The notes below the pieces were generated by a model, which searched no databases, was not told the DNA's origin, and saw only the letters and a list, made by a program, of their open reading frames with translations. DNA of 64,000 nucleotides. Origin: an uncultured Bacillales bacterium (GTDB taxonomy: Bacteria > Bacillota_I > Bacilli_A > RF39 > UBA660). Location: NCBI GenBank assembly GCA_946534345.1, contig CAMNCL010000006.1:50-64049 (forward strand), read 5' to 3'. Below are positions 1 to 64,000 of the stretch, piece by piece; positions within the stretch are counted from its first letter, which is position 1, and the number at the start of each line of letters is the position of its first letter. The translations under genes and the position numbers were made by a program.

Positions 1-822
1 TGCTTCAAATAATGTTAAGTTAACTCCACCTGTAATATTAATAATAGCATCTGTAGCTCCTTCAATTGAAGTATCTAATAATGGACTTGATACTGCTTGT
101 TTAGCAGCTTCTAGAGCTCTATCTTCACCCATACCAATACCAATACCAATAATAGCACGTCCACTCTTCTCCATTACTGCTTTAACGTCAGCAAAGTCTA
201 AGTTAACAAGTCCAACTACAGCAATTAAATCTGAAATTGATTGAACACCACGACGTAGTACATTATCTACTTCTTTAAATGCTTCTAACATTGGTGTTTG
301 CTTATCAATTATTTCTCTTAATCTATCATTTGGAATAACAATTAAGGTATCAACATGTTTTCTTAATTCTTCAATTCCTTGAACGGCATTTTCCATTCTT
401 CTTTTACCTTCGAATGAGAATGGCTTAGTAACTATGGCAACAGTTAAAGCTCCTAATCCTTGAGCTATTTCAGCAACTACTGCAGCTGCTCCTGTACCAG
501 TTCCTCCACCCATTCCAGCAGTTATGAAAACCATATCTGCTCCACTTAAAGCATCCTCTATTTCTTTCTTAGATTCAAGCGCTGATTCTTTACCAACTTC
601 TGGTTTTCCTCCGGCTCCTAATCCATCTGTAAGAGTAGCTCCTATTTGAATTTTAACATCTGCTTTACTATTATTTAATACTTGTAAATCAGTATTAGCA
701 GCAATAAATTCTACTCCTTTAACTCCTGATTCAACCATTCTATTGATGGCATTACCGCCACCACCACCTAAACCAATTACTTTAATTTTCGCTAATTGAT
801 CCATTTCTAATCCGCCAATCAT
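1..822 (-). CDS. ftsZ: Cell division GTPase FtsZ (N-terminal part; 3' end runs off the window)
   Basis: Absent from the ORF track because it is open at the window edge. My minus-strand translation from ATG 822 reads [29 protein letters not shown]...GAGGKPEVG...[15 protein letters not shown] (tubulin signature). GGAGG RBS at 830-834. Lies directly downstream of ftsA. Confidence 0.93.
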
Positions 823-834
823 ACCTATTCCTCC

Positions 835-2073
835 TTAATTGTTACTGAAAAAGTGCCCAAACACTCTATTAATCATATTTTCATTTGAAATATTAGGGTC
901 TACCATTAGCATTGCTTGAACATCATCATCAGGGATCATATTATAATGCTTATCACGCAATGTTAATTTATCATCAAAATATTTAGTTATACCATAACAA
1001 CTACTATATTTATTATGTCTAATACCCATAGTAGAAATATTACATACTTTAGCTACAAAGCCAAATTCTTGTTCTACTAAATAATTAAAGCCAGCTAATT
1101 CGCTAAGGCCACCTGTTATAATTATATAACGGATTTCTCTATTTGTTAAGTTTTTTATCTCATTTTTAGCTAGTTTTAATATTTCTCTAACTCTTGCTTC
1201 AACTATTTTAGATACTCCTAATTGATTAAGTTCTTTCTTTGTATCTTTATCAATAGAAATCTCTATTTTATCATTACTATCTGCATAATTAGCTAAAGCT
1301 ACTGCAAAATTCTCTTTTAATTTACGAGCTTCATTATTATTAGCTCTAAATACATATGTAATGTCTTTATCTACATTATTACTTCCTACTGGTAAAGTAC
1401 TATTTTTAATCTGAATACCTTTGTTAAACACACTAACATTAGTAGAACTCTCTCCTATATTTATAATAGCTCCTACTAACTCATCATACTTTTTATTTTT
1501 TATTGCAAAATAATCACCTGTAGAAGTAAAAGCTATATCTACAGTTTCAACTCCACTTAGTTTTAATACTTCTAATATTCTATATAATGGTTCTTTAGGC
1601 ATAGTACCAATAACAACTCTTGTCTCTAATAAAGAACCTTTCATTCCTTTAGGATCTTTAACTGTATTAGAATCATCTATTGTAAAACTAATTGGCATTG
1701 CTGTAACCAATTCATCTCTAGTAAAATCTTGTCCTTTTATTGAATCTAATAAAGCATTACTAATATCTACTCCAGTAATCTCATTATAATCAATTACACT
1801 AGTAGAACCTAAAACAATATCCATCTTACATTCAGCAGGTGGTACACAAGCAATTACCTTAGTAATTTTAATACCAAGCATTTCATTAACTTGTCTAATT
1901 GCTTTCTTTATACAACTACTAGCTGCTTTACTATCTTCAATAAAACCATTCTTTATACCCATAGAAGGACTACTAATAGAAGCCAATACATAATATTTGT
2001 CATTTACTTTTTCAGTAACTACAACTTTAATACTATCAGTACCTAAGTCTATACCTGTATATATATTACTCAT
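835..2073 (-). CDS. ftsA: Cell division protein FtsA
   Basis: 412 aa with actin-like N-terminus MSNIYTGIDLGTDSIKVVV. Immediately upstream of ftsZ. Confidence 0.93.
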   Translation of the reverse strand: MSNIYTGIDLGTDSIKVVVTEKVNDKYYVLASISSPSMGIKNGFIEDSKAASSCIKKAIRQVNEMLGIKITKVIACVPPAECKMDIVLGSTSVIDYNEITGVDISNALLDSIKGQDFTRDELVTAMPISFTIDDSNTVKDPKGMKGSLLETRVVIGTMPKEPLYRILEVLKLSGVETVDIAFTSTGDYFAIKNKKYDELVGAIINIGESSTNVSVFNKGIQIKNSTLPVGSNNVDKDITYVFRANNNEARKLKENFAVALANYADSNDKIEISIDKDTKKELNQLGVSKIVEARVREILKLAKNEIKNLTNREIRYIIITGGLSELAGFNYLVEQEFGFVAKVCNISTMGIRHNKYSSCYGITKYFDDKLTLRDKHYNMIPDDDVQAMLMVDPNISNENMINRVFGHFFSNN

Positions 2074-2138
2074 TTAAATCCTCCTATCTTTAATAATTAT
2101 ACTATAAATAGATTTTTTTGACTAGATTTTTACTTAAT

Positions 2139-3581
2139 TTAGTCTCTTTTCTTATATAAAAGAGTCTTCTTATCTACATATAACAAATTATAATCAGTAT
2201 TTTCTACAGATTCTAAAAATCTATGCATTGGTTCTTCTTCATCTATAACTAAATACTTAAAATTATACTTTCGTAAAAACTCATTATAATCTAATTTATC
2301 ATTTAAATATAAATAGAATTCATGAAATAAATCTTCTTTTCTATTATTAACCTTTAAGAAAACTTCTGCTCTAGTATCCATATAAGTTTTATAACCATAA
2401 TAACTATAAAAACCACCATTAGAACTCATAGTATAAATAGGTTCATCTTTACTTACGTGTTTTTCCATATATTCTAGTACTTTTCTTTGTCCTAAATACT
2501 CATCAGATAATACATACTTATCTTTATTAATCACAATAACAGAAGCTGTTAAAGCAATCATCAAAGCATATATAATCTTATATCTTAAATTAAAATCTTT
2601 AACATATTTAACTTTAAAATTAATATACTCTATACATGAAGTTAAACTAACTATATAAAAAATAGAATTATTTCTTATATTTAATAAAGCCATATAAAAA
2701 GTACCATAGAATAGTAATAATTTATATATTTCTACTTTCTTCTTAGTTTTAATAAAAATATAAGTAACACCAATCATTATGAAAAAAGCTATATAACCAA
2801 AAAAATTAGCATAAGCATATTCACCAGATAAGCTTAATCCTTTCATTTCCCAGATAACTGAATTAATATCTCTTACACCATAACTTCTAAGTGAATAAGT
2901 CATATTCTCTATTCCATATGGATTAATAAAACCAACTAAAATCATTACTAATATGATACCTAGTAATTTAAAAATAGTCTTATTCTTATCCTTTGAATAT
3001 AAAATAAAATAATGTACAACATAAGGAGCTAATAAAACAAATAATACTGGCCATAAACTAGCATGTAAATTAATTTCTAATAAACTAATTGGAATTAACC
3101 AGTAAATAATCTTACTTTCTTTTTTACGGTATGATTCCATAATATAAAGTAATAGTATAAAAACAATTGAAGAAAAAGTTAAAGGTCTAGCTACAACTGA
3201 AGCTAAACATAACAATGAATCTATAATTGCGGTTATAACACAAGAAACAAAGAGATTATTACTAATTTTCATACATAATTTATAAAGTAAAAATACAATT
3301 AGTATATTAGATACCCAAACTAATATGTATATTCCTATTGTACCTAAAGCTTTATAAGTAAGATAAAAAATAACACTTGATAACCATTGTTGCATAACAA
3401 AGTGTAGATTACTATGCATTGATAAAAAATCAACATGAGGAAAACCATGGTTTAAAACATATCTACCATGGCTAAATAAAAACCAAATATCACATTCTTT
3501 ATTTTGAAGAATAGTAAAACTATAAATAATAGGTATTAATAATATTAAGTAGCAAGCATATTTATTTATTTTTTTAGTCAT
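2139..3581 (-). CDS. Polytopic membrane protein, paralog of 5169..6614 (GT-C-like glycosyltransferase candidate)
   Basis: 480 aa with many hydrophobic spans. Acidic residue plus the block HGRYVLNHGFPHVDFLSMHSNLHFVMQQW after TM1, and a soluble C-terminal ~130 aa. The family assignment is inference only. Confidence 0.8.
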   Translation of the reverse strand: MTKKINKYACYLILLIPIIYSFTILQNKECDIWFLFSHGRYVLNHGFPHVDFLSMHSNLHFVMQQWLSSVIFYLTYKALGTIGIYILVWVSNILIVFLLYKLCMKISNNLFVSCVITAIIDSLLCLASVVARPLTFSSIVFILLLYIMESYRKKESKIIYWLIPISLLEINLHASLWPVLFVLLAPYVVHYFILYSKDKNKTIFKLLGIILVMILVGFINPYGIENMTYSLRSYGVRDINSVIWEMKGLSLSGEYAYANFFGYIAFFIMIGVTYIFIKTKKKVEIYKLLLFYGTFYMALLNIRNNSIFYIVSLTSCIEYINFKVKYVKDFNLRYKIIYALMIALTASVIVINKDKYVLSDEYLGQRKVLEYMEKHVSKDEPIYTMSSNGGFYSYYGYKTYMDTRAEVFLKVNNRKEDLFHEFYLYLNDKLDYNEFLRKYNFKYLVIDEEEPMHRFLESVENTDYNLLYVDKKTLLYKKRD

Positions 3582-5115
3582 TTTTTTCCTCCTGATAACT
3601 CTTATCTACATTAACATTCCATAATTTATTTAAATCATGTGAATTATTCTTAATTAAATCTGCACATATCATACCACTTAGTATAGAATGATCCATATTA
3701 TTATATGAATGAGTACCATTTCTTCCAATACAATATAAATTATCTATCGTATTAATATACTCTCTAACTTCATCAATATGATCATAAGTATCAAAATATG
3801 CAGGATATGCTTTCTTTACTTTCACTACTTTACTATCTAATAATTTACCATCATAGAAGCCCATTTTCTTAAGTTCTCTTTTAGCTAATTTTACTAAGTC
3901 TTCATCTTTCATATTCCAGAAAGAATCCCCTTCACTACAAAAATACTCTAATCCTATCCACATCGTATTAATAGGATCTTTAACCATATAACTAGACCAA
4001 TTATTAAAGATTTGAACTCTTCCAATTCTTACAGATGTATCTTGGATATATATCCAATTATCTGGAATATTATTATGAATTGTTTTTATATGAGTTTCAT
4101 TTTTCAAAGCTAATTTTGGAACTAAAACACCTATAGTTACAAAGTCTCTATATGGAAGATAATTACTTATAGAAAGAATCTTCTTTGGAACACTATTCAT
4201 ATCATTTAATAAATCTTTCATAGGCATTGAAGAAACTAATTTATCACATGTAATAGTTTCTTTCTTCTTATTATGCATATATGTAACAGACTCAATTTTA
4301 TTATTAGTCTTCTTAATCTTAGTAACTTTACTATTTAATAGTATTTTACCACCCATTTTTTCAATCTGTTTTGCCATCTCTTCATATAGTTCTCCAGGTC
4401 CATATTTAGGATAATAAAAAGATTCTATTAAACTTGTTTCTTTATGTTTATCTTTAATATGAAATAATCTTTTAAAATAATCACTAAGTACTTTTCTAAT
4501 TGATATACCTTTTACTCTTTGACTTCCCCAACTAGAATCTATGTCACTAGGAGTTCTTCCCCATAGTTTTGTAGTATATCCTTTAAAAAACATATTATAT
4601 AGTTCATTGCCAAATCTATTTATATAAAAGTTTTCTAGATTACTCTCTTCTTTCTTAAAAATAGTTGCGTAAATATAACTAAATCCACATTTAATAGTAG
4701 TTATAAAGCCCATATTTTTAATAGTTTTAGCATTTAAAGATATTGGATAATCAAAAAACTTATGCTTATAAAATATTCTAGAAACTCTATTTCTAACAAG
4801 CATAACATTGTCTTCTTTTTCAGGATCTTTTTTACCTTTAAATTTCTTATTAGTACCCAATAATTTATCATCATAAGCTGGATATCCTTGTAGAGGCATA
4901 ATATTAAACCATAGTTTTTCTACATCTTTATTCTTAGTAAAAAAACGATGTCCTCCAAGGTCCATTCTATTACCATTATGATTAACAGTTTTACTAATAC
5001 CACCCACAGAGCCACATTCTTCTAGAATTGTAACTTTTAGCTTTTTATTCTTCTTTAAAAGTTGATACGCAACTGTTAAGCCTGCAGGCCCTGCTCCTAT
5101 TATAACTATTTCCAT
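3574..5115 (-). CDS. FAD/NAD(P)-binding oxidoreductase (Rossmann GxGxxG type)
   Basis: MEIVIIGAGPAGLTVAYQL...ILEECGSVGGISKT dinucleotide-binding fingerprint. I prefer ATG 5115 (GGTGA RBS 5 nt upstream) to the track start at 5145. Its 3' end overlaps the next gene by 8 nt. Confidence 0.8.
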   Translation of the reverse strand: MEIVIIGAGPAGLTVAYQLLKKNKKLKVTILEECGSVGGISKTVNHNGNRMDLGGHRFFTKNKDVEKLWFNIMPLQGYPAYDDKLLGTNKKFKGKKDPEKEDNVMLVRNRVSRIFYKHKFFDYPISLNAKTIKNMGFITTIKCGFSYIYATIFKKEESNLENFYINRFGNELYNMFFKGYTTKLWGRTPSDIDSSWGSQRVKGISIRKVLSDYFKRLFHIKDKHKETSLIESFYYPKYGPGELYEEMAKQIEKMGGKILLNSKVTKIKKTNNKIESVTYMHNKKKETITCDKLVSSMPMKDLLNDMNSVPKKILSISNYLPYRDFVTIGVLVPKLALKNETHIKTIHNNIPDNWIYIQDTSVRIGRVQIFNNWSSYMVKDPINTMWIGLEYFCSEGDSFWNMKDEDLVKLAKRELKKMGFYDGKLLDSKVVKVKKAYPAYFDTYDHIDEVREYINTIDNLYCIGRNGTHSYNNMDHSILSGMICADLIKNNSHDLNKLWNVNVDKSYQEEKND

Positions 5116-5168
5116 AATTTCACCATTTTTAGTATAACATATCAAAATATCTTAATCAAATTAAAAGA

Positions 5169-6614
5169 TTATTCTGAATTGGAATAATCTTTCTTTTCAA
5201 ACAGATAAATATCCTTTTGTTTAGATACTTTTTTATAACTAGAATTATTACTCAAATAATCATAAATAGGAATATAATCATATACTACTAAATAATCAAA
5301 ATCATAGTCATTAATAAACTTATCAAAATTAGCTTTTCCTTTATAAACATTATAATATTCATCTAAAATATCTTTACTATGATTATTCTTCTTTAAATAT
5401 ATTTCTGCTCTAGAGTCCATATAGACTTTATATCCTCTATATTCAATATAAGAACCATTATTAAAACAAGTAAATATCTTATCATCTTTAGAAGCATACT
5501 TGTCTAAATAATCAACTATTCTATTAGCTTTAGTATTTCTTATAGTATAATAACCTGTAATACAATTTCTACTATATAGTAAAACAATTATAATTATAGG
5601 AACTAAATATAATTTTATTTGTATTTTATATTTAATCTTATTCTTAAAAGCTAATACTAAATAAGGTAATGTTCCTATTAATAAGAACGATATATTTCTT
5701 ATATTAAGAATAGACATAAAACTAAGTCCACCTAATAAGAAATAATAATGAATAGGATACTTTTTATAATTCTTTTTTAATACAACTAAATTAATAACAA
5801 TTATTAATAATATTAATACACTGAAACAAGCTACAGAATAATATTTAAAATTTAAAGTAAACGGATGCATCTCAACAATCATTTTATTAATAGTTGGATT
5901 ACCATAGGAGTTAAATGAATATAATAATGCTTCTATTCCATATGGATTAATAAAAGCACACAAGATACTTAAGAAAATAATAACTAATAATTTAAAGAGA
6001 CGTTTATCTTTATTCTTAAAATATAAATAAATGTATTCTGCAATAAAAGGTAAACAAAAGATAATCATCATTGGCCAAATAGATGCATGAAAATTTATTA
6101 AGAGAATACTTACTAATAGTAAAAACCATATTCTATTACTTTTATTTTTAGTATAATCCTCTAATAAATATAAAGTAATTATAAGTAATAATAAACTAAT
6201 AATTTGAGGTCTAGGTAATATGAAATTAAGTTCTAATAATAAGTCTATTATACTTGCGATAAGACAAGAACAGTATTTATTATTACTTAGTAACATACAT
6301 AGTTTATATAAGAAAAATAATATTAGTAAGTTAATAATACCTGTGAAAATATTAACTCCTATACTTCCTATATAGTTATATATCAAATATAAAATAGTTG
6401 AAAAAGCCCATTGTTGCATAACAAAGTGTAGATTACTATGCATTGTTAAGAACTCAACATGAGGAATACCATGGCTTAGAACATATCTTCCATGGGCCAA
6501 TAAAAACCAAATATCTTCTACTTGATTACCACAATTAATAGCTATAAAAAAGAGTATTGGAAGAATGAAAAATAAGTATGAAATACTAACTTTTTTATTC
6601 AATACTTTTTTCAT
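5169..6614 (-). CDS. Polytopic membrane protein, paralog of 2139..3581 (GT-C-like glycosyltransferase candidate)
   Basis: 481 aa, same architecture as its paralog, with the block HGRYVLSHGIPHVEFLTMHSNLHFVMQQW. Alignable with 2139..3581 along the whole length. Confidence 0.8.
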   Translation of the reverse strand: MKKVLNKKVSISYLFFILPILFFIAINCGNQVEDIWFLLAHGRYVLSHGIPHVEFLTMHSNLHFVMQQWAFSTILYLIYNYIGSIGVNIFTGIINLLILFFLYKLCMLLSNNKYCSCLIASIIDLLLELNFILPRPQIISLLLLIITLYLLEDYTKNKSNRIWFLLLVSILLINFHASIWPMMIIFCLPFIAEYIYLYFKNKDKRLFKLLVIIFLSILCAFINPYGIEALLYSFNSYGNPTINKMIVEMHPFTLNFKYYSVACFSVLILLIIVINLVVLKKNYKKYPIHYYFLLGGLSFMSILNIRNISFLLIGTLPYLVLAFKNKIKYKIQIKLYLVPIIIIVLLYSRNCITGYYTIRNTKANRIVDYLDKYASKDDKIFTCFNNGSYIEYRGYKVYMDSRAEIYLKKNNHSKDILDEYYNVYKGKANFDKFINDYDFDYLVVYDYIPIYDYLSNNSSYKKVSKQKDIYLFEKKDYSNSE

Positions 6615-6622
6615 TTTCTCAC

Positions 6623-7312
6623 CTACTCTTTTATTTGAAAGTGATTACCATTATCTAGATATAGTATACCTTTATGATGTTCTAATTGTTTTAATACATC
6701 ATTATAATGATTAATCATTTTAAATTTAGTTAATGTTAAATAAACAACATTTCCATCATCCATATATAATAAAAATCTATCTTTATCATAATCATTTGGT
6801 TTGTATTCAATATCACTAATTTTTGATAGAATATCTACTTTTATATTATGCATACCTTCTACAAACTTCTTATATTTTTTATCAGGAACATAATTTAATA
6901 ATCTAGGTACACTAAAATTATGACTTATATCATCTTCTTTATACTCTTTTTCATTTCCTAAGACATATTTACTATTATTAGTATTATAAAATAATGGTCT
7001 ATTCTCATCTACTTCAACCACAACAATAAAACCAATTCTCTTTTTTACATGAGCTGAATTAATATATTTATCTTTTTCAAGAGTATTTTCTATCTTTCTA
7101 CTATTTACTAGAATAAAAGAAGGATAATCTTTTAACTCTGCTTTTTCTAATATATAATCATCATTTAAATAATTAGTATTTTTAACAATAATATTTCTAA
7201 CAGGAATTTGAATTAGTAAATATACGCCAAAAAATAGTCCTATTAAAACTAAAAGAACTATTAAAAAATTAACTACTTTTAATTTTCTCTTCTTGACTAT
7301 TTTTTTTGCCAT
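6623..7312 (-). CDS. divIB: Cell division protein DivIB/FtsQ
   Basis: Basic N-terminus, one TM (VVNFLIVLLVLIGLFFGVYLLI), then a POTRA-like extracellular part. Canonical position after murB. ATG 7312 (GGGAG RBS, 2 nt after the murB stop) preferred to TTG 7324. Confidence 0.8.
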   Translation of the reverse strand: MAKKIVKKRKLKVVNFLIVLLVLIGLFFGVYLLIQIPVRNIIVKNTNYLNDDYILEKAELKDYPSFILVNSRKIENTLEKDKYINSAHVKKRIGFIVVVEVDENRPLFYNTNNSKYVLGNEKEYKEDDISHNFSVPRLLNYVPDKKYKKFVEGMHNIKVDILSKISDIEYKPNDYDKDRFLLYMDDGNVVYLTLTKFKMINHYNDVLKQLEHHKGILYLDNGNHFQIKE

Positions 7313-7314
7313 AA

Positions 7315-8220
7315 TTACTCCCAATTAACAAATTCTTGTTCTATCTTCATATCAATATTGTAATTCTTATAAACTGTATCGTGAGCTAAATCAATTAAAT
7401 ATTTAATATCCTCGGCAGATGCCTTATCATAATTAACTACAAAGTTGGCATGTTTATCACTTATCATAGCACCACCATGTTTTTTTCCTTTAAGTCCTGA
7501 GTCTTCAATTAGTTTTCCTGCAAATTCTCCTTCTGGATTTCTAAATACACTTCCAGCTGAAGGATATTCTAATGGTTGTGATTCTACTCTTCTTTGTCTT
7601 CTTTCATTAATTACTTCCTCTATAGCATCCTTTTTTCCTTTTTGTAATTTAATAATTGCTTCTAAACATATATAATCTGGATGTCTTTGTAAGAATGAAG
7701 TACGATAATGGAAATCCATTTCTTTGTTTTCTAAATAAATTATTCGATAATCTGGAGTTAATACTTTTACTCTTTCTACTACATAACCCATATCAGATTT
7801 ATAAGCACCAGCATTCATAAATACTGCTCCACCGACACTACCTGGAATACCTGATGCGAATTCTAAACCAGTTAATCCTTTCTTCGCAGCCATTAAGCTT
7901 AATTTTATTAACGAAAAGCCAGCTTCTACTTGAATTTTATTTTTAGTAAATTTAACATTGTCAAACTCATCTAATTTTATAATTATACCTTCATAGGGTT
8001 TACTACTAAACAATAAATTAGATCCTTTACCCATTACTTTATGCTTTATATTTTCTGCTTTTAGAAATTTCATTAATTCTATTAAGCATTTAGTATTTTT
8101 AGGATAAACAATTGCACTACAAACACCACCTACACGGTAAGTGGTATATTTATCAAGCGAAACATTTTCTTCTACTTTTCCAATGTTTAACTCTTTGATT
8201 TTCTCTATTTTATTGTTCAT
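7315..8220 (-). CDS. murB: UDP-N-acetylenolpyruvoylglucosamine reductase MurB
   Basis: 301 aa with KYTTYRVGG and GIPGSVGGAVFMNAGAY motifs. dcw-cluster context. Confidence 0.93.
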   Translation of the reverse strand: MNNKIEKIKELNIGKVEENVSLDKYTTYRVGGVCSAIVYPKNTKCLIELMKFLKAENIKHKVMGKGSNLLFSSKPYEGIIIKLDEFDNVKFTKNKIQVEAGFSLIKLSLMAAKKGLTGLEFASGIPGSVGGAVFMNAGAYKSDMGYVVERVKVLTPDYRIIYLENKEMDFHYRTSFLQRHPDYICLEAIIKLQKGKKDAIEEVINERRQRRVESQPLEYPSAGSVFRNPEGEFAGKLIEDSGLKGKKHGGAMISDKHANFVVNYDKASAEDIKYLIDLAHDTVYKNYNIDMKIEQEFVNWE

Positions 8221-8224
8221 ATAA

Positions 8225-9301
8225 TCACCTGATTATCTTTCTAATTTCATCATAGATTCTTGTTGCAGAATCAGTTATTCCTAATTTTTTACTACACTTA
8301 GCCATCTTATCATAAGATTCATCATTAGAAAACAAGTTATCTATTTCTTTAATAATAGTCTCTTTAGAGAAATCTTCTTCAGTAACTATCTTACAAGCAC
8401 CAGCTTCTTCTAATTCTTTGGCATTCTTATATTGATGATTATTAGTAACATATGGAGATGGGACTAGAATAGCTGGAAGACCAATAGCAGTTATTTCTGC
8501 AATAGTACTAGCTCCTGCACGTGATACTATTAAATCACTATCTTTAAGTAAATTAATTAAGTTATCCATAAATGGTTCTATTTTAACATTATCATCTAAT
8601 TCAATATCTTTATAATCATCATAATATTTTTTACCAGTAATAATTAATACTTGATAATCTTTTCCATTAAATGCAGGAATCAATTCCTTAATCTTTTTAG
8701 TCATAGTAGTACTTCCAAGAGAACCCATAACTACAACTACTAATCTCTTATTCTTTTTAAATCCTAATTCTGTTTTACTAAGTTTATCTACTTTGATAAT
8801 CTCTTCACTACGAGGATTGCCTGTGTATACTACTTTATCTCTAGGAAATAAATTTACACTATTAGGAAGTGATACACATATTCTATTAGCAAAACTACCA
8901 ATAAACTTATTAGATACTCCTGGAATAGAATTTTGTTCATGAATAAGTACTGGTATACCTTCTTTATGAGCAGCATATAAAACAGGGGCTGTAATATAAC
9001 CACCTGCTCCTATTACCACATCAGGTTTAAAGTCTTTAATTATTTTTCTAGACTTAACAATTGCTTTTCTAAATTTTCTAAAAACTTCAATGTTAGATAA
9101 AGGATTAGATCTATTTAGACCAGTCATTTCAATACCAATAAACTTGATACCAAGTTTTGGAATAATATCTTTTTCCATTCTATCACTAGTACCAATATAT
9201 AAGAATTCACTATTTTCTTCTTTTTCTTTAATTTTATTCATAATAGCAATAGCTGGATAAATATGACCACCAGTTCCACCAGCAACAATAATTGCTTTCA
9301 T
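8225..9301 (-). CDS. murG: Lipid II-forming UDP-GlcNAc transferase MurG
   Basis: MKAIIVAGGTGGHIYPAIAI N-terminus. The first 20 aa of the track ORF (MYILFF...) look like a spurious extension, so I start at ATG 9301. Confidence 0.92.
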   Translation of the reverse strand: MKAIIVAGGTGGHIYPAIAIMNKIKEKEENSEFLYIGTSDRMEKDIIPKLGIKFIGIEMTGLNRSNPLSNIEVFRKFRKAIVKSRKIIKDFKPDVVIGAGGYITAPVLYAAHKEGIPVLIHEQNSIPGVSNKFIGSFANRICVSLPNSVNLFPRDKVVYTGNPRSEEIIKVDKLSKTELGFKKNKRLVVVVMGSLGSTTMTKKIKELIPAFNGKDYQVLIITGKKYYDDYKDIELDDNVKIEPFMDNLINLLKDSDLIVSRAGASTIAEITAIGLPAILVPSPYVTNNHQYKNAKELEEAGACKIVTEEDFSKETIIKEIDNLFSNDESYDKMAKCSKKLGITDSATRIYDEIRKIIR

Positions 9302-9372
9302 ATAATCACTCCATCTACCAAAATTATACCATATATTGTAGATAAAAAATAAAATATACAATAAATATTTCT

Positions 9373-9714
9373 TTACTTTACAGCATCTTTTTTAGTAATA
9401 ACATACTCTTTAGTAGGTTCATTTATACCAACCTCTGGAGTTTCAAAAAAGTCAATGATAAAGTTTCCATAATACTCGCTAACATCTTCATTAATATGTC
9501 TAGTATAATTAAGTAATTTATAATAAATTGGTTTAACTCTATCATAATCATTAAAAGCTAAATCTAATAATTTATTGAAAGTATTACTAATTAATTCTTC
9601 ATCAGTTGTTTTACTTTCAATTAAATAATCAACATATCTTTCCATTGCTAGTATTTTTTGTTTACCTTTTTGCATTAGATAAACAGCCATTGTTTTAAAG
9701 TCATCATAATTCAT
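9373..9714 (-). CDS. Hypothetical protein (113 aa)
   Basis: Clean ORF on the coding-dense strand. No motif recognised. Confidence 0.6.
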   Translation of the reverse strand: MNYDDFKTMAVYLMQKGKQKILAMERYVDYLIESKTTDEELISNTFNKLLDLAFNDYDRVKPIYYKLLNYTRHINEDVSEYYGNFIIDFFETPEVGINEPTKEYVITKKDAVK

Positions 9715-9819
9715 TAATATCTCTCCTTAAAATAAGTATTAGATATATTATAACAAATTTATAATAAATTGTCTTAAAACTTTGAATGTGATAAAATACA
9801 CTTAGAAAAGAGGGATACT

Positions 9820-10962
9820 ATGAAAGCTATTGGTATTATTGCAGAATATAATCCTTTTCATAATGGACATTTATATCATTTAGAAAAAATAAAAGAAATG
9901 TATCCTGACTATACTATTGTTGTGGTAATGAATGGTAACTTTACTGAACGTGGTGAAGTAACTATTATAGATAAATGGAAAAGATCAGATATAGCCTTAG
10001 AATTAGGAATAGATTTGGTAATTGAATTACCTTTCCCTTTCTCTACTCAGTCGGCTGACTACTATGCATATGGTGCAATTACACTACTAGAGAAATTAGG
10101 TGTAGAAAAAGTAATCTTTGGAAGTGAATCAGACAGTATTGAAGATTTAAAATTAATTGCTGAGACACAACTTAATAATGATGAATTTGATAAACTAGTT
10201 AAAATATATTGTAAATTAGGTAATAATTACCCTACTGCATTATCTCTTGCTTTAGAAGATTTAATAGATAAAAAAATAACTACTCCTAATGATTTATTAG
10301 GAATAAGTTATATTAAGGCAATACTTAAAAATAATTATAAAATTATACCTGAGTCAATTAAGAGAACTAATAATTATCATGATAAAGAATTAGATAATGA
10401 GATAGTAAGTGCTTCTGCAATTAGAGAGAGTTTAAGAAATAATAAAAGTGTAGAAAATCAAGTACCAGTAAACACTTTAAATAGACTTAATAACTTACAT
10501 TATATGGATATGTATTTTAATATTTTAAAATATAAAATTATTACAGAAGATAATCTAGAAATATATCAAACAGTTGAAACTGGTATGAATAAAAAGTTAA
10601 AAGAAGCTATTGGTAAAGCTAATACTTATGATGAATTAATTAAAAGTATTAAGAGTAAGAAAGATACATATAATAAGATAAGTAGAATGTTATTACATAT
10701 ACTATGTAATTTTACTAAAGAACAGGCTAACTCTTTTAAAGATATTACTTATATTAGAATACTAGGTTTTAATAAAACTGGTAGAGATTATTTAAATAGT
10801 ATTAAGAAAGATATAGATATTCCTATTATTAGTAAAATAACAAGAGAAAAAGACTCTATGTTAGAATATGAATTAGAAACTACTAAAATATATGATTTGA
10901 TTTATAATGAACATTTAGAAGAACTTGAATATAAGAATCATCTATATAAGGAGGATCTATGA
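9820..10962 (+). CDS. tmcAL: tRNA(Met) cytidine acetate ligase (YlbM/UPF0348 nucleotidyltransferase)
   Basis: MKAIGIIAEYNPFHNGHLYHL HIGH-type nucleotidyltransferase N-terminus. About 380 aa, as in the YlbM family. Confidence 0.85.
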   Translation: MKAIGIIAEYNPFHNGHLYHLEKIKEMYPDYTIVVVMNGNFTERGEVTIIDKWKRSDIALELGIDLVIELPFPFSTQSADYYAYGAITLLEKLGVEKVIFGSESDSIEDLKLIAETQLNNDEFDKLVKIYCKLGNNYPTALSLALEDLIDKKITTPNDLLGISYIKAILKNNYKIIPESIKRTNNYHDKELDNEIVSASAIRESLRNNKSVENQVPVNTLNRLNNLHYMDMYFNILKYKIITEDNLEIYQTVETGMNKKLKEAIGKANTYDELIKSIKSKKDTYNKISRMLLHILCNFTKEQANSFKDITYIRILGFNKTGRDYLNSIKKDIDIPIISKITREKDSMLEYELETTKIYDLIYNEHLEELEYKNHLYKEDL

Positions 10963-11645
10963 TTAAACAGAAAAAACAAGGACAATTAATAGTCATCTCT
11001 GGTCCTAGTGGTGCAGGTAAAGACACGATAGTTGAAAATGTATTAAAGAAAAATAAAAATATTTGGTTATCTATATCTGCTACTTCTCGTCCTATAAGAA
11101 GTGGAGAAAAAGAAGGAGTTAATTACTACTATTTATCAAAAGAAGAATTTGAAGAGAAAATAAATGATAATTATTTCTTAGAATATGCAATGTATGCAGA
11201 TAATTATTATGGTACTCCGAAAGATAAAATAATTGAACATTTAGATAAAGGTATTGATGTCATATTAGTAATTGAAATTGAAGGAGCTAAGAAAATAAAA
11301 GAATTAGTTCCAGAAGCATTATTTATATTTATAATGCCACCATCTGAGAAAGAATTATTGAAAAGACTAAGTGGTAGAAAAACAGAAGATAAAGAAAAGA
11401 TAATTAAGAGATTTAATATTGCTTATCAGGAAATGAATGAAGTTACCAAATATAATTATGTAGTTGTTAATGATGAATTAAAAGAAGCAATTTCTAAAGT
11501 AGAATCAATTATAAAAGCAGAAAAATGTAGAGTTGATCGTATTGAAGAAATGTTAGTTGCGAATAAAGAAGAGTTAATACATGAATTCTTAATGGAAGTA
11601 GAATTTGATAATAGTTTAATATCTGAAAAGATTAAGGAGGATTAA
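10959..11645 (+). CDS. gmk: Guanylate kinase
   Basis: ISGPSGAGKDT P-loop and SATSRPIR motif. 4-nt overlap with tmcAL. About 20 aa longer than usual at the C-terminus. Confidence 0.9.
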   Translation: MIKQKKQGQLIVISGPSGAGKDTIVENVLKKNKNIWLSISATSRPIRSGEKEGVNYYYLSKEEFEEKINDNYFLEYAMYADNYYGTPKDKIIEHLDKGIDVILVIEIEGAKKIKELVPEALFIFIMPPSEKELLKRLSGRKTEDKEKIIKRFNIAYQEMNEVTKYNYVVVNDELKEAISKVESIIKAEKCRVDRIEEMLVANKEELIHEFLMEVEFDNSLISEKIKED

Positions 11646-11980
11646 TGAAGGAAAGAATGAAAGAATATTTAAATGAAATGAGAGAATTAGATAAAAAGAA
11701 AAAGAAACTATCTAAGGATGAATTAAATGATATGTTAATTCATATTAAGTTTTATCAACATGAAAGATTAATACACTTACTAGTAACTATTTTTGTAGGA
11801 CTTGGTACTATTATGTTTTTTGGAATAGCAATTAATGATAAATCAATAGAATTTATCTTAGTTGGATTAATCACTTTAATATTATTTGCATTCTATATAG
11901 TACATTATTATTTCTTAGAAAATTCAGTTCAAGAGTTATATGACTTATATGATTCATTAAAAGAAAAAGATTCTAAATAA
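11645..11980 (+). CDS. Small membrane protein (111 aa, two TM)
   Basis: ATGA overlap with gmk. Charged N-terminus followed by two hydrophobic spans. Not recognisable as RpoZ, which follows gmk in Bacillus. Confidence 0.65.
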   Translation: MKERMKEYLNEMRELDKKKKKLSKDELNDMLIHIKFYQHERLIHLLVTIFVGLGTIMFFGIAINDKSIEFILVGLITLILFAFYIVHYYFLENSVQELYDLYDSLKEKDSK

Positions 11981-11991
11981 TAGAATCTTTT

Positions 11992-13395
11992 TTATATTTC
12001 AACTATTCTAATATAATTTGTAGATCTAGTTTTACCTAGTGGAAATCCTCCTGTTACTACAATTAAATCTTTTTCTTTTAGATTTAATTCTTTTTTAGCT
12101 ACTTCTCTTGCATAATCAACCATTTCATCAGTACTATCAAATACTTCAGTTATTATCGGTTTAACTCCAAAGTTTAGAGCTACTTTCTCAGCCACATGCG
12201 ATGTTGGACAACAAGCAAGTATTGTACAGTTTGGTCTTAAATTACTTATTTTTCTAGCTGTGAATCCTGTCATAGTCGTTGTAATAATTGCTTTTATATC
12301 ATTGTACTCAACTGCATCAACTGCAAGCTTAGCAATTGTATCTGAGATATCTTTTTGTCTTTTATACTCAGTATGTTTGGTATAATCAATAGTTGATTCT
12401 GTATACTCACAAATTCTACTCATTATTTTTACTGCTTCTTTTGGATATTTACCTACAGTAGTTTCTCCTGATAACATTACACAATCAGTTCCATCTATTA
12501 CAGCATTAGCAATATCTGTAACTTCTGCTCTTGTTGGTCTAGGATTTGTATACATTGAAGCAAGCATTTCTGTAGCAACAATTGCGAATTTTCCATTTTC
12601 ACGACATTTTCTAATTATCTCTTTTTGAATTAATGGTAACTCTTCCATTGGAACCTCTACTCCAAGATCTCCTCTAGCTACCATTATTCCATCTGCTTCT
12701 TTAATTATCTCATCTATGTTTTTAACACCAGTTCTACTTTCAATCTTGGCAATTATTCTAGCATCTCCACCAAAATCTTTAATTATTTTACGAGCATCTT
12801 TTATATCATTCTTAGTATTTACAAAAGATAAAGCTAAATAATCACATGAATGAGTAGCTGCAAACTTAATATCATTATAATCATCTTCACTAATAAATGG
12901 TAATTTTAAGTCTACTCCTGGAACATTAATTGTCTTATGATTTTTTATTTCTCCATTATTTAGTGCTTTTAATTCTACAAATCCAGATCCTTTTTTTATT
13001 ACTTCTAAATCAAGTAAGGCATTATCTATTAATACATGATCCCCTACTTTTAATTTATCAATTGCTTCTGGATGATTAACACTAAATTTATCTTTATTTC
13101 CTAAACATTTTTTCTTTTGTAGTTTTATTGTTTCTCCTGTTTTAATACTAATTCCACCATTTTGAAAGTTTAAAGTTCTAAACTCTGGTCCTTTAGTATC
13201 ATACATAATAGCTATTGGAATACCACTATTAGTACGAACAGATCTAATTAATTCAATTATTTCAGGTATAGCATCTAAACTACTATGACTTAAATTTATA
13301 CGAGCACAGTCCATTCCATTTAGTACCATATCTGTCATTACATCGATGTTGGCACAAGCTGGACCAACGCTGCAAATAATCTTAGTCTTCTTCAT
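11992..13395 (-). CDS. pyk: Pyruvate kinase
   Basis: MKKTKIICSVGPA...MVARGDLGVEVP motifs, 467 aa. Confidence 0.93.
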   Translation of the reverse strand: MKKTKIICSVGPACANIDVMTDMVLNGMDCARINLSHSSLDAIPEIIELIRSVRTNSGIPIAIMYDTKGPEFRTLNFQNGGISIKTGETIKLQKKKCLGNKDKFSVNHPEAIDKLKVGDHVLIDNALLDLEVIKKGSGFVELKALNNGEIKNHKTINVPGVDLKLPFISEDDYNDIKFAATHSCDYLALSFVNTKNDIKDARKIIKDFGGDARIIAKIESRTGVKNIDEIIKEADGIMVARGDLGVEVPMEELPLIQKEIIRKCRENGKFAIVATEMLASMYTNPRPTRAEVTDIANAVIDGTDCVMLSGETTVGKYPKEAVKIMSRICEYTESTIDYTKHTEYKRQKDISDTIAKLAVDAVEYNDIKAIITTTMTGFTARKISNLRPNCTILACCPTSHVAEKVALNFGVKPIITEVFDSTDEMVDYAREVAKKELNLKEKDLIVVTGGFPLGKTRSTNYIRIVEI

Positions 13396-13459
13396 GATAC
13401 CCCTCCACTATTCTATATTAATTTTATCATATAATTAAAAAAATAGAATAATAATTATT

Positions 13460-14281
13460 CTATTTCTGACATTTTTTACAATAATGTGTACCTCTACCAC
13501 CAATTCTAGTCTTTTGAATTACATTTCCACATTTAGGACATTTACTACCAGCTTTTCCATGAACTAACAATTCATTTTGAAATAATCCATGTACTCCCTC
13601 TGAAGATGTAAAACTCTTAATAGTAGTACCACCCTTTTCTACTGCTTTATCTAATATAATACGAGTATTATCAATTATTTTCTGGCATTCATTCTTTGTG
13701 ACTAGATTAGCCTTACGATTTGGATTAATACCACTCATAAATAGTATCTCATCATCATAAATATTACCTATACCTGTAATTATACTTTGATCAAGTAATA
13801 CTGTTTTAATTGGTAATTTCTTATTATGAATCTTTTCATATAAATATTCTTTTGTAAGATTAGGATCATAATATTCTAATCCTAATTCAGATAGAGGTTT
13901 TACTTTATAAGTATCCTCTTTATTTATTAAATACATTTTTCCGAATTTTCGAACATCATGGAATCTAAAACTAATAGAATCATCTAGTATTAATTCTACA
14001 TGTTCATGTTTATTTAGAGGATCCCCTACTTTTCTAAAGAAGAATTTACCTTCCATTCTTAAATGACAAAGCAGGCTATAATCATCTAGTTCCATAACAA
14101 TAAATTTACCTCTAGTTTTAATATCATTTATCTTTTGATTAATTATTTCTTTTTTAAAATCATCACTTGTAGGATAAGCAATAATATTATCCCAATATAT
14201 ATTACAGCCAGTAATTCTTTTACCAACTATTTTAGGTATTAAACTTTTAACTACTGTCATAACTTCTGGTTTTTCAGGCAT
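13460..14281 (-). CDS. mutM: Formamidopyrimidine-DNA glycosylase
   Basis: MPEKPEV N-terminus (catalytic Pro2) and a C-terminal zinc finger CPKCG...YCKKCQ. Downstream of polA, as in Firmicutes. Confidence 0.9.
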   Translation of the reverse strand: MPEKPEVMTVVKSLIPKIVGKRITGCNIYWDNIIAYPTSDDFKKEIINQKINDIKTRGKFIVMELDDYSLLCHLRMEGKFFFRKVGDPLNKHEHVELILDDSISFRFHDVRKFGKMYLINKEDTYKVKPLSELGLEYYDPNLTKEYLYEKIHNKKLPIKTVLLDQSIITGIGNIYDDEILFMSGINPNRKANLVTKNECQKIIDNTRIILDKAVEKGGTTIKSFTSSEGVHGLFQNELLVHGKAGSKCPKCGNVIQKTRIGGRGTHYCKKCQK

Positions 14282-14292
14282 ATTATTCCTCC

Positions 14293-16905
14293 TTATTTTG
14301 CTTCATACCAATCTTTTCCAGTCTCTATTTCTACTTTTAATGGAACATTTAATTTATAAGTGTTTTCCATAATATCTTTTACTATTTTCTTAACTTTCTC
14401 TACTTCATCGTTTTTAACATTTAATATTAATTCATCGTGTACTTGAAGTAGTATTTTAGATTCTAATTTTTCTTTCTTTAATTCATTATATAATTCAACC
14501 ATAGCTTTCTTAAGTATGTCTGCAGCTGTACCTTGAATAGGAGTATTAAGAGCCATTCTCTCTCCACTACTTCTAATCATATAATTCTTAGAAGATAATT
14601 CTGGTATTACTCTTCTTCTATTCATTAAAGTAGTAACATAACCATTCTTATAAGCTTCTTCTTTTTCTTTTTCCATATAATCAGATATTCCAGGGAATGC
14701 TTCTAAGTATTTATCAATAAAATCTTTTGCTTCTTTAACATTAATTCCTAAGTCTTCTGATAATCCAAAACTACTAATACCATAGATGATTCCAAAGTTA
14801 ACTGCTTTAGCAGTTCTTCTCATTGTCTTTGTAACTTCTTCTATTGGTACATGATAGATATCACTAGCAGTCTTTGTATGAATATCTTTATCTTCAATAA
14901 ATGCTTCCATCATTTGAGTAGCATTTGCCATTGATGAGAATACTCTTAGTTCTACCTGTGAATAATCACTTGATAGTAGAACACTATCTTCATCTGGAAT
15001 AAATGCTTTTCTAATCATTCTACTATATTCATCACGTGCTGGAATATTTTGAAGATTAGGACTAATACTTGATAGTCTACCAGTCCTAGTTAGAGTTTGT
15101 GTATAAGTTGTATGAATTCTTCCATCTTCTCTTATTTCATTCAGTAGTCCTACTGCATAATTAGAATATAACTTAGATAACATTCTATATTCTAATATTT
15201 TATCTACTATAGGATTTACAAAAGCTATCTTATCTAAAATATCTTTGCTAGTAGAATATTTACCATTAGTAACTCTTTTAGGATAAGGTATTTCCATATC
15301 TACAAATAACACTTTAGATAATTGAGCTGGACTATTAATATTAAATTCTTGACCAGCCAATTTATATATTTCTTTTTCTAATTCTTTTATTTTTATATCT
15401 AGGTCATCTCTAACATTTTCTAAGTATTTATGATCTACTTTAATACCAGTTAATTCCATGTCTGCTAAAACATTTACTAAAGGCATTTCAATATTATTAA
15501 ATAGCTCTTCTTCAGAATATTCACTAATCTTATTTAATAATTCTTCTTTTGAATCATAAATAAATTTAGCTTTCATAGAAATAGTATTAATTAACTTATC
15601 TTCACTTACTTCTAATGGTCTTTTAAGTGTTCCATAGACACTTTCAAAACTAGGTATATCATAACCCATACTAGTAGCTAGATGACTAATATCATCTTTT
15701 ATTTCATAGTCACTTAAATATCCTGCGATAGAAGTATCATAATGACAATTATTAATTTCAATTCCATAATTATTAAGTAAGACAATACATTTTTTTAAAT
15801 CATACGTATATTTATTAGTATTATTAGTAAACAATTCTTTATACTTAGGAATATCTTCTTCTTTTAAGAAATAAGCATAATCTCCATCATAGAAACTAAT
15901 TCCTAGTATTTTACTTTTACTATAAACTTCTCCCATACTTTCAATATAGAATGAATAGTCTTTTGAAGTATCTAATTCATCTAGATTTTTTATTTCTAAA
16001 TTATCATCTCTTTTTACTACTGTATTATCTGATACTTCTCCCATTAAGTTATATTTACTAAGAAGTGATTTAAATTCTAACTCTTCTAAGATACTTTTTA
16101 GTTTTAAATTATTAATACCAGTATATTTACAATCTTCTAGAGTAAAATCTAATTTTATATCTTTAACTATAGTAGCTAATTGATATGACTTGTAGCAATT
16201 ATCTTTATCTTTAATTAGTTTTTCTCGCATCTTACCTTTAATAGAATCAATATTCTTATATAAATTATCAATTGAACCATATTCACTTATTAGTTTAATA
16301 GCAGTTTTTTCACCTATTCCAGCAACTCCAGGAATATTATCTGATGAGTCTCCCATAAGAGCTTTTAAATCTATCATTTTAATTGGTTCTACTCCATAAG
16401 TTTCAATAAATTTATCTCTATCCATTATGATATAGTCATTACTCTTTAACACTCTAACTACTACATCATCTTCTATTAATTGTAGTAAGTCTTTATCACT
16501 ACTTATTATTTCGCAATCAAAATCCGGGTCTATATGAGCTTCGTGTGACAATGTTCCAATAATATCATCTGCTTCATAATAATCCATTTCATGGTATTTA
16601 ATACCCATTGCTTTTAATACTTCTTTAGCTACTGGGAATTGTTGCTTCAATTCATCCGGAGTATCACTTCTACCAGCTTTATATTCAGTATATTCTTCAT
16701 GTCTAAATGTTTTTCCTTTATCAAAAGCAACTAAGATATAGTCAGGTTTTTCTTCTCTAATAATTCTATTCATCATATTAATAAAACCATATAATGCATT
16801 AGTTGGGAAACCTTTAGAGTTACGCATAATAACTCCACTATAAGCTGTTGCATAATAACTTCTAAATACTAAATTATTACCATCCACAAGTAAGATTTTT
16901 TTCAT
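14293..16905 (-). CDS. polA: DNA polymerase I
   Basis: 5'-nuclease N-terminus (KKILLVDGNNLVFRSYYA) and the polymerase motifs RRTAKAVNFGIIYG and QVHDEL. ATG 16905 preferred to the GTG start at 16917. Confidence 0.93.
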   Translation of the reverse strand: MKKILLVDGNNLVFRSYYATAYSGVIMRNSKGFPTNALYGFINMMNRIIREEKPDYILVAFDKGKTFRHEEYTEYKAGRSDTPDELKQQFPVAKEVLKAMGIKYHEMDYYEADDIIGTLSHEAHIDPDFDCEIISSDKDLLQLIEDDVVVRVLKSNDYIIMDRDKFIETYGVEPIKMIDLKALMGDSSDNIPGVAGIGEKTAIKLISEYGSIDNLYKNIDSIKGKMREKLIKDKDNCYKSYQLATIVKDIKLDFTLEDCKYTGINNLKLKSILEELEFKSLLSKYNLMGEVSDNTVVKRDDNLEIKNLDELDTSKDYSFYIESMGEVYSKSKILGISFYDGDYAYFLKEEDIPKYKELFTNNTNKYTYDLKKCIVLLNNYGIEINNCHYDTSIAGYLSDYEIKDDISHLATSMGYDIPSFESVYGTLKRPLEVSEDKLINTISMKAKFIYDSKEELLNKISEYSEEELFNNIEMPLVNVLADMELTGIKVDHKYLENVRDDLDIKIKELEKEIYKLAGQEFNINSPAQLSKVLFVDMEIPYPKRVTNGKYSTSKDILDKIAFVNPIVDKILEYRMLSKLYSNYAVGLLNEIREDGRIHTTYTQTLTRTGRLSSISPNLQNIPARDEYSRMIRKAFIPDEDSVLLSSDYSQVELRVFSSMANATQMMEAFIEDKDIHTKTASDIYHVPIEEVTKTMRRTAKAVNFGIIYGISSFGLSEDLGINVKEAKDFIDKYLEAFPGISDYMEKEKEEAYKNGYVTTLMNRRRVIPELSSKNYMIRSSGERMALNTPIQGTAADILKKAMVELYNELKKEKLESKILLQVHDELILNVKNDEVEKVKKIVKDIMENTYKLNVPLKVEIETGKDWYEAK

Positions 16906-16928
16906 ATTAACCACCACTATTAGTATAA

Positions 16929-16958
16929 CAAAAAAAATAATGATTTAAAATCATTATT
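16929..16958 (-). terminator. Intrinsic terminator (9-bp AT-rich stem + U-run) ending the lexA-divergent small transcript
   Basis: Minus strand reads AATAATGAT-TTTAA-ATCATTATT followed by TTTTTTTTG. Confidence 0.55.
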
Positions 16959-17065
16959 TCTCCTGATTACTTTTAGGATATATGAAAGAAGAGAGTTAAC
17001 TTAAACTAAAAGTAATCATATCTTCTCCTCCACCAGATATTAAATATCTGGATTTTTTGGATTAA

Positions 17066-17215
17066 TTATTTAGATAATTTTACAGCTGTATTAGTCTTTT
17101 CAACATAAGAGTCATTGTCTAATTTTTCTACTCTATAACTTGCGAATAATAGATATAGGCAAATTATAATATAGATACCTAAAATAATTAATCCTGTTTT
17201 TAAACGTTCTGACAT
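17066..17215 (-). CDS. 49-aa single-pass membrane peptide, LexA-controlled (SOS division-inhibitor-like or type I toxin-like)
   Basis: Too short for the ORF track. My translation: MSERLKTGLIILGIYIIICLYLLFASYRVEKLDNDSYVEKTNTAVKLSK. GGAGAG RBS. Has its own TTGACA-17-TATAAT promoter with a Cheo box in the spacer. Divergent from lexA. Confidence 0.6.
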   Translation of the reverse strand: MSERLKTGLIILGIYIIICLYLLFASYRVEKLDNDSYVEKTNTAVKLSK

Positions 17216-17245
17216 AAACTCTCTCTCCTTTCATATTACACTCTC

Positions 17246-17274
17246 ATTATATATCGAATAATTGTTCGTGTCAA
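17246..17274 (-). promoter_or_regulatory. Sigma-A promoter of the 49-aa peptide gene
   Basis: Minus strand TTGACA (17274-17269), a 17-nt spacer, then TATAAT (17251-17246). Confidence 0.7.
17255..17268. promoter_or_regulatory. LexA operator (Cheo box)
   Basis: CGAATAATTGTTCG compared with the Firmicute consensus CGAAC-N4-GTTCG. Lies exactly in the spacer of the divergent promoter. Confidence 0.75.
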
Positions 17275-17282
17275 TATAAAAT

Positions 17283-17296
17283 AAAACATTTGTTTG
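17283..17296. promoter_or_regulatory. Second, degenerate LexA operator overlapping the lexA -35
   Basis: AAAACATTTGTTTG, a palindromic AAAC-N4-GTTT. Autoregulation of lexA is expected. Confidence 0.45.
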
Positions 17297-17322
17297 ACAT
17301 TTTACATATAGTGTGTTAAACT
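17294..17322 (+). promoter_or_regulatory. lexA promoter
   Basis: TTGACA, a 17-nt spacer, then TAAACT preceded by TGT (extended -10 like). Confidence 0.6.
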
Positions 17323-17343
17323 ACGTATATGAGGAGGAATACT

Positions 17344-17961
17344 ATGGAAAAATTGACTGATAAGCAAAATAGTATTTTACAAATATTAAAGAAATTAATT
17401 GCGGAAAAAGGTTATCCACCTACTGTTAGAGAAATTGGAGAAGCAGCTCATCTATCATCTCCGGCAACCATTCATTTTCATTTAAGTAAATTAGAAGAAA
17501 AAGGATATATCAAAAAAGGAGACAATAAAAATAGAACTATTGAAATAATAGTTCCTAATGAATATTTAGAAAAAGATGAAAATGTTGTCGATGTACCTTT
17601 ACTTGGTAAAGTAACTGCAGGTACTCCAATTGAAGCTATTGAAACACCAGATGAGTACTTTTCACTACCTGCTTATTTAGTAAATAATAAAAAAGAAATA
17701 TTTACTTTAAAAGTAAGTGGTGAATCAATGATTAATGTTGGTATTTATGACGGAGATATATTAATAGTAGAAAGACAGAATACAGCACGTAATGGTGAAA
17801 CAGTAGTAGCAATGAATGATAATAATGAAGTAACAGTAAAAACATTCTATAAAGAAGATGGATATTTTAGACTACAACCTGAAAATGACACAATGGAACC
17901 TATTATTCTAAAAGAATGTACAATACTAGGAAAAGCAATTGGATTATATAGAAAGTTTTAA
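17344..17961 (+). CDS. lexA: SOS repressor LexA
   Basis: Winged-helix N-terminus (LTDKQNSILQILKKLIAEKGYPPTVREIGEA) and S24 peptidase C-terminus (VSGESM...). GAGGAGG RBS places the start at ATG 17344. Confidence 0.93.
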   Translation: MEKLTDKQNSILQILKKLIAEKGYPPTVREIGEAAHLSSPATIHFHLSKLEEKGYIKKGDNKNRTIEIIVPNEYLEKDENVVDVPLLGKVTAGTPIEAIETPDEYFSLPAYLVNNKKEIFTLKVSGESMINVGIYDGDILIVERQNTARNGETVVAMNDNNEVTVKTFYKEDGYFRLQPENDTMEPIILKECTILGKAIGLYRKF

Positions 17962-17993
17962 AAAAAGTGTTAAGAATTTCTTAACACTTTTTA
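17961..17993. terminator. Bidirectional intrinsic terminator between lexA and the serpin gene
   Basis: AGTGTTAAG-AATTT-CTTAACACT stem-loop flanked by an A-run and a T-run. Confidence 0.7.
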
Positions 17994-19271
17994 TTTGCAT
18001 GTATTATCTTCACTCCACTCAGGTGGATCATTCACTACACCAAAGAATAATATTTCATTTGTTTCTCTATCACGTATTAAATAAGCAAATGGTTCATCAA
18101 AAGTAAATGTTATTCTGTCATCTTCTTCTATTACTGATTTAACATTTATGTCTGCAGAAGTAGCTGCTGCTGCTTTTGTTCCATTTTCATCTACTGAAAT
18201 ATATGTTTTATGAACAATGCTATTAACATATACTGGAGCATCAATCATTTTACTAAAATTAGCATTATTATCAAATATATCTTTAACTCCAAGATTTTTT
18301 AATATACCTGATAAATCATCTATTGAGTAATCATATTCAAATTTTGGAAGATATATTTCTATATATGATTTTAATGGTCCTTCTTCTTCAGTTTGTTTTA
18401 AATCTTCAACTGTCAAATTATTCATATATGTCTTAATATCAGTATTTGGCATAATAGCGACAAACTCTAATGATCTTCCACCCTCTTTAACACTCTTTCC
18501 ATTTGCATTATATGCCTGATAAGGAATCATTAAACCTTTAGCATTGTCTCCATAGAATACTCTTGCCCCATTACTTTTGGTAGTATGCATCATTGCCACA
18601 TTCTTTTTGATTCCATCTAGTTTAGTAAATTCTTTAGGAACAGTTGCATGACAATCAAATTTATACTTCCATGCCATATCAATCGCAACTGCATTAGCTA
18701 AAGCCATGGCAAAATTTGGAGAAAGACTATTAAATACTTTTGGAATCATCCCATTAGTCTTATTATTAACCCAATCATTAATAAGTTTTGGTGATTTAAA
18801 ATCATCATATATAATTTCAGAATTATATTTATCTATTGAATTTTTATAATATGAATCTAATACTTTATCCTTATATACGTTTTTTATAAACATACCATTC
18901 GCAATTTCTAGTTTTCCTTTAACATTTAAATTGTTATTAATAGTTCTTTTTCCAATCAAACTATCAATTTGTTCTTTAGATGATCCATCTGCTCCATCAC
19001 GTAACATACTTAATACTACTTCAATAGAATAAGGACTTATTAAATAATTACCTGTAGCTGTATTATTAATCTCCTTTATTAGTTTTACATCATAATTAGA
19101 CACTTCTTTTGCATCAACGTTCTTTGTAATTGGTTCTTCTCTAACATCTTCTGAGTCTCTAGAAGAAAAGAATACTTTTAATAATAGAAAACCTCCAATA
19201 CATAATAATATTGATATACTAACTATACTTATAATAATTAATTGTTTATTATTATTATTTAGCTCTTTCAC
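17991..19271 (-). CDS. Serpin-family protease inhibitor with N-terminal membrane anchor/signal
   Basis: 426 aa. N-terminal TM LIIISIVSISILLCIGGFLLL. Inhibitory-type hinge DENGTKAAAATSA. C-terminal serpin signature FTFDEPFAYLIRDRETNEILFFGVVNDP. Confidence 0.85.
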   Translation of the reverse strand: MKELNNNNKQLIIISIVSISILLCIGGFLLLKVFFSSRDSEDVREEPITKNVDAKEVSNYDVKLIKEINNTATGNYLISPYSIEVVLSMLRDGADGSSKEQIDSLIGKRTINNNLNVKGKLEIANGMFIKNVYKDKVLDSYYKNSIDKYNSEIIYDDFKSPKLINDWVNNKTNGMIPKVFNSLSPNFAMALANAVAIDMAWKYKFDCHATVPKEFTKLDGIKKNVAMMHTTKSNGARVFYGDNAKGLMIPYQAYNANGKSVKEGGRSLEFVAIMPNTDIKTYMNNLTVEDLKQTEEEGPLKSYIEIYLPKFEYDYSIDDLSGILKNLGVKDIFDNNANFSKMIDAPVYVNSIVHKTYISVDENGTKAAAATSADINVKSVIEEDDRITFTFDEPFAYLIRDRETNEILFFGVVNDPPEWSEDNTCK

Positions 19272-19372
19272 TATTACACCTCTCTATAATTGGATTGTAT
19301 CATAGTATTCCAAAAAATTGTATATTAATAATATCTATTATGATATACTTTTAATAATAGGAGAATAATATT

Positions 19373-20725
19373 ATGTTAGAAAAAGTATTTAAATTAAAAG
19401 AAAATCATACTAATTTAAAAACTGAGTTTATTGCAGGTCTTACTACTTTTATGGCTATGTCATATATTATCTTTGTAAATCCTGCAGTATTATCACAAAC
19501 TGGAATGGATTATAATGCAGTCTATGGAGCAACAATACTTGCTTCAATTATTGGTACATTAATACTTGCATTATATGCAAATGTTCCATATGCTCAAAGT
19601 GCTGGAATTGGACTAGGTAGTTTATTTACTTATACTTTATGTGGAAGTATGGGTTATACTTGGCAACAAGCTCTAGCAATGGTCTTTATTTGTGCAATTA
19701 TTAATTTAATGATTACACTTACTTCTCTTAGAAAAAAGATTATTACTGCAATACCTATTCATATTCAAGAAGCTATTACTGTAGGTATTGGTTTATTTAT
19801 TACTTATATTGGTTTAAGAAATGCTGGTTTAATTGTCTTCCAAGCAGATGAAGTAACTAAAGGAATGGCTCAAAACGTAGTTCCGATGCTTGCAAATTTT
19901 AATACATCTACAGTACTATTATCAATAGTTGGATTATTAATTACAATTATACTTTTAGTTCGTAAAGTAAAAGGTGCTTATTTAATTAGTATCATTCTAA
20001 CAACAATAATAGGTATTCCAGTTGGAGTAACTACTCTACCTGATTTTTCAAATTATACTATTTTTCCATCACTTGCGCCTACTTTTTTACAACTAGATTT
20101 TGTAGGATTATTTAGTGCTAAAACATCAATTATTGTAGTATTAATGACAATATTTACTTTATGTATATCAGATTTATTTGATTCAATTGGAATATTTATT
20201 GGTACTGGTAAAAAATCAGGTATATTTAAAATTACTAAGGATAATAAATTACCTAGAAAATTAGAAAAAGCTTTAATCGCAGATTCAACAGGAACAGTAT
20301 TTGGATCTTTACTTGGAACTAGTAATGTTACAACATATCTAGAAAGTACTGCTGGTATAGAAGCTGGTGGAAAGACTGGCCTTACTGCTTTCTTTGTAGC
20401 ACTATTCTTTTTCCTAGCTCTATTTATTTCACCAATTATTAGTATGGTTCCAACTGCTGCGGTAGCACCTATCTTAATAATGATTGGAGTATCAATGATA
20501 GAAAACATTGGTTCAATAGATTGGAAAGATATTATTATTGCGATACCTGCATTCTTCATAATAATCTTAATGCCTCTAGCATACTCAATTACTACAGGTA
20601 TTGAAATTGGATTTATCCTATATACATTAATTAATTATGTTACTGGTAATAAAAAAGAAGTATCACCAATCATGGTAATACTATCTATTCTATTTATCAT
20701 TAATATGATATTTACAGCCTTATAG
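19373..20725 (+). CDS. NCS2/AzgA-family purine (adenine/guanine/hypoxanthine) permease
   Basis: 450 aa, polytopic. N-terminus FKLKENHTNLKTEFIAGLTTFMAMSYIIFVNPAVLSQTGMD is typical of PbuG/PbuO-like permeases. Confidence 0.85.
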   Translation: MLEKVFKLKENHTNLKTEFIAGLTTFMAMSYIIFVNPAVLSQTGMDYNAVYGATILASIIGTLILALYANVPYAQSAGIGLGSLFTYTLCGSMGYTWQQALAMVFICAIINLMITLTSLRKKIITAIPIHIQEAITVGIGLFITYIGLRNAGLIVFQADEVTKGMAQNVVPMLANFNTSTVLLSIVGLLITIILLVRKVKGAYLISIILTTIIGIPVGVTTLPDFSNYTIFPSLAPTFLQLDFVGLFSAKTSIIVVLMTIFTLCISDLFDSIGIFIGTGKKSGIFKITKDNKLPRKLEKALIADSTGTVFGSLLGTSNVTTYLESTAGIEAGGKTGLTAFFVALFFFLALFISPIISMVPTAAVAPILIMIGVSMIENIGSIDWKDIIIAIPAFFIIILMPLAYSITTGIEIGFILYTLINYVTGNKKEVSPIMVILSILFIINMIFTAL

Positions 20726-20751
20726 CTATATAAAATTATAGCTGTTTTTTT
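20724..20751 (+). terminator. Intrinsic terminator of the permease gene
   Basis: AGCTATA-TAAAAT-TATAGCT followed by GTTTTTTT. Overlaps the 3' end of the convergent tcdA. Confidence 0.55.
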
Positions 20752-21440
20752 ATGAAATACTTTACTATATAACTACTTATTAATAATCCAGCACTAGATG
20801 GTACAAAAGCAGTACTTCCTGGAGTAGATTCTCCTGTTTTAATTGGTACTTCTTTAGAACTTAAAACTAATATTTTAGAATTAATCTTTTCATCTTTTAC
20901 AAACTTTCTAATAATTCTAGCTAAAGGATCATTAACAGTTTTTCTAATATCAGTTATTTCTAATTTACTTGGATCTAATTTATTACCAGTACCCATACTA
21001 CTAATAAACTTAATCTTTCTTTTTAAGCATTCTTTAATAACAGCTTTCTTAGTAGGAACTGCATCACATGCATCTACAAAGAAATCTATATTATAATCAA
21101 ATAATTCAACTATATTATCTTCATCAATAAACTTTTTTATTTTAATAACCTTACATTCTTTATTTATATCTTTAATTCTTTCTTCAAATACATCAACCTT
21201 ATTTTTACCTATAGTAGAATCAAGTGCAATAATTTGTCTATTAATATTACTCTCATCTATTACATCAAAATCCACTAAAATAAGTGTACCAATACCACTT
21301 CTGGCAAGAGATTCAACTACATAGCCTCCTACTCCCCCACAGCCTAGTATAAGTACACTCTTATTTTTTAAATTATTTAAGTTTTCTTTTCCAATAACTT
21401 TTTCTAATCTAGAAAATTTATTGTCTATATTCACTTTCAT
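20736..21440 (-). CDS. tcdA: tRNA threonylcarbamoyladenosine dehydratase (ThiF/E1-like)
   Basis: LILGCGGVGGYVVESLARSGIGTLILVDFDVIDESNINRQ Rossmann/E1 motif. Equivalent to Bacillus yrvM, near aspS. Confidence 0.85.
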   Translation of the reverse strand: MKVNIDNKFSRLEKVIGKENLNNLKNKSVLILGCGGVGGYVVESLARSGIGTLILVDFDVIDESNINRQIIALDSTIGKNKVDVFEERIKDINKECKVIKIKKFIDEDNIVELFDYNIDFFVDACDAVPTKKAVIKECLKRKIKFISSMGTGNKLDPSKLEITDIRKTVNDPLARIIRKFVKDEKINSKILVLSSKEVPIKTGESTPGSTAFVPSSAGLLISSYIVKYFIKKQL

Positions 21441-22227
21441 CCTTCTTCTTAATTAATTGTTTTGGATTTTGTCTTCTTGAATTAATTAAAGTTAAAGGTT
21501 GATCATAAATTATTTTATTAATATAAGATATCTTTGTATAAATATCAGTATTGCTTTTAGCTCTACTATAATATTTATTTAATTGACGAAATTCACGAGT
21601 ATTTAAATCAGCCATAGCATTTATAGTATCTTGTAGACTTGTTTCTGGAATTGTTGAATCCGCAATTACTGTACATTCAAAATTATTAATGAAATCTAAA
21701 GTCTCACTTAAATCTGCAATTCCTGCTTCTTTAAATAACTGTGGCCATTTAGAAGTATCTCTCTCGTTTCTTACAATTTCTTGTAATTTAGATATTTTTT
21801 CATTTGTTAAATGTTTATCTATTCCTAATTCTTCAAAAGATACGTATCTTCCACGATCTTTTCTACCTGGTATTTCTTTTCTTAAATCTGTTATAGCTTT
21901 ACTATATAACTTATCCAAATTATCGTTTACTTTCTTCGGAGGTTGGGCAACTTCATAAACATCATAGCATGATGAATCAGCTTCTGACTTAGTAGTTACT
22001 AAAAAGCTTCTAGGATGTAATAATGATCTACTTCTAATAAAGTCTACCGCAGCACTTACATCTTTTGAGTCTTTAAAACTAGATTCAGAAAACTTCTCTC
22101 TATTAACTATAATTTCACTTTCTCTTGTTCCTTCTGAATAAACACCTTGTCTTATTTTTGCGGCCCCTCTCAATCTAATGGACACATTCATGACACGGTT
22201 TTTATTTACGATTGGTAAAATCAACAT
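21418..22227 (-). CDS. Hypothetical protein (269 aa)
   Basis: GAGGAG RBS 9 nt before ATG 22227. Overlaps tcdA by 23 nt. No motif recognised. Confidence 0.65.
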   Translation of the reverse strand: MLILPIVNKNRVMNVSIRLRGAAKIRQGVYSEGTRESEIIVNREKFSESSFKDSKDVSAAVDFIRSRSLLHPRSFLVTTKSEADSSCYDVYEVAQPPKKVNDNLDKLYSKAITDLRKEIPGRKDRGRYVSFEELGIDKHLTNEKISKLQEIVRNERDTSKWPQLFKEAGIADLSETLDFINNFECTVIADSTIPETSLQDTINAMADLNTREFRQLNKYYSRAKSNTDIYTKISYINKIIYDQPLTLINSRRQNPKQLIKKKDESEYRQ

Positions 22228-22280
22228 AGTCCCATCTCCTCGTATGCCTTATTTTACCACAAAATGCTCATTTTTGCAAC

Positions 22281-22458
22281 AAAAAAATCAGATAGAACGT
22301 CTTGGGCAAACGATAAAACCTGTCTCATATACAGGTGGGTGTTCGTACGCTATCATTAGGATCCTTAAACTAGTAAGTATTCAACACAAATAGCTGATCG
22401 GAACTCCCTTATCGTTAACTTTGGCGGTTTTATAAGTGCCTGTTCGTATCTATCTGAT
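22281..22458 (-). ncRNA. ssrS: 6S RNA (SsrS/BsrA-like)
   Basis: ~178-nt rod. Closing helices AUCAGAUAGA/UCUAUCUGAU, GGCA/UGCC and AUAAAACC/GGUUUUAU. Inner helices GGGAGUUCCG/CGAACACCC and GCUAU/AUAGC. These flank a large central bubble, and a U-run sits at the 3' end. Has its own promoter. Lies between aspS and tcdA, as Bacillus bsrA does. Confidence 0.78.
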
Positions 22459-22464
22459 AATCTA

Positions 22465-22493
22465 ATTATACTATAAATAAAAATTTATAACAA
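22465..22493 (-). promoter_or_regulatory. Promoter of the 6S RNA gene
   Basis: Minus strand TTGTTA, a 17-nt spacer, then TATAAT. Confidence 0.6.
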
Positions 22494-22511
22494 GTTTTTT
22501 CATCTTTTATA

Positions 22512-22679
22512 TTATCTTATTCTTAAAGTATAATAGCCGATGATTATAAATAATACAAAGAAGAATAATACTAATAAAAATGTATATCTTTTCTCATGAG
22601 CTTTTATTTCTTTAACAGATTCTGATACAGCATTATTACTTTTTCTTATTTTTTTAGAAGTTTTCTTTTTAGTTGCCAT
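22512..22679 (-). CDS. Possible 55-aa tail-anchored membrane peptide
   Basis: My translation: MATKKKTSKKIRKSNNAVSESVKEIKAHEKRYTFLLVLFFFVLFIIIGYYTLRIR. The RBS is weak (GGTG). Below the ORF-track cut-off. Confidence 0.35.
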   Translation of the reverse strand: MATKKKTSKKIRKSNNAVSESVKEIKAHEKRYTFLLVLFFFVLFIIIGYYTLRIR

Positions 22680-22752
22680 ATAATCACCATACCTTATCTA
22701 TATTATATCAAAAAATATAAAAGAAAAAAGTATTTGTTTAAACAAATACTTC

Positions 22753-24492
22753 TTACTTAACACTTATTCCTAATTCTTCTAATTGATATGGTTCAAGTTC
22801 ACTAGGTGCACCCATCATTAAGTCTTGTCCTGATGCACTTGGTGGGAATGCTTGAACTTCTCTTAGATTTGGTTCATCTTTAATTAACATTAAGATTCTA
22901 TCAATTCCAGGAGCCATACCACCATGTGGAGGACATCCATACTTGAAGGCTGTAAAGATTGATCTAAATTTGTTCTCTACATGTGCTCTATCATATCCAA
23001 CTATTTCAAATCCTTTAGCAAGTAAGTCTAAATCGTGGTTTCTAATAGCACCACTAGCCATTTCATTACCATTACATACAAAGTCATATTGATAAGCTAA
23101 AATATCTTCTAAGTTGTTTTTATATGCTTCCTTACCTCCGTGAGGCATACTAAATGGATTATGACAGAAATCCCATTTTTCATTTTCTTCATCATATTCA
23201 AACATAGGGAAATCATTAACAATACATAATTCTAGTCTATCTTTATCAGCTAAGTCTAAGTCAGTAGCAACTTTAACTCTTAAAGCTCCAAGAGCTGGTT
23301 TAACTATTTTTCTATCTCCTGATACAATTAATACTAAGTCATTATCTTCAACAGATAATTCTTTTTTAACTGCAGATATTTCTTTTTCTGATAATACTTT
23401 TACAATACTACCGCTAATTTCTTTATCAAATTTAAGATAAGCTAGTCCTGATGCTTTTCTCTTCTTAACTAAGTCAGTTAATTCATCTAATTTCTTTCTA
23501 GAATATTTATCAGCAGCATTCTTAACTACAATTGCATTAATAATACCCTTAGATTCAATTACACTTTTAAATACACTAAATTCAGTATCTTTAAAAATAT
23601 CAGTAATATCATTAATTAACATATCATATCTTAAATCTGGTTTATCAGTACCATAAGTATCCATTGCTTCTCTAAAAGATATTCTTCTAAATGGCTTTGG
23701 ACTAACTTTCTTATCAGAGAAAGTACTAAATACATCATAGAATATATCTTCTCCAACTTTTAAAACATCCTCTTCTTCAACAAATGACATTTCAAGGTCT
23801 AATTGATAAAACTCTAATGTTCTATCTGCTCTTGGGTCTTCATCTCTAAAGCAAGGAGCTATTTGGAAATACTTTTCAAGTCCTCCAACCATTAATAATT
23901 CTTTATATATTTGAGGAGCTTGAGGTAAAGCATAGAACTTACCCTTAAAGTTTCTAGAAGGTACTACAAAGTCTCTTGCTCCTTCAGGAGATGAAGCAGT
24001 AAGAATTGGAGTTTGTACTTCTATAAATCCTAAATCATACATCTTATTACGTATAAAATGTAATACTTCATTTCTTAATAATAAATTATCTTTTAATTTA
24101 TTTCTTCTAATATCTAAGTAACGATACTTTAATCTAGTATCTTCTAAAGCAGTAGTATCATCTACTATTTCAAAAGGAATATCTTCTGAAGTTGTTAATA
24201 ATTCTACTTCACTAACTTCTAATTCTACTTCTCCAGTAGGAATATTTTTATTCTTACTTTCTCTTTCTACTATCTTACCTACTACTCTAATTACAGATTC
24301 ATTTTTAAATGAAGAAGCAACATCATAGAATTCTTGTTCTGGTCTAATTACTATTTGCATAATTCCACTCTTATCACGAAGATCTATAAATAGTAATCCT
24401 CCTAAGTTTCTTTTCTTTTGAACCCAACCAAATAGTTCTACTTCTTCTCCTACATTTTTTATATTAAATTCACCATTATTAAATTTTTTCAT
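22753..24492 (-). CDS. aspS: Aspartyl-tRNA synthetase
   Basis: 579 aa with class II motifs (FRDEDPRADR, GGMAPGIDRI). Confidence 0.95.
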   Translation of the reverse strand: MKKFNNGEFNIKNVGEEVELFGWVQKKRNLGGLLFIDLRDKSGIMQIVIRPEQEFYDVASSFKNESVIRVVGKIVERESKNKNIPTGEVELEVSEVELLTTSEDIPFEIVDDTTALEDTRLKYRYLDIRRNKLKDNLLLRNEVLHFIRNKMYDLGFIEVQTPILTASSPEGARDFVVPSRNFKGKFYALPQAPQIYKELLMVGGLEKYFQIAPCFRDEDPRADRTLEFYQLDLEMSFVEEEDVLKVGEDIFYDVFSTFSDKKVSPKPFRRISFREAMDTYGTDKPDLRYDMLINDITDIFKDTEFSVFKSVIESKGIINAIVVKNAADKYSRKKLDELTDLVKKRKASGLAYLKFDKEISGSIVKVLSEKEISAVKKELSVEDNDLVLIVSGDRKIVKPALGALRVKVATDLDLADKDRLELCIVNDFPMFEYDEENEKWDFCHNPFSMPHGGKEAYKNNLEDILAYQYDFVCNGNEMASGAIRNHDLDLLAKGFEIVGYDRAHVENKFRSIFTAFKYGCPPHGGMAPGIDRILMLIKDEPNLREVQAFPPSASGQDLMMGAPSELEPYQLEELGISVK

Positions 24493-24501
24493 TATATATC
24501 A

Positions 24502-25869
24502 TTACTCCTTATGACTGCATTTACAGTCTTTTCCACATTTGCATTCATGATCTTCTCCATGATGACCACAATCACATTCATCTAAATCTTCATCTTCCAT
24601 TGAATTTAATTGTTCATCTAAATAATAAATTATTGCATCTAGACTAATTATTTCTTCCTCTTTTGTCTTATTATTTTTAATTTTAATTTCATGGTTGTTT
24701 AAATCTTCACTATTTAATACTGAAACAAATCTAGCATTTAATCTGTCTGCCTTCTTAAATTGTGATTTTAAACTTTTACCATTAAATTCAGTATCTACAC
24801 TAAATCCAGCTTCTCTTAATTCTTTAGCATAGTATAATGCATTCTTTTTCTCATCTTCATTTACATATAAGAAGAACATGTCAATACCATCATCGATTGG
24901 AAGTTCTACTCCTTCTGCTTCTAGTGCATCAACTACTCTTCCTGCACCACTTGCCCAACCAACACCTGGAGTTGGAATTCCATCTAATTGTTCAGCAAGT
25001 CCATTATAACGGCCTCCACCTAATATAACTCTATTTAGACCCATATTAGGATTAGTATCTTCTATTTCAAATACTGTATGATTATAATAATCAAGCCCTC
25101 TAACAATAGTTGGATCAACTTCATAATCCACTCCTAAAACATCTAGATATTCTTGAACTTTTTCAAATCTTTCGCGACTTTCATCATTTAAATAATCTAT
25201 AGTTTTTGGAGCACTTTTCATCAACTTGTTTTCATTATCAACTTTACAATCCAAAATTCTTAAAGGATTCTTATTAATTCTTTCTTTACAATCATCACAA
25301 AATTCATCAATATGAGGTTTAAAATGATTTACTAAAACTTCTCGGTATTTATCACGAGATTCTTTATCACCTAAAGTATTTAGTCTTACTTTTAAGTCTT
25401 TTAATCCTAACATCTTAAAAATTGAAATAGCTAAAGAAATAACTTCTGCATCACTAATTGGATCATCAGAACCTAATACTTCTGCCCCAAATTGAGTAAA
25501 TTCTCTATCTCTTCCTGATTGAGGTCTTTCGTATCTATACATTGTTCCATTATAATAAAATTTCTTAGGTTGAACGGCATCACCATACATTTTATTCTCA
25601 AGATATGCTCTTACTACACAAGCAGTACCTTCTGGTCTGAGAGCAATTCTTCTACCACCCTTATCTAAAAAATCATATGTTTCTTTAGAAACAATATCAG
25701 TACTATCTCCAATTCCTCTATGAAATAATGAAAAATCTTCAAATATTGGAGTTCTAATATACCCATAGTTATATTTTTCCATTACCATATCAACTACTGA
25801 GTCTATATACTTCCATTTTTTTGCAATGTCTCCATAAATATCAATTGTCCCTTTTTGTTTTTGTATCAT
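24502..25869 (-). CDS. hisS: Histidyl-tRNA synthetase with Cys/His-rich C-terminal tail
   Basis: Class II HisRS motifs (RPEGT, YRYERPQSGRDREF, GGGRY). Carries an extra tail DECDCGHHGEDHECKCGKDCKCSHKE. Confidence 0.93.
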   Translation of the reverse strand: MIQKQKGTIDIYGDIAKKWKYIDSVVDMVMEKYNYGYIRTPIFEDFSLFHRGIGDSTDIVSKETYDFLDKGGRRIALRPEGTACVVRAYLENKMYGDAVQPKKFYYNGTMYRYERPQSGRDREFTQFGAEVLGSDDPISDAEVISLAISIFKMLGLKDLKVRLNTLGDKESRDKYREVLVNHFKPHIDEFCDDCKERINKNPLRILDCKVDNENKLMKSAPKTIDYLNDESRERFEKVQEYLDVLGVDYEVDPTIVRGLDYYNHTVFEIEDTNPNMGLNRVILGGGRYNGLAEQLDGIPTPGVGWASGAGRVVDALEAEGVELPIDDGIDMFFLYVNEDEKKNALYYAKELREAGFSVDTEFNGKSLKSQFKKADRLNARFVSVLNSEDLNNHEIKIKNNKTKEEEIISLDAIIYYLDEQLNSMEDEDLDECDCGHHGEDHECKCGKDCKCSHKE

Positions 25870-25880
25870 TTTATCCCTCC

Positions 25881-26064
25881 TAAAATAAAAAGATGGCTAC
25901 CCAAAGGACGAGTTTCCCCGTGGTGCCACCTTATTTTCTACTCTTATTATCTATATCGCGATAAACCGTTGCTTATTACAGGGTGTCTTCATTTCATATT
26001 AATTAAGTATTCGCACCAACCATACTCTCTCTTTTAATCTTTATAAAACTACTCTTCCCCAAGC
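25881..26064 (-). promoter_or_regulatory. T-box riboswitch leader of hisS-aspS (specifier GAC, Asp)
   Basis: Stem I has AAGAGUA on the 5' side and GAAGACA on the 3' side of the specifier loop. T-box core AAGGUGGCACCACGGGG at 25916-25932. Terminator plus U-run just before the hisS RBS. Confidence 0.88.
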
Positions 26065-26103
26065 AGATACATATATTATAATACAAAAAGTCAAATTATA
26101 CAA

Positions 26104-27252
26104 TTATTTCTGTAGTAATTTTAATTCTTTTTGATAACCTTCAGAATACTTTTCTGGATTAACATCATATTTATCTAAAAATTCTTGTGAGAATATTTCA
26201 TCTCTTCTATCAAACATTTCAAGAATCATATCATTATCAAATCCATATTTATCTACCATATCTTTAATAAACATAGAAATAATATCTCCATAAGCATAAA
26301 TATAATTATCTCTAACATCTAATGTACCTACTTCATCAAGTAAATACTTAACTGTTTCTTCAAAACTATCTTTAATTAAAGAATAAATATATTCCATACT
26401 ATACTTTTCATGTTTATGTTTTTTTAACATATCATAGTCAAATAAAGATACAACATAACTAGCAATTAAAGTAGAATATCCATTATATTTAATTCTAATT
26501 AATTCATCTTTCGCGTCCCCTGCATAAATATCATTTTTAATTAAATATTCCATTAATAATCTTTCAAATAATTTAGATGGTACTTCTAAATAGAATGATT
26601 GATGTAAGAACTTATTATATTCTAGAATATCTCCATCGAATTTAGAAAAGTCATATACATGTCCAAATTCATGAACTAGTGTACAAAGTGATGAAACATT
26701 ATATTCTAAATCACCAACAAATACATCAGTATCTCTATTAACTGGATTATGAAGCATGTATCCCCCACAATCAGGTTTTAATTCAGTATCATAGGAATAG
26801 ACACCTACATTTTTTATAAATTTATCAAATTCTTTACCTAATCTTAATTCTTTTAAAAACTCATTAAATATTTCTAAGAATTCTCCTCTAGAAATGTGAT
26901 CATTAAATCCATATTGATTCTCAACCACTTCGTCTAATGGTCCACTAACATCATGAATAATATTTCCAATTAACCATTGATGATATGGTTTATTTTCAAA
27001 GAAATTCTTTAGTATTCTATCATCATCAATAAAAGCTTTTTTATAAAACTTACGATAATTCTTATGACTACCAAAGACATTCTTTTCTGTAGTATATATA
27101 GGAATATGAGCAATAACTCCAATTGCTTCATATATATTAAATATATAATTACCTAAAGCAGCTCTCTCTTCCTTAGACTTAGCCTTTTTTAGCTGTTTAG
27201 TAGCTGTTTCTAATCTTTCAACCAAACTTTCAATATCTTCTGCAATTTCCAT
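26104..27252 (-). CDS. Putative zinc metallopeptidase (HExxH, M3/oligoendopeptidase-like)
   Basis: 382 aa with LVHEFGHVYDF zincin motif. No signal peptide. Confidence 0.6.
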   Translation of the reverse strand: MEIAEDIESLVERLETATKQLKKAKSKEERAALGNYIFNIYEAIGVIAHIPIYTTEKNVFGSHKNYRKFYKKAFIDDDRILKNFFENKPYHQWLIGNIIHDVSGPLDEVVENQYGFNDHISRGEFLEIFNEFLKELRLGKEFDKFIKNVGVYSYDTELKPDCGGYMLHNPVNRDTDVFVGDLEYNVSSLCTLVHEFGHVYDFSKFDGDILEYNKFLHQSFYLEVPSKLFERLLMEYLIKNDIYAGDAKDELIRIKYNGYSTLIASYVVSLFDYDMLKKHKHEKYSMEYIYSLIKDSFEETVKYLLDEVGTLDVRDNYIYAYGDIISMFIKDMVDKYGFDNDMILEMFDRRDEIFSQEFLDKYDVNPEKYSEGYQKELKLLQK

Positions 27253-27485
27253 AATTAGCCCCCTAAAAAAAGAAACTTAACAAGTTTCTTCTTATTATAC
27301 CAAAAATAATTGTTTTTACAAAGAATTATTGAAATATTATTTACTTATCTACAATCGCCGAGCTCTTTCGGCACTCTCGGATATTTTTCTTCGAAAAATT
27401 CCTCGTCTCACAAGCATAGCTTGTTCGGATTCTAGATTACTAGATGCCAGTGGCTTACACCACCGGCCCGCCGGGCTGGCCAGGC

Positions 27486-28595
27486 TCAAATAATCGGGAA
27501 TCCATCCTCACAGGAGGACGGACCAACATAATTCACGCCGCAGCCCCAAGAGTCACCGTACGCATTGACACAGCCATCCGAACTGGCATTGGCACGCAAG
27601 CCCGACACACTACATGTTAAAGATTTGTAATCTCCAACATCATATTCAGAACTACAATTCGCACTTCCAAAGGCACTTAATAATGTTTGTTTATTACTTT
27701 CATAATAGGGACTTAGACATTCTCCTGTACTTGAATTATAATATGCAGCTTTACAATAATTTGTTGAACTAGCATTTTCGTCGTAGGTGTCTAATCCTCT
27801 TAATGCATATGTCCCGGCTGTCATTCCACTATTCGCATTGGCCATAGCCTGTGTTACTACAAATTCTACATAGCTTTCCGCAATTACATTATTTCTTATT
27901 AGATGTTTTAAATAGAACGGTCTGTTTGAAAATGCTGCCATAGCTTCGCTTGCACTACTATATTGTGTTATATCACTTGGTATTGTTTGTCCTATATAAC
28001 TAGTTGTTGAACTTACTGTATAGACAGTTGTTCCGTGATCTACTGCTTGAGCACTATCATCTGCTTGTTTATATGTAACACTAAATTGTAATGATAAACT
28101 TTGATTTGTACTTGGTAAGTCACTTGCACTTATATCATCTTTATAAGCTATTCTTACTTTATATGTTTCTGTTGTGTCATGTAACAATTCTTGATTTATT
28201 TGTAATGGTGTACCATCAGAATATGTTACTGTATATTCTAAATATGCTGGTAGTGTTGTGATAGTAGTTCCATTTAGTTTAGAACTAATTGTATCAATCA
28301 TGGCATCTAATGTACCAGCATTTACTGCATCTACACTAAATTCATAATAGTCTCCTGGTTCTGCTAATGTTACATTAAAATTAACTGTTGTTTTATTTGT
28401 ATCTATTGTTGGTGTACTTGCACTTACTGATCCACTTTTTACTTGTACATTATTCCAATATACACTCCAATTAGCACTATTAATATTAGCAGTCCCATTA
28501 ATATTTAATTCTGTATTTAAATATGAGTATCCTATACCTAAACCTAGTATTAAAAGAATAAGTATTATTTTGATATTATCTTTATCTATTCTCAT
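27486..28595 (-). CDS. Secreted/anchored protein: TasA/camelysin-like N-domain pattern plus Cys-rich C-domain
   Basis: Signal/anchor IKIILILLILGLGIGYSYL. LNINGTANI, AEPGDYYEFSVDAVNAGTLDA and LSLQFSVTYKQA resemble the TasA/CalY strand pattern, but this is a weak call. The C-terminal ~190 aa contain many Cys. ATG 28595 preferred to the GTG start at 28604. Confidence 0.6.
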   Translation of the reverse strand: MRIDKDNIKIILILLILGLGIGYSYLNTELNINGTANINSANWSVYWNNVQVKSGSVSASTPTIDTNKTTVNFNVTLAEPGDYYEFSVDAVNAGTLDAMIDTISSKLNGTTITTLPAYLEYTVTYSDGTPLQINQELLHDTTETYKVRIAYKDDISASDLPSTNQSLSLQFSVTYKQADDSAQAVDHGTTVYTVSSTTSYIGQTIPSDITQYSSASEAMAAFSNRPFYLKHLIRNNVIAESYVEFVVTQAMANANSGMTAGTYALRGLDTYDENASSTNYCKAAYYNSSTGECLSPYYESNKQTLLSAFGSANCSSEYDVGDYKSLTCSVSGLRANASSDGCVNAYGDSWGCGVNYVGPSSCEDGFPII

Positions 28596-28822
28596 ATACT
28601 TCACCTATTATAAGTATATATTATATTTGTTTTTATATCAATTTATTTCGTAATTATAGATAATTCTTGTGAATAATAATATATGAAGGTAGTCTTAGAT
28701 GTTTTCCTTTTATGGGGTTCGGTTACTCTATGAAAGGTGGTGTTATTATGACTTGTAGAGAGAAATCTTTATATTTTATAATTCTCCTTTTATTTAGTTT
28801 AATATTTATAATATTATTTAAA

Positions 28823-28854
28823 TAAAAAAAACATCTGGGTTTAGACCCCAGATG
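28823..28854 (-). terminator. Intrinsic terminator after the AI-2E transporter gene
   Basis: CATCTGGG-loop-CCCAGATG followed by an 8-9 nt U-run on the minus strand. Confidence 0.8.
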
Positions 28855-28933
28855 CATTCCAAAAGGAATTTGTCTGCACAAAAGACTATCTTCCTTAATT
28901 TGATTATATTAAATTAATAATATTTTTTCAATA

Positions 28934-29989
28934 TTAAATTGTTTCTTTAACTATATTCATACCTTTCTTTAAATCTTTTTTAAAGAATTGATATGTTGTC
29001 CTAATTAGTAAGTAACATGGAAGTGCTACTACGATACCAACCATACCTGCAAGTGTTCCTCCAATTGATACTGCCATTATTGTTATTAATGGATTAACGT
29101 TATTTGTTTTACCATATACTTTTGGTGATATTAAATATCCATCTAATTGAGGGAATATCATACAAATAATAATTGTTAAAATTAATAATTTAGTTGAAAC
29201 TACACTGGCTAGGATAATCGCAATTATATTTGTGATTAAACCTCCAAAATATGGAATAACAGTTGTTAGACAAGCAAGTATTCCAAGTATTAACCAGTTA
29301 GGATGACCAATTATAAAGAATAGAAAACTATATTCAAATAATTGAATAACCATAAATATTTCTAATCCTTTTAAATAATTAGTAATTTCAACATCCATAC
29401 ATTTAATATATTTAACTGTCTTTTTAGAACCTGCTAGTAATTCTTTTAAACCTTTTCTTATCTTTTCCATATCAACCAAGAAATAGATAAATCCTACAAA
29501 TCCTACAATAAACTTACTAATAAAACCAATTGAACTATTTAGTATTCCTACTGTAGTTGAAGATGTAATAGAACCAACTTCTTTTAAGATATCATTTAAA
29601 TAATCAGTTACTTTTATTTCAAAGTTTCCAATATTTAAATCAAACTTATTAGATAGATTATTAAATACATCCATTAACATTCTAACTAATAATGATAATT
29701 GTTCATAAACAAGTGGTAATGTAATTACTAGTAACCCTAACACAACAATTATAATTCCAAAAATTACAATTAATAATGCAGCTGTTCTTGGAATGTTCTT
29801 CTTCTCTAGCCATCTTACAAGAGGCGTAAAAGCATAAGCAAATGCAAAACCTACTATAAATGGAGATAATACTGATACACATTTAGTAAGTATACCCCAC
29901 CAAATACCAATATTCGCAACTAAAAAATATAGTATAACCATCAAAGCAGCAAAATTAATAATTCTATAATTTAATTTATTATCACTCAT
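28934..29989 (-). CDS. AI-2E family transporter (PerM/UPF0118)
   Basis: 351 aa, about 8 TM. The layout and the loop VRWLEKKNIPRTAALLIV are typical of UPF0118. Confidence 0.8.
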   Translation of the reverse strand: MSDNKLNYRIINFAALMVILYFLVANIGIWWGILTKCVSVLSPFIVGFAFAYAFTPLVRWLEKKNIPRTAALLIVIFGIIIVVLGLLVITLPLVYEQLSLLVRMLMDVFNNLSNKFDLNIGNFEIKVTDYLNDILKEVGSITSSTTVGILNSSIGFISKFIVGFVGFIYFLVDMEKIRKGLKELLAGSKKTVKYIKCMDVEITNYLKGLEIFMVIQLFEYSFLFFIIGHPNWLILGILACLTTVIPYFGGLITNIIAIILASVVSTKLLILTIIICMIFPQLDGYLISPKVYGKTNNVNPLITIMAVSIGGTLAGMVGIVVALPCYLLIRTTYQFFKKDLKKGMNIVKETI

Positions 29990-29990
29990 A

Positions 29991-30425
29991 TTACTTCTCC
30001 AACATTATTGTAACTGGACCATCATTAGTAATATTAACAATCATCTCTGCTCCAAATTTACCAGTTTCAACTTTAACAAATTTTCTTAATTCCTCATTGA
30101 ATAAGTCATATAACTTAATAGAGTCTTCTCCCCTCATTGCATTTATATAACTTGGTCTATTACCTTTTTTAGTATCAGCATATAAAGTAAATTGTGAAAT
30201 AGATAAAACATCTCCTCCACTATCTAAGATACTTTTATTCATTACACCATCTTCATCATCAAAGATACGTAAATTAACTATTTTCTTTGCGATATATTGT
30301 ATCTTTTCTAAATCATCACCTTCAGTAAAACCTACTAGTACTACTAAACCTTTATCTATTTTACCAATAGTTTTACCGTCAACTGATACACTACTTTCTC
30401 TACTTCTTTGAACTAAGGCTCTCAT
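29991..30425 (-). CDS. dtd: D-aminoacyl-tRNA deacylase
   Basis: MRALVQR...SQFTLYADT...GPVTI motifs, 144 aa. Follows rel, as in Bacillus. Confidence 0.93.
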   Translation of the reverse strand: MRALVQRSRESSVSVDGKTIGKIDKGLVVLVGFTEGDDLEKIQYIAKKIVNLRIFDDEDGVMNKSILDSGGDVLSISQFTLYADTKKGNRPSYINAMRGEDSIKLYDLFNEELRKFVKVETGKFGAEMIVNITNDGPVTIMLEK

Positions 30426-32575
30426 CGCATCTCCCTTTCAATTTTCTCAACAAATTTATTTCTTGAAATTGTTGTGATTAATTTTTCTAATTGATCAAGT
30501 CCTAAAACATAGCAATTAATTTCATAAATATTATTATCCATTAATTTAATTCCATCTACACTTATATTAAATGTTGAAATTGTTTGAACTATATCTAACA
30601 TATGATTATTTTCATCATTTGTATGTACTAATAATCTAGTAGCATATCTCTTATTAATATTAGTATTCCAATTAACCTCTACTATTCTATCATCTAAAGA
30701 TTCTAGATTATGACAATTCATTCTATGAACTGTAATACCATTTCCTTTAGTAATATATCCAACTATTGGATCTCCAAATACTGGATTACAACAGTTAGCT
30801 AAATTAACTTTAACTTTATCGATACCACTAACAATAATATCAGCATCTTTACTTTTTTCAGATATCTTAACTTTCTTTGGCTTTGGTTTATCGTCTTCTT
30901 TAGTAATTACATTAATAACACTATTTACTGGTACTTTATTATTACCAATATTTAGATAAATTTCTTCTAAGTTATCTACTTTTATTTCTTCGCAGATCTT
31001 TTTAATATTTTCATCAGTTAAGAATTCTGAAAATACTAGTTTTTTCTTACGTAATTCTTTCTCTAAAGAATATTTTCCACGTTCAACATAAATCTCTCGA
31101 TCATTTTTAGTAAAGAAAGCTCTAATCTTATTTCTGGTAGCAGTACTCTTTACCATATTAACCCACTCTTTTGAAGGAGTAGAATTCTTATTAGTATTAA
31201 TTTTAACTATATCATTATCATTTAACTCATAATCTAGTGGAACAATATTATTATTAACAATTGCTCCTATCATTGTCTCTCCAACTTTAGTATGAATCTT
31301 ATAAGCAAAATCTATTGGAGTAGCACCTCTAGGTAATTCAATAACATCACCCTTAGGTGTGTAACAATAAATATTATTATTTAAAACTTCATCTTTAACA
31401 GTATTAACAAACTCTTCACTACTCATCTTATCATGACTTAAGTCAATAATCTGTTTAAAGAATTGAAGTTTTTGTTCTGTAGTTGATTGAAGATTAGCAG
31501 AGTTATTACTTCCACCATTTTCTTTATAAGCCCAGTGAGAAGCAATACCATTTTCTGCTACTTCATTCATTTCATATGTACGAATTTGTATTTCAAATAA
31601 ATATCCATCTATACCAAATACTGTTGTATGTAATGATTGATACATATTAGGTTTTGGCATAGCTATATAATCTTTAAATCTCTTAGGCAAAGGTCTAAAC
31701 TTAGAATGAATTAATCCTAAAGCTAAATAGCATTCTTGTTCTGTATTGACTAGAATTCTTATCGCCAACAAGTCATATATATCGCTGAACTTCTTGCCTT
31801 TGTCTAGTTTATTATAGATACTATAAATACTTTTAGATCTACCTTTTATTTCAAATGGTATATGGTGTTCTGTTAATAATTCAGACACTTCATTTTGCAT
31901 TTCATAGACTGTTCTATCTCTTTCAATCTTAGTTGTATTTAGTTTTTCCACTATATCATAAAATACATCTGGTTTTAGATATCTAAGAGATAAATCTTCT
32001 AATTCACTTTTAATTTTATGGATTCCTAAGTGATGAGCAATAGGAGCTAAAATATCTAATGCTTCACGTGCTTTTACTTTTTGTCTATCTTCAGGTATTG
32101 CCCATAATGTACGCATATTATGTAATCTATCTGCTAATTTAATAATAATTACACGTACATCTTCACTCATTCCAACAATAATCTTTTTATAATAATCTAT
32201 TAAATATTCATTTTCTGTTGAAAAGTGAATTTTACTAAGTTTTGTAACACCTTGTACTAGCTTAGTAATATTCTTTCCAAACTCTGCTTCCATTTCTTCT
32301 TCAGTACAATCACAATCTTCTAATACATCATGCATTAGACCAGCAGAAATTGTTTCATAGTCTGCATAGATTGAGATAAGAATTAAGGCAACATTCATCG
32401 GATGATAAATGTATGCCTCTCCACTTTTACGAAATTGGCCATCATGCTTCTCATAAGCAAAATCATAGGCCTTCTTAATAATGTCAATTTGTTCTTTATC
32501 TTCAATATATGCTTTAGCCTTGGTAATGATTTCTTCAATGGAAACATTACTTTGTTTTCTTGACAAAGAACTCAT
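30422..32575 (-). CDS. rel: Bifunctional (p)ppGpp synthetase/hydrolase Rel
   Basis: 717 aa with HD hydrolase domain (HDVLEDC), synthetase domain, and TGS and ACT C-terminal regions. Confidence 0.93.
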   Translation of the reverse strand: MSSLSRKQSNVSIEEIITKAKAYIEDKEQIDIIKKAYDFAYEKHDGQFRKSGEAYIYHPMNVALILISIYADYETISAGLMHDVLEDCDCTEEEMEAEFGKNITKLVQGVTKLSKIHFSTENEYLIDYYKKIIVGMSEDVRVIIIKLADRLHNMRTLWAIPEDRQKVKAREALDILAPIAHHLGIHKIKSELEDLSLRYLKPDVFYDIVEKLNTTKIERDRTVYEMQNEVSELLTEHHIPFEIKGRSKSIYSIYNKLDKGKKFSDIYDLLAIRILVNTEQECYLALGLIHSKFRPLPKRFKDYIAMPKPNMYQSLHTTVFGIDGYLFEIQIRTYEMNEVAENGIASHWAYKENGGSNNSANLQSTTEQKLQFFKQIIDLSHDKMSSEEFVNTVKDEVLNNNIYCYTPKGDVIELPRGATPIDFAYKIHTKVGETMIGAIVNNNIVPLDYELNDNDIVKINTNKNSTPSKEWVNMVKSTATRNKIRAFFTKNDREIYVERGKYSLEKELRKKKLVFSEFLTDENIKKICEEIKVDNLEEIYLNIGNNKVPVNSVINVITKEDDKPKPKKVKISEKSKDADIIVSGIDKVKVNLANCCNPVFGDPIVGYITKGNGITVHRMNCHNLESLDDRIVEVNWNTNINKRYATRLLVHTNDENNHMLDIVQTISTFNISVDGIKLMDNNIYEINCYVLGLDQLEKLITTISRNKFVEKIEREMR

Positions 32576-32585
32576 CTCCCCTCAG

Positions 32586-34883
32586 TTAACAATTTATTCC
32601 TTTTATTTTCTTTTCTTCAAATTCATCAGTATAAACTTTTTTAGCTTTCTCTTTTTTACCTAAGTTCTTCTTTTCTAATTGCATGTATACAATAGTTGCG
32701 ATAAAGATAGATGAATATGTACCGGCAATTAAACCAAATAACATAGCCATATTGAAATTAAATATTCCACGTGAACCTAATATTAATAAGATTAATACTG
32801 GTAATAGTGTAGTTACTGAAGTATAAATTGTTCTTGTAAATGTTTCTCCAATACTTCTGTTACATATTTCAGTAAACTTCTCCTGTGTTAATTTCTTTCT
32901 ATCAACATTTCTTAAATTTTCACGAATTCTATCGAAAGATACAATTGTATCATTTATTGAATAACCAATAATAGCTAATACTGCAGCAATAAACATTGAG
33001 TTAACTTCTAAACGTAGGATTGCGAATAACGCAAACATAATTAGAACATCATGTACTAAAGCTAATACTCCACCTACTGCATAACTAAATTTAAATCTAA
33101 ATGAAACATAAACTATAATACCAATTAGAGCTATCAATACAGCAAGTATTGCATTTTTAATTAATTCTTGTTGAACAACATTAGATACAACTCCAACATT
33201 TACTTTAGCATCGTATTTTTCTTCAAAATACTTGTTAATCTTTTTAACTTGAGCACCTGTTAAAGTAGTATCAAGTCTAATGTTCATTTCATCACTTGCT
33301 TCAGTAATTTCTCCAGATTTTAAACCTAGTTCTTTTATATCAGACTTTAACATTTTTTCAGTTATATTTTGTTCACTAGAAATAGTAATTGAAGTACCTG
33401 ATTTATAATCTATTCCTAAATTAAATCCTTTAGTAGCAAATACAATAGCACCTACTATAATAATTAATAATGATGCACATATACATGCTTTTTTATACTT
33501 AAAGAAATTAACTTTAGCAAATCTACTTGGTTTTGCTTTTTCATTCTTAGATACATCAGGAATATCATTCTTATTAATATTTAAGAATAAATTAACCTTA
33601 TCATTAAAGTAATCAGTCTTTACAAATATCTTTAATAATTGTCTTGTTAAGAATACCATAGTAAACATTGTTACTAAAACAGTAATAATTAACATAGTAG
33701 CAAATCCTTTAATACTTGATTCACCAAAAATAAACATTATAATTGCAACAATTAAAGTAGTTATATTTGAATCAAGTATAGCACTAAAACTTGATTTAGA
33801 TCCTTCTCTAAAGGCTAAAGGCAAGCTCTTTCCTTTTAACAATTCTTCTCTAATACGAGCAAAAGTAATAACATTTGAATCTACTGCCATACCTATACCT
33901 AGTAATAAAGCTGCGATACCAGGTAGTGTTAATACTCCACCTACCAGCCAGAATACTAAGAATACTAAGAATGCATAAATCATCATTGATACTGATGAAA
34001 TAAATCCAGCAAAATGATAAATAATCATTAATATAATCATAATAGCAGCTATTGCTATAATACCAGCTATTAATGTAGTCTCTAATGTCTTTTCACCAAA
34101 TGAAGCACCTACTGTATTAGATGAAATTTCAGTTAACTTAGATGGTAGAGAACCACTATTAATTAAATCAACTAAGTTACTTACTTCTTCTTGAGTAAAG
34201 TTACCTTGAATAATTACATCACTAGCAAATCCTTGTGATACAGTAGCTGCACTTAAACAGTTAGATTCACTAGTACCACATTGTGCGCCTTCTCTTTCAT
34301 AACTATCTGTTAAATCATTATAATCTAACCAAATAACGATATAATTCTTTCCAGAACCACGTTCACTTACTTCTTTAGTAACTTCATAAAATTTATCTTT
34401 ATCTTTTACTGATAAAGCTACTGCTGGAGTACCATCTTCAGCTTGACCAATCTTAGCTCCTCCAGCCTTAAGTACATCACTACTCATAAGTAGATTATCT
34501 TCAATATCTCTAAAAGATAAAGTTGCTACTGTAGATAATTGAGTACGTGCTTCTTCAGGATTCTTAACACCTGCAAGTTTTACACGAATTCTATCGTTTC
34601 CTTCAACAATAATTTCAGGTTCACTTACACCCAAACTATCAATTCTCTTACTTAGAGTTTTATAAGTAGCTGTAATTTTCTCCTTATTCATTTTTGATCC
34701 ATCTATAGAATTAGCTTTATAAAGTATTTCAAATCCACCTTGTAAATCTAATCCAAATTTTAAACTCTTAAATAATGGAACAAATAATAAACCAATAATA
34801 ATTACTAATACAACTAATATACTAGAATTAATTATTACTTTCTTTTTAATATTCTTTTTCTTTTTACCTTTCATGTAAATCAC
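32586..34883 (-). CDS. secDF: Protein translocase subunit SecDF (fused)
   Basis: 765 aa with two 6-TM halves and a large first extracytoplasmic domain. LDLQGG motif. Confidence 0.92.
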   Translation of the reverse strand: MIYMKGKKKKNIKKKVIINSSILVVLVIIIGLLFVPLFKSLKFGLDLQGGFEILYKANSIDGSKMNKEKITATYKTLSKRIDSLGVSEPEIIVEGNDRIRVKLAGVKNPEEARTQLSTVATLSFRDIEDNLLMSSDVLKAGGAKIGQAEDGTPAVALSVKDKDKFYEVTKEVSERGSGKNYIVIWLDYNDLTDSYEREGAQCGTSESNCLSAATVSQGFASDVIIQGNFTQEEVSNLVDLINSGSLPSKLTEISSNTVGASFGEKTLETTLIAGIIAIAAIMIILMIIYHFAGFISSVSMMIYAFLVFLVFWLVGGVLTLPGIAALLLGIGMAVDSNVITFARIREELLKGKSLPLAFREGSKSSFSAILDSNITTLIVAIIMFIFGESSIKGFATMLIITVLVTMFTMVFLTRQLLKIFVKTDYFNDKVNLFLNINKNDIPDVSKNEKAKPSRFAKVNFFKYKKACICASLLIIIVGAIVFATKGFNLGIDYKSGTSITISSEQNITEKMLKSDIKELGLKSGEITEASDEMNIRLDTTLTGAQVKKINKYFEEKYDAKVNVGVVSNVVQQELIKNAILAVLIALIGIIVYVSFRFKFSYAVGGVLALVHDVLIMFALFAILRLEVNSMFIAAVLAIIGYSINDTIVSFDRIRENLRNVDRKKLTQEKFTEICNRSIGETFTRTIYTSVTTLLPVLILLILGSRGIFNFNMAMLFGLIAGTYSSIFIATIVYMQLEKKNLGKKEKAKKVYTDEFEEKKIKGINC

Positions 34884-34884
34884 C

Positions 34885-35160
34885 TCATATAATATCTAAA
34901 TTATTATTAGAAATATGTGTCCTTTCTTTTTCTTTTAAATAATCAATTACTTCTTTTCCAGAAACATTCATAATATCACTAACGATATCTGAAAGCATTA
35001 AACCTTCTCCTTGTTTCCATTTTGTAATTATTAAGTAATTCCAAATATCAAATTCTTTAATACTAGAAAAACCTAATCTATTTAATTCAGAACATTTACT
35101 TCTAAGAGCTGGTCTTACTCTTATGAACAATTCTTTTTGAGATTTAAATTCATAATCCAT
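34885..35160 (-). CDS. Small post-transcriptional-regulator-like protein (ComN/YrzD-like candidate)
   Basis: 91 aa counted from ATG 35160 (GGAGAAGGA RBS). Lies directly upstream of secDF, as yrzD does in Bacillus. The assignment rests on size and position only. Confidence 0.5.
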   Translation of the reverse strand: MDYEFKSQKELFIRVRPALRSKCSELNRLGFSSIKEFDIWNYLIITKWKQGEGLMLSDIVSDIMNVSGKEVIDYLKEKERTHISNNNLDII

Positions 35161-35243
35161 AAAAGAACACATCCTTCTCCGAATCAATATTATTATACAT
35201 AATAAAAGCAAAAAATTAAAGAGTTATTCTTTAATTTCTAGCA

Positions 35244-36146
35244 TTAATCATCCTTTTTAGCCCTTGGAAAACTATGATAATAAACTTCTTTTAATCTATC
35301 AGTAGTAACATGTGTATAAATTTGTGTAGCTTTTATACTTTCATGTCCTAATAATTTTTGAACTGTTAATAAGTCACAACCTTCATTTAATAAGTGTGTT
35401 GCGAAACTATGTCTAATCATATGAGGAGAAATATTTTTATTAATACCTGTTTGTTTAATTAACTTATCAAGAATAAATCTAACTCCTCTTTCAGTTAATT
35501 CTCCTCCGTTGTTATTTAAAAATAAATAATCACTATTTTTGGTATTTAGAATAATTCTTCCATCACTTAAATATTCATTTAGAGAATCTTCACAATATTC
35601 TCCAAAGTTAACCAATCTCTCTTTATTACCTTTTCCAAGTATCAATATATGTCTACTACTAAAATCAATATCTTTTACTTTAATACTAACAAGTTCTCCT
35701 ACACGTACTCCTGTTGCATATAACATTTCAAGTATAAGTAAATCTCTTTGACCTAAAGCTGTTCTAGTATCTGGAACTTTAAACAATTCTTCTAATTCAT
35801 TATATTCAAAATATCTAGGTAGTTTTTTACTCTTTTTAGGTCCATTCACAAGAGAGAATACATTACTTTTAACATAACCTTCATTAGCTAAAAATTTATA
35901 AAAACCTCTAAGTGAACTTAACTTTCTATCAATAGAAGAATTATTATCTTTCTTAGTATCTTTTAAAAACATTAAATAAAATCTAATATCACTATATTCT
36001 ACTTTTTTAAAATCAAGTGCTTCACTATTTAAATAATTTAAATATTCTAAAACATCATTTTTATAACTACTAATTGTATAGTCTGAATAATTCTTTTGAT
36101 ATTTTAAATAATCTAAATATTTAACTAATTCTTTATTATCTTCCAT
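35244..36146 (-). CDS. xerC: Tyrosine recombinase XerC/CodV type
   Basis: C-terminal HMIRHSFATHLL...LLGHESIKATQIYTHV catalytic motifs. Chromosomal position near topA, as for Bacillus codV. Confidence 0.85.
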   Translation of the reverse strand: MEDNKELVKYLDYLKYQKNYSDYTISSYKNDVLEYLNYLNSEALDFKKVEYSDIRFYLMFLKDTKKDNNSSIDRKLSSLRGFYKFLANEGYVKSNVFSLVNGPKKSKKLPRYFEYNELEELFKVPDTRTALGQRDLLILEMLYATGVRVGELVSIKVKDIDFSSRHILILGKGNKERLVNFGEYCEDSLNEYLSDGRIILNTKNSDYLFLNNNGGELTERGVRFILDKLIKQTGINKNISPHMIRHSFATHLLNEGCDLLTVQKLLGHESIKATQIYTHVTTDRLKEVYYHSFPRAKKDD

Positions 36147-37326
36147 AACCGCCTCTCTCATTATTCTTTGTATCTATCATATTACTATGTATTAAATAAA
36201 AATTATAAGCTTTTTTATAAAGATCTGTTTTATTCTTAGCGGCATTCATTAAAGTAGTATATATAGTTCTTTCATATGAATTTTCTTCTCTTTTTACTGA
36301 AGATGAACGATGATCCATATCACGATAATAGTTTTTCCAATAAGCATTTTTTCTTAATCTTCCATCAAGTAAACTATTTAAGAATTTTCTATCTGCTTCG
36401 TTATATTCTATTCCTGTTTCGTTAGTAACTTTATCAAAATCTATTTCATATCGTTCTTTATTACCCCATTTAACTATTTTATATGGCATATCTAAAATAC
36501 ACTTAGCTACATTTGTAATAAAACGATAATCTATATCATCAGTAATAATATCATATGGAATAGTAAGTTTGTCTGCTAAACGGTTATTCATAATACCTAT
36601 TTTTTTAGCTCTTACTACTTTTTTAGGTGTTTTTTTAAGTAATTTATCAAGATTAGCATAAGTTAAATTAATATAACCAACTTGATTATCAAGTAAAGAT
36701 ATTTGCTCATTAGTATAATTAATCTTTTTATCAAGTAAATGATCAACTTCTCTACGACTCTTTTGTAATTCTTTTTGTTCTCTTAATACTTCTTCACAAT
36801 CTTTATTAACCATCTTATTAAGTTTATTCTCAAATATATCTATAGTAGCTAGAGCATCTCTACCTACAAAATAATTATTACGCATCCAATTTCTATTCTT
36901 ACCAATTCTTACGTAGTTAGAACTTAATGAATTTAAAATTAATTCTTTTAAATTACCATATAAATCAAAGTAATTTCTTCTTATTAATCTTTGTAATTCT
37001 ATATTATTCTGAACTTTATGTAATAATTGATTACATGTATTAGTAACATCTACACTACCATTTCTAGACTTTGAGGCTATAAACTCTAAATCCCCATTAT
37101 TATAAATTAAATCACGATGATAGATCTCTCTTCTTCCTTTATTAACAACATATAAGTCAGCGTCAGGTGAAATATTATATCCTTCATTACGTAAGTAATT
37201 AATAAAATCATCTTTATCTTTAAAATGACTAGTAAATATATCTACTTCTTCTAGATAATTACCGGTATTAATTTTTATTAAATTGAAATTATCATTTTCT
37301 TTTGCGACTATATAAAACTTTGCCAT
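36136..37326 (-). CDS. Hypothetical protein (396 aa)
   Basis: Clean ORF between topA and xerC. No motif recognised. Confidence 0.65.
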   Translation of the reverse strand: MAKFYIVAKENDNFNLIKINTGNYLEEVDIFTSHFKDKDDFINYLRNEGYNISPDADLYVVNKGRREIYHRDLIYNNGDLEFIASKSRNGSVDVTNTCNQLLHKVQNNIELQRLIRRNYFDLYGNLKELILNSLSSNYVRIGKNRNWMRNNYFVGRDALATIDIFENKLNKMVNKDCEEVLREQKELQKSRREVDHLLDKKINYTNEQISLLDNQVGYINLTYANLDKLLKKTPKKVVRAKKIGIMNNRLADKLTIPYDIITDDIDYRFITNVAKCILDMPYKIVKWGNKERYEIDFDKVTNETGIEYNEADRKFLNSLLDGRLRKNAYWKNYYRDMDHRSSSVKREENSYERTIYTTLMNAAKNKTDLYKKAYNFYLIHSNMIDTKNNERGGYGR

Positions 37327-37387
37327 AATATCACCTATCTCTTTATATATAATATCATTTTATTAGTCAAATATCAAAAAAGGAGTG

Positions 37388-39415
37388 CTATTTTGTATAA
37401 TCGCACTCACTACATTTTACAGTTTTATTTTTTTCTACAAGCATTTTGCCACATTCTGGGCAAGCTTCTCCTGTAGGTTTATCCCAATAAGCTGTTTTAC
37501 ATTTTGGATAATTATTACATCCATAGAAAATCTTACCTTTACGGCTCTTCTTCTCTACTATTTTTCCTGAGCAATTTGGACAATCACATATTTCAACTAT
37601 TTTTACTTCTTCTTTTTTAATATATTTACACTCTGGATAATTAGAACATGCGACAAACTCTCCATATTTACCTTTTCTAACTACTAATGGATTACCACAT
37701 TCAGGACAAGTTTCTCCTGTCTTTTCAGGTGCTTTTTTCTCCATTTCAGAGAAAGCATTTTTTACACGTGGTTCAAACAAGTCATAGAATTTCTTTAATA
37801 CTTCATTCCATACAAGTTTTCCATCAGCAATAGTATCTAATTCTTCTTCCATTTCACGTGTATATTCTGTATTAATTAGATCACTAAAGAATTCTTGTAG
37901 TTTATCAGTAGTTTCAATTCCAATACTTGTTGGTTTGAATTTTTTCTCTTCCAAAGTTACATAATCATGACTTTTAATAGTATCAATTATAGTAGCATAT
38001 GTACTAGGTCTACCAATTCCTTCTTCTTCTAATTTTTTAATTAGAGAAGCTTCAGTATATCTAGCAGGTGGTTGAGTAAAATGTTGTTTCTTTTCAACAT
38101 CATCAGTAATCTTATCCTCACCAACTACAAAATCAGGAATATCTTTATCATCACTAGATTCATAATCACCATATACTTTTAAGTAACCATCAAAAACGAT
38201 AATACTACCAGTTGTCTTAAATGTATAACCGTTATTATCTAAAACTACTGTAGTTTGATCTAGTATTGCATCAGCCATTAGTGATGCTAATGTTCTTTTA
38301 TAAATTAAACTATATAATTTAAATTCATCATTACTTAAGTATTGTTTTACTTTTAATGGTTCTCTTAAAACACTAGTTGGTCTAATTGCTTCATGAGCAT
38401 CTTGAACATTATCTTTCTTTTTACCTTGTTTAATATAACCAACATATTTTTTTCCATATTGTTCTTCGATATATTTCATTGCTGGTCTAGTAAAATCATC
38501 TGAAAGTCTAATTGAGTCGGTTCTCATGTATGTGATTAAACCTACAGTTTCATCTCCCAAATCAATACCTTCATATAGTTTTTGAGCTATACTCATAGTC
38601 TTACGAGCAGGGAAACCTAACTTAATTGAAGCTTCTTGTTGAAGAGTTGATGTAATGAAAGGAGCTTTACTCTTTCTTGTACCTTTCTTCTTTTGAACAT
38701 CTAATACTCTATACTTTTCACCTAAGCTATTTAGAATTTTATCTGCTTCTGCTTCAGTTTTGATAAGATCTTTTTTCTCTTTAATTTTCTCATCAAAGTA
38801 TTCAGCATCAAATTTATCAAAATGAGCAGTTATAGTCCAATACTCTTCAGGATTAAATGCTTCTATTTCTCTTTCTCTATCTACAATTAGTTTTAAAGCA
38901 ACACTTTGAACACGTCCAGCACTCTTAGCTCCTATTTTACTTTGTAATAATTTAGATAATCTAAATCCAATAATACGATCTAAAATTCTTCTAGTTTCTT
39001 GACTTCTTACTAAATCATCATCTATTACAGTAGGATTTTCTATTGCTTTTAAAACTCTATCTTTAGTAATTTCATTAAATAAAACTCTTTTATAATTCTT
39101 ATCTTTAATACCTAAAGTATCTTTTAAATGCCAAGCAATTGCTTCTCCTTCACGGTCTGGGTCTGATGCTAGATAGATCATATCACTATCTTTGACATCT
39201 TTCTTTAACGCTTTAATAACACTACTCTTACCTTTAATAGGAACATAATTAGGTTTAAATCCATTTTCAATATCTACACCTAAGCCTAAAGGTCCAGTAG
39301 TTGCTAAATCACGAATATGTCCCTTAGATGAAACAACCTTATAATCTTTACCTAAATACTTTTCAATAGTCTTACTTTTACTAGGACTTTCCACAATAAC
39401 TAAATTTTTTGCCAT
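37388..39415 (-). CDS. topA: DNA topoisomerase I
   Basis: TOPRIM N-terminus (LVIVESPSKSKTIEKYLG) and C-terminal CxxC zinc ribbons. 675 aa. Confidence 0.95.
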   Translation of the reverse strand: MAKNLVIVESPSKSKTIEKYLGKDYKVVSSKGHIRDLATTGPLGLGVDIENGFKPNYVPIKGKSSVIKALKKDVKDSDMIYLASDPDREGEAIAWHLKDTLGIKDKNYKRVLFNEITKDRVLKAIENPTVIDDDLVRSQETRRILDRIIGFRLSKLLQSKIGAKSAGRVQSVALKLIVDREREIEAFNPEEYWTITAHFDKFDAEYFDEKIKEKKDLIKTEAEADKILNSLGEKYRVLDVQKKKGTRKSKAPFITSTLQQEASIKLGFPARKTMSIAQKLYEGIDLGDETVGLITYMRTDSIRLSDDFTRPAMKYIEEQYGKKYVGYIKQGKKKDNVQDAHEAIRPTSVLREPLKVKQYLSNDEFKLYSLIYKRTLASLMADAILDQTTVVLDNNGYTFKTTGSIIVFDGYLKVYGDYESSDDKDIPDFVVGEDKITDDVEKKQHFTQPPARYTEASLIKKLEEEGIGRPSTYATIIDTIKSHDYVTLEEKKFKPTSIGIETTDKLQEFFSDLINTEYTREMEEELDTIADGKLVWNEVLKKFYDLFEPRVKNAFSEMEKKAPEKTGETCPECGNPLVVRKGKYGEFVACSNYPECKYIKKEEVKIVEICDCPNCSGKIVEKKSRKGKIFYGCNNYPKCKTAYWDKPTGEACPECGKMLVEKNKTVKCSECDYTK

Positions 39416-39438
39416 ATTACCCCTCCAGCTATTTATAG

Positions 39439-39467
39439 TTTATACTAACAAAAATATTTTTTGTCAA
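39439..39467 (-). promoter_or_regulatory. topA promoter
   Basis: Minus strand TTGACA, a 17-nt spacer, then TATAAA. Confidence 0.55.
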
Positions 39468-39521
39468 CTTTTTTTATCTTTCTATTATTATTTTACAAAA
39501 GAAAAAACAATTTTTACGAAA

Positions 39522-40424
39522 TTAATTGTTTTTTTCTAAATATTCTTTTACTGGTCCGTAGCTTCTTCTATGTTCATCTATTATTCCATATTTATTAATT
39601 GCCTCTAAATGCTTCTTTGTAGGATATCCCACATTATTTTTAAAATCATACATTGGATATTTCTTATCTAGTTCATATAACATCTTATCTCTTGTTACTT
39701 TGGCAAGTACACTAGCAGCACTTATCGTAATACTTCTAAGATCTCCTTTAATAATAGGTTTAACAGGAATATCCAAATCTAATTTCATCGCATCAGTTAA
39801 TACATAATCTGGTTTAGGATTACAATTATTAATAGCTTGAATCATAGCTTCTTTAGTCGCTTCATAAATATTAATCTCATCTATTCTTTTCTCACTTACT
39901 ATTCCTATTCCATAAGATATAGCTTGTCTTTTTATTTCTTCAAAAAAGAAGTTTCTTTTCTTTTCACTTAGTTTTTTACTATCAGTTAAACCATCTAAAT
40001 TAAAATCATCAGGCAAGATACAACAAGCCGCAACTACTGGCCCTACTAAAGGACCTCGTCCTACTTCATCTACTCCTCCAATTAATTTATAACCTTCTTC
40101 TTTTAACTTTCTTTCATTCTGATAGGTATCTAGACAATCTAAGTATAATTCTATTTTCTTTTTTAATGCTTTATCATCAGTACTATCTAGTATAGACTCT
40201 AATTTTTGAAAATTATAATCATTTATTTCATCATAATTATCTAATTTATCTACTACCTTCACTATTATTCCAGGAATATTAAAATCTATTAAACTATTAA
40301 CTTCTAGTTCATCACAGTTTCTTTTTATTCCATGACAAACAATACTAGTATCTCCTACTACTATATATTTACTAGAATCAACATTTATCTCTCTTAATTT
40401 TTCAAAAATATCTTTCTTTGTCAT
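39522..40424 (-). CDS. rnhB: Ribonuclease HII
   Basis: GVDEVGRGPLVGPVV catalytic motif, preceded by a ~110-aa N-terminal region. Confidence 0.9.
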   Translation of the reverse strand: MTKKDIFEKLREINVDSSKYIVVGDTSIVCHGIKRNCDELEVNSLIDFNIPGIIVKVVDKLDNYDEINDYNFQKLESILDSTDDKALKKKIELYLDCLDTYQNERKLKEEGYKLIGGVDEVGRGPLVGPVVAACCILPDDFNLDGLTDSKKLSEKKRNFFFEEIKRQAISYGIGIVSEKRIDEINIYEATKEAMIQAINNCNPKPDYVLTDAMKLDLDIPVKPIIKGDLRSITISAASVLAKVTRDKMLYELDKKYPMYDFKNNVGYPTKKHLEAINKYGIIDEHRRSYGPVKEYLEKNN

Positions 40425-40432
40425 TATTACTC

Positions 40433-41143
40433 CTAATTATATGCTTCTAATATAACAACTTCTATCTTACTATATTTACCTTCTTTTAAATAGGTTCTTT
40501 CTTTAACTGTCTTATTTTTCTTAACATCGAATGTGTAATCATCAGAATAATTGATTATTTTACCATTCTCATCATAATATAATAATCCCCATTTTATTGA
40601 TTCTAATTTTTTATTAGTATTATTTTTTAAAGTTATTGAACCAGTTGCTTCATTAAAAGATACCACCTTAATTTTATCTTCACCATAATAATCATTATGA
40701 CTACTGTTATATGTAAGAACAACTTTAACTTTATATGTCTTATATAATTTTTTTAATTCATCACTTACATTTATTTCAACATATGTCTTTTTACCTGATC
40801 CAACATAACTAAAATAATTATCTTGCATTGTAATAGATTCATTATTTTCATCAAAGAATTCAATATATATCTTACCCGTTCCAGCAAAATCATTTTTATT
40901 AATAACTTCTACTAAGATATTTCCATCACTTAAAAGGTAATCTTTTGATTCTACATATTTACCCATTTCTAAATTAACTTTATCTCTATTATCATAATAA
41001 TACTTATCGGCATCAGTCACTTTATCATCACTATGACTATATTTATAATTGTCAATCTCTGCTGCAATTATAACTATTAATAGTTCAACTAAAATAGTAA
41101 CTCCTATTACAATTAAAATAAGTTTAAGATTCTTCTTTATCAT
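40433..41143 (-). CDS. Membrane-anchored hypothetical protein (236 aa)
   Basis: One N-terminal TM, then a beta-rich extracellular region. No motif recognised. Confidence 0.65.
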   Translation of the reverse strand: MIKKNLKLILIVIGVTILVELLIVIIAAEIDNYKYSHSDDKVTDADKYYYDNRDKVNLEMGKYVESKDYLLSDGNILVEVINKNDFAGTGKIYIEFFDENNESITMQDNYFSYVGSGKKTYVEINVSDELKKLYKTYKVKVVLTYNSSHNDYYGEDKIKVVSFNEATGSITLKNNTNKKLESIKWGLLYYDENGKIINYSDDYTFDVKKNKTVKERTYLKEGKYSKIEVVILEAYN

Positions 41144-41204
41144 ATTATCTACCTCATTTAAAGTGTACTAGCATTTATTTTTTTATGCAAGAAAAAAGAA
41201 TATA

Positions 41205-41987
41205 CTATTTGACTATATTCTTTATTTTTTCTTTTTGTTTATTTTCAAAATCTATATAATATTCCCACTTATCACTAGGTATAACTAAACCACGTTTATT
41301 ATAACTTCTACTTATTATATCTGTTAAATTGACATTTAAATAACTAGCTAAAATCTCTCTAAAAATTGGATACTTTTTAATAAACTCTCTACACTCATCA
41401 ATATTATCAAAACTATATAAAGAACTTTCATAAAGTTTATTAGAATTTTGGCAAGTACTATTTAGTGAATGTTCAAAGTCATATAATGGAGCTAATCTAA
41501 TATTACCATTTTTATCTTCTTCAAACATAATATTAACTTCACTACGATCTGCTTGTCCCATAAAAATATCAAGAGCTAACATTTCTAGCATATCTTTACA
41601 TAATTGTTTTTTGTTTTCTTCACTTCTTGCATGCTTTAACATTGATTCAAACCCGTTATTAGCTAATTTTTCGTATTCATTTATATATTTGTAAGTATTG
41701 TCTTTTTCTTTGAAATCAAATGAACCAATTCCAATAGTTGGATTATACTTATCTGTTTTAGATTTAGATAATGTCTTATTAATTTTAAATCTAGTTAATC
41801 CTGCAATAAAATAATGTGTACATCTAATATTTCTAATATTAGCTAATTCTTCACCAATAAATTCAGCATGATTAAAACGTTTAAAATATACTTGTGGTTC
41901 TTTCTTTTCAAAAAAGCCTTTTTTATTATCTCCGTTTACTAACTTAACTGGTGTATCACTAGTTAAACATTCATTGATATATAACAT
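41205..41987 (-). CDS. HipA-C-like kinase domain protein (candidate)
   Basis: LALDIFMGQADRSEVNIMF...RLAPLYDFEHS resembles the HipA catalytic and activation-loop region (GNxDxHxxN ... LAPxYD). No HipB-like gene is adjacent. Confidence 0.5.
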   Translation of the reverse strand: MLYINECLTSDTPVKLVNGDNKKGFFEKKEPQVYFKRFNHAEFIGEELANIRNIRCTHYFIAGLTRFKINKTLSKSKTDKYNPTIGIGSFDFKEKDNTYKYINEYEKLANNGFESMLKHARSEENKKQLCKDMLEMLALDIFMGQADRSEVNIMFEEDKNGNIRLAPLYDFEHSLNSTCQNSNKLYESSLYSFDNIDECREFIKKYPIFREILASYLNVNLTDIISRSYNKRGLVIPSDKWEYYIDFENKQKEKIKNIVK

Positions 41988-42065
41988 ACCTTCCCATTAA
42001 GAGTTATAAACCCTTAATAGTTCCCCCTTTTTATCAATTCACCCTGTACCATCAAATGTGTATAC

Positions 42066-42094
42066 ATTATACCACAAAATGCCTTAAAAGTCAA
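42066..42094 (-). promoter_or_regulatory. Promoter of the HipA-like gene
   Basis: Minus strand TTGACT, a 17-nt spacer, then TATAAT. Confidence 0.6.
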
Positions 42095-42118
42095 AGAAAA
42101 CAGGCTATTTAAGCCTGT
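42092..42118 (-). terminator. Intrinsic terminator of rbgA
   Basis: ACAGGC-TTAAATA-GCCTGT followed by TTTTCTTT. The stop codon lies inside the hairpin. Confidence 0.65.
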
Positions 42119-42962
42119 CTAAAGTAATATTTCCTAAGTATCCATTTCTTAAATCTCTAATGATTATCTCACTTACTCTATCATAATCAGTAACTCCTCC
42201 ACGAGATAGTGCTCCTCGTCTTTTACCAATTAAATCGTACGCTTCTATTAAATCATCATCTAATTCTTCTATACCATATCTATCATTTAATCTCTCTGGA
42301 TATAATTCATACATCTTTCTTAAGATAAAACTAGCTATTCCATCGTTATTTAATATCTCTTCTTTAATAGAGGATAATGAAGCTAGTATATGAGCTTGTT
42401 CCTGATCTTCTAATTTAGGCCAAAGTATACCTGGAGAATCTAAAAGTTCTAAATCTTTATTAATTCTTATCCAACTAAGACTCTTAGTAAATCCAGGTTT
42501 ATTACCTACTCCTGCAGCTTTCTTACCAACCAATCTATTAATTAATGTACTCTTGCCTACGTTAGGAGCTCCAACAATTAATATACGAGCAGAACGTTCT
42601 TTCATACCTTTATTTACTCTATCTTTATTAATATCATTCATAATAGATTTACTAATATTAATTAACTCACTTACATTACCATTCATTAGATCACACATAA
42701 CTACTTTATAACCTAAATCTTCATAATGTTTACTAATCTTTTTAGTTTCTTCTTTATCACATAAATCATATTTAGTCATAATTAATACTTTAGGTTTATC
42801 TTTAATTAAATCATCTATATCAGCTAATTTACTACTAAGAGGCATTCTAGCATCTATTACTTCAAATACTATATCAATTAAATTAAGTTTTTCTTTTATC
42901 TCTCTCTTAGTCTTTGCCATATGACCTGGATACCAGTTTATATTAGTTTTATTTTCATTCAT
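42105..42962 (-). CDS. rbgA: Ribosome biogenesis GTPase A (YlqF)
   Basis: MNENKTNINWYPGHMAKTKREI N-terminus and circularly permuted GTPase motifs (NKxD-like TKYD, GAPNVGKST). AGGAG RBS 9 nt before ATG 42962. The track start at 42971 is a TTG. Confidence 0.92.
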   Translation of the reverse strand: MNENKTNINWYPGHMAKTKREIKEKLNLIDIVFEVIDARMPLSSKLADIDDLIKDKPKVLIMTKYDLCDKEETKKISKHYEDLGYKVVMCDLMNGNVSELINISKSIMNDINKDRVNKGMKERSARILIVGAPNVGKSTLINRLVGKKAAGVGNKPGFTKSLSWIRINKDLELLDSPGILWPKLEDQEQAHILASLSSIKEEILNNDGIASFILRKMYELYPERLNDRYGIEELDDDLIEAYDLIGKRRGALSRGGVTDYDRVSEIIIRDLRNGYLGNITLDRLK

Positions 42963-42976
42963 TTGGATCAACTCCT
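42932..42976 (-). repeat. Core repeat copy 0 (the genuine rbgA RBS, ATG and first codons)
   Basis: Minus strand AGGAGTTGATCCAAATGAATGAAAATAAAACTAATATAAACTGGT. Continues into rbgA. Confidence 0.9.
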
Positions 42977-43732
42977 TGTTCTACTCAATATTTTAACAAA
43001 TTTTTTAGGAATTTTTTCATTTACTTTTTCTATGGTTTCATTATTAATTCCATACATTGCTTCAGCCATACTTCCAACTATAGCACAGTTTGTATCTGTA
43101 TCTCCACCCATAAGTAATGTTTTTCGAATAGCATCTTCAAAACTATTTGAATCATATAATGCATATAAACAATTTCCTATAGTTTCTTCACATGTCGTAT
43201 TAAACTTAGTAAATGGAATATATTTAATATCAATATTCATCAATTTAAATATTTCATCTTTTGTATAACCATTTCTAGAATAATATATTATTAATGCCAC
43301 CATAGTAGCAGAGTTAATTGCTTCTTTTGAGTTATGAGAAGGTATAGTTGCAAGCCTTGCATTTTCTATCACTTCTTTTTCATTATCAAACATGTATCCT
43401 ACAGGAGATATTCTCATCATAGCACCATTACCATGACTAGTACCAATTATATTTGATTGGCTCCATTTTACCAAGTTAGGTGAAAATGATGATTTAAAAT
43501 ACGGATTAAAATCAGGGTTATACTCACTATATTCTTGTATGTATTTTCGTAAATAATAATCATAATCTTTATTATTAAGTATCGCATCCAGTGTAGCAAT
43601 AGTTAAAATAGTATCATCACTATAGAAAGCATTATCTTCAATTAAATTATTCATTTGTACTCTATGAACTTTTTTTAATTGATCATATTCATATATACTA
43701 CCTGCTAAATCTCCAACTATAGCTCCATACAT
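42968..43732 (-). CDS. ADP-ribosylglycohydrolase family protein (cassette 1)
   Basis: MYGAIVGDLAGSIYEYD N-terminus and GGDTDTNCAIVGSMAEAMYG motif. Confidence 0.85.
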   Translation of the reverse strand: MYGAIVGDLAGSIYEYDQLKKVHRVQMNNLIEDNAFYSDDTILTIATLDAILNNKDYDYYLRKYIQEYSEYNPDFNPYFKSSFSPNLVKWSQSNIIGTSHGNGAMMRISPVGYMFDNEKEVIENARLATIPSHNSKEAINSATMVALIIYYSRNGYTKDEIFKLMNIDIKYIPFTKFNTTCEETIGNCLYALYDSNSFEDAIRKTLLMGGDTDTNCAIVGSMAEAMYGINNETIEKVNEKIPKKFVKILSRTRS

Positions 43733-43741
43733 ACTATCACC

Positions 43742-43775
43742 TCTTTTTTATCTGGTCTTGACTAAATTGTTATCA
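43742..43775 (-). repeat. Hairpin-type cassette junction, copy A
   Basis: Minus strand TGATAACAATTTAGTCAAGACCAGATAAAAAAGA directly after core copy 1. One mismatch relative to 45558..45591. Together with the end of the core it forms the imperfect hairpin CTGGTTGA...TCAAGACCAG. Confidence 0.8.
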
Positions 43776-43820
43776 ACCAGTTGATATTAGTTTTATTATC
43801 GTTCATTTGGATCAACTCCT
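43776..43820 (-). repeat. Core repeat copy 1
   Basis: 45 nt with 3 mismatches to copy 0. Confidence 0.9.
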
Positions 43821-44212
43821 TTATTATTTACCAATTTTTTTACTTTATTATGACTTTTATTTAAGATTGCATTTAGTTTTCTCTTTAATTCATTACGACT
43901 TAGACTATAATAAAATTCTCCATCACTACATGTTGCAACTTCATAATTTGCCATTTCGTTTATTGGCTTTACAACTATAGGTATTTCTTCATTTTCATTA
44001 ATCATTTCTCTTTTTCTAATTAAGTCACTATACCACCAATCATAAACACTAATTGCATAAGCAATTCCATCATCACCTACGATAGCACAATATTGTCTTG
44101 GATCAGCATCTTCTAAGTCTTCTATATCTATATCATTTGACCAAATGGCACGTAATATTCTATATTCATATATTTCATTTCCATCACAGTCATATCCTAA
44201 TGTATAGTCCAT
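43796..44212 (-). CDS. Hypothetical protein, 138 aa (cassette 2)
   Basis: The first 23 track codons lie in the repeated leader, so I start at ATG 44212 (GAGGTGA RBS): MDYTLGYDCDGNEIYEY... Ends KGVDPNER inside core copy 1. Confidence 0.65.
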   Translation of the reverse strand: MDYTLGYDCDGNEIYEYRILRAIWSNDIDIEDLEDADPRQYCAIVGDDGIAYAISVYDWWYSDLIRKREMINENEEIPIVVKPINEMANYEVATCSDGEFYYSLSRNELKRKLNAILNKSHNKVKKLVNNKGVDPNER

Positions 44213-44408
44213 ACATTCACCTCGTTTTATTAATATAAAATATGTCGGCATATTACAAGCCAGTATTCTAATTCCTCTCAAAAATAAGTATATTTTACCA
44301 TATTTTTTATTATTTTTCTTTGCTTTTTAGTAAAACTTGCAAGAGCTTATTTACTAAAAAGTCCTATTTTATAAGGGTTTAAGTGATGGTCGTCATAAAT
44401 ACAAACCA
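44213..44408 (-). repeat. Long leader repeat, copy L2
   Basis: Alignable end to end with 44948..45152. Shared blocks are TGGTTGG.TTGTATTTATG, CACTTAAACCCTTATAAAA, CTTGCAAGTTTTA, TTTTTGAG.GGAATTA and GAGGTGAAT. Confidence 0.85.
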
Positions 44409-44456
44409 ACCATTGTATTAATTTTCCATTATTTTCATTCATTTGAATCAATTCCT
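44409..44456 (-). repeat. Core repeat copy 2 (diverged)
   Basis: Minus strand AGGAATTGATTCAAATGAATGAAAATAATGGAAAATTAATACAATGGT. Homologous to the core, with substitutions and a 3-nt indel. Confidence 0.75.
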
Positions 44457-44947
44457 TTACTAATAATTTTATTTATATCTTTACTATTTACAAATTTTAA
44501 TTTACTCTTAAATTCTTCTAAACTTTTTAACTTGGATTTTTCTTTTTTATAATATGAATTAACTGTTGAAATATAATATATCCATTGACTAAACACAGGT
44601 GGATGATTGTATCTTTCTTTTCCTAATCTTTGTTTAATCCATCTTTTAGTAACTCTATAATAAGATTTCATTCTTGAAAGTTTAATATAATAAATAATAT
44701 CTGCTTCAACTCTACCTTGCTTAAATTTTTCTCTGCCAACATCTTCAATTATCCATTTTTTATTATTCAAAATGTCTTTAAATATTTTTTGCGCTTCCTC
44801 ATCAGTTCTTTTAATATTTCCATGATCATCATCCCATGACACTTTATCAAGCTCATAATATTTAATATTATACATTTCTGATAATTTGGTTGCAAAAGTT
44901 GTTTTACCACTACCAACAGGACCTATTATATATATTTTATTATACAT
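44435..44947 (-). CDS. P-loop NTPase, adenylate-kinase/topology-modulation-protein-like (cassette 3)
   Basis: MYNKIYIIGPVGSGKTTFATKLS Walker A. Ends KGIDSNE inside core copy 2. ATG 44947 preferred to the GTG start at 44959. Confidence 0.75.
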   Translation of the reverse strand: MYNKIYIIGPVGSGKTTFATKLSEMYNIKYYELDKVSWDDDHGNIKRTDEEAQKIFKDILNNKKWIIEDVGREKFKQGRVEADIIYYIKLSRMKSYYRVTKRWIKQRLGKERYNHPPVFSQWIYYISTVNSYYKKEKSKLKSLEEFKSKLKFVNSKDINKIISKGIDSNE

Positions 44948-45152
44948 AATACTATTCACCTCTTTTTATTAATATTAATATAATGTGTCAGAGTGCTACA
45001 AGTCAGTACCTTAATTCCCCTCAAAAATGAGTATGTTTTAACCTATTTTTTCAAATCATTCTTCTTATTCTTATTAAAACTTGCAAGATCTCAATTCTTA
45101 AAAGCTCCCTTTTTATAAGGGTTTAAGTGATAGTCGCCATAAATACAAGCCA
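44948..45152 (-). repeat. Long leader repeat, copy L3
   Basis: See 44213..44408. Confidence 0.85.
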
Positions 45153-45197
45153 ACCAGTTTATATTAGTTTTATTTTCATTCATTTGGATCAACTCCT
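45153..45197 (-). repeat. Core repeat copy 3
   Basis: Identical to copy 0 over all 45 nt. Confidence 0.92.
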
Positions 45198-45547
45198 TTA
45201 CTTACTAATTCAAATACTTCAAATACTATTTTTGAATTATTATTAAAATCCATATCAATTGATTTAAAAAAATCACAATGAACCTTTGTCCAATAATCTA
45301 ATGATAGATCTCCTTCACCTTCTAATTTAGCACATTCTTCTGTCATTTCATTAAACTTCATTACCTTAAAATCAGTTGTTTTTATTATACATGCCTCTGT
45401 TCCGTCATCATAACAAATAATAGATTCTTCTCCAATTACTGGTAATTTTTCATTATTATCAAGCAATGATGTAGTAGCAGTTTTTTTACCAGTTAAAACT
45501 AATGAAATTAATTCATTATTATTTATTCCAAATTTCCATTTTTCCAA
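45176..45547 (-). CDS. ASCH domain protein (cassette 4)
   Basis: WKFGINNNELISLVLTGKKTATTS is typical of ASCH/YhfF-like proteins. TTG start with GAGGT RBS. Ends KGVDPNE inside core copy 3. Confidence 0.7.
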   Translation of the reverse strand: MEKWKFGINNNELISLVLTGKKTATTSLLDNNEKLPVIGEESIICYDDGTEACIIKTTDFKVMKFNEMTEECAKLEGEGDLSLDYWTKVHCDFFKSIDMDFNNNSKIVFEVFELVSKGVDPNE

Positions 45548-45557
45548 ATCAATTACC

Positions 45558-45591
45558 TCTTTTTTATCTGGTCTTAACTAAATTGTTATCA
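45558..45591 (-). repeat. Hairpin-type cassette junction, copy B
   Basis: Minus strand TGATAACAATTTAGTTAAGACCAGATAAAAAAGA directly after core copy 4. Confidence 0.8.
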
Positions 45592-45619
45592 ACCAGTTTA
45601 TATTAGTTTTATTTTCATT
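45592..45619 (-). repeat. Core repeat copy 4 (truncated distal end of the array)
   Basis: 28 nt, AATGAAAATAAAACTAATATAAACTGGT, identical to copy 0. The AGGAG...CCAAATG part is missing. Confidence 0.85.
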
Positions 45620-45630
45620 ATATATAAAAA

Positions 45631-46095
45631 CTACTTTCTACTAATTTTTTGATAGTTTTCTCTTATAAAATATTCTTCAAAATCTTTATAATTAACTTTA
45701 ATAACTTTTTTAGGTATTAAATCATGATAACATCTATATTGAGTAGTAAATTGATGATTATCTTTAATCATTTCATCACTATTATCAAAAATATAAACGT
45801 AACCACATAAATCTTCTGGTAAATTATCTACTTCAAATATCATTGCGGGTAATTCGCCATTATTATTCATAGAAAATGAATAGTGTTCATTTATTTCTTT
45901 TAATCGCCTACTAAAAGCATAAGCAGCAGCAGTATAAATTGAACTAGTTAAAAACACAGCATTATCCTCATTATTCTTATCTTCATTATCTTTAGATTGT
46001 CTTATTTCTAACTTTTCAACTTCATGTGCTGTTCCATGAAATAAGAATTTTGGATTAAAAATATCTTGTTCTTTATATTCTTCTAATTCAAACAT
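45631..46095 (-). CDS. Hypothetical protein (154 aa)
   Basis: GGGAGAAG RBS before ATG 46095 (MFELEEYKEQ...). No motif recognised. Confidence 0.6.
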   Translation of the reverse strand: MFELEEYKEQDIFNPKFLFHGTAHEVEKLEIRQSKDNEDKNNEDNAVFLTSSIYTAAAYAFSRRLKEINEHYSFSMNNNGELPAMIFEVDNLPEDLCGYVYIFDNSDEMIKDNHQFTTQYRCYHDLIPKKVIKVNYKDFEEYFIRENYQKISRK

Positions 46096-46182
46096 AAATA
46101 TGCTTCTCCCTTTTAATAGTTTATTCTTAGAAATCACTTTCTAACGACTAAATTATAACATAAAAGAGCAGATTACTCTACT

Positions 46183-47244
46183 CTATCTTCTTGAAATACT
46201 ATTGATTATTTCAAAACTATTATCATGATTAAAATATTCTTCTTTATTATTATAAAAACTTATTCCATAAACTGTTTCTCCAATAGTTCCAGCTCTGTAA
46301 CTTATACTACTTTCAAGGAAATATGGCTTTTCTTTTCTCTCATATTCAATTGAATATCCTCGTAAATCTTTATCTAAATAATAAAATGTATCATAAGATG
46401 GTACTGTAAAAGTTGCATATGTTCTAGCAATATAATTTATTTTAATATCATTACTACTAGTAAAAATATTTTGCTTAAAATCTTTGTGATTTTCATAAAA
46501 TTTTAATAAATCAATTGAATCACGAATATTATACTTTTCAAGTAAACTATAAACATCCATCCAAGGAAAAACTGTACTATTAATTCCTAAGTGTTCCATA
46601 TTACCAATATCTATTGGTATACTTCTATTACATACTAATATCATCGCATCAAATGTTTCTTTATCTTCTAATCCTTTTACATATGGTTCACAATCATTCA
46701 CTACAAAACCACTTTTTGCACGATCAGTAACTAATTCAAATTCATCAGGAATATACATATCTAAGTTTTCATCTAAAACTGTCTTATTTGCCAAATTATT
46801 ATTACTAATTTGAACTGTTTTTATATTCTGATTAAATGGAAAAGTATTATTTTCATGAGTAATATTATCTTTATAATAAAAATAGGTAATAAATATTTTA
46901 TATAGTATATAAATAATAATTAATATAATTATAAATATAATAAACTTCTTAATTTTTTTATTTCTTTTCTTATTATTATAGTCAATAGTACTCACAATAT
47001 TTTCTTCTAATTTTTTTTGATAATTATCCTCATTAAGCTTCTCTCCTGAGAGTAATTCATTAATAGATATATCTAATTCTTCACATAAATCATTGATTAT
47101 TGAATAATCTGGCATACTATTACCATTTTCCCATTTAGATATAGTCCTGTTACTTACTCCTAATTTTTCTGCTAATTCTAGTTGACATAGTTTTTTCTCT
47201 TTTCTTTTTTCTTGAATGAACTTTCCAATTTTTTGTTGATTCAT
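46183..47244 (-). CDS. XRE-family HTH protein with TM segment and extracytoplasmic domain
   Basis: IGKFIQEKRKEKKLCQLELAEKLGVSNRTISKWENGNSMP HTH motif, followed by the TM FIIFIIILIIIYILYKIFITYF and a ~230-aa C-domain. Confidence 0.8.
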   Translation of the reverse strand: MNQQKIGKFIQEKRKEKKLCQLELAEKLGVSNRTISKWENGNSMPDYSIINDLCEELDISINELLSGEKLNEDNYQKKLEENIVSTIDYNNKKRNKKIKKFIIFIIILIIIYILYKIFITYFYYKDNITHENNTFPFNQNIKTVQISNNNLANKTVLDENLDMYIPDEFELVTDRAKSGFVVNDCEPYVKGLEDKETFDAMILVCNRSIPIDIGNMEHLGINSTVFPWMDVYSLLEKYNIRDSIDLLKFYENHKDFKQNIFTSSNDIKINYIARTYATFTVPSYDTFYYLDKDLRGYSIEYERKEKPYFLESSISYRAGTIGETVYGISFYNNKEEYFNHDNSFEIINSISRR

Positions 47245-47351
47245 ATTTCTCCTCCTTCATAATAGAAGATTATCAAAATTATTTGTTTAAAAACAGGAAC
47301 TAACCGTGGAATTAGTTATTTTTTCAATTTCATTATACTATATTTTTTTAC

Positions 47352-47380
47352 AAACAAAAAAGCATCAATAAGATGCTTTT
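47352..47380 (-). terminator. Intrinsic terminator after 47380..48327
   Basis: AGCATC-loop-GATGCT followed by TTTTTGTTTG on the minus strand. Confidence 0.7.
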
Positions 47381-48327
47381 TATTTAACAGCTCTAAAAAT
47401 ATAATAAACTTCTTTATTACTTATTTTTAATTTATTACCACTAACTTTAGTTATTCTACCACCGTATCCACTGCCATGTGCTCCTTCAGCGGCTCTACTA
47501 TTTCCTAAATAAATCCAAACATGACCGCCTTCACCTTTATTTCGGTAATATAGAACATCTCCCCTTCTTAATGAAGATAATTTACCATCATGTGTAATTC
47601 TAGTAAATCCTAATTTAACCATTTGATTTTTAGTATATTCATCTCTACTTGCTCCTGGTAATAATGTAAATGAAAATTTCTTTCCCAATGCTTTAACAAC
47701 ACAAGTTCTAGCAAAGTGACAACAACATGTTCCAGCAGCTACACTTGCATCTTTACTATTTTTAAAATTGGGCCAAAATTTTCTGTAGTCAGCCATAAAC
47801 TGAGGAGTAGAACCTCCCCCATTAAATCTACAATACTTACTTTTGGGAGTTCCTAATGGCCAAGCATAATATTCAGCGGCAGAGGCAATCCTTTCTGCAA
47901 GTTCACCATTTGGATTATAAGCAGCACTTCCACTATCAGTAGATTTTGCACTTCCATATTCATAACCACTAGGATCTGAAATTACTGGTTGAGTGTTTTC
48001 TTGATATGGATTCATATATTTAGAATTTAGTGAAGGCTTACCTATATTTTGATTCCAACACGCACTAACTTCGAATGAATCATTAGCTAGTAACATAAAA
48101 GCATTAACAATTGTTGGTATTAAAAATAATACAAATAATGCAATAAAAGTATTTCTAATTCTCTTTGGAATTTTCTTATCATCAGGATCTTTTACTAACA
48201 TTGAAAAATGAATTAATAAACCTATTATTGCAAGTATTGGTCCAGCAATCCAAATTATATTTAATACATTTTTAAAATAATACAAAAATATTCCTAATGT
48301 TGCATTATTACAATCCATTAATATCAT
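47380..48327 (-). CDS. Membrane-anchored NlpC/P60-superfamily (papain-fold) hydrolase candidate
   Basis: Three N-terminal TM. C-domain carries a Cys cluster (AAGTCCCHFARTC) and GDVLYYRNKGEGGHVWIYLG, resembling the NlpC/P60 His region. Confidence 0.6.
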   Translation of the reverse strand: MILMDCNNATLGIFLYYFKNVLNIIWIAGPILAIIGLLIHFSMLVKDPDDKKIPKRIRNTFIALFVLFLIPTIVNAFMLLANDSFEVSACWNQNIGKPSLNSKYMNPYQENTQPVISDPSGYEYGSAKSTDSGSAAYNPNGELAERIASAAEYYAWPLGTPKSKYCRFNGGGSTPQFMADYRKFWPNFKNSKDASVAAGTCCCHFARTCVVKALGKKFSFTLLPGASRDEYTKNQMVKLGFTRITHDGKLSSLRRGDVLYYRNKGEGGHVWIYLGNSRAAEGAHGSGYGGRITKVSGNKLKISNKEVYYIFRAVK

Positions 48328-48517
48328 AATATCACTCTCTCTATATATAACTACTATTATATATTTTCATAATAGTAAATATTTTTATTAAATACTTGCC
48401 CATTAGGAACATTAAACAAATTAGTACCTACTAATTTACCACCCATATGTTTATAAAAATCATTTGCAACATTTCCTTCTAAACAACCATTTACCATTTT
48501 ATTATATCCCATTTTCT

Positions 48518-49156
48518 TTAATTAAAAACAATTTTTTCTATTACTTCTATATTCGTATCAGTTAATTTCTCTTTTAAGCTTAATCCATCTTCTCTATTTC
48601 CAATTATTGATCCATAATGAATTGGAATTACTACTTTAGGATTAATTATTTTTACTAATTCAACTGCTTCTATTACATCCATCGTATAGTATCCACCGAT
48701 AGGTATAAAAGCAATATCACATTTTACTTTTTCTGCTTCTTCTGTTTTATCTGTATCTCCTGCTATATAATAAGAAATATTATTATAAGTTATAACATAT
48801 CCTAACCAATTATTTTCTCTAGGATGAAAACTTTTTTCATTATTATAAGCTGGAATTGTTTTTATATTAATACCATTTACTTCTATGTCTTCATTGGTAT
48901 TTAAAAATATATAATCTTTAAATTTAATACTATTTATTTCTTCCTTCATTGATGCAGGCGCAACTACAATAGTCTCACTATTCTTAATATTATTAATAGA
49001 ATCTAAATCAAAGTGATCATAATGACTATGTGTTATAAAAATAATGTCTGCATCATGTATATCATTTTCAATTTTAAATGGATCAAAGTATATAATTTTA
49101 TCAAGTATTATCTTTATACTACTTTGAGTATTAACTGTAATATTTTCAGTATTCAT
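48518..49156 (-). CDS. MBL-fold metallo-hydrolase
   Basis: FITHSHYDHFD (HxHxDH) motif, 212 aa. Confidence 0.85.
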   Translation of the reverse strand: MNTENITVNTQSSIKIILDKIIYFDPFKIENDIHDADIIFITHSHYDHFDLDSINNIKNSETIVVAPASMKEEINSIKFKDYIFLNTNEDIEVNGINIKTIPAYNNEKSFHPRENNWLGYVITYNNISYYIAGDTDKTEEAEKVKCDIAFIPIGGYYTMDVIEAVELVKIINPKVVIPIHYGSIIGNREDGLSLKEKLTDTNIEVIEKIVFN

Positions 49157-49160
49157 ATAA

Positions 49161-49721
49161 TCACTTCCTAGATTTATTTATCTCACCATATAATTCATTA
49201 AACTTTTCCTTAGATAAAATAGTTTTATATGCTGTAATTGGTATACCATTTTTAACCCAATCATTTTCAATTGTTTCAAAAGGTTCAAAGCCAAGTTTTT
49301 CTCCTATTGCTTTTGACTTATAATTACCTTCATCGTATCCACATATAATATTATCATATCCTTTTTCAAATAAGAATCTCATAATTTCAATTAATGCTTC
49401 TCTAGTATAACCTTTTCTCCAATAATCAGGATGAGTATTAAATGCTAACTCAATTGAATTTATTTCTGCTTGCTCCCTATCAGCCACAACATTACCAATA
49501 GGTTCCATCGTATCTTTTAAATAAATAATCCAGTCATATGTATTTGGTTCTTCTTTTTCCCATCCAGCTACATGATTAGGATCTATTTTTACAAATTCAA
49601 ATTCATCCGCAATATTTCTAAGTTTACGAAAATCATATTCGTATACTTTTTGAAAATCCTCTAATGTTCCTCTTTTTAAAACTAATCTATCAGTTTCTAA
49701 ATTTGGTGTTATATAGTTCAT
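49161..49721 (-). CDS. GNAT family N-acetyltransferase (RimJ/RimL-like)
   Basis: LETDRLVLKR N-terminus and WRKGYTREAL...GFEPF acetyl-CoA region. Confidence 0.8.
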   Translation of the reverse strand: MNYITPNLETDRLVLKRGTLEDFQKVYEYDFRKLRNIADEFEFVKIDPNHVAGWEKEEPNTYDWIIYLKDTMEPIGNVVADREQAEINSIELAFNTHPDYWRKGYTREALIEIMRFLFEKGYDNIICGYDEGNYKSKAIGEKLGFEPFETIENDWVKNGIPITAYKTILSKEKFNELYGEINKSRK

Positions 49722-49735
49722 ATAATAACTCCTAA

Positions 49736-50239
49736 CTAATTATTGCTTAACCCAGCATCTTCTCTAGTAATGTCTACTAGTTGGCATTTACCACCATCTT
49801 TTTCAGAATCTTCTACTATCTTTTTTAAAGTATAATTCTCTTTTTCTTGTTCACTAATATCTATTTTTTTATATCCTAATAATGTTGTGATAATTTTATT
49901 CTTTTTATCTAATTGATATTTATAAACTATACCATCCATTGTTTCATAAGTATTGGCAGTGTTTATAGCCTCTTCAGCATAAAAATCAAATGTTTTTTTA
50001 TCATTATATTTATAAATTGCTTTTACTTTCATATTAATAGCATATTTATCTTTATCATAATTAGTAGTTGTTGTACTAGTAAGATTTATTCCATCACTAT
50101 CATCTTTTTTTGTACAAATAGATGTAAAATCTCCTTTACTTAGTTTTAAATCAAGATTAGAATTTTTCTTCTCACAACCAGTTATAAAAATGATACTTAA
50201 CATCATCACAATAATCATTATTTTTTTCATTTTAAGCAC
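49736..50239 (-). CDS. Lipoprotein (hypothetical)
   Basis: Signal peptide with lipobox IFITGC. Confidence 0.7.
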   Translation of the reverse strand: MLKMKKIMIIVMMLSIIFITGCEKKNSNLDLKLSKGDFTSICTKKDDSDGINLTSTTTTNYDKDKYAINMKVKAIYKYNDKKTFDFYAEEAINTANTYETMDGIVYKYQLDKKNKIITTLLGYKKIDISEQEKENYTLKKIVEDSEKDGGKCQLVDITREDAGLSNN

Positions 50240-50254
50240 TCCTTAAAACCATCT

Positions 50255-51061
50255 TTACATTCTCTTATCATCAACCATTTGCCAAGGTCTAAATCTTTTT
50301 CCTTCAGTATGACCACTTAAGTTAAATTCTAAGAAATTATTATCTCTTAATATATCTTCCTCTTTTTCTAGTACTTTTATTATATTCTTAATTATATCTA
50401 ACCAAATAAAATCTGGTATTTCTTTATAACTTTCTGGAATGTTTTTATTAATAATCTCTTCTTCTATTCCACAACTTTTTAAATAATCAATTCTCTCTTT
50501 TCTAGATATTTTATAATCTTCATTATTAGTTAAATATGTTCTATATTCTTTAAATGTACCTATATTTACTCTTCTAATATCACTCCAAGGTATATTATAT
50601 CTTTCATGACAACTTATACCTTTTAATACTTCTCTACCATCAAATCCTTTACCAACCGCATCAATATAGATATTATTTCCTAAAGATATACCAACACTTA
50701 TTCCTGCATATCTTTCATATCTTTCACTTGGAGTAACACCTAATTTGAATAGTATTAAGACACCTCTTTTATTTTCTTTTTTGACTTCATCCATTACTTC
50801 TAAAATATCTGGATTAATCTCTTTAACAGGAATAGACTTCATACATAATTCTGATGTTGGATTTCCATTTCTAATACTTGTTAATGCTTGTAGAAAATCT
50901 TTATTTTTTAAATAATCATCTCTTGATGTAACTACTGCTAAAGACTCAACTGGACTTAATCCTGGAAAATATTTCATAATATTAATCATGTCTTTAGCAC
51001 GATGATATTTAAGTATATCCTTAATATCTTTTTCTCTACTACTTAAGAGCATATCTATCAC
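50255..51061 (-). CDS. Hypothetical protein (268 aa)
   Basis: Clean ORF. No motif recognised. Confidence 0.6.
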   Translation of the reverse strand: MIDMLLSSREKDIKDILKYHRAKDMINIMKYFPGLSPVESLAVVTSRDDYLKNKDFLQALTSIRNGNPTSELCMKSIPVKEINPDILEVMDEVKKENKRGVLILFKLGVTPSERYERYAGISVGISLGNNIYIDAVGKGFDGREVLKGISCHERYNIPWSDIRRVNIGTFKEYRTYLTNNEDYKISRKERIDYLKSCGIEEEIINKNIPESYKEIPDFIWLDIIKNIIKVLEKEEDILRDNNFLEFNLSGHTEGKRFRPWQMVDDKRM

Positions 51062-51091
51062 TCCTCTATTTATGATAATTATATCATAGTA

Positions 51092-51673
51092 CTAAGGTCT
51101 TTTTACTTTTACTTTTCCTAGATCTTTTTCTTCTAAAGAAAAACTATAATCTTTAGTAAGAGCTTCTAAGTATTTAAAACTAGTTCTATTATAGAAATGT
51201 TTATTTTTACGATTAGATTTAATCTCTTTAGGAGGATATATTATAGTATTATTCTCATCATATTCAATTAATTCATTATCAATAATATTCTTTAATAATT
51301 CTTCTCCATATGATACATAATGAATATATGTATCAGGGTATTCTATATCTGTTAATTTTTCTCTTAAATCTATTTGTATAAAATAATAATAGTCAGCTAT
51401 TTTATTATATATATTATCTAATTGTTCTTTTAATTTAATATATTCTATAACATTAGTATCCCCTTCTAATTCATTTTTTATTTTTATATATTTAGAAGTT
51501 TCTTCCATATATAGTATTTTATCCAAACTATAAGCATATAGAGCTACATTACGATTAAGTTTTAAATCAGATAATTTTCTTTTTAATTTTAAAATATTCT
51601 CTCTATCTTTATTTAATTCTTCTTGTATCTCATTTATTTTATATTTTTTTACTATATTTTCTATACTATTCAT
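51092..51673 (-). CDS. Hypothetical coiled-coil protein (193 aa)
   Basis: Real start is likely ATG 51673 (GGAGGT RBS, 1 nt after the upstream stop). The track extension to 51799 overlaps the upstream gene. Confidence 0.6.
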   Translation of the reverse strand: MNSIENIVKKYKINEIQEELNKDRENILKLKRKLSDLKLNRNVALYAYSLDKILYMEETSKYIKIKNELEGDTNVIEYIKLKEQLDNIYNKIADYYYFIQIDLREKLTDIEYPDTYIHYVSYGEELLKNIIDNELIEYDENNTIIYPPKEIKSNRKNKHFYNRTSFKYLEALTKDYSFSLEEKDLGKVKVKRP

Positions 51674-51674
51674 A

Positions 51675-52463
51675 TTAACCTCCAAAATAGTCTTCTTTTC
51701 GTAATACTTTTGTTTTCTCTGAAACACCTTTTTTATATTCTGAATAAGTAACAGGTAATCCATAAGTAATTCTAGTCTCAAAACTATAATCTTTATCATT
51801 TACTCTATTCTTTAACCAATAATGATCATGATACATTCCTGTTTTTAATAAGAAATCATATGTAGGTGGATCTAAATAATAACCATTATCTTTATAACCT
51901 CTTTGATAGGCAAAATATAACATTCCTCGAGTTATAAGTAAATCTTCTGATCTTCTTTGATTCTTTAATAAATTAACCATGTATTTACAAGCTTTAATAT
52001 CAGCTAATCTTTCTCCAGGATCAATCTCATAATTTATTTTAGTTCCTATATCTAAGAATTCTTTAATAAGATTATCAGAATTTCTAGTAAATTCTAAATT
52101 ATGTTCCATTGCATAAGCTCTTAGAGAATAATAAACAATAAGTGACTCTATATCTCTATGATTCTCATATAAAGTCTTTAAGTTTCTTGCATGTTCTAAT
52201 TCATGTCTTAATACATGTAGTGCATATAATTGATGATTTATAGGTTGTGCTTCTATTGCTTCTTTACTTATTTTTATACATCTATCTTCATTAGAATAAG
52301 CACCTAATAATTTTTTTGGTAAATTAGTTATTTGAAAATCTTTTACATAAGGAATTAATTCTTTTTCTTTATCAATCATTACTTCAAATGCATCAATAAT
52401 AAAGTTTTCATCTAAAGATGTATTCTTGTTTCTTTGGTATAATTCATATACTCTATCAGACAT
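51675..52463 (-). CDS. HExxH-motif protein (putative metallopeptidase-like)
   Basis: LHVLRHELEHARN. The family is not recognised. Confidence 0.6.
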   Translation of the reverse strand: MSDRVYELYQRNKNTSLDENFIIDAFEVMIDKEKELIPYVKDFQITNLPKKLLGAYSNEDRCIKISKEAIEAQPINHQLYALHVLRHELEHARNLKTLYENHRDIESLIVYYSLRAYAMEHNLEFTRNSDNLIKEFLDIGTKINYEIDPGERLADIKACKYMVNLLKNQRRSEDLLITRGMLYFAYQRGYKDNGYYLDPPTYDFLLKTGMYHDHYWLKNRVNDKDYSFETRITYGLPVTYSEYKKGVSEKTKVLRKEDYFGG

Positions 52464-52630
52464 AGATTCACCACTTTTCTTATATAATTATTATATCATA
52501 TGATATAATAGACAAGAACTCTCTAAAAGAAAATTTCAATAATAAATTTAAATCTTATTTAGATATTAAACCATATAAACCATATAGAAAAAGAAAAGAA
52601 AATGAAAATGAAGAAATATTTTCTAGAGCA

Positions 52631-52658
52631 AAATAAAACAACTTCAATTGAAGTTGTT
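52631..52658 (-). terminator. Intrinsic terminator after aguA (bidirectional shape)
   Basis: AACAACTTC-AATT-GAAGTTGTT flanked by A and T runs. Confidence 0.75.
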
Positions 52659-52659
52659 T

Positions 52660-53763
52660 TTACTTTTTAGAACCTTGTGGTACTTGTTGTGTAATACAGT
52701 GAATATTACCTCCACCTAGTAAGATTTCACGAGCATATACTGTTTCGATCTTTCTATCTGGGAATAATTCTTGTAATAATTCAACTGCTTTTTTATCGTT
52801 AGGATCATCAAATACAGGTAGAGCAATGAATCCATTTCCTGTATAGAAGTTAACATAGCTAGCAGCTAAACGATCTCCCTCTTGTCTTGGAAGAGTTCCA
52901 TCAACTGCATCTACTCCTTCACTCTCCTCTTTAGTAATTAAAATTGGAGCTGGAGTATACATCTTATGAACTTTGATTTTTCTTCCCTTTGCATCTGTTT
53001 CACTCTCTAAATATTTAAGAGCTTCCATACTTCTTTCATATTGAGGATCATTTTCATCATCTGTCCAAGCAAGTATAACTTCTCCAGGTTTAACGAAATT
53101 ACACATATTATCTACATGTCCATTTGTTTCATCATTATAAATTCCTCTAGGAATCCATAATACTTTTTCACAATTTAGATACTCACATAGAGTATTACCA
53201 ATTTCTTCTTTAGTCATATGTGAATTACGTCCTTCTGATAATAGACATTCTTCAGTAACCATTACTGTACCTTCTCCATCAACATGAATAGATCCACCTT
53301 CTAGAATGAAGTCATCTAATCTATATCTATCAGCAGCTTCTAATTCACACATTTTTTGAGCGATTTTATCATCTGAATCCCATGGGAAGTATAATCCATC
53401 TACTAATCCTCCCCAGGCATTAAATGTCCAATCTACTCCTCTTAATTTACCTTTGTCATTAACAACAAAAGTAGCTCCACAATCTCTTACCCAAGAATCA
53501 TCGTTAGACATTTCTACTACACGAACATAATCAGGTAACATATTACGAGCATTAGAATATTGAGCTTTAGACACAATCATTGTCATTTGTTCATATTTAC
53601 CAATAATACTAGCTACTTCAGTAAATACTTTTTGAGCAGGTTTTGCGCCTAATCTCCAGTTATCTGGTCTCTCAGGCCAGATCATATAACAACCTCTATG
53701 AGGTTCAAATTCTCCAGGCATTCTGAATCCGTCTGCCTTAGGAGTACTATCTAATCTCTTCAA
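52660..53763 (-). CDS. aguA: Agmatine deiminase
   Basis: 367 aa. PAD_porph-type C-terminus [11 protein letters not shown] with catalytic Cys. Cluster context. Confidence 0.9.
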
Positions 53764-53823
53764 ATTAACCCTTCTTTCTTTTTGTATTATTAGACAAAGG
53801 AGGTATTAAACCTCCTAGTCTTT

Positions 53824-55239
53824 TTATGCCTTTTTAGTTTTAATTCTAGCAACTAAAATTTCTTCAATTATAAATGATAATACAACACCTGCGATTAGAG
53901 GGATATTATCTTGAAGATATTCAGCACTGAAATCACCAAAGATTGTAAATACAACTCCAGCAATTAAAATTACGAATGGCACAATAGCAGCAACTTTTTC
54001 CATTACACCACTAACTGGCATTCTATAAGGTCTCTTCTTATCTGCATCTACTTTTCTAAGTTTTAAGAAAGCTAGGAACATTGGAATGTATCCAACTAAT
54101 AATGTAATCCAGCTTAAGCAGAAGAATAATGCGAATCCTGCACCAAAGTCTTCTGAAACTAAGTTTGCAATTATACCAAATACTACAATTACTGAAGCAA
54201 CAATACCATTGATATAAGCAGCTGTAGCTGGTACACCTTCACTATTTGTTTTAGCAAATATTTTTGGCATAGAACCATCTTCTGCAGCATATTTAGCTAC
54301 TTCATTAACTCCAAATGACCATGAAGCAATATTTGCGATGAATGTATAAATAAACATAAATCCAGCAATTACAACAATTACTTGCATAGTAGCAGGACTT
54401 AATCCAACTGCTGTGAATAATGCTTTTAATACTTCTACAACATTTTCAGGATCCATATTTCCAACTACATCAGGGCTTAGTGCAATATTAAATCCTGTAG
54501 CAGGTAAAACATAGAAAATAGCCATTAATAATCCACCAAAGATTAACGCTTTAGGAATATCTTTCTTTGGATTTTCCATATCATCTACCCAAGTACCAAC
54601 TACTTCGAATCCCATAAAGTTAAATAGGATAATTGAAATAAATGGTAATCCTGTATCAATATTTAATGATAAATCTGGAAGTAAATCTTTAAAACTAGTA
54701 ATTGGATTAGCACTTTCTCCAGTCTTAAGAACTGTATAAATTCCTAAACAACCAATTCCTAATAGTAATAATACTTTAAATGCTGTTCCTAAATTAACAA
54801 CATATTTACTCTCACCAATTCTTTGAGTACTTAATAGTGTTACTACCCATACATATAGTAATTGTAATACTAATAGTGCAATAACACTTAGTTCAATATT
54901 GAACATACCAGCAACTATATCAGTTACTGCAACTGCTAGTGAAGCAATCCATAATGGGAAGTTAACCCAATAATTCCATGCTACACGTCCAGCCCATTTA
55001 GGTCCGAATGCACGTTTTACCCAATCATACATTCCACCTTCACTTGGATAAGTAGTTCCAAGTTCAGCAGTAATCATACCATATGGAACACAGAAACATA
55101 ATAGTAAGAAAATCCACCAGAAATATTGTGAGTTACCAATAGCTGCTGTAGGCATAACTGATTCACAAACTAAAGTTAAACATACAGTTCCTAGTATGGC
55201 GTCCATCAATTTAAATTTTTTCTTTGACTTTTCAGCCAT
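53824..55239 (-). CDS. aguD: APC-family amino acid/polyamine permease (agmatine:putrescine antiporter candidate)
   Basis: 471 aa, 12-13 TM. Lies between the carbamoyltransferase and agmatine deiminase genes. Confidence 0.75.
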   Translation of the reverse strand: MAEKSKKKFKLMDAILGTVCLTLVCESVMPTAAIGNSQYFWWIFLLLCFCVPYGMITAELGTTYPSEGGMYDWVKRAFGPKWAGRVAWNYWVNFPLWIASLAVAVTDIVAGMFNIELSVIALLVLQLLYVWVVTLLSTQRIGESKYVVNLGTAFKVLLLLGIGCLGIYTVLKTGESANPITSFKDLLPDLSLNIDTGLPFISIILFNFMGFEVVGTWVDDMENPKKDIPKALIFGGLLMAIFYVLPATGFNIALSPDVVGNMDPENVVEVLKALFTAVGLSPATMQVIVVIAGFMFIYTFIANIASWSFGVNEVAKYAAEDGSMPKIFAKTNSEGVPATAAYINGIVASVIVVFGIIANLVSEDFGAGFALFFCLSWITLLVGYIPMFLAFLKLRKVDADKKRPYRMPVSGVMEKVAAIVPFVILIAGVVFTIFGDFSAEYLQDNIPLIAGVVLSFIIEEILVARIKTKKA

Positions 55240-55263
55240 CTTTCTTTCACTCCTTTAATTAAA

Positions 55264-56247
55264 TTACAATCCTAGATTCTTCTTGCAAATTTCAATTGTT
55301 AAATCTTTTTGTCCCATTAAATATACAAGTAATCCACGCATCGCAGTAAGTCTGTTTTCTGCTTCATCGAAACAGATTGAAACTTCTGGATCATCCATGA
55401 TTTCATCAGTAACTTCTTCACCACGAGTTGCAGGTAAACAGTGCATAAATTTAACATTTGGTGCACATTTGTTTATCATTTCTCTATTTACTTGATATTT
55501 AGGATAGAATATTTTCATTCTTTCATCTTTTGGTAATTCAGATTCATATAATCCATACCAAACATCCGTATATACAAAGTCAGCACCTGTTAAAGCTTCA
55601 GTCTCATCATCAGTTACAAGATAAGTTCCTCCACTTTCTTTACAGTTAGCTTCTAAGATATCTAAATAATCTCCTCTTAGTTGGAAATCTTTTGGTCCAT
55701 AATGTACAAAATGACCACCCATCTTTGTAATCATCATACCAAGTGATGCACATACTTGAGTACAATCTCCTACAAAGACTACTTTTAAGTCTTCAACTTT
55801 CTTACCTTCTGGCATATGTTCAAAAATAGTAATGATATCTCCCATTTCTTGAGTTGGGTGATTCCAATCACTCATACCATTAAGTACTGGAACAGTTGAA
55901 TACTGTGCAAGCTCTTGAACAGTTTTGTGTTCAATAACTCTAGCCATCAAAACATCAACAAGTCTTGATAAAACGATTGAAGTATCCTTCATAGATTCAT
56001 GTTTACCAAGTTGAATTTGTCCTGGTGCTAAGTATTGAGCATGTCCACCTAGTTGTGTCATAGCAGTTTCAAAAGACACACGAGTTCTAGTAGATGCTTG
56101 TTCAAAAATCATTCCTAGTGTCTTATGATAAAGTACATTAAGAGCATATCCGGCTTTAATATTCTTCTTGATAATTAAGCTAAGCCTAATGATATCTAAT
56201 AACTCCTGCTTTGTATAATCTTGTGTTGAAATGTAATCTCTCTTCAT
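55264..56247 (-). CDS. ptcA: Putrescine carbamoyltransferase (OTCase family)
   Basis: [13 protein letters not shown] and [11 protein letters not shown] motifs. The OTC SMG loop is replaced by DVWYGLYE. Lies in an agmatine deiminase cluster. Confidence 0.7.
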
Positions 56248-56320
56248 TCTCTACCTCCTATTATAATTTTAGAACTTTATAGTGAAAAATTCAACAAAAA
56301 AGTAAAATATGTATCATATC

Positions 56321-57322
56321 TTACTTCATTTTAGCCCATAGTCTGTCAAATCTTTTTATATTTTCTCCTACATTCTTAATATAACTACCATTATTTAGTA
56401 TTTCTTTTAATTCTTCATCTGAATAATTACTAGTATTTTTATTAGTAGAAATATATGGATAATCATCTATTATTTTTTGACATACTTCGTCTCTTAATAA
56501 ATAATCTATAAACTTATAGGCATTATCTACATTAGTAGATCCTTTAGTAATAACATAATTATCCATACTAAGAGCATAACCACTTCTAGGATAAACAATT
56601 ACAATATTTGGATTATGATCTTTAGCTAGAATTGCTTCTGCATTCCAAAGTACTCCAATGTTAGTTTCATTTGTCATTAGGAATGACTTAGGTGAATCAC
56701 TATCAAAAGCTTTTATATTATCTTTAAGACTACTATAGAATTCATATGCTTCTTCTAAATGTTCATCATTATAATCATTGATATCATAGCCTAGAGCTTG
56801 TAGGAAAGCACCTATTGTTATTCTCTCATCATCTAGTAAAACAATATCGTTTTTGTAATCTTCACGAACTAAGTCTTTATAATCGTAAATATCATTAACA
56901 TTTTCTCTATTATAAGCAATTACACTAGTAGCGAGTAAAAATGGTAATGAATAACTATTAGTCTTATCATATGATTGTTTTAAAAATACTTTATCAATAT
57001 TTTTATAAGTAGATAATCTACTTATATCTAGCTTTTGTAACATATTTTTATTAATCATTAATTCAACCATATAGTCACTAGGAAAAACTACATCATATGT
57101 ACCATCTTTAGATGAAGATAACTTAGCTAATAATTCTTCATTAGATGAATATGTACCATAATTAACTTTAATACCTGTTTCTTTTTCAAAGTCTTTTATA
57201 ACTTCATCAGGAATATATGATGACCAGTTTAATACATTTACTACTTGTTTATTTTTATTACTAGTACAACCTGTTAAAAGTAATAGACAAACAAATATAA
57301 TTAATAATTTATACTTCTTCAT
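56321..57322 (-). CDS. potD: Spermidine/putrescine ABC transporter substrate-binding lipoprotein
   Basis: Lipobox LLLTGC and a PotD-like fold. Last gene of the potABCD order. Confidence 0.85.
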   Translation of the reverse strand: MKKYKLLIIFVCLLLLTGCTSNKNKQVVNVLNWSSYIPDEVIKDFEKETGIKVNYGTYSSNEELLAKLSSSKDGTYDVVFPSDYMVELMINKNMLQKLDISRLSTYKNIDKVFLKQSYDKTNSYSLPFLLATSVIAYNRENVNDIYDYKDLVREDYKNDIVLLDDERITIGAFLQALGYDINDYNDEHLEEAYEFYSSLKDNIKAFDSDSPKSFLMTNETNIGVLWNAEAILAKDHNPNIVIVYPRSGYALSMDNYVITKGSTNVDNAYKFIDYLLRDEVCQKIIDDYPYISTNKNTSNYSDEELKEILNNGSYIKNVGENIKRFDRLWAKMK

Positions 57323-58110
57323 TAATATCCCCTCCTAGCAATTTTACGAGATTGATATATAGCTGAAGTAGTTAAAATAATTATAGTTGCGACTAATAAT
57401 AATGTTGATAAAGCATTAACATCAGGTGTAATACCTGTTTTTATAATACTATAAATCTGTAATGGTAATGTATTACTACCAGGTCCAGCTGTAAAATAAC
57501 TAATTACAACATCATCCATTGATAGAGTTAAGGCAAGTGTTGCTCCACTGATAACTCCTGGCATAATTAATGGAAGAGTTACTTTAGTAAAGACATTAAA
57601 TCTACTAGCTCCTAAATCATAAGCTGCTTCTTCATATTCTTTTGGTAATAAATTTAAAGTAGATCTTACACTTGTAATTACAAATGGAATTGAAAAAGCA
57701 ATATGAGAAATAATTAAACTAAGCATACCTAATTGTAGATTAGCTATTGTATAAACACTAAGTAGTGATATACCTAATACAATCTCTGGAATAACTATTG
57801 GTATATAAATAAGACCATTAACTATTTTCTTAAATGGGAAATTATATTTATATAATCCAATTGCAGATATAGTACCAATAATAGTAGATGTAACAGTAGA
57901 TACTCCAGCAATTATTAATGTATTTCTAAATGCTTCTAATAAATCAGTATTATGGAATAATGTCTTATACCAATCAAAAGTAAATCCTGTAAAAACAACA
58001 TTCATACGTGATTTATTAAATGAATAAACAACTAAGACGATTATTGGAGCATATAAGAAGATAAATGTAAGTACAATTGTTAAATTCTTTATAAATTTAC
58101 CTTTATTCAT
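57322..58110 (-). CDS. potC: Spermidine/putrescine ABC transporter permease
   Basis: 6 TM with EAAYDLGASRFNVFTKVTLP EAA loop. Confidence 0.85.
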   Translation of the reverse strand: MNKGKFIKNLTIVLTFIFLYAPIIVLVVYSFNKSRMNVVFTGFTFDWYKTLFHNTDLLEAFRNTLIIAGVSTVTSTIIGTISAIGLYKYNFPFKKIVNGLIYIPIVIPEIVLGISLLSVYTIANLQLGMLSLIISHIAFSIPFVITSVRSTLNLLPKEYEEAAYDLGASRFNVFTKVTLPLIMPGVISGATLALTLSMDDVVISYFTAGPGSNTLPLQIYSIIKTGITPDVNALSTLLLVATIIILTTSAIYQSRKIARRGY

Positions 58111-58979
58111 TACATTCCACCTCCTAAATCATCCATCTTACCACCTAGTCCTTTATATACTCTAACTAGTAGTAATGTCATAATAATTAAGAAGATTGAG
58201 ATAGCTGCACCAAAAGGCCAGTTTCTAGCAGTTAAGAATTGATTCTTAATTAAGTTACCAATTATCATTATCTTTCCACCACCAAGGATATCTGTAATAA
58301 AGAAATATCCTATCGCAGGAATAAATACCATTAATGATCCATTAAAAGCACCTGATATAGTAAGTGGTAAATATACTTTAGTAAATGTTTTAATCTTACT
58401 AGCTCCTAAGTCATATGAAGCTTCTATTAAGTTTCTATCTACTTTAGATACAGCACTATATACTGGTAAAATCATAAATGGTAATAATGTATAAACCATA
58501 CCTATAATAATACCCAAGTTATTATACATTAAACTTAACGGATCATGAATAAGTCCTAATCCTAATAAACCACTATTTATAATTCCATTTTTACGAAGTA
58601 GAACAATCCATCCATAAGTTCTAATTAATGAATTAGTTAAGAATGGAACCATTACTAATTTAATTAATAGATTCCTAGTAGTTTCTTTTTTAGACATTAA
58701 TGATATAGCAAATGGATAAGCAATAAATAAACATATTGTAGTAGTAATTAAAGCTATACCAATTGATTTTAAAAATATTTTTATATAAGTAATATTAAAT
58801 ATTTCAGCATAATTAGATAATGTAAAAGTATAAATCATACCACCATAAGAATCACTCTTAAAAAAACTAATTAATAAGACATAAAGAATTGGTAGTAAGA
58901 TTAATAATAAACTATATACTATAACAGGTATAGTAAATAAGTATTTTTCTAAACTACTCTTCTTATTCATCTTTGTCAC
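58110..58979 (-). CDS. potB: Spermidine/putrescine ABC transporter permease
   Basis: 6 TM with EASYDLGASKIKTFTKVYLP EAA loop. Confidence 0.85.
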   Translation of the reverse strand: MTKMNKKSSLEKYLFTIPVIVYSLLLILLPILYVLLISFFKSDSYGGMIYTFTLSNYAEIFNITYIKIFLKSIGIALITTTICLFIAYPFAISLMSKKETTRNLLIKLVMVPFLTNSLIRTYGWIVLLRKNGIINSGLLGLGLIHDPLSLMYNNLGIIIGMVYTLLPFMILPVYSAVSKVDRNLIEASYDLGASKIKTFTKVYLPLTISGAFNGSLMVFIPAIGYFFITDILGGGKIMIIGNLIKNQFLTARNWPFGAAISIFLIIMTLLLVRVYKGLGGKMDDLGGGM

Positions 58980-60027
58980 CTATTATAATTACTTTATTTT
59001 TATCTATATCAATATTAATGATTTCTCCTTCATTAAATATATCACTATCATATTGATGTACTTTTAATATCTTATCTCCTACTTCTACTTCTAATTTTAC
59101 TATAGCCCCATCATACATATAGTTTTTAACTACACCTACAAATGATTCTTTAACAGGATTTTTATGTGGATTAAAGTTCTCTGGTCGAACAATCAAAGTA
59201 ACTTTACCTTTTTTGTAATCATTATTAGGAACAGCTAATTCTACATCATCTGTTAATTTAACATAAGCTGTATCATCTACTATTCTAACTATTTCTGTTT
59301 TTATAATATTAGACTCTCCAATAAAGTCTGCAGCAAAAGCTGTTTGTGGTTTAGAATAAATCTCTTTTGGTGAGGCTAATTGTTCAATATTACCTTTATT
59401 AATAATAACTATTCTATCACTCATTGTAAGAGCTTCATCTTGATCATGTGTAACATAGATAAATGTAATTCCTAATTTCTTTTGTAATTTCTTTAGTTCT
59501 CCTTGCATTTCTCTTTTTAGTTTTAAATCAAGTGAACATAATGATTCATCTAATAATAAAACTTTATGGTTCATTACTATTCCACGAGCAATCGCAACTC
59601 TTTGTTGTTGTCCACCTGATAGTTGAGCTGGATATCTATTTTCAAAACCATCTAATTGAACTAATTTAATAGCTCTCTTAATTCTTTTTTCTGCTTCAAT
59701 TTCTGGAACTTTATTCATTTTTAAACCAAAATTAATATTATCCCAAACTGTCATATGAGGAAATAATGCAAAGTTTTGGAAAATTGTATTAACTTTTCTT
59801 TTCGCAGGTATTTCATTAGTAACATCTTCACCTTCAATAAAAACCTTACCTTCTGTAGCTTCTTCTAATCCACTAATGATTCTAAGTAAAGTAGTTTTAC
59901 CACATCCACTTGGTCCTAAAAAAGTAATAAACTCTCCTTCATAAATATCTAAAGAAAAATTCTTAATAATTTTCTTATCATTAAAAGTCTTACTAATATT
60001 TTCTAATCTTACTATTACATTATCCAT
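58963..60027 (-). CDS. potA: Spermidine/putrescine ABC transporter ATPase
   Basis: GPSGCGKTT Walker A, LSGGQQQRVAIAR signature, and a TOBE-like C-terminus. Confidence 0.9.
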   Translation of the reverse strand: MDNVIVRLENISKTFNDKKIIKNFSLDIYEGEFITFLGPSGCGKTTLLRIISGLEEATEGKVFIEGEDVTNEIPAKRKVNTIFQNFALFPHMTVWDNINFGLKMNKVPEIEAEKRIKRAIKLVQLDGFENRYPAQLSGGQQQRVAIARGIVMNHKVLLLDESLCSLDLKLKREMQGELKKLQKKLGITFIYVTHDQDEALTMSDRIVIINKGNIEQLASPKEIYSKPQTAFAADFIGESNIIKTEIVRIVDDTAYVKLTDDVELAVPNNDYKKGKVTLIVRPENFNPHKNPVKESFVGVVKNYMYDGAIVKLEVEVGDKILKVHQYDSDIFNEGEIINIDIDKNKVIIIGDKDE

Positions 60028-60059
60028 ACTCTCACCTATTATAATAATATCATATAATT

Positions 60060-60088
60060 AAAAAAAATACAGTATTATTTAACTGTAC
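60060..60088 (-). terminator. Intrinsic terminator after 60109..60651
   Basis: GTACAGT-loop-ACTGTAT followed by a U-run on the minus strand. Confidence 0.6.
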
Positions 60089-60108
60089 TTTTATATTACT
60101 ATATTTAG

Positions 60109-60651
60109 TTATTTTTTTAATCTTGGATTTTCTTTAACAATCTCTATTACTTTCATTTCTCCATCTACTAATGTTTCGTAGACTGGTTCTTCTCCAACAC
60201 TATTAGGTCCATTATTCCAATAGTTTCTAGCTAATCTTAAGTTTTCTTCTTTATCATCAGTACCATCAAATGTATTCCAAGCATCTCCTGTAAAACTATT
60301 ACCTTTTACTTCTATTTTTACTATTTGGTAAGTTTTTTTACCTTGTGAAATATATAAGTTATACCATACTTCTGCTTCTTTTAAAGTACGAGATACATGA
60401 AGAGATGCAAGTCTAGATGGATAATTAGGAAACTCTTTTTGTCTTACTTCTTCCAAAGCATATTCACGTAATGCTTTTTTTAATTCTTCATTATTATCTA
60501 TCTTAGCCTTTTTTTCATACACTCTTTTTACAGTAGTACGATACTTATCAATCTTTTTATAAATAAAATTATGACGATATTCATCAAATACCATTTCTTG
60601 TCCTAATTCCATAGGCTTTTCAGTTACTACATGATAAAAGACTTGTTTCAT
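60109..60651 (-). CDS. Hypothetical protein (180 aa)
   Basis: Clean ORF. No motif recognised. Confidence 0.6.
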   Translation of the reverse strand: MKQVFYHVVTEKPMELGQEMVFDEYRHNFIYKKIDKYRTTVKRVYEKKAKIDNNEELKKALREYALEEVRQKEFPNYPSRLASLHVSRTLKEAEVWYNLYISQGKKTYQIVKIEVKGNSFTGDAWNTFDGTDDKEENLRLARNYWNNGPNSVGEEPVYETLVDGEMKVIEIVKENPRLKK

Positions 60652-60655
60652 TATT

Positions 60656-60988
60656 TCACTTCCTTGAGATTGTTTTTTCTAAATAAATTCTCTTTTCAAA
60701 TCCACCTTTAATTAATTTCTTCTCTTGAGCACTTTCAATTACCTCAGAAAAATGTGCATCTTCTAAACTAGCTATAGCTTTTAAAACTTCTAGTACATCT
60801 CCTAATTCTTCAATTAATTCTTCTCTAGAAGTTGCATTTTCTACTTCATTGCATTCTTCTTTTAGTTTTCTAAATAATTCACGACGGAATTCTTCTTGTC
60901 CCATGCTTCTATATATAGGTTTTTCATGTTGTCTTTTAATAATTTCAGGTACATTATCCCTTACTAATTTGTCATATATTTTTACCAT
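60656..60988 (-). CDS. MazG-like nucleoside triphosphate pyrophosphohydrolase (small all-alpha type)
   Basis: IYDKLVRDNVPEII ... EELGDVLEVLKAIA EExxE/D metal-binding pattern, 110 aa. Confidence 0.7.
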   Translation of the reverse strand: MVKIYDKLVRDNVPEIIKRQHEKPIYRSMGQEEFRRELFRKLKEECNEVENATSREELIEELGDVLEVLKAIASLEDAHFSEVIESAQEKKLIKGGFEKRIYLEKTISRK

Positions 60989-61042
60989 TATAAAACCTCC
61001 CCAAATAATTATAACACATAAAAAGAATAGTTAAAACTATTC

Positions 61043-61480
61043 TTACTTAGTAAATTTAACTGTAATATTACTACTTCCTAGATCTTCTAAATTATCTATA
61101 TGACCAATCTTAGTATAACTATAGGTTGTATCAAATGATTTATAAAATATAACTAAACAGTTGTCTCCAAATAACATTACGTCTCCACTATTAATATGTT
61201 TAGGATTAGAAGAAGCAGTTGATAGAGACTTATCTAAATATAGATACTTTTCATTGCCATTTAATTCAGTCATTTCTTCTTCTATTGGAAGTAATTCTAA
61301 TAATTCTTTTACTGTCTTATTATCTTCTAAATCTAGATTATATTCTTTATTATTAATTATTACATTTATCATAGATATATCACTATCCTTATTTATCTCT
61401 TTTTCTACTTTTTGTTCTTTTACTGATGAACATGCAGTAAGTAATAGTATTACTATTAATAGACTTAATACTTTTTTCAT
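61043..61480 (-). CDS. Lipoprotein with cyclophilin-like-fold domain (candidate)
   Basis: Lipobox LLTACS. The pattern LDLEDNKTVKELLELLP...ELNGNEKY...GDVMLFGDNCLVIFYKSF resembles the cyclophilin-like family often found next to flavoenzymes. Confidence 0.6.
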   Translation of the reverse strand: MKKVLSLLIVILLLTACSSVKEQKVEKEINKDSDISMINVIINNKEYNLDLEDNKTVKELLELLPIEEEMTELNGNEKYLYLDKSLSTASSNPKHINSGDVMLFGDNCLVIFYKSFDTTYSYTKIGHIDNLEDLGSSNITVKFTK

Positions 61481-61489
61481 ATTTATTAC

Positions 61490-61996
61490 CTATACATATT
61501 CAACTATTTCAGTTAAATCCTTTCTCTTATTATGATTTGGACTAGCTGGGCAGGTTTCATCTTTATAACCAATTGGTAATAAACATATTGGTACTAAGTT
61601 ATCAGTTAGATTAAATTCTTCTTTTAATACTTCTCCATCAAACATTTCTACCCAAATATTATTAAGTCCTTGATTAGTTGCTTCTAAAATCATATGAGTA
61701 GCAACTATACAAGCATCCATTTCATATGTAGAATAATCTCCTTTAGTATAGGCAATATCTTTATCACCACATACTAGTAATACAACAGGTGCATTATATC
61801 TACAAGGACTAGCTTTATCTATTTTTTCTAATCCTTCACTACTTTTTACAACATATATTTTTATAGGTTGAAGATTCTTTGCCGTAGGAGCAATTCTACC
61901 TGCCTCTAAAACACTATCTAGTTTTTCTTGTTCTATTTCTTTACTACTAAACTTTCTAGTAGCTTGTCTTTCTCTTATTACTTTATCAAATTCCAT
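61490..61996 (-). CDS. Nitroreductase family protein
   Basis: IRERQATRKFS ... GRIAPTAKNLQP motifs, 168 aa. Confidence 0.85.
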   Translation of the reverse strand: MEFDKVIRERQATRKFSSKEIEQEKLDSVLEAGRIAPTAKNLQPIKIYVVKSSEGLEKIDKASPCRYNAPVVLLVCGDKDIAYTKGDYSTYEMDACIVATHMILEATNQGLNNIWVEMFDGEVLKEEFNLTDNLVPICLLPIGYKDETCPASPNHNKRKDLTEIVEYV

Positions 61997-62055
61997 GTAA
62001 CCATCTCCTAAACTATTATAACATAAAAAGAGAAATCTTTATTGATTCTCTTTAA

Positions 62056-64000
62056 TTAATCTCTAACAGGCTTTTTATTTACTTCTCTTAGTATTATCAT
62101 AGTTCCAATCATTATAATTGTAATACCAAAAAGAATTATATTTAAAATAGTTACTCCTGTATCTGGAATATTAGATACTACCTCAGAGACTATAGTATTA
62201 CTATTATCTTTCATAGTATTACTAGGTCTAAGAACAACAAAAGCATTTTGTCCGATAAGACTATCAATTACTTTTTTGCTCTCTTCTTGACTTAAAACCA
62301 CAAGTTTTCCTCCTTGAACAGTAACCAAAGAATTATTATCTATATATAAGTATGAACTATTTTCACTATTTGTATGCATATATGTATCAGATTGATAATC
62401 ATCATCATTTACATATATAATATCACCTATCATAAAGCTATTATTTGACCATGTTTTATTTCTTTTGTCATCTAATACATTATTATCGCCAGTGTCATTT
62501 TGAGTTTTTGCAAAAACGCCACCAAATAATCCACTAACATACATATCACGATAATTCTCATCAATATCATTTTTATTCTTTAATATAAATAGTTTTTTAC
62601 TTCCTGTTTCAAAAGTATGACCATATGTTGTATTTCCTGTTACATCAACAGTAAAATGGTATCCGTATTTATTAAAATAATCTTCTTCATTCTCATGCTT
62701 TGCAAATATTTTATTAAACACTTCATTTGCATCAGGAATATCTATTTTTGGATAAATATCTTTTAGTAAATCTTTCATATTAGCATAAGATTTATTATTA
62801 TCATTGCTTAGTTTTTTTATTTTTGAAACATCTTCATCTGATAGTCTATTTGTTACTAAAGTCTCAATACTATTTAGTTTAACACCATCTACTACTGTAT
62901 TATTATTAATAATTGTTCCTTTGTTGATTGCTTGAACAGTATATGAAACAGTCTTTTTAGAGTTTGCTGGTACAGAGATTGTCCATGATATATCATCATT
63001 TTGTAATCTAGCCTCTCCATCTCCTTCAAAACTTATAAATTTAGTATTAGCTGGAATACTATCTGTAACTAACAAATTGTCATAATTCTCATTAGTAGAT
63101 CTATTTTCTAAAGTAATGGTATATGTAATAGTATCTCCAATTTTTATAGTTTCATATTTTTCTACAGAGGCAGTCTTTGTTCTAACAAGTTTATCATGTT
63201 GCATACGTGCACAAGTCTTTGTAGTAATATTGTCGTTAGTCAATTCATTTAAAGGCCTAATGATTGATATTTCTATTACTTTAGGATCAGAAGAACCTGT
63301 ATTATGTGTTCCATCTTCAAATACATATTTACTATATTTATCCTTATAATTTAAAACATCTTGTTGTAAACTAACATAGCCAACAGTTCCCCAAGGATCT
63401 AAATTATCTGTTTTATTTTGATAGTTATAACTACCACCTGTACCTGTATAATCTCCATTGTAACTTTCTTTGTTTCTTGATGTGCTAGTTGCATTAATTA
63501 CTAAATCATCACCTAAGTATAGGACTACATGTCCCCATGATTTGTAACGGTATGAAATAACATCTCCAGGTTGTAAAACATTTGCAAAAACATCACGATA
63601 ATTACTAGCATTTATTGCTAAACCAGCTACATTTACATCAAATGTATTTGTTTCAAGATTAGCATAATATACTGCTATATTACTATTATAATAATTGGTC
63701 TTGTTTCTATTTGCCATATTAACAAATTTACCACTCTCAACAAGTCCTAGTTCAGTACCATCACCATATTTAAATGTATAACCAGAACCATTTTTTGAAA
63801 ACGCTTCATAATAAACATTTGCAACAAATTCAGAGCATACTGAATATTTTATATCTTGCATAGTAGCATCTTCTGGAGACTTAATACTATCACTTCGTCT
63901 CTTTCTTACGAGTTTATTACTATTACTGTTAAAAAACATACTATAATCATCATATTGTAGACTTCCGCCTCGATAATAGAAAGCATTTGCAACTGTTTTA
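62056..64000 (-). CDS. Sortase-anchored surface protein with NlpC/P60-like and DUF11-like repeat domains (5' end outside window)
   Basis: The reading frame stays open upstream of the track ATG (KTVANAFYYRGGSLQYDDYS...), so the gene is N-terminally truncated by the window. Contains a papain-fold region (YSVCSEFV ... GDVISYRYKSWGHVVLYLG) and IGDTITYTITLEN...LVTDSIPANTKF. The C-terminus has IPDTG, a hydrophobic span and a basic tail. Confidence 0.75.
   Translation of the reverse strand, partial: KTVANAFYYRGGSLQYDDYSMFFNSNSNKLVRKRRSDSIKSPEDATMQDIKYSVCSEFVANVYYEAFSKNGSGYTFKYGDGTELGLVESGKFVNMANRNKTNYYNSNIAVYYANLETNTFDVNVAGLAINASNYRDVFANVLQPGDVISYRYKSWGHVVLYLGDDLVINATSTSRNKESYNGDYTGTGGSYNYQNKTDNLDPWGTVGYVSLQQDVLNYKDKYSKYVFEDGTHNTGSSDPKVIEISIIRPLNELTNDNITTKTCARMQHDKLVRTKTASVEKYETIKIGDTITYTITLENRSTNENYDNLLVTDSIPANTKFISFEGDGEARLQNDDISWTISVPANSKKTVSYTVQAINKGTIINNNTVVDGVKLNSIETLVTNRLSDEDVSKIKKLSNDNNKSYANMKDLLKDIYPKIDIPDANEVFNKIFAKHENEEDYFNKYGYHFTVDVTGNTTYGHTFETGSKKLFILKNKNDIDENYRDMYVSGLFGGVFAKTQNDTGDNNVLDDKRNKTWSNNSFMIGDIIYVNDDDYQSDTYMHTNSENSSYLYIDNNSLVTVQGGKLVVLSQEESKKVIDSLIGQNAFVVLRPSNTMKDNSNTIVSEVVSNIPDTGVTILNIILFGITIIMIGTMIILREVNKKPVRD

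Follow-up and report, generated by a model that had tools for sequence, protein, structure and literature searches.

Staphylococcal and enterococcal cassette chromosome elements (SCCmec, SCC, ECC) carry CcrAB or CcrC large serine recombinases (LSRs) tied to the end of rlmH, and they accumulate in tandem with direct target repeats between them, some being recombinase-less and dependent on help in trans. Tandem accretion of ICE, IME and CIME elements (e.g. the ICESt1 family) proceeds by successive insertions at one att site that leave internal att copies, and the rAID arrays of Bacteroidales gather orphan immunity genes beside a tyrosine recombinase. ICEs of the Tn5253/Tn5252 type have the 5′ end of rbgA, just after its Trp codon, as their experimentally characterised attB; insertion duplicates 17–84 bp and restores the rbgA coding sequence (PMC8571831; PMC4701971), and for Tn5253 at rbgA attL equals attB and attR equals attTn (PMC8571831).

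We analysed a 64-kb stretch of DNA (the window; 64,000 nt) in which rbgA is preceded by an array of small genes bounded by copies of one repeat, R. We consider it fairly probable that site-specific integration, repeated at a conserved attachment site in the opening codons of rbgA, has made this array, which would then be a chromosomal gene-cassette platform. The attachment site itself is not new, as the streptococcal ICE Tn5253 uses the same rbgA position, and the statement in a preliminary description that no system with such an architecture had been described is wrong as to the site (PMC8571831; PMC4701971). The likeness to Tn5253/Tn5252 of streptococci and enterococci begins with a common target, the point in rbgA directly behind the Trp of W(F/Y)PGHM, and extends to the duplication of the upstream region and first codons that restores the essential coding sequence, and to the placing of a displaced native copy on the left and an element-borne copy adjoining rbgA (PMC8571831; PMC4701971). 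Those ICEs are conjugative, about 65 kb long, equipped with a tyrosine integrase and usually single, whereas here 0.4–0.9-kb single-ORF cassettes stand in tandem, and the enzyme family associated with the site consists of serine recombinases, the loci having yielded no tyrosine integrase. Of the known systems, SCC elements come closest to the cassette capture by a serine recombinase that we infer; both have an LSR tied to one conserved housekeeping gene end, tandem units between target direct repeats, and some units with no recombinase of their own that rely on one in trans. The rbgA system differs in that the target is the 5′ end of rbgA rather than the 3′ end of rlmH, each unit is one gene where SCC elements span 3–60 kb, the repeat is 45 nt long and includes the translation start, and the LSRs score far under the Ccr equivalog cutoffs. 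ICE/IME/CIME accretion also yields arrays with internal att copies and some recombinase-less elements, but these are decayed multi-gene elements in few copies, in contrast to the extensive pool seen here, in which cassettes are uniform, carry one gene each and have leaders in common. The rAID arrays are alike in being small acquired genes with repeats between them in gut bacteria, yet the cargo here is enzymatic and no such tyrosine recombinase is present. The features of the window are as follows.

35244–36161: XerC, housekeeping-type, 6.8 kb from the array
42105–42962, minus strand: rbgA (ribosome-biogenesis GTPase A; Pfam MMR_HSR1, 1.3e-19, and RsgA_GTPase), its first 31 nt lying within R0
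42932–42976, minus strand: R0, the Shine-Dalgarno, ATG and codons 1–10 (MNENKTNINW) of rbgA; continues 3′ as ATCCAGGTCATATGG (YPGHM) into rbgA, the attB-equivalent junction
42932–43775, minus strand: cassette 4, 844 nt, with short leader X (43733–43775), ADP-ribosylglycohydrolase ORF (42968–43732; Pfam ADP_ribosyl_GH, 2e-35) and R0
43776–43820, minus strand: R1, three mismatches, running on into leader X (TGATAAC...)
43776–44408, minus strand: cassette 3, with long leader (44213–44408), 138-aa ORF (43796–44212) and R1
44409–44456, minus strand: R2, diverged, with a 3-nt indel and a partial HMM match (E 2.5e-4)
44409–45152, minus strand: cassette 2, with long leader (44948–45152), P-loop AAA_18 ORF (44435–44947; Pfam AAA_18, 5.9e-8) and R2
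45153–45197, minus strand: R3, same sequence as R0
45153–45591, minus strand: cassette 1, 439 nt, with short leader X (45548–45591), ASCH-domain ORF (45176–45547; Pfam ASCH, 9.6e-22) and R3
45592–45619, minus strand: R4, the 28-nt core alone without the Shine-Dalgarno part, leader X next
45631–46095, minus strand: ORF with weak ADP-ribosyltransferase-like similarity (Pfam ART-PolyVal, 2e-4, and DUF3990, 1.3e-3, both below cutoff)
46111–46157 (about), minus strand: R5, a sixth, decayed remnant after an XRE-type gene, its 3′ core lost
46165–46184, minus strand: intrinsic-terminator-like hairpin after the XRE-type gene

All five minus-strand copies claimed in the preliminary description (R0–R4) were recovered, far above the shuffled expectation: the 27-nt core of R gave 4 matches at ≤3 mismatches against 0.00 expected (100 shuffles), and its Shine-Dalgarno half 4 matches against 0.03 expected by chance. 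The reported identity of R0 and R3 over 45 nt in fact spans 46 nt, the 28-nt identity of R4 and the three mismatches of R1 were reproduced, and R2, reported as homologous yet diverged, shows 66% identity in a gap-free alignment beside its partial HMM match. R5 retains a promoter-like TGTTATAAT, the Shine-Dalgarno and the start half, and can be aligned with the R flank after the same XRE-type gene in locus L048; beyond these, no further R copies occur across the 64-kb window. Homology had been said always to end after AACTGGT, which is true against rbgA but not among the cassette copies, as these extend into two leader families: R4 and R1 have a further ~40 nt in common at 93%, and R3 and R2 share ~200 nt at ~75%; the leaders of cassettes 2 and 3 are likewise ~75% identical. 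The cassette 2 leader contains X, a hairpin CCCTTATAAAAAGGG (45107–45121) and a promoter-like TTGCAA segment, an architecture that recurs in many related loci, and at about 44985–45022 it appears to hold a degenerate internal junction, r–X′.

Each interval between R copies holds exactly one sizeable ORF in the same orientation, as had been described, and Pfam agrees with the identities given earlier; the 138-aa ORF has no match in Pfam or NCBIfam, and a relative of it is present as cassette L143.2. Three cassette ORFs terminate within the repeat, with the tail ..KG(V/I)D(P/S)NE(R)-stop, and the ADP-ribosylglycohydrolase ORF also terminates there in another frame. Each cassette consists of leader X, one ORF and R, which copies the Shine-Dalgarno of rbgA, its start codon and roughly 10 codons. 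The ORF at 45631–46095 belongs to family c40, members of which are bounded by R in L040 and L066, and it probably represents an older cassette. Since no intrinsic terminator is predicted between the hairpin at 46165–46184 and the post-rbgA terminator at 42098–42120, cassettes and rbgA probably share a single transcription unit.

We surveyed 174 related loci of uncultured Bacilli from gut and rumen. They contain 355 R copies, every one of them co-oriented with rbgA, and no locus mixes orientations. Across 80 species loci, 36 extra copies lie within 339 kb upstream of rbgA; 694 kb of downstream sequence holds none, and the opposite strand is likewise free of them. The related loci contain 181 cassettes (median length 834 nt), in 177 of which the array strand bears the longest ORF, and the ORF stops are concentrated ≤50 nt from the R end. 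The cargo is extremely diverse (145 cassette proteins fall into 108 families), and enzymes that modify small molecules or nucleotides, such as GNAT, Nudix, HD and HAD proteins, predominate; the idea that it represents acquired immunity has no specific support. ORF-less, promoter-bearing units also occur. The proposed integron likeness stands for cassette behaviour: co-oriented, mostly single-ORF cassettes, very diverse cargo rich in GNAT-type enzymes, cassette-level mobility, entry beside a fixed site, units that carry a promoter but no ORF, and expression that probably occurs by read-through. It does not stand for the defining features, as neither IntI nor attC hairpins were found. Unlike in integrons, the boundaries are conserved repeats rather than structure-defined attC hairpins, the platform lies inside the initiation region of an essential gene, and the hosts are Bacillota.

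Downstream of rbgA the gene order, RNase HII and then topA, is that of relatives, and the 5′ segment of rbgA behaves differently from the gene that follows it. R0 matches the rbgA starts of L043, L066 and L070 at 45/45, whereas the following 150 nt are only ~74% identical; at least 43/45 R identity is seen in 10 of 74 species, where the next 150 nt average 78%, and in the closest relative, L003, R identity is 20/45. How far rbgA has diverged does not predict how well the R at its start matches (r = -0.14). The segment is a mosaic, exchanged piece, and the crossover point lies at or adjoining ...AAYTGGT, immediately 3′ of the codon for Trp in the conserved motif W(Y/F)PGHM. Strains L206 and L208 are 100% identical across 12,108 nt up to ...ATCAACTGGT (...AACTGGT), past which L206 enters rbgA and L208 a canonical X/hairpin leader with further genes. 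The insertion polymorphism falls exactly after TGGT, and the cassette presence/absence with a breakpoint in the core that had been predicted is thereby found.

A static relic, in which the array was made by the same mechanism in an ancestor and is now fixed and decaying without turnover, is possible but doubtful. The window has no recombinase of its own beyond XerC, R2 is diverged, R4 truncated and R5 decayed, and the array is present in only one sample. The ASCH and P-loop genes keep their order in L015 at 72–82% identity, which suggests vertical descent of the pair; there they adjoin without R or leader between them, so linkers can be lost, or gained independently of ORFs. Against a relic, R0 and R3 are identical across 46 nt, and recent transfer is indicated by two of the four cassettes, copies of which occur in distant genomes at 92–97% identity. 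The ASCH cassette (45150–45619) matches L095 (1518–1987) at 97% over 470 nt, from R to R, while the L095 rbgA is only 72% identical to that of the window and the neighbouring genes differ; the ADP-ribosylglycohydrolase cassette matches L128 (5078–5888) at 92% over 811 nt, the L128 copy having a long leader in place of the short one. With cassettes L040.5 and L087.1 also matching at 95.5% from different array positions, these comparisons show that cassettes transfer individually between genomes.

The earlier view of the repeats as the footprint of repeated site-specific insertion, each event regenerating the rbgA 5′ end, is supported by the strict co-orientation, the mobile cassettes and the polymorphism at TGGT. 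Insertion pushes the resident R to the upstream side, where X now follows it, and sets the incoming R directly before rbgA, so that the essential gene retains a functional start. In the site-specific model, each R–X junction would be attP-like and the R–rbgA junction attB-like. New cassettes would enter adjoining rbgA, and cassettes could leave as excised circles. The candidate catalyst is a dedicated ~406-aa LSR family, found in relatives in cassette-like units immediately upstream of rbgA, which probably catalyses cassette capture. LSR genes occur at about 21 related loci, all but one co-oriented; one directly abuts rbgA in L003, L027, L031, L032 and L075, and the L032 and L075 genes run at their 3′ ends into the Shine-Dalgarno/start of rbgA, as cassette ORFs do. 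In L041 and L165 the LSR unit begins with R–X, and all four sampled members of the ~406-aa family lie 0–3 genes upstream of rbgA, with four different downstream syntenies. The earlier claim of no nearby recombinase thus holds for the window, where the housekeeping-type XerC is the only one, but not for related arrays, some of which have an LSR just upstream of rbgA. As there is no LSR in the window, its four cassettes would be non-autonomous, either mobilisable in trans or currently frozen.

Several observations count against the LSR model. The 64-kb window contains no LSR gene or remnant, and an LSR is within reach in only about 10% of arrays. Classical LSR attP and attB sites have little in common beyond the central dinucleotide, whereas here the whole R arm is shared, and around the breakpoint the sequence shows small local hairpins but no clear dyad symmetry centred on it. 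The 45 nt of near-identity in R could equally serve RecA-dependent exchange, and the L015 arrangement of adjoining ASCH and P-loop genes also counts against the model. Homologous recombination only, with R and the leader as portable homology for RecA-dependent exchange, insertion and deletion after DNA uptake and no dedicated recombinase, is accordingly a reading we weighed and judge unlikely. R is near-identical between species over 45 nt, the leaders supply 40–200 nt of extra homology, most arrays, including that of the window, lack a recombinase, and short leaders resemble X/X′ deletion products of long ones. This reading is opposed by a junction that is always after TGGT, even across R alleles (short and long N-terminal types), by the strict orientation and strictly upstream position of R copies, and by the LSR family specifically tied to the rbgA site; in addition, precise, homologous X ends would not result from one crossover with a circular fragment of random origin.

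Still less probable is a tyrosine recombinase acting in trans, either a Tn5252-type integrase on an element elsewhere or XerC at a dif-like core. XerC lies 6.8 kb away, but in the topA neighbourhood, its usual conserved position in Bacillus-type gene order. Compared by eye, the core TAATATAAACT agrees with the XerD arm of the Firmicute dif at 9/11 positions, in DNA that is AT-rich. The breakpoint pattern is compatible with a 7-bp overlap region, identity stopping at the overlap edge, and the same rbgA position is the attB of streptococcal tyrosine-integrase ICEs (PMC8571831; PMC4701971). However, a search of limited sensitivity in about 200 loci found no tyrosine recombinase besides the syntenic XerC, and none recurs among 118 large-ORF families. 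Collapsed or chimeric assembly joins at the short repeat are hardly credible: the repeat does disturb assemblies, with breaks <1 kb upstream of rbgA in 32 of 80 related contigs, yet the same architecture is present in >170 independent contigs from many assemblers and samples, an independent JGI contig has the exact ADP-ribosylglycohydrolase–R0–rbgA junction, and every interval has an intact ORF reading into the repeat.

Site-specific cassette integration at rbgA is the reading we prefer for the window, and related uncultured gut bacteria have the same integron-like gene-capture site at the start of rbgA.

A pattern search of the window recovered the repeat R, a copy of the rbgA Shine–Dalgarno sequence, start codon and first ~10 codons, where the preliminary description had placed it. 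The core of R has four matches at ≤3 mismatches (0.00 in shuffles), its Shine–Dalgarno half also has four (0.03 in shuffles), and no additional copy was found elsewhere in the 64 kb. R3 matches R0, the copy fused to rbgA, at every position over 46 nt, and R4 does so over 28 nt.

Layout of the array in the window (minus strand, from upstream to downstream)
Minus strand, 1: XRE-type gene, terminator, decayed remnant of the repeat
Minus strand, 2: ORF with weak ADP-ribosyltransferase similarity, then R4 (28-nt core only)
Minus strand, 3: ASCH ORF, then R3
Minus strand, 4: P-loop (AAA_18) ORF, then R2
Minus strand, 5: 138-aa ORF, then R1
Minus strand, 6: ADP-ribosylglycohydrolase ORF, then R0 fused to rbgA

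The window cassettes are 0.44–0.84 kb long with one cargo ORF apiece, and three of these ORFs stop inside the repeat with a shared tail, ..KG(V/I)D(P/S)NE(R)-stop. After ...AACTGGT, the copies outside rbgA run into one of two leader families, of ~40 nt and ~200 nt. From 46165 to the terminator after rbgA, no further terminator was predicted, so the array unit is probably co-transcribed with rbgA. A promoter scan was uninformative in this 26% GC DNA (39 sites versus 47 expected), and Rfam at permissive thresholds returned nothing relevant in 41–48 kb of the window. Displaced R copies open short ORFs of 14–31 aa (MNENKTNINWL...) that gene callers annotate as genes; such ORFs lie at window 45107–45197 and 44361–44456, and at 7780–7872 and 8521–8616 of the related locus L001. 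Read in the R frame, X, the leader segment directly after R in cassettes, gives W-L-[IVA]-[TLC]-[IV]..., with a coding-like conservation pattern.

The window is a scaffold from a metagenome. The array recurs in relatives, which are uncultured gut and rumen Bacilli labelled "Tenericutes", "Erysipelotrichaceae" and Candidatus Faecimonas. Across 80 species-level loci anchored on rbgA, 36 extra R copies lie in 339 kb upstream of the gene, and neither the 694 kb downstream nor the opposite strand has any; of the 44 loci in which the upstream sequence exceeds 1.5 kb, 24 have at least one. Scanning metagenomes for the R–X junction gave at least 120 loci. All 355 R copies in 174 R-bearing loci are co-oriented within their own locus; 72 run on into rbgA and 241 run on with TG.... 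The interval from the rplS/lepB-like genes (assigned by eye from translations) to rbgA is empty in L059 and, at the other extreme, has more than 10 co-oriented, mostly unique genes. The contig ends <1 kb from the rbgA start on the upstream side in 32/80 loci (L003–L082; MAG contigs), which we attribute to repeat-induced assembly breaks; the R array thus accounts for a systematic metagenome-assembly break point at rbgA in this clade. Exact-protein look-ups with rbgA and the ASCH protein for strain variants of the window array returned just two sequences, the source scaffold and an identical fragment of 2 kb, and blastn gave no match to mobile forms on sequenced plasmids or phages. In IMG/VR the R core occurs in one contig only (L083), together with three LSR (large serine recombinase) genes and two R copies.

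Positions 1–7325 of L130 hold two R copies and a Nudix cassette, in an array without rbgA after it; in place of rbgA are genes for a MobV-type relaxase, a 650-aa serine recombinase (opposite strand), a tRNA and an LTA-synthase-like protein. This is either the insertion of an integrative mobilisable element at the site or an array that such an element carries. In the window, two extra genes lie between rbgA and rnhB (39522–41987), and the first belongs to a protein family, c11, that only a subset of relatives has; the region downstream of rbgA is thus variable too.

Genes downstream of rbgA in the window
41205–41987: 260-aa protein, weak HipA_C/PI3-PI4-kinase similarity, family c11
40433–41143: 236-aa membrane protein, weak DUF5780 match
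39522–40424: RNase HII protein with a ~115-aa N-terminal extension

Upstream of the array, 47380–48327 encodes a protein with a T4SS-pilin-like N-terminus and an NlpC/P60 domain, and 62056–63939, farther upstream, a second surface protein with NlpC/P60 and DUF11; the two may be conjugative-element remnants. An agmatine/putrescine-type cluster at 52660–60027, co-oriented with the array, comprises agmatine deiminase PAD_porph, an amino-acid permease, a carbamoyltransferase and a PotABCD-like ABC transporter. Past it are MazG-like (60656–60988), DUF2441, cyclophilin-like and nitroreductase genes, which resemble cassette cargo and have no detectable R.

A sample of 181 cassettes has a median length of 834 nt, and the array strand carries the longest ORF in 177 of them. 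Cassette ORF stops cluster 23–46 nt before the R end. X is conserved 3′ of R (consensus TGATnTCnATTTAnTCAA..) and is followed in many cassettes by a small hairpin, CCTTAT-AAAA-ATAAGG (variants CCCAT/ATGGG and CCCTT/AAGGG), and then by a promoter-like segment, ATCTTGCA... Long leaders end 3′ in a degenerate Shine–Dalgarno-like "r" and a second X-like copy (X′). From these sequences, short leaders look like X/X′ fusion products, and we infer that the long leader is a fused ORF-less, promoter-bearing unit. The breakpoint, directly after ...AAYTGGT, is common to all copies and falls just after a conserved Trp codon near the rbgA start, where the duplication restores the coding sequence. Several R alleles circulate, with a short (MNENKTNINW) or a long N-terminus (e.g. 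MSNEEKSFSKTSINW), and in different species both kinds are seen at the end of cassettes and at the start of rbgA. At 7934–8784 of L015, an ASCH gene adjoins a P-loop gene in the window order, at 72–82% nucleotide identity and without R or a leader between them, so linkers can be lost, or can be inserted between pre-existing genes.

Individual cassettes are mobile, as two strains, L206 and L208, show most directly. Their sequences agree at 100% over 12,108 nt, as far as ...ATCAACTGGT; beyond this shared end, L206 continues as ATCCGGGTCATATGG into rbgA, and L208 continues into a canonical X/hairpin/promoter leader and further genes. The window ASCH cassette, taken together with the repeats on either side, matches its counterpart at 97% over 470 nt in L095, a locus whose rbgA shares 72% nucleotide and 61% protein identity with that of the window and in which both neighbouring cassettes are different. 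The ADP-ribosylglycohydrolase cassette is 92% identical to that of L128, the leader being long in L128 and short in the window, and cassette 5 of L040 is 95.5% identical to cassette 1 of L087 at an unequal distance from rbgA. R itself is a mosaic: across 74 species, identity over the last 45 nt up to the breakpoint shows no correlation with identity in the next 150 nt (r = −0.14). In 10 of these species R is identical at 43/45 positions or more with downstream identity of 78%, and the closest relative (90% downstream) retains only 20/45. Site-specific, integron-like accretion that regenerates the rbgA start, as first proposed, is largely right in kind. A second strain-level polymorphism interrupts a RhuM gene at ~11032 of L207, which is 99.7% identical to L206 until ...ACTAATTGG and beyond that point encodes a Mob_Pre relaxase and IS3-type transposases; a TTGG motif directly precedes the break.

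The preliminary description had reported no dedicated recombinase. This holds for the window, in which neither an LSR nor an LSR remnant was detected at E up to 5, and fails for the system as a whole, since relatives carry an LSR upstream of rbgA. It is the only recurrent recombinase, present in ~21 loci and co-oriented in all but one, with Resolvase, Recombinase and Zn_ribbon_recom domains. The LSR gene directly adjoins rbgA in L003, L027, L031, L032 and L075, and its 3′ end enters the rbgA Shine–Dalgarno/start region in L032 (..KGSEINE-stop) and L075; in L041 and L165 the LSR unit opens with R–X and a leader, as other cassettes do. A ~406-aa LSR family has 7,370 homologues at E < 1e-30, and all four members sampled sit 0–3 genes upstream of rbgA, in backgrounds where the genes after rbgA differ (SerS; YceD/L32; RNase III; RNase HII/topA). 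Its nearest relatives are TnpX, SprA, XisF and Ccr, every score lying below the family cutoff (64–92 bits against NCBIfam CcrA/B/C, with cutoffs of 700–900), and a viral-contig scan gave one distant match only. The LSR is often beside a Bro-N protein, a candidate directionality or regulatory factor, with decayed Zn-ribbon fragments farther upstream. This adjacency is very frequent in L206–L221 (e.g. L212 7125–9221 and L216 6107–8245), and RhuM-family genes are recurrent in arrays.

We infer the LSR mechanism from genetic linkage only. Exchange mediated by RecA at the 45-nt repeat is a viable contributor, and the window array may be inert today. Xer/dif-dependent modules (IMEX, pdif) are bounded by a 28-bp XerC-6-XerD site; for such recombination, the core matches a Firmicute XerD arm at 9/11 by eye only, with a poor XerC arm and sites in direct orientation. 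Among tyrosine recombinases, a XerC-profile search of ORFs ≥120 aa in ~200 loci and the window found only the housekeeping, syntenic XerC, and no Phage_integrase family recurs among 118 large ORFs.

Contrary to the preliminary description, the site itself is not novel: the same position at the rbgA 5′ end is the characterised attB of the streptococcal ICE Tn5253, whose insertion duplicates 17–84 bp, restores the coding sequence and leaves attL = attB and attR = attTn (PMC8571831). Tyrosine-integrase ICEs of rbgA-5′ specificity have been catalogued in streptococci (PMC4701971). Tn5253-type elements share with the array insertion just after the conserved Trp codon and a coding-sequence-restoring duplication, but bring a tyrosine integrase and a conjugation module, both absent from the array cassettes. 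The S. pneumoniae rbgA core, which we take to be ATTCAATGGTT with its break at nt 20, is comparable to ...AAYTGGT.

The likeness to integrons stands for the co-oriented, mostly single-ORF, individually moving cassettes and not for the machinery. Integrons have an adjacent IntI-type tyrosine recombinase, which the array lacks, and their attC sites are imperfect palindromes with conserved hairpin structure, whereas the array boundaries are conserved direct sequence repeats. An attC-like fold of R–X was not significant (ssDNA z-scores −1.8 to +0.9, only small local hairpins). Because some leaders contain promoter-like segments, the promoterless character of integron cassettes is shared only in part. 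In SCC elements, Ccr serine recombinases drive excision as circles and re-integration, and elements without a recombinase accumulate in tandem at a single conserved gene. The array resembles them in its tandem units, the direct target repeats between them and units without a recombinase. SCC, however, uses a Ccr orthologue at the rlmH 3′ end, whereas the target here is the rbgA 5′ end. An LSR scoring below the Ccr cutoffs, not found in the window, is encoded in ~21 loci of relatives and lies close to rbgA in 4/4 sampled family members. The rAID arrays of Bacteroidales combine orphan immunity cargo, directed against interbacterial toxins, with an adjacent tyrosine recombinase; here the cargo is enzymatic in the 145-protein census, and no tyrosine recombinase other than XerC was found. 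The literature searched described no rbgA cassette array or serine-recombinase integron-like system; the reduction to uniform single-ORF cassettes with shared leaders, the integron-like cargo diversity and the linkage of an LSR family to rbgA appear undescribed there.

The 145 single-ORF cassette proteins represent 108 families. By Pfam they include GNAT 15, NUDIX 7, HD 7, HAD 5, Peptidase_S51 4, ASCH 4, AAA_18 4 and Bro-N 3, with 2 each for class A beta-lactamase, ADP_ribosyl_GH, histidine phosphatase, dUTPase_2, methyltransferases and others. Reading translations by eye, we also take some cassette proteins to be DHFR-, peptide-deformylase-, VanY- and APH-like; APH was Pfam-confirmed among larger ORFs. 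This cargo resembles that of chromosomal integrons rather than toxin/immunity pairs, and has the appearance of a resistome or metabolite-repair toolbox. An earlier suggestion of acquired immunity genes found no support in the census (GNAT, NUDIX, HD, HAD and others). The window array contains both an ORF with weak ADP-ribosyltransferase similarity (45631–46095; ART-PolyVal 2e-4, DUF3990) and the ADP-ribosylglycohydrolase (42968–43732), which could be a writer/eraser pair or a coincidence.

We tentatively propose, with slightly less than even confidence, that uncultured gut and rumen Bacilli possess an LSR-based functional analogue of the integron, a dedicated platform for gene capture and expression in the translation-initiation region of the essential rbgA. 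Single-ORF cassettes, known so far from more than 100 sampled families, would be inserted and excised by a ~406-aa LSR. With attP at each R–X junction and attB at R–rbgA, one reaction would serve for both integration and excision. The natural att sites and small serine recombinases form a compact set that could serve as genome-engineering tools. Integrons are the classic gene-cassette capture systems and, to our knowledge, are not found in Bacillota, and the trade of single genes among Gram-positive gut bacteria is poorly understood. The rbgA locus shows gene capture at the level of cassettes in a large uncultured clade.
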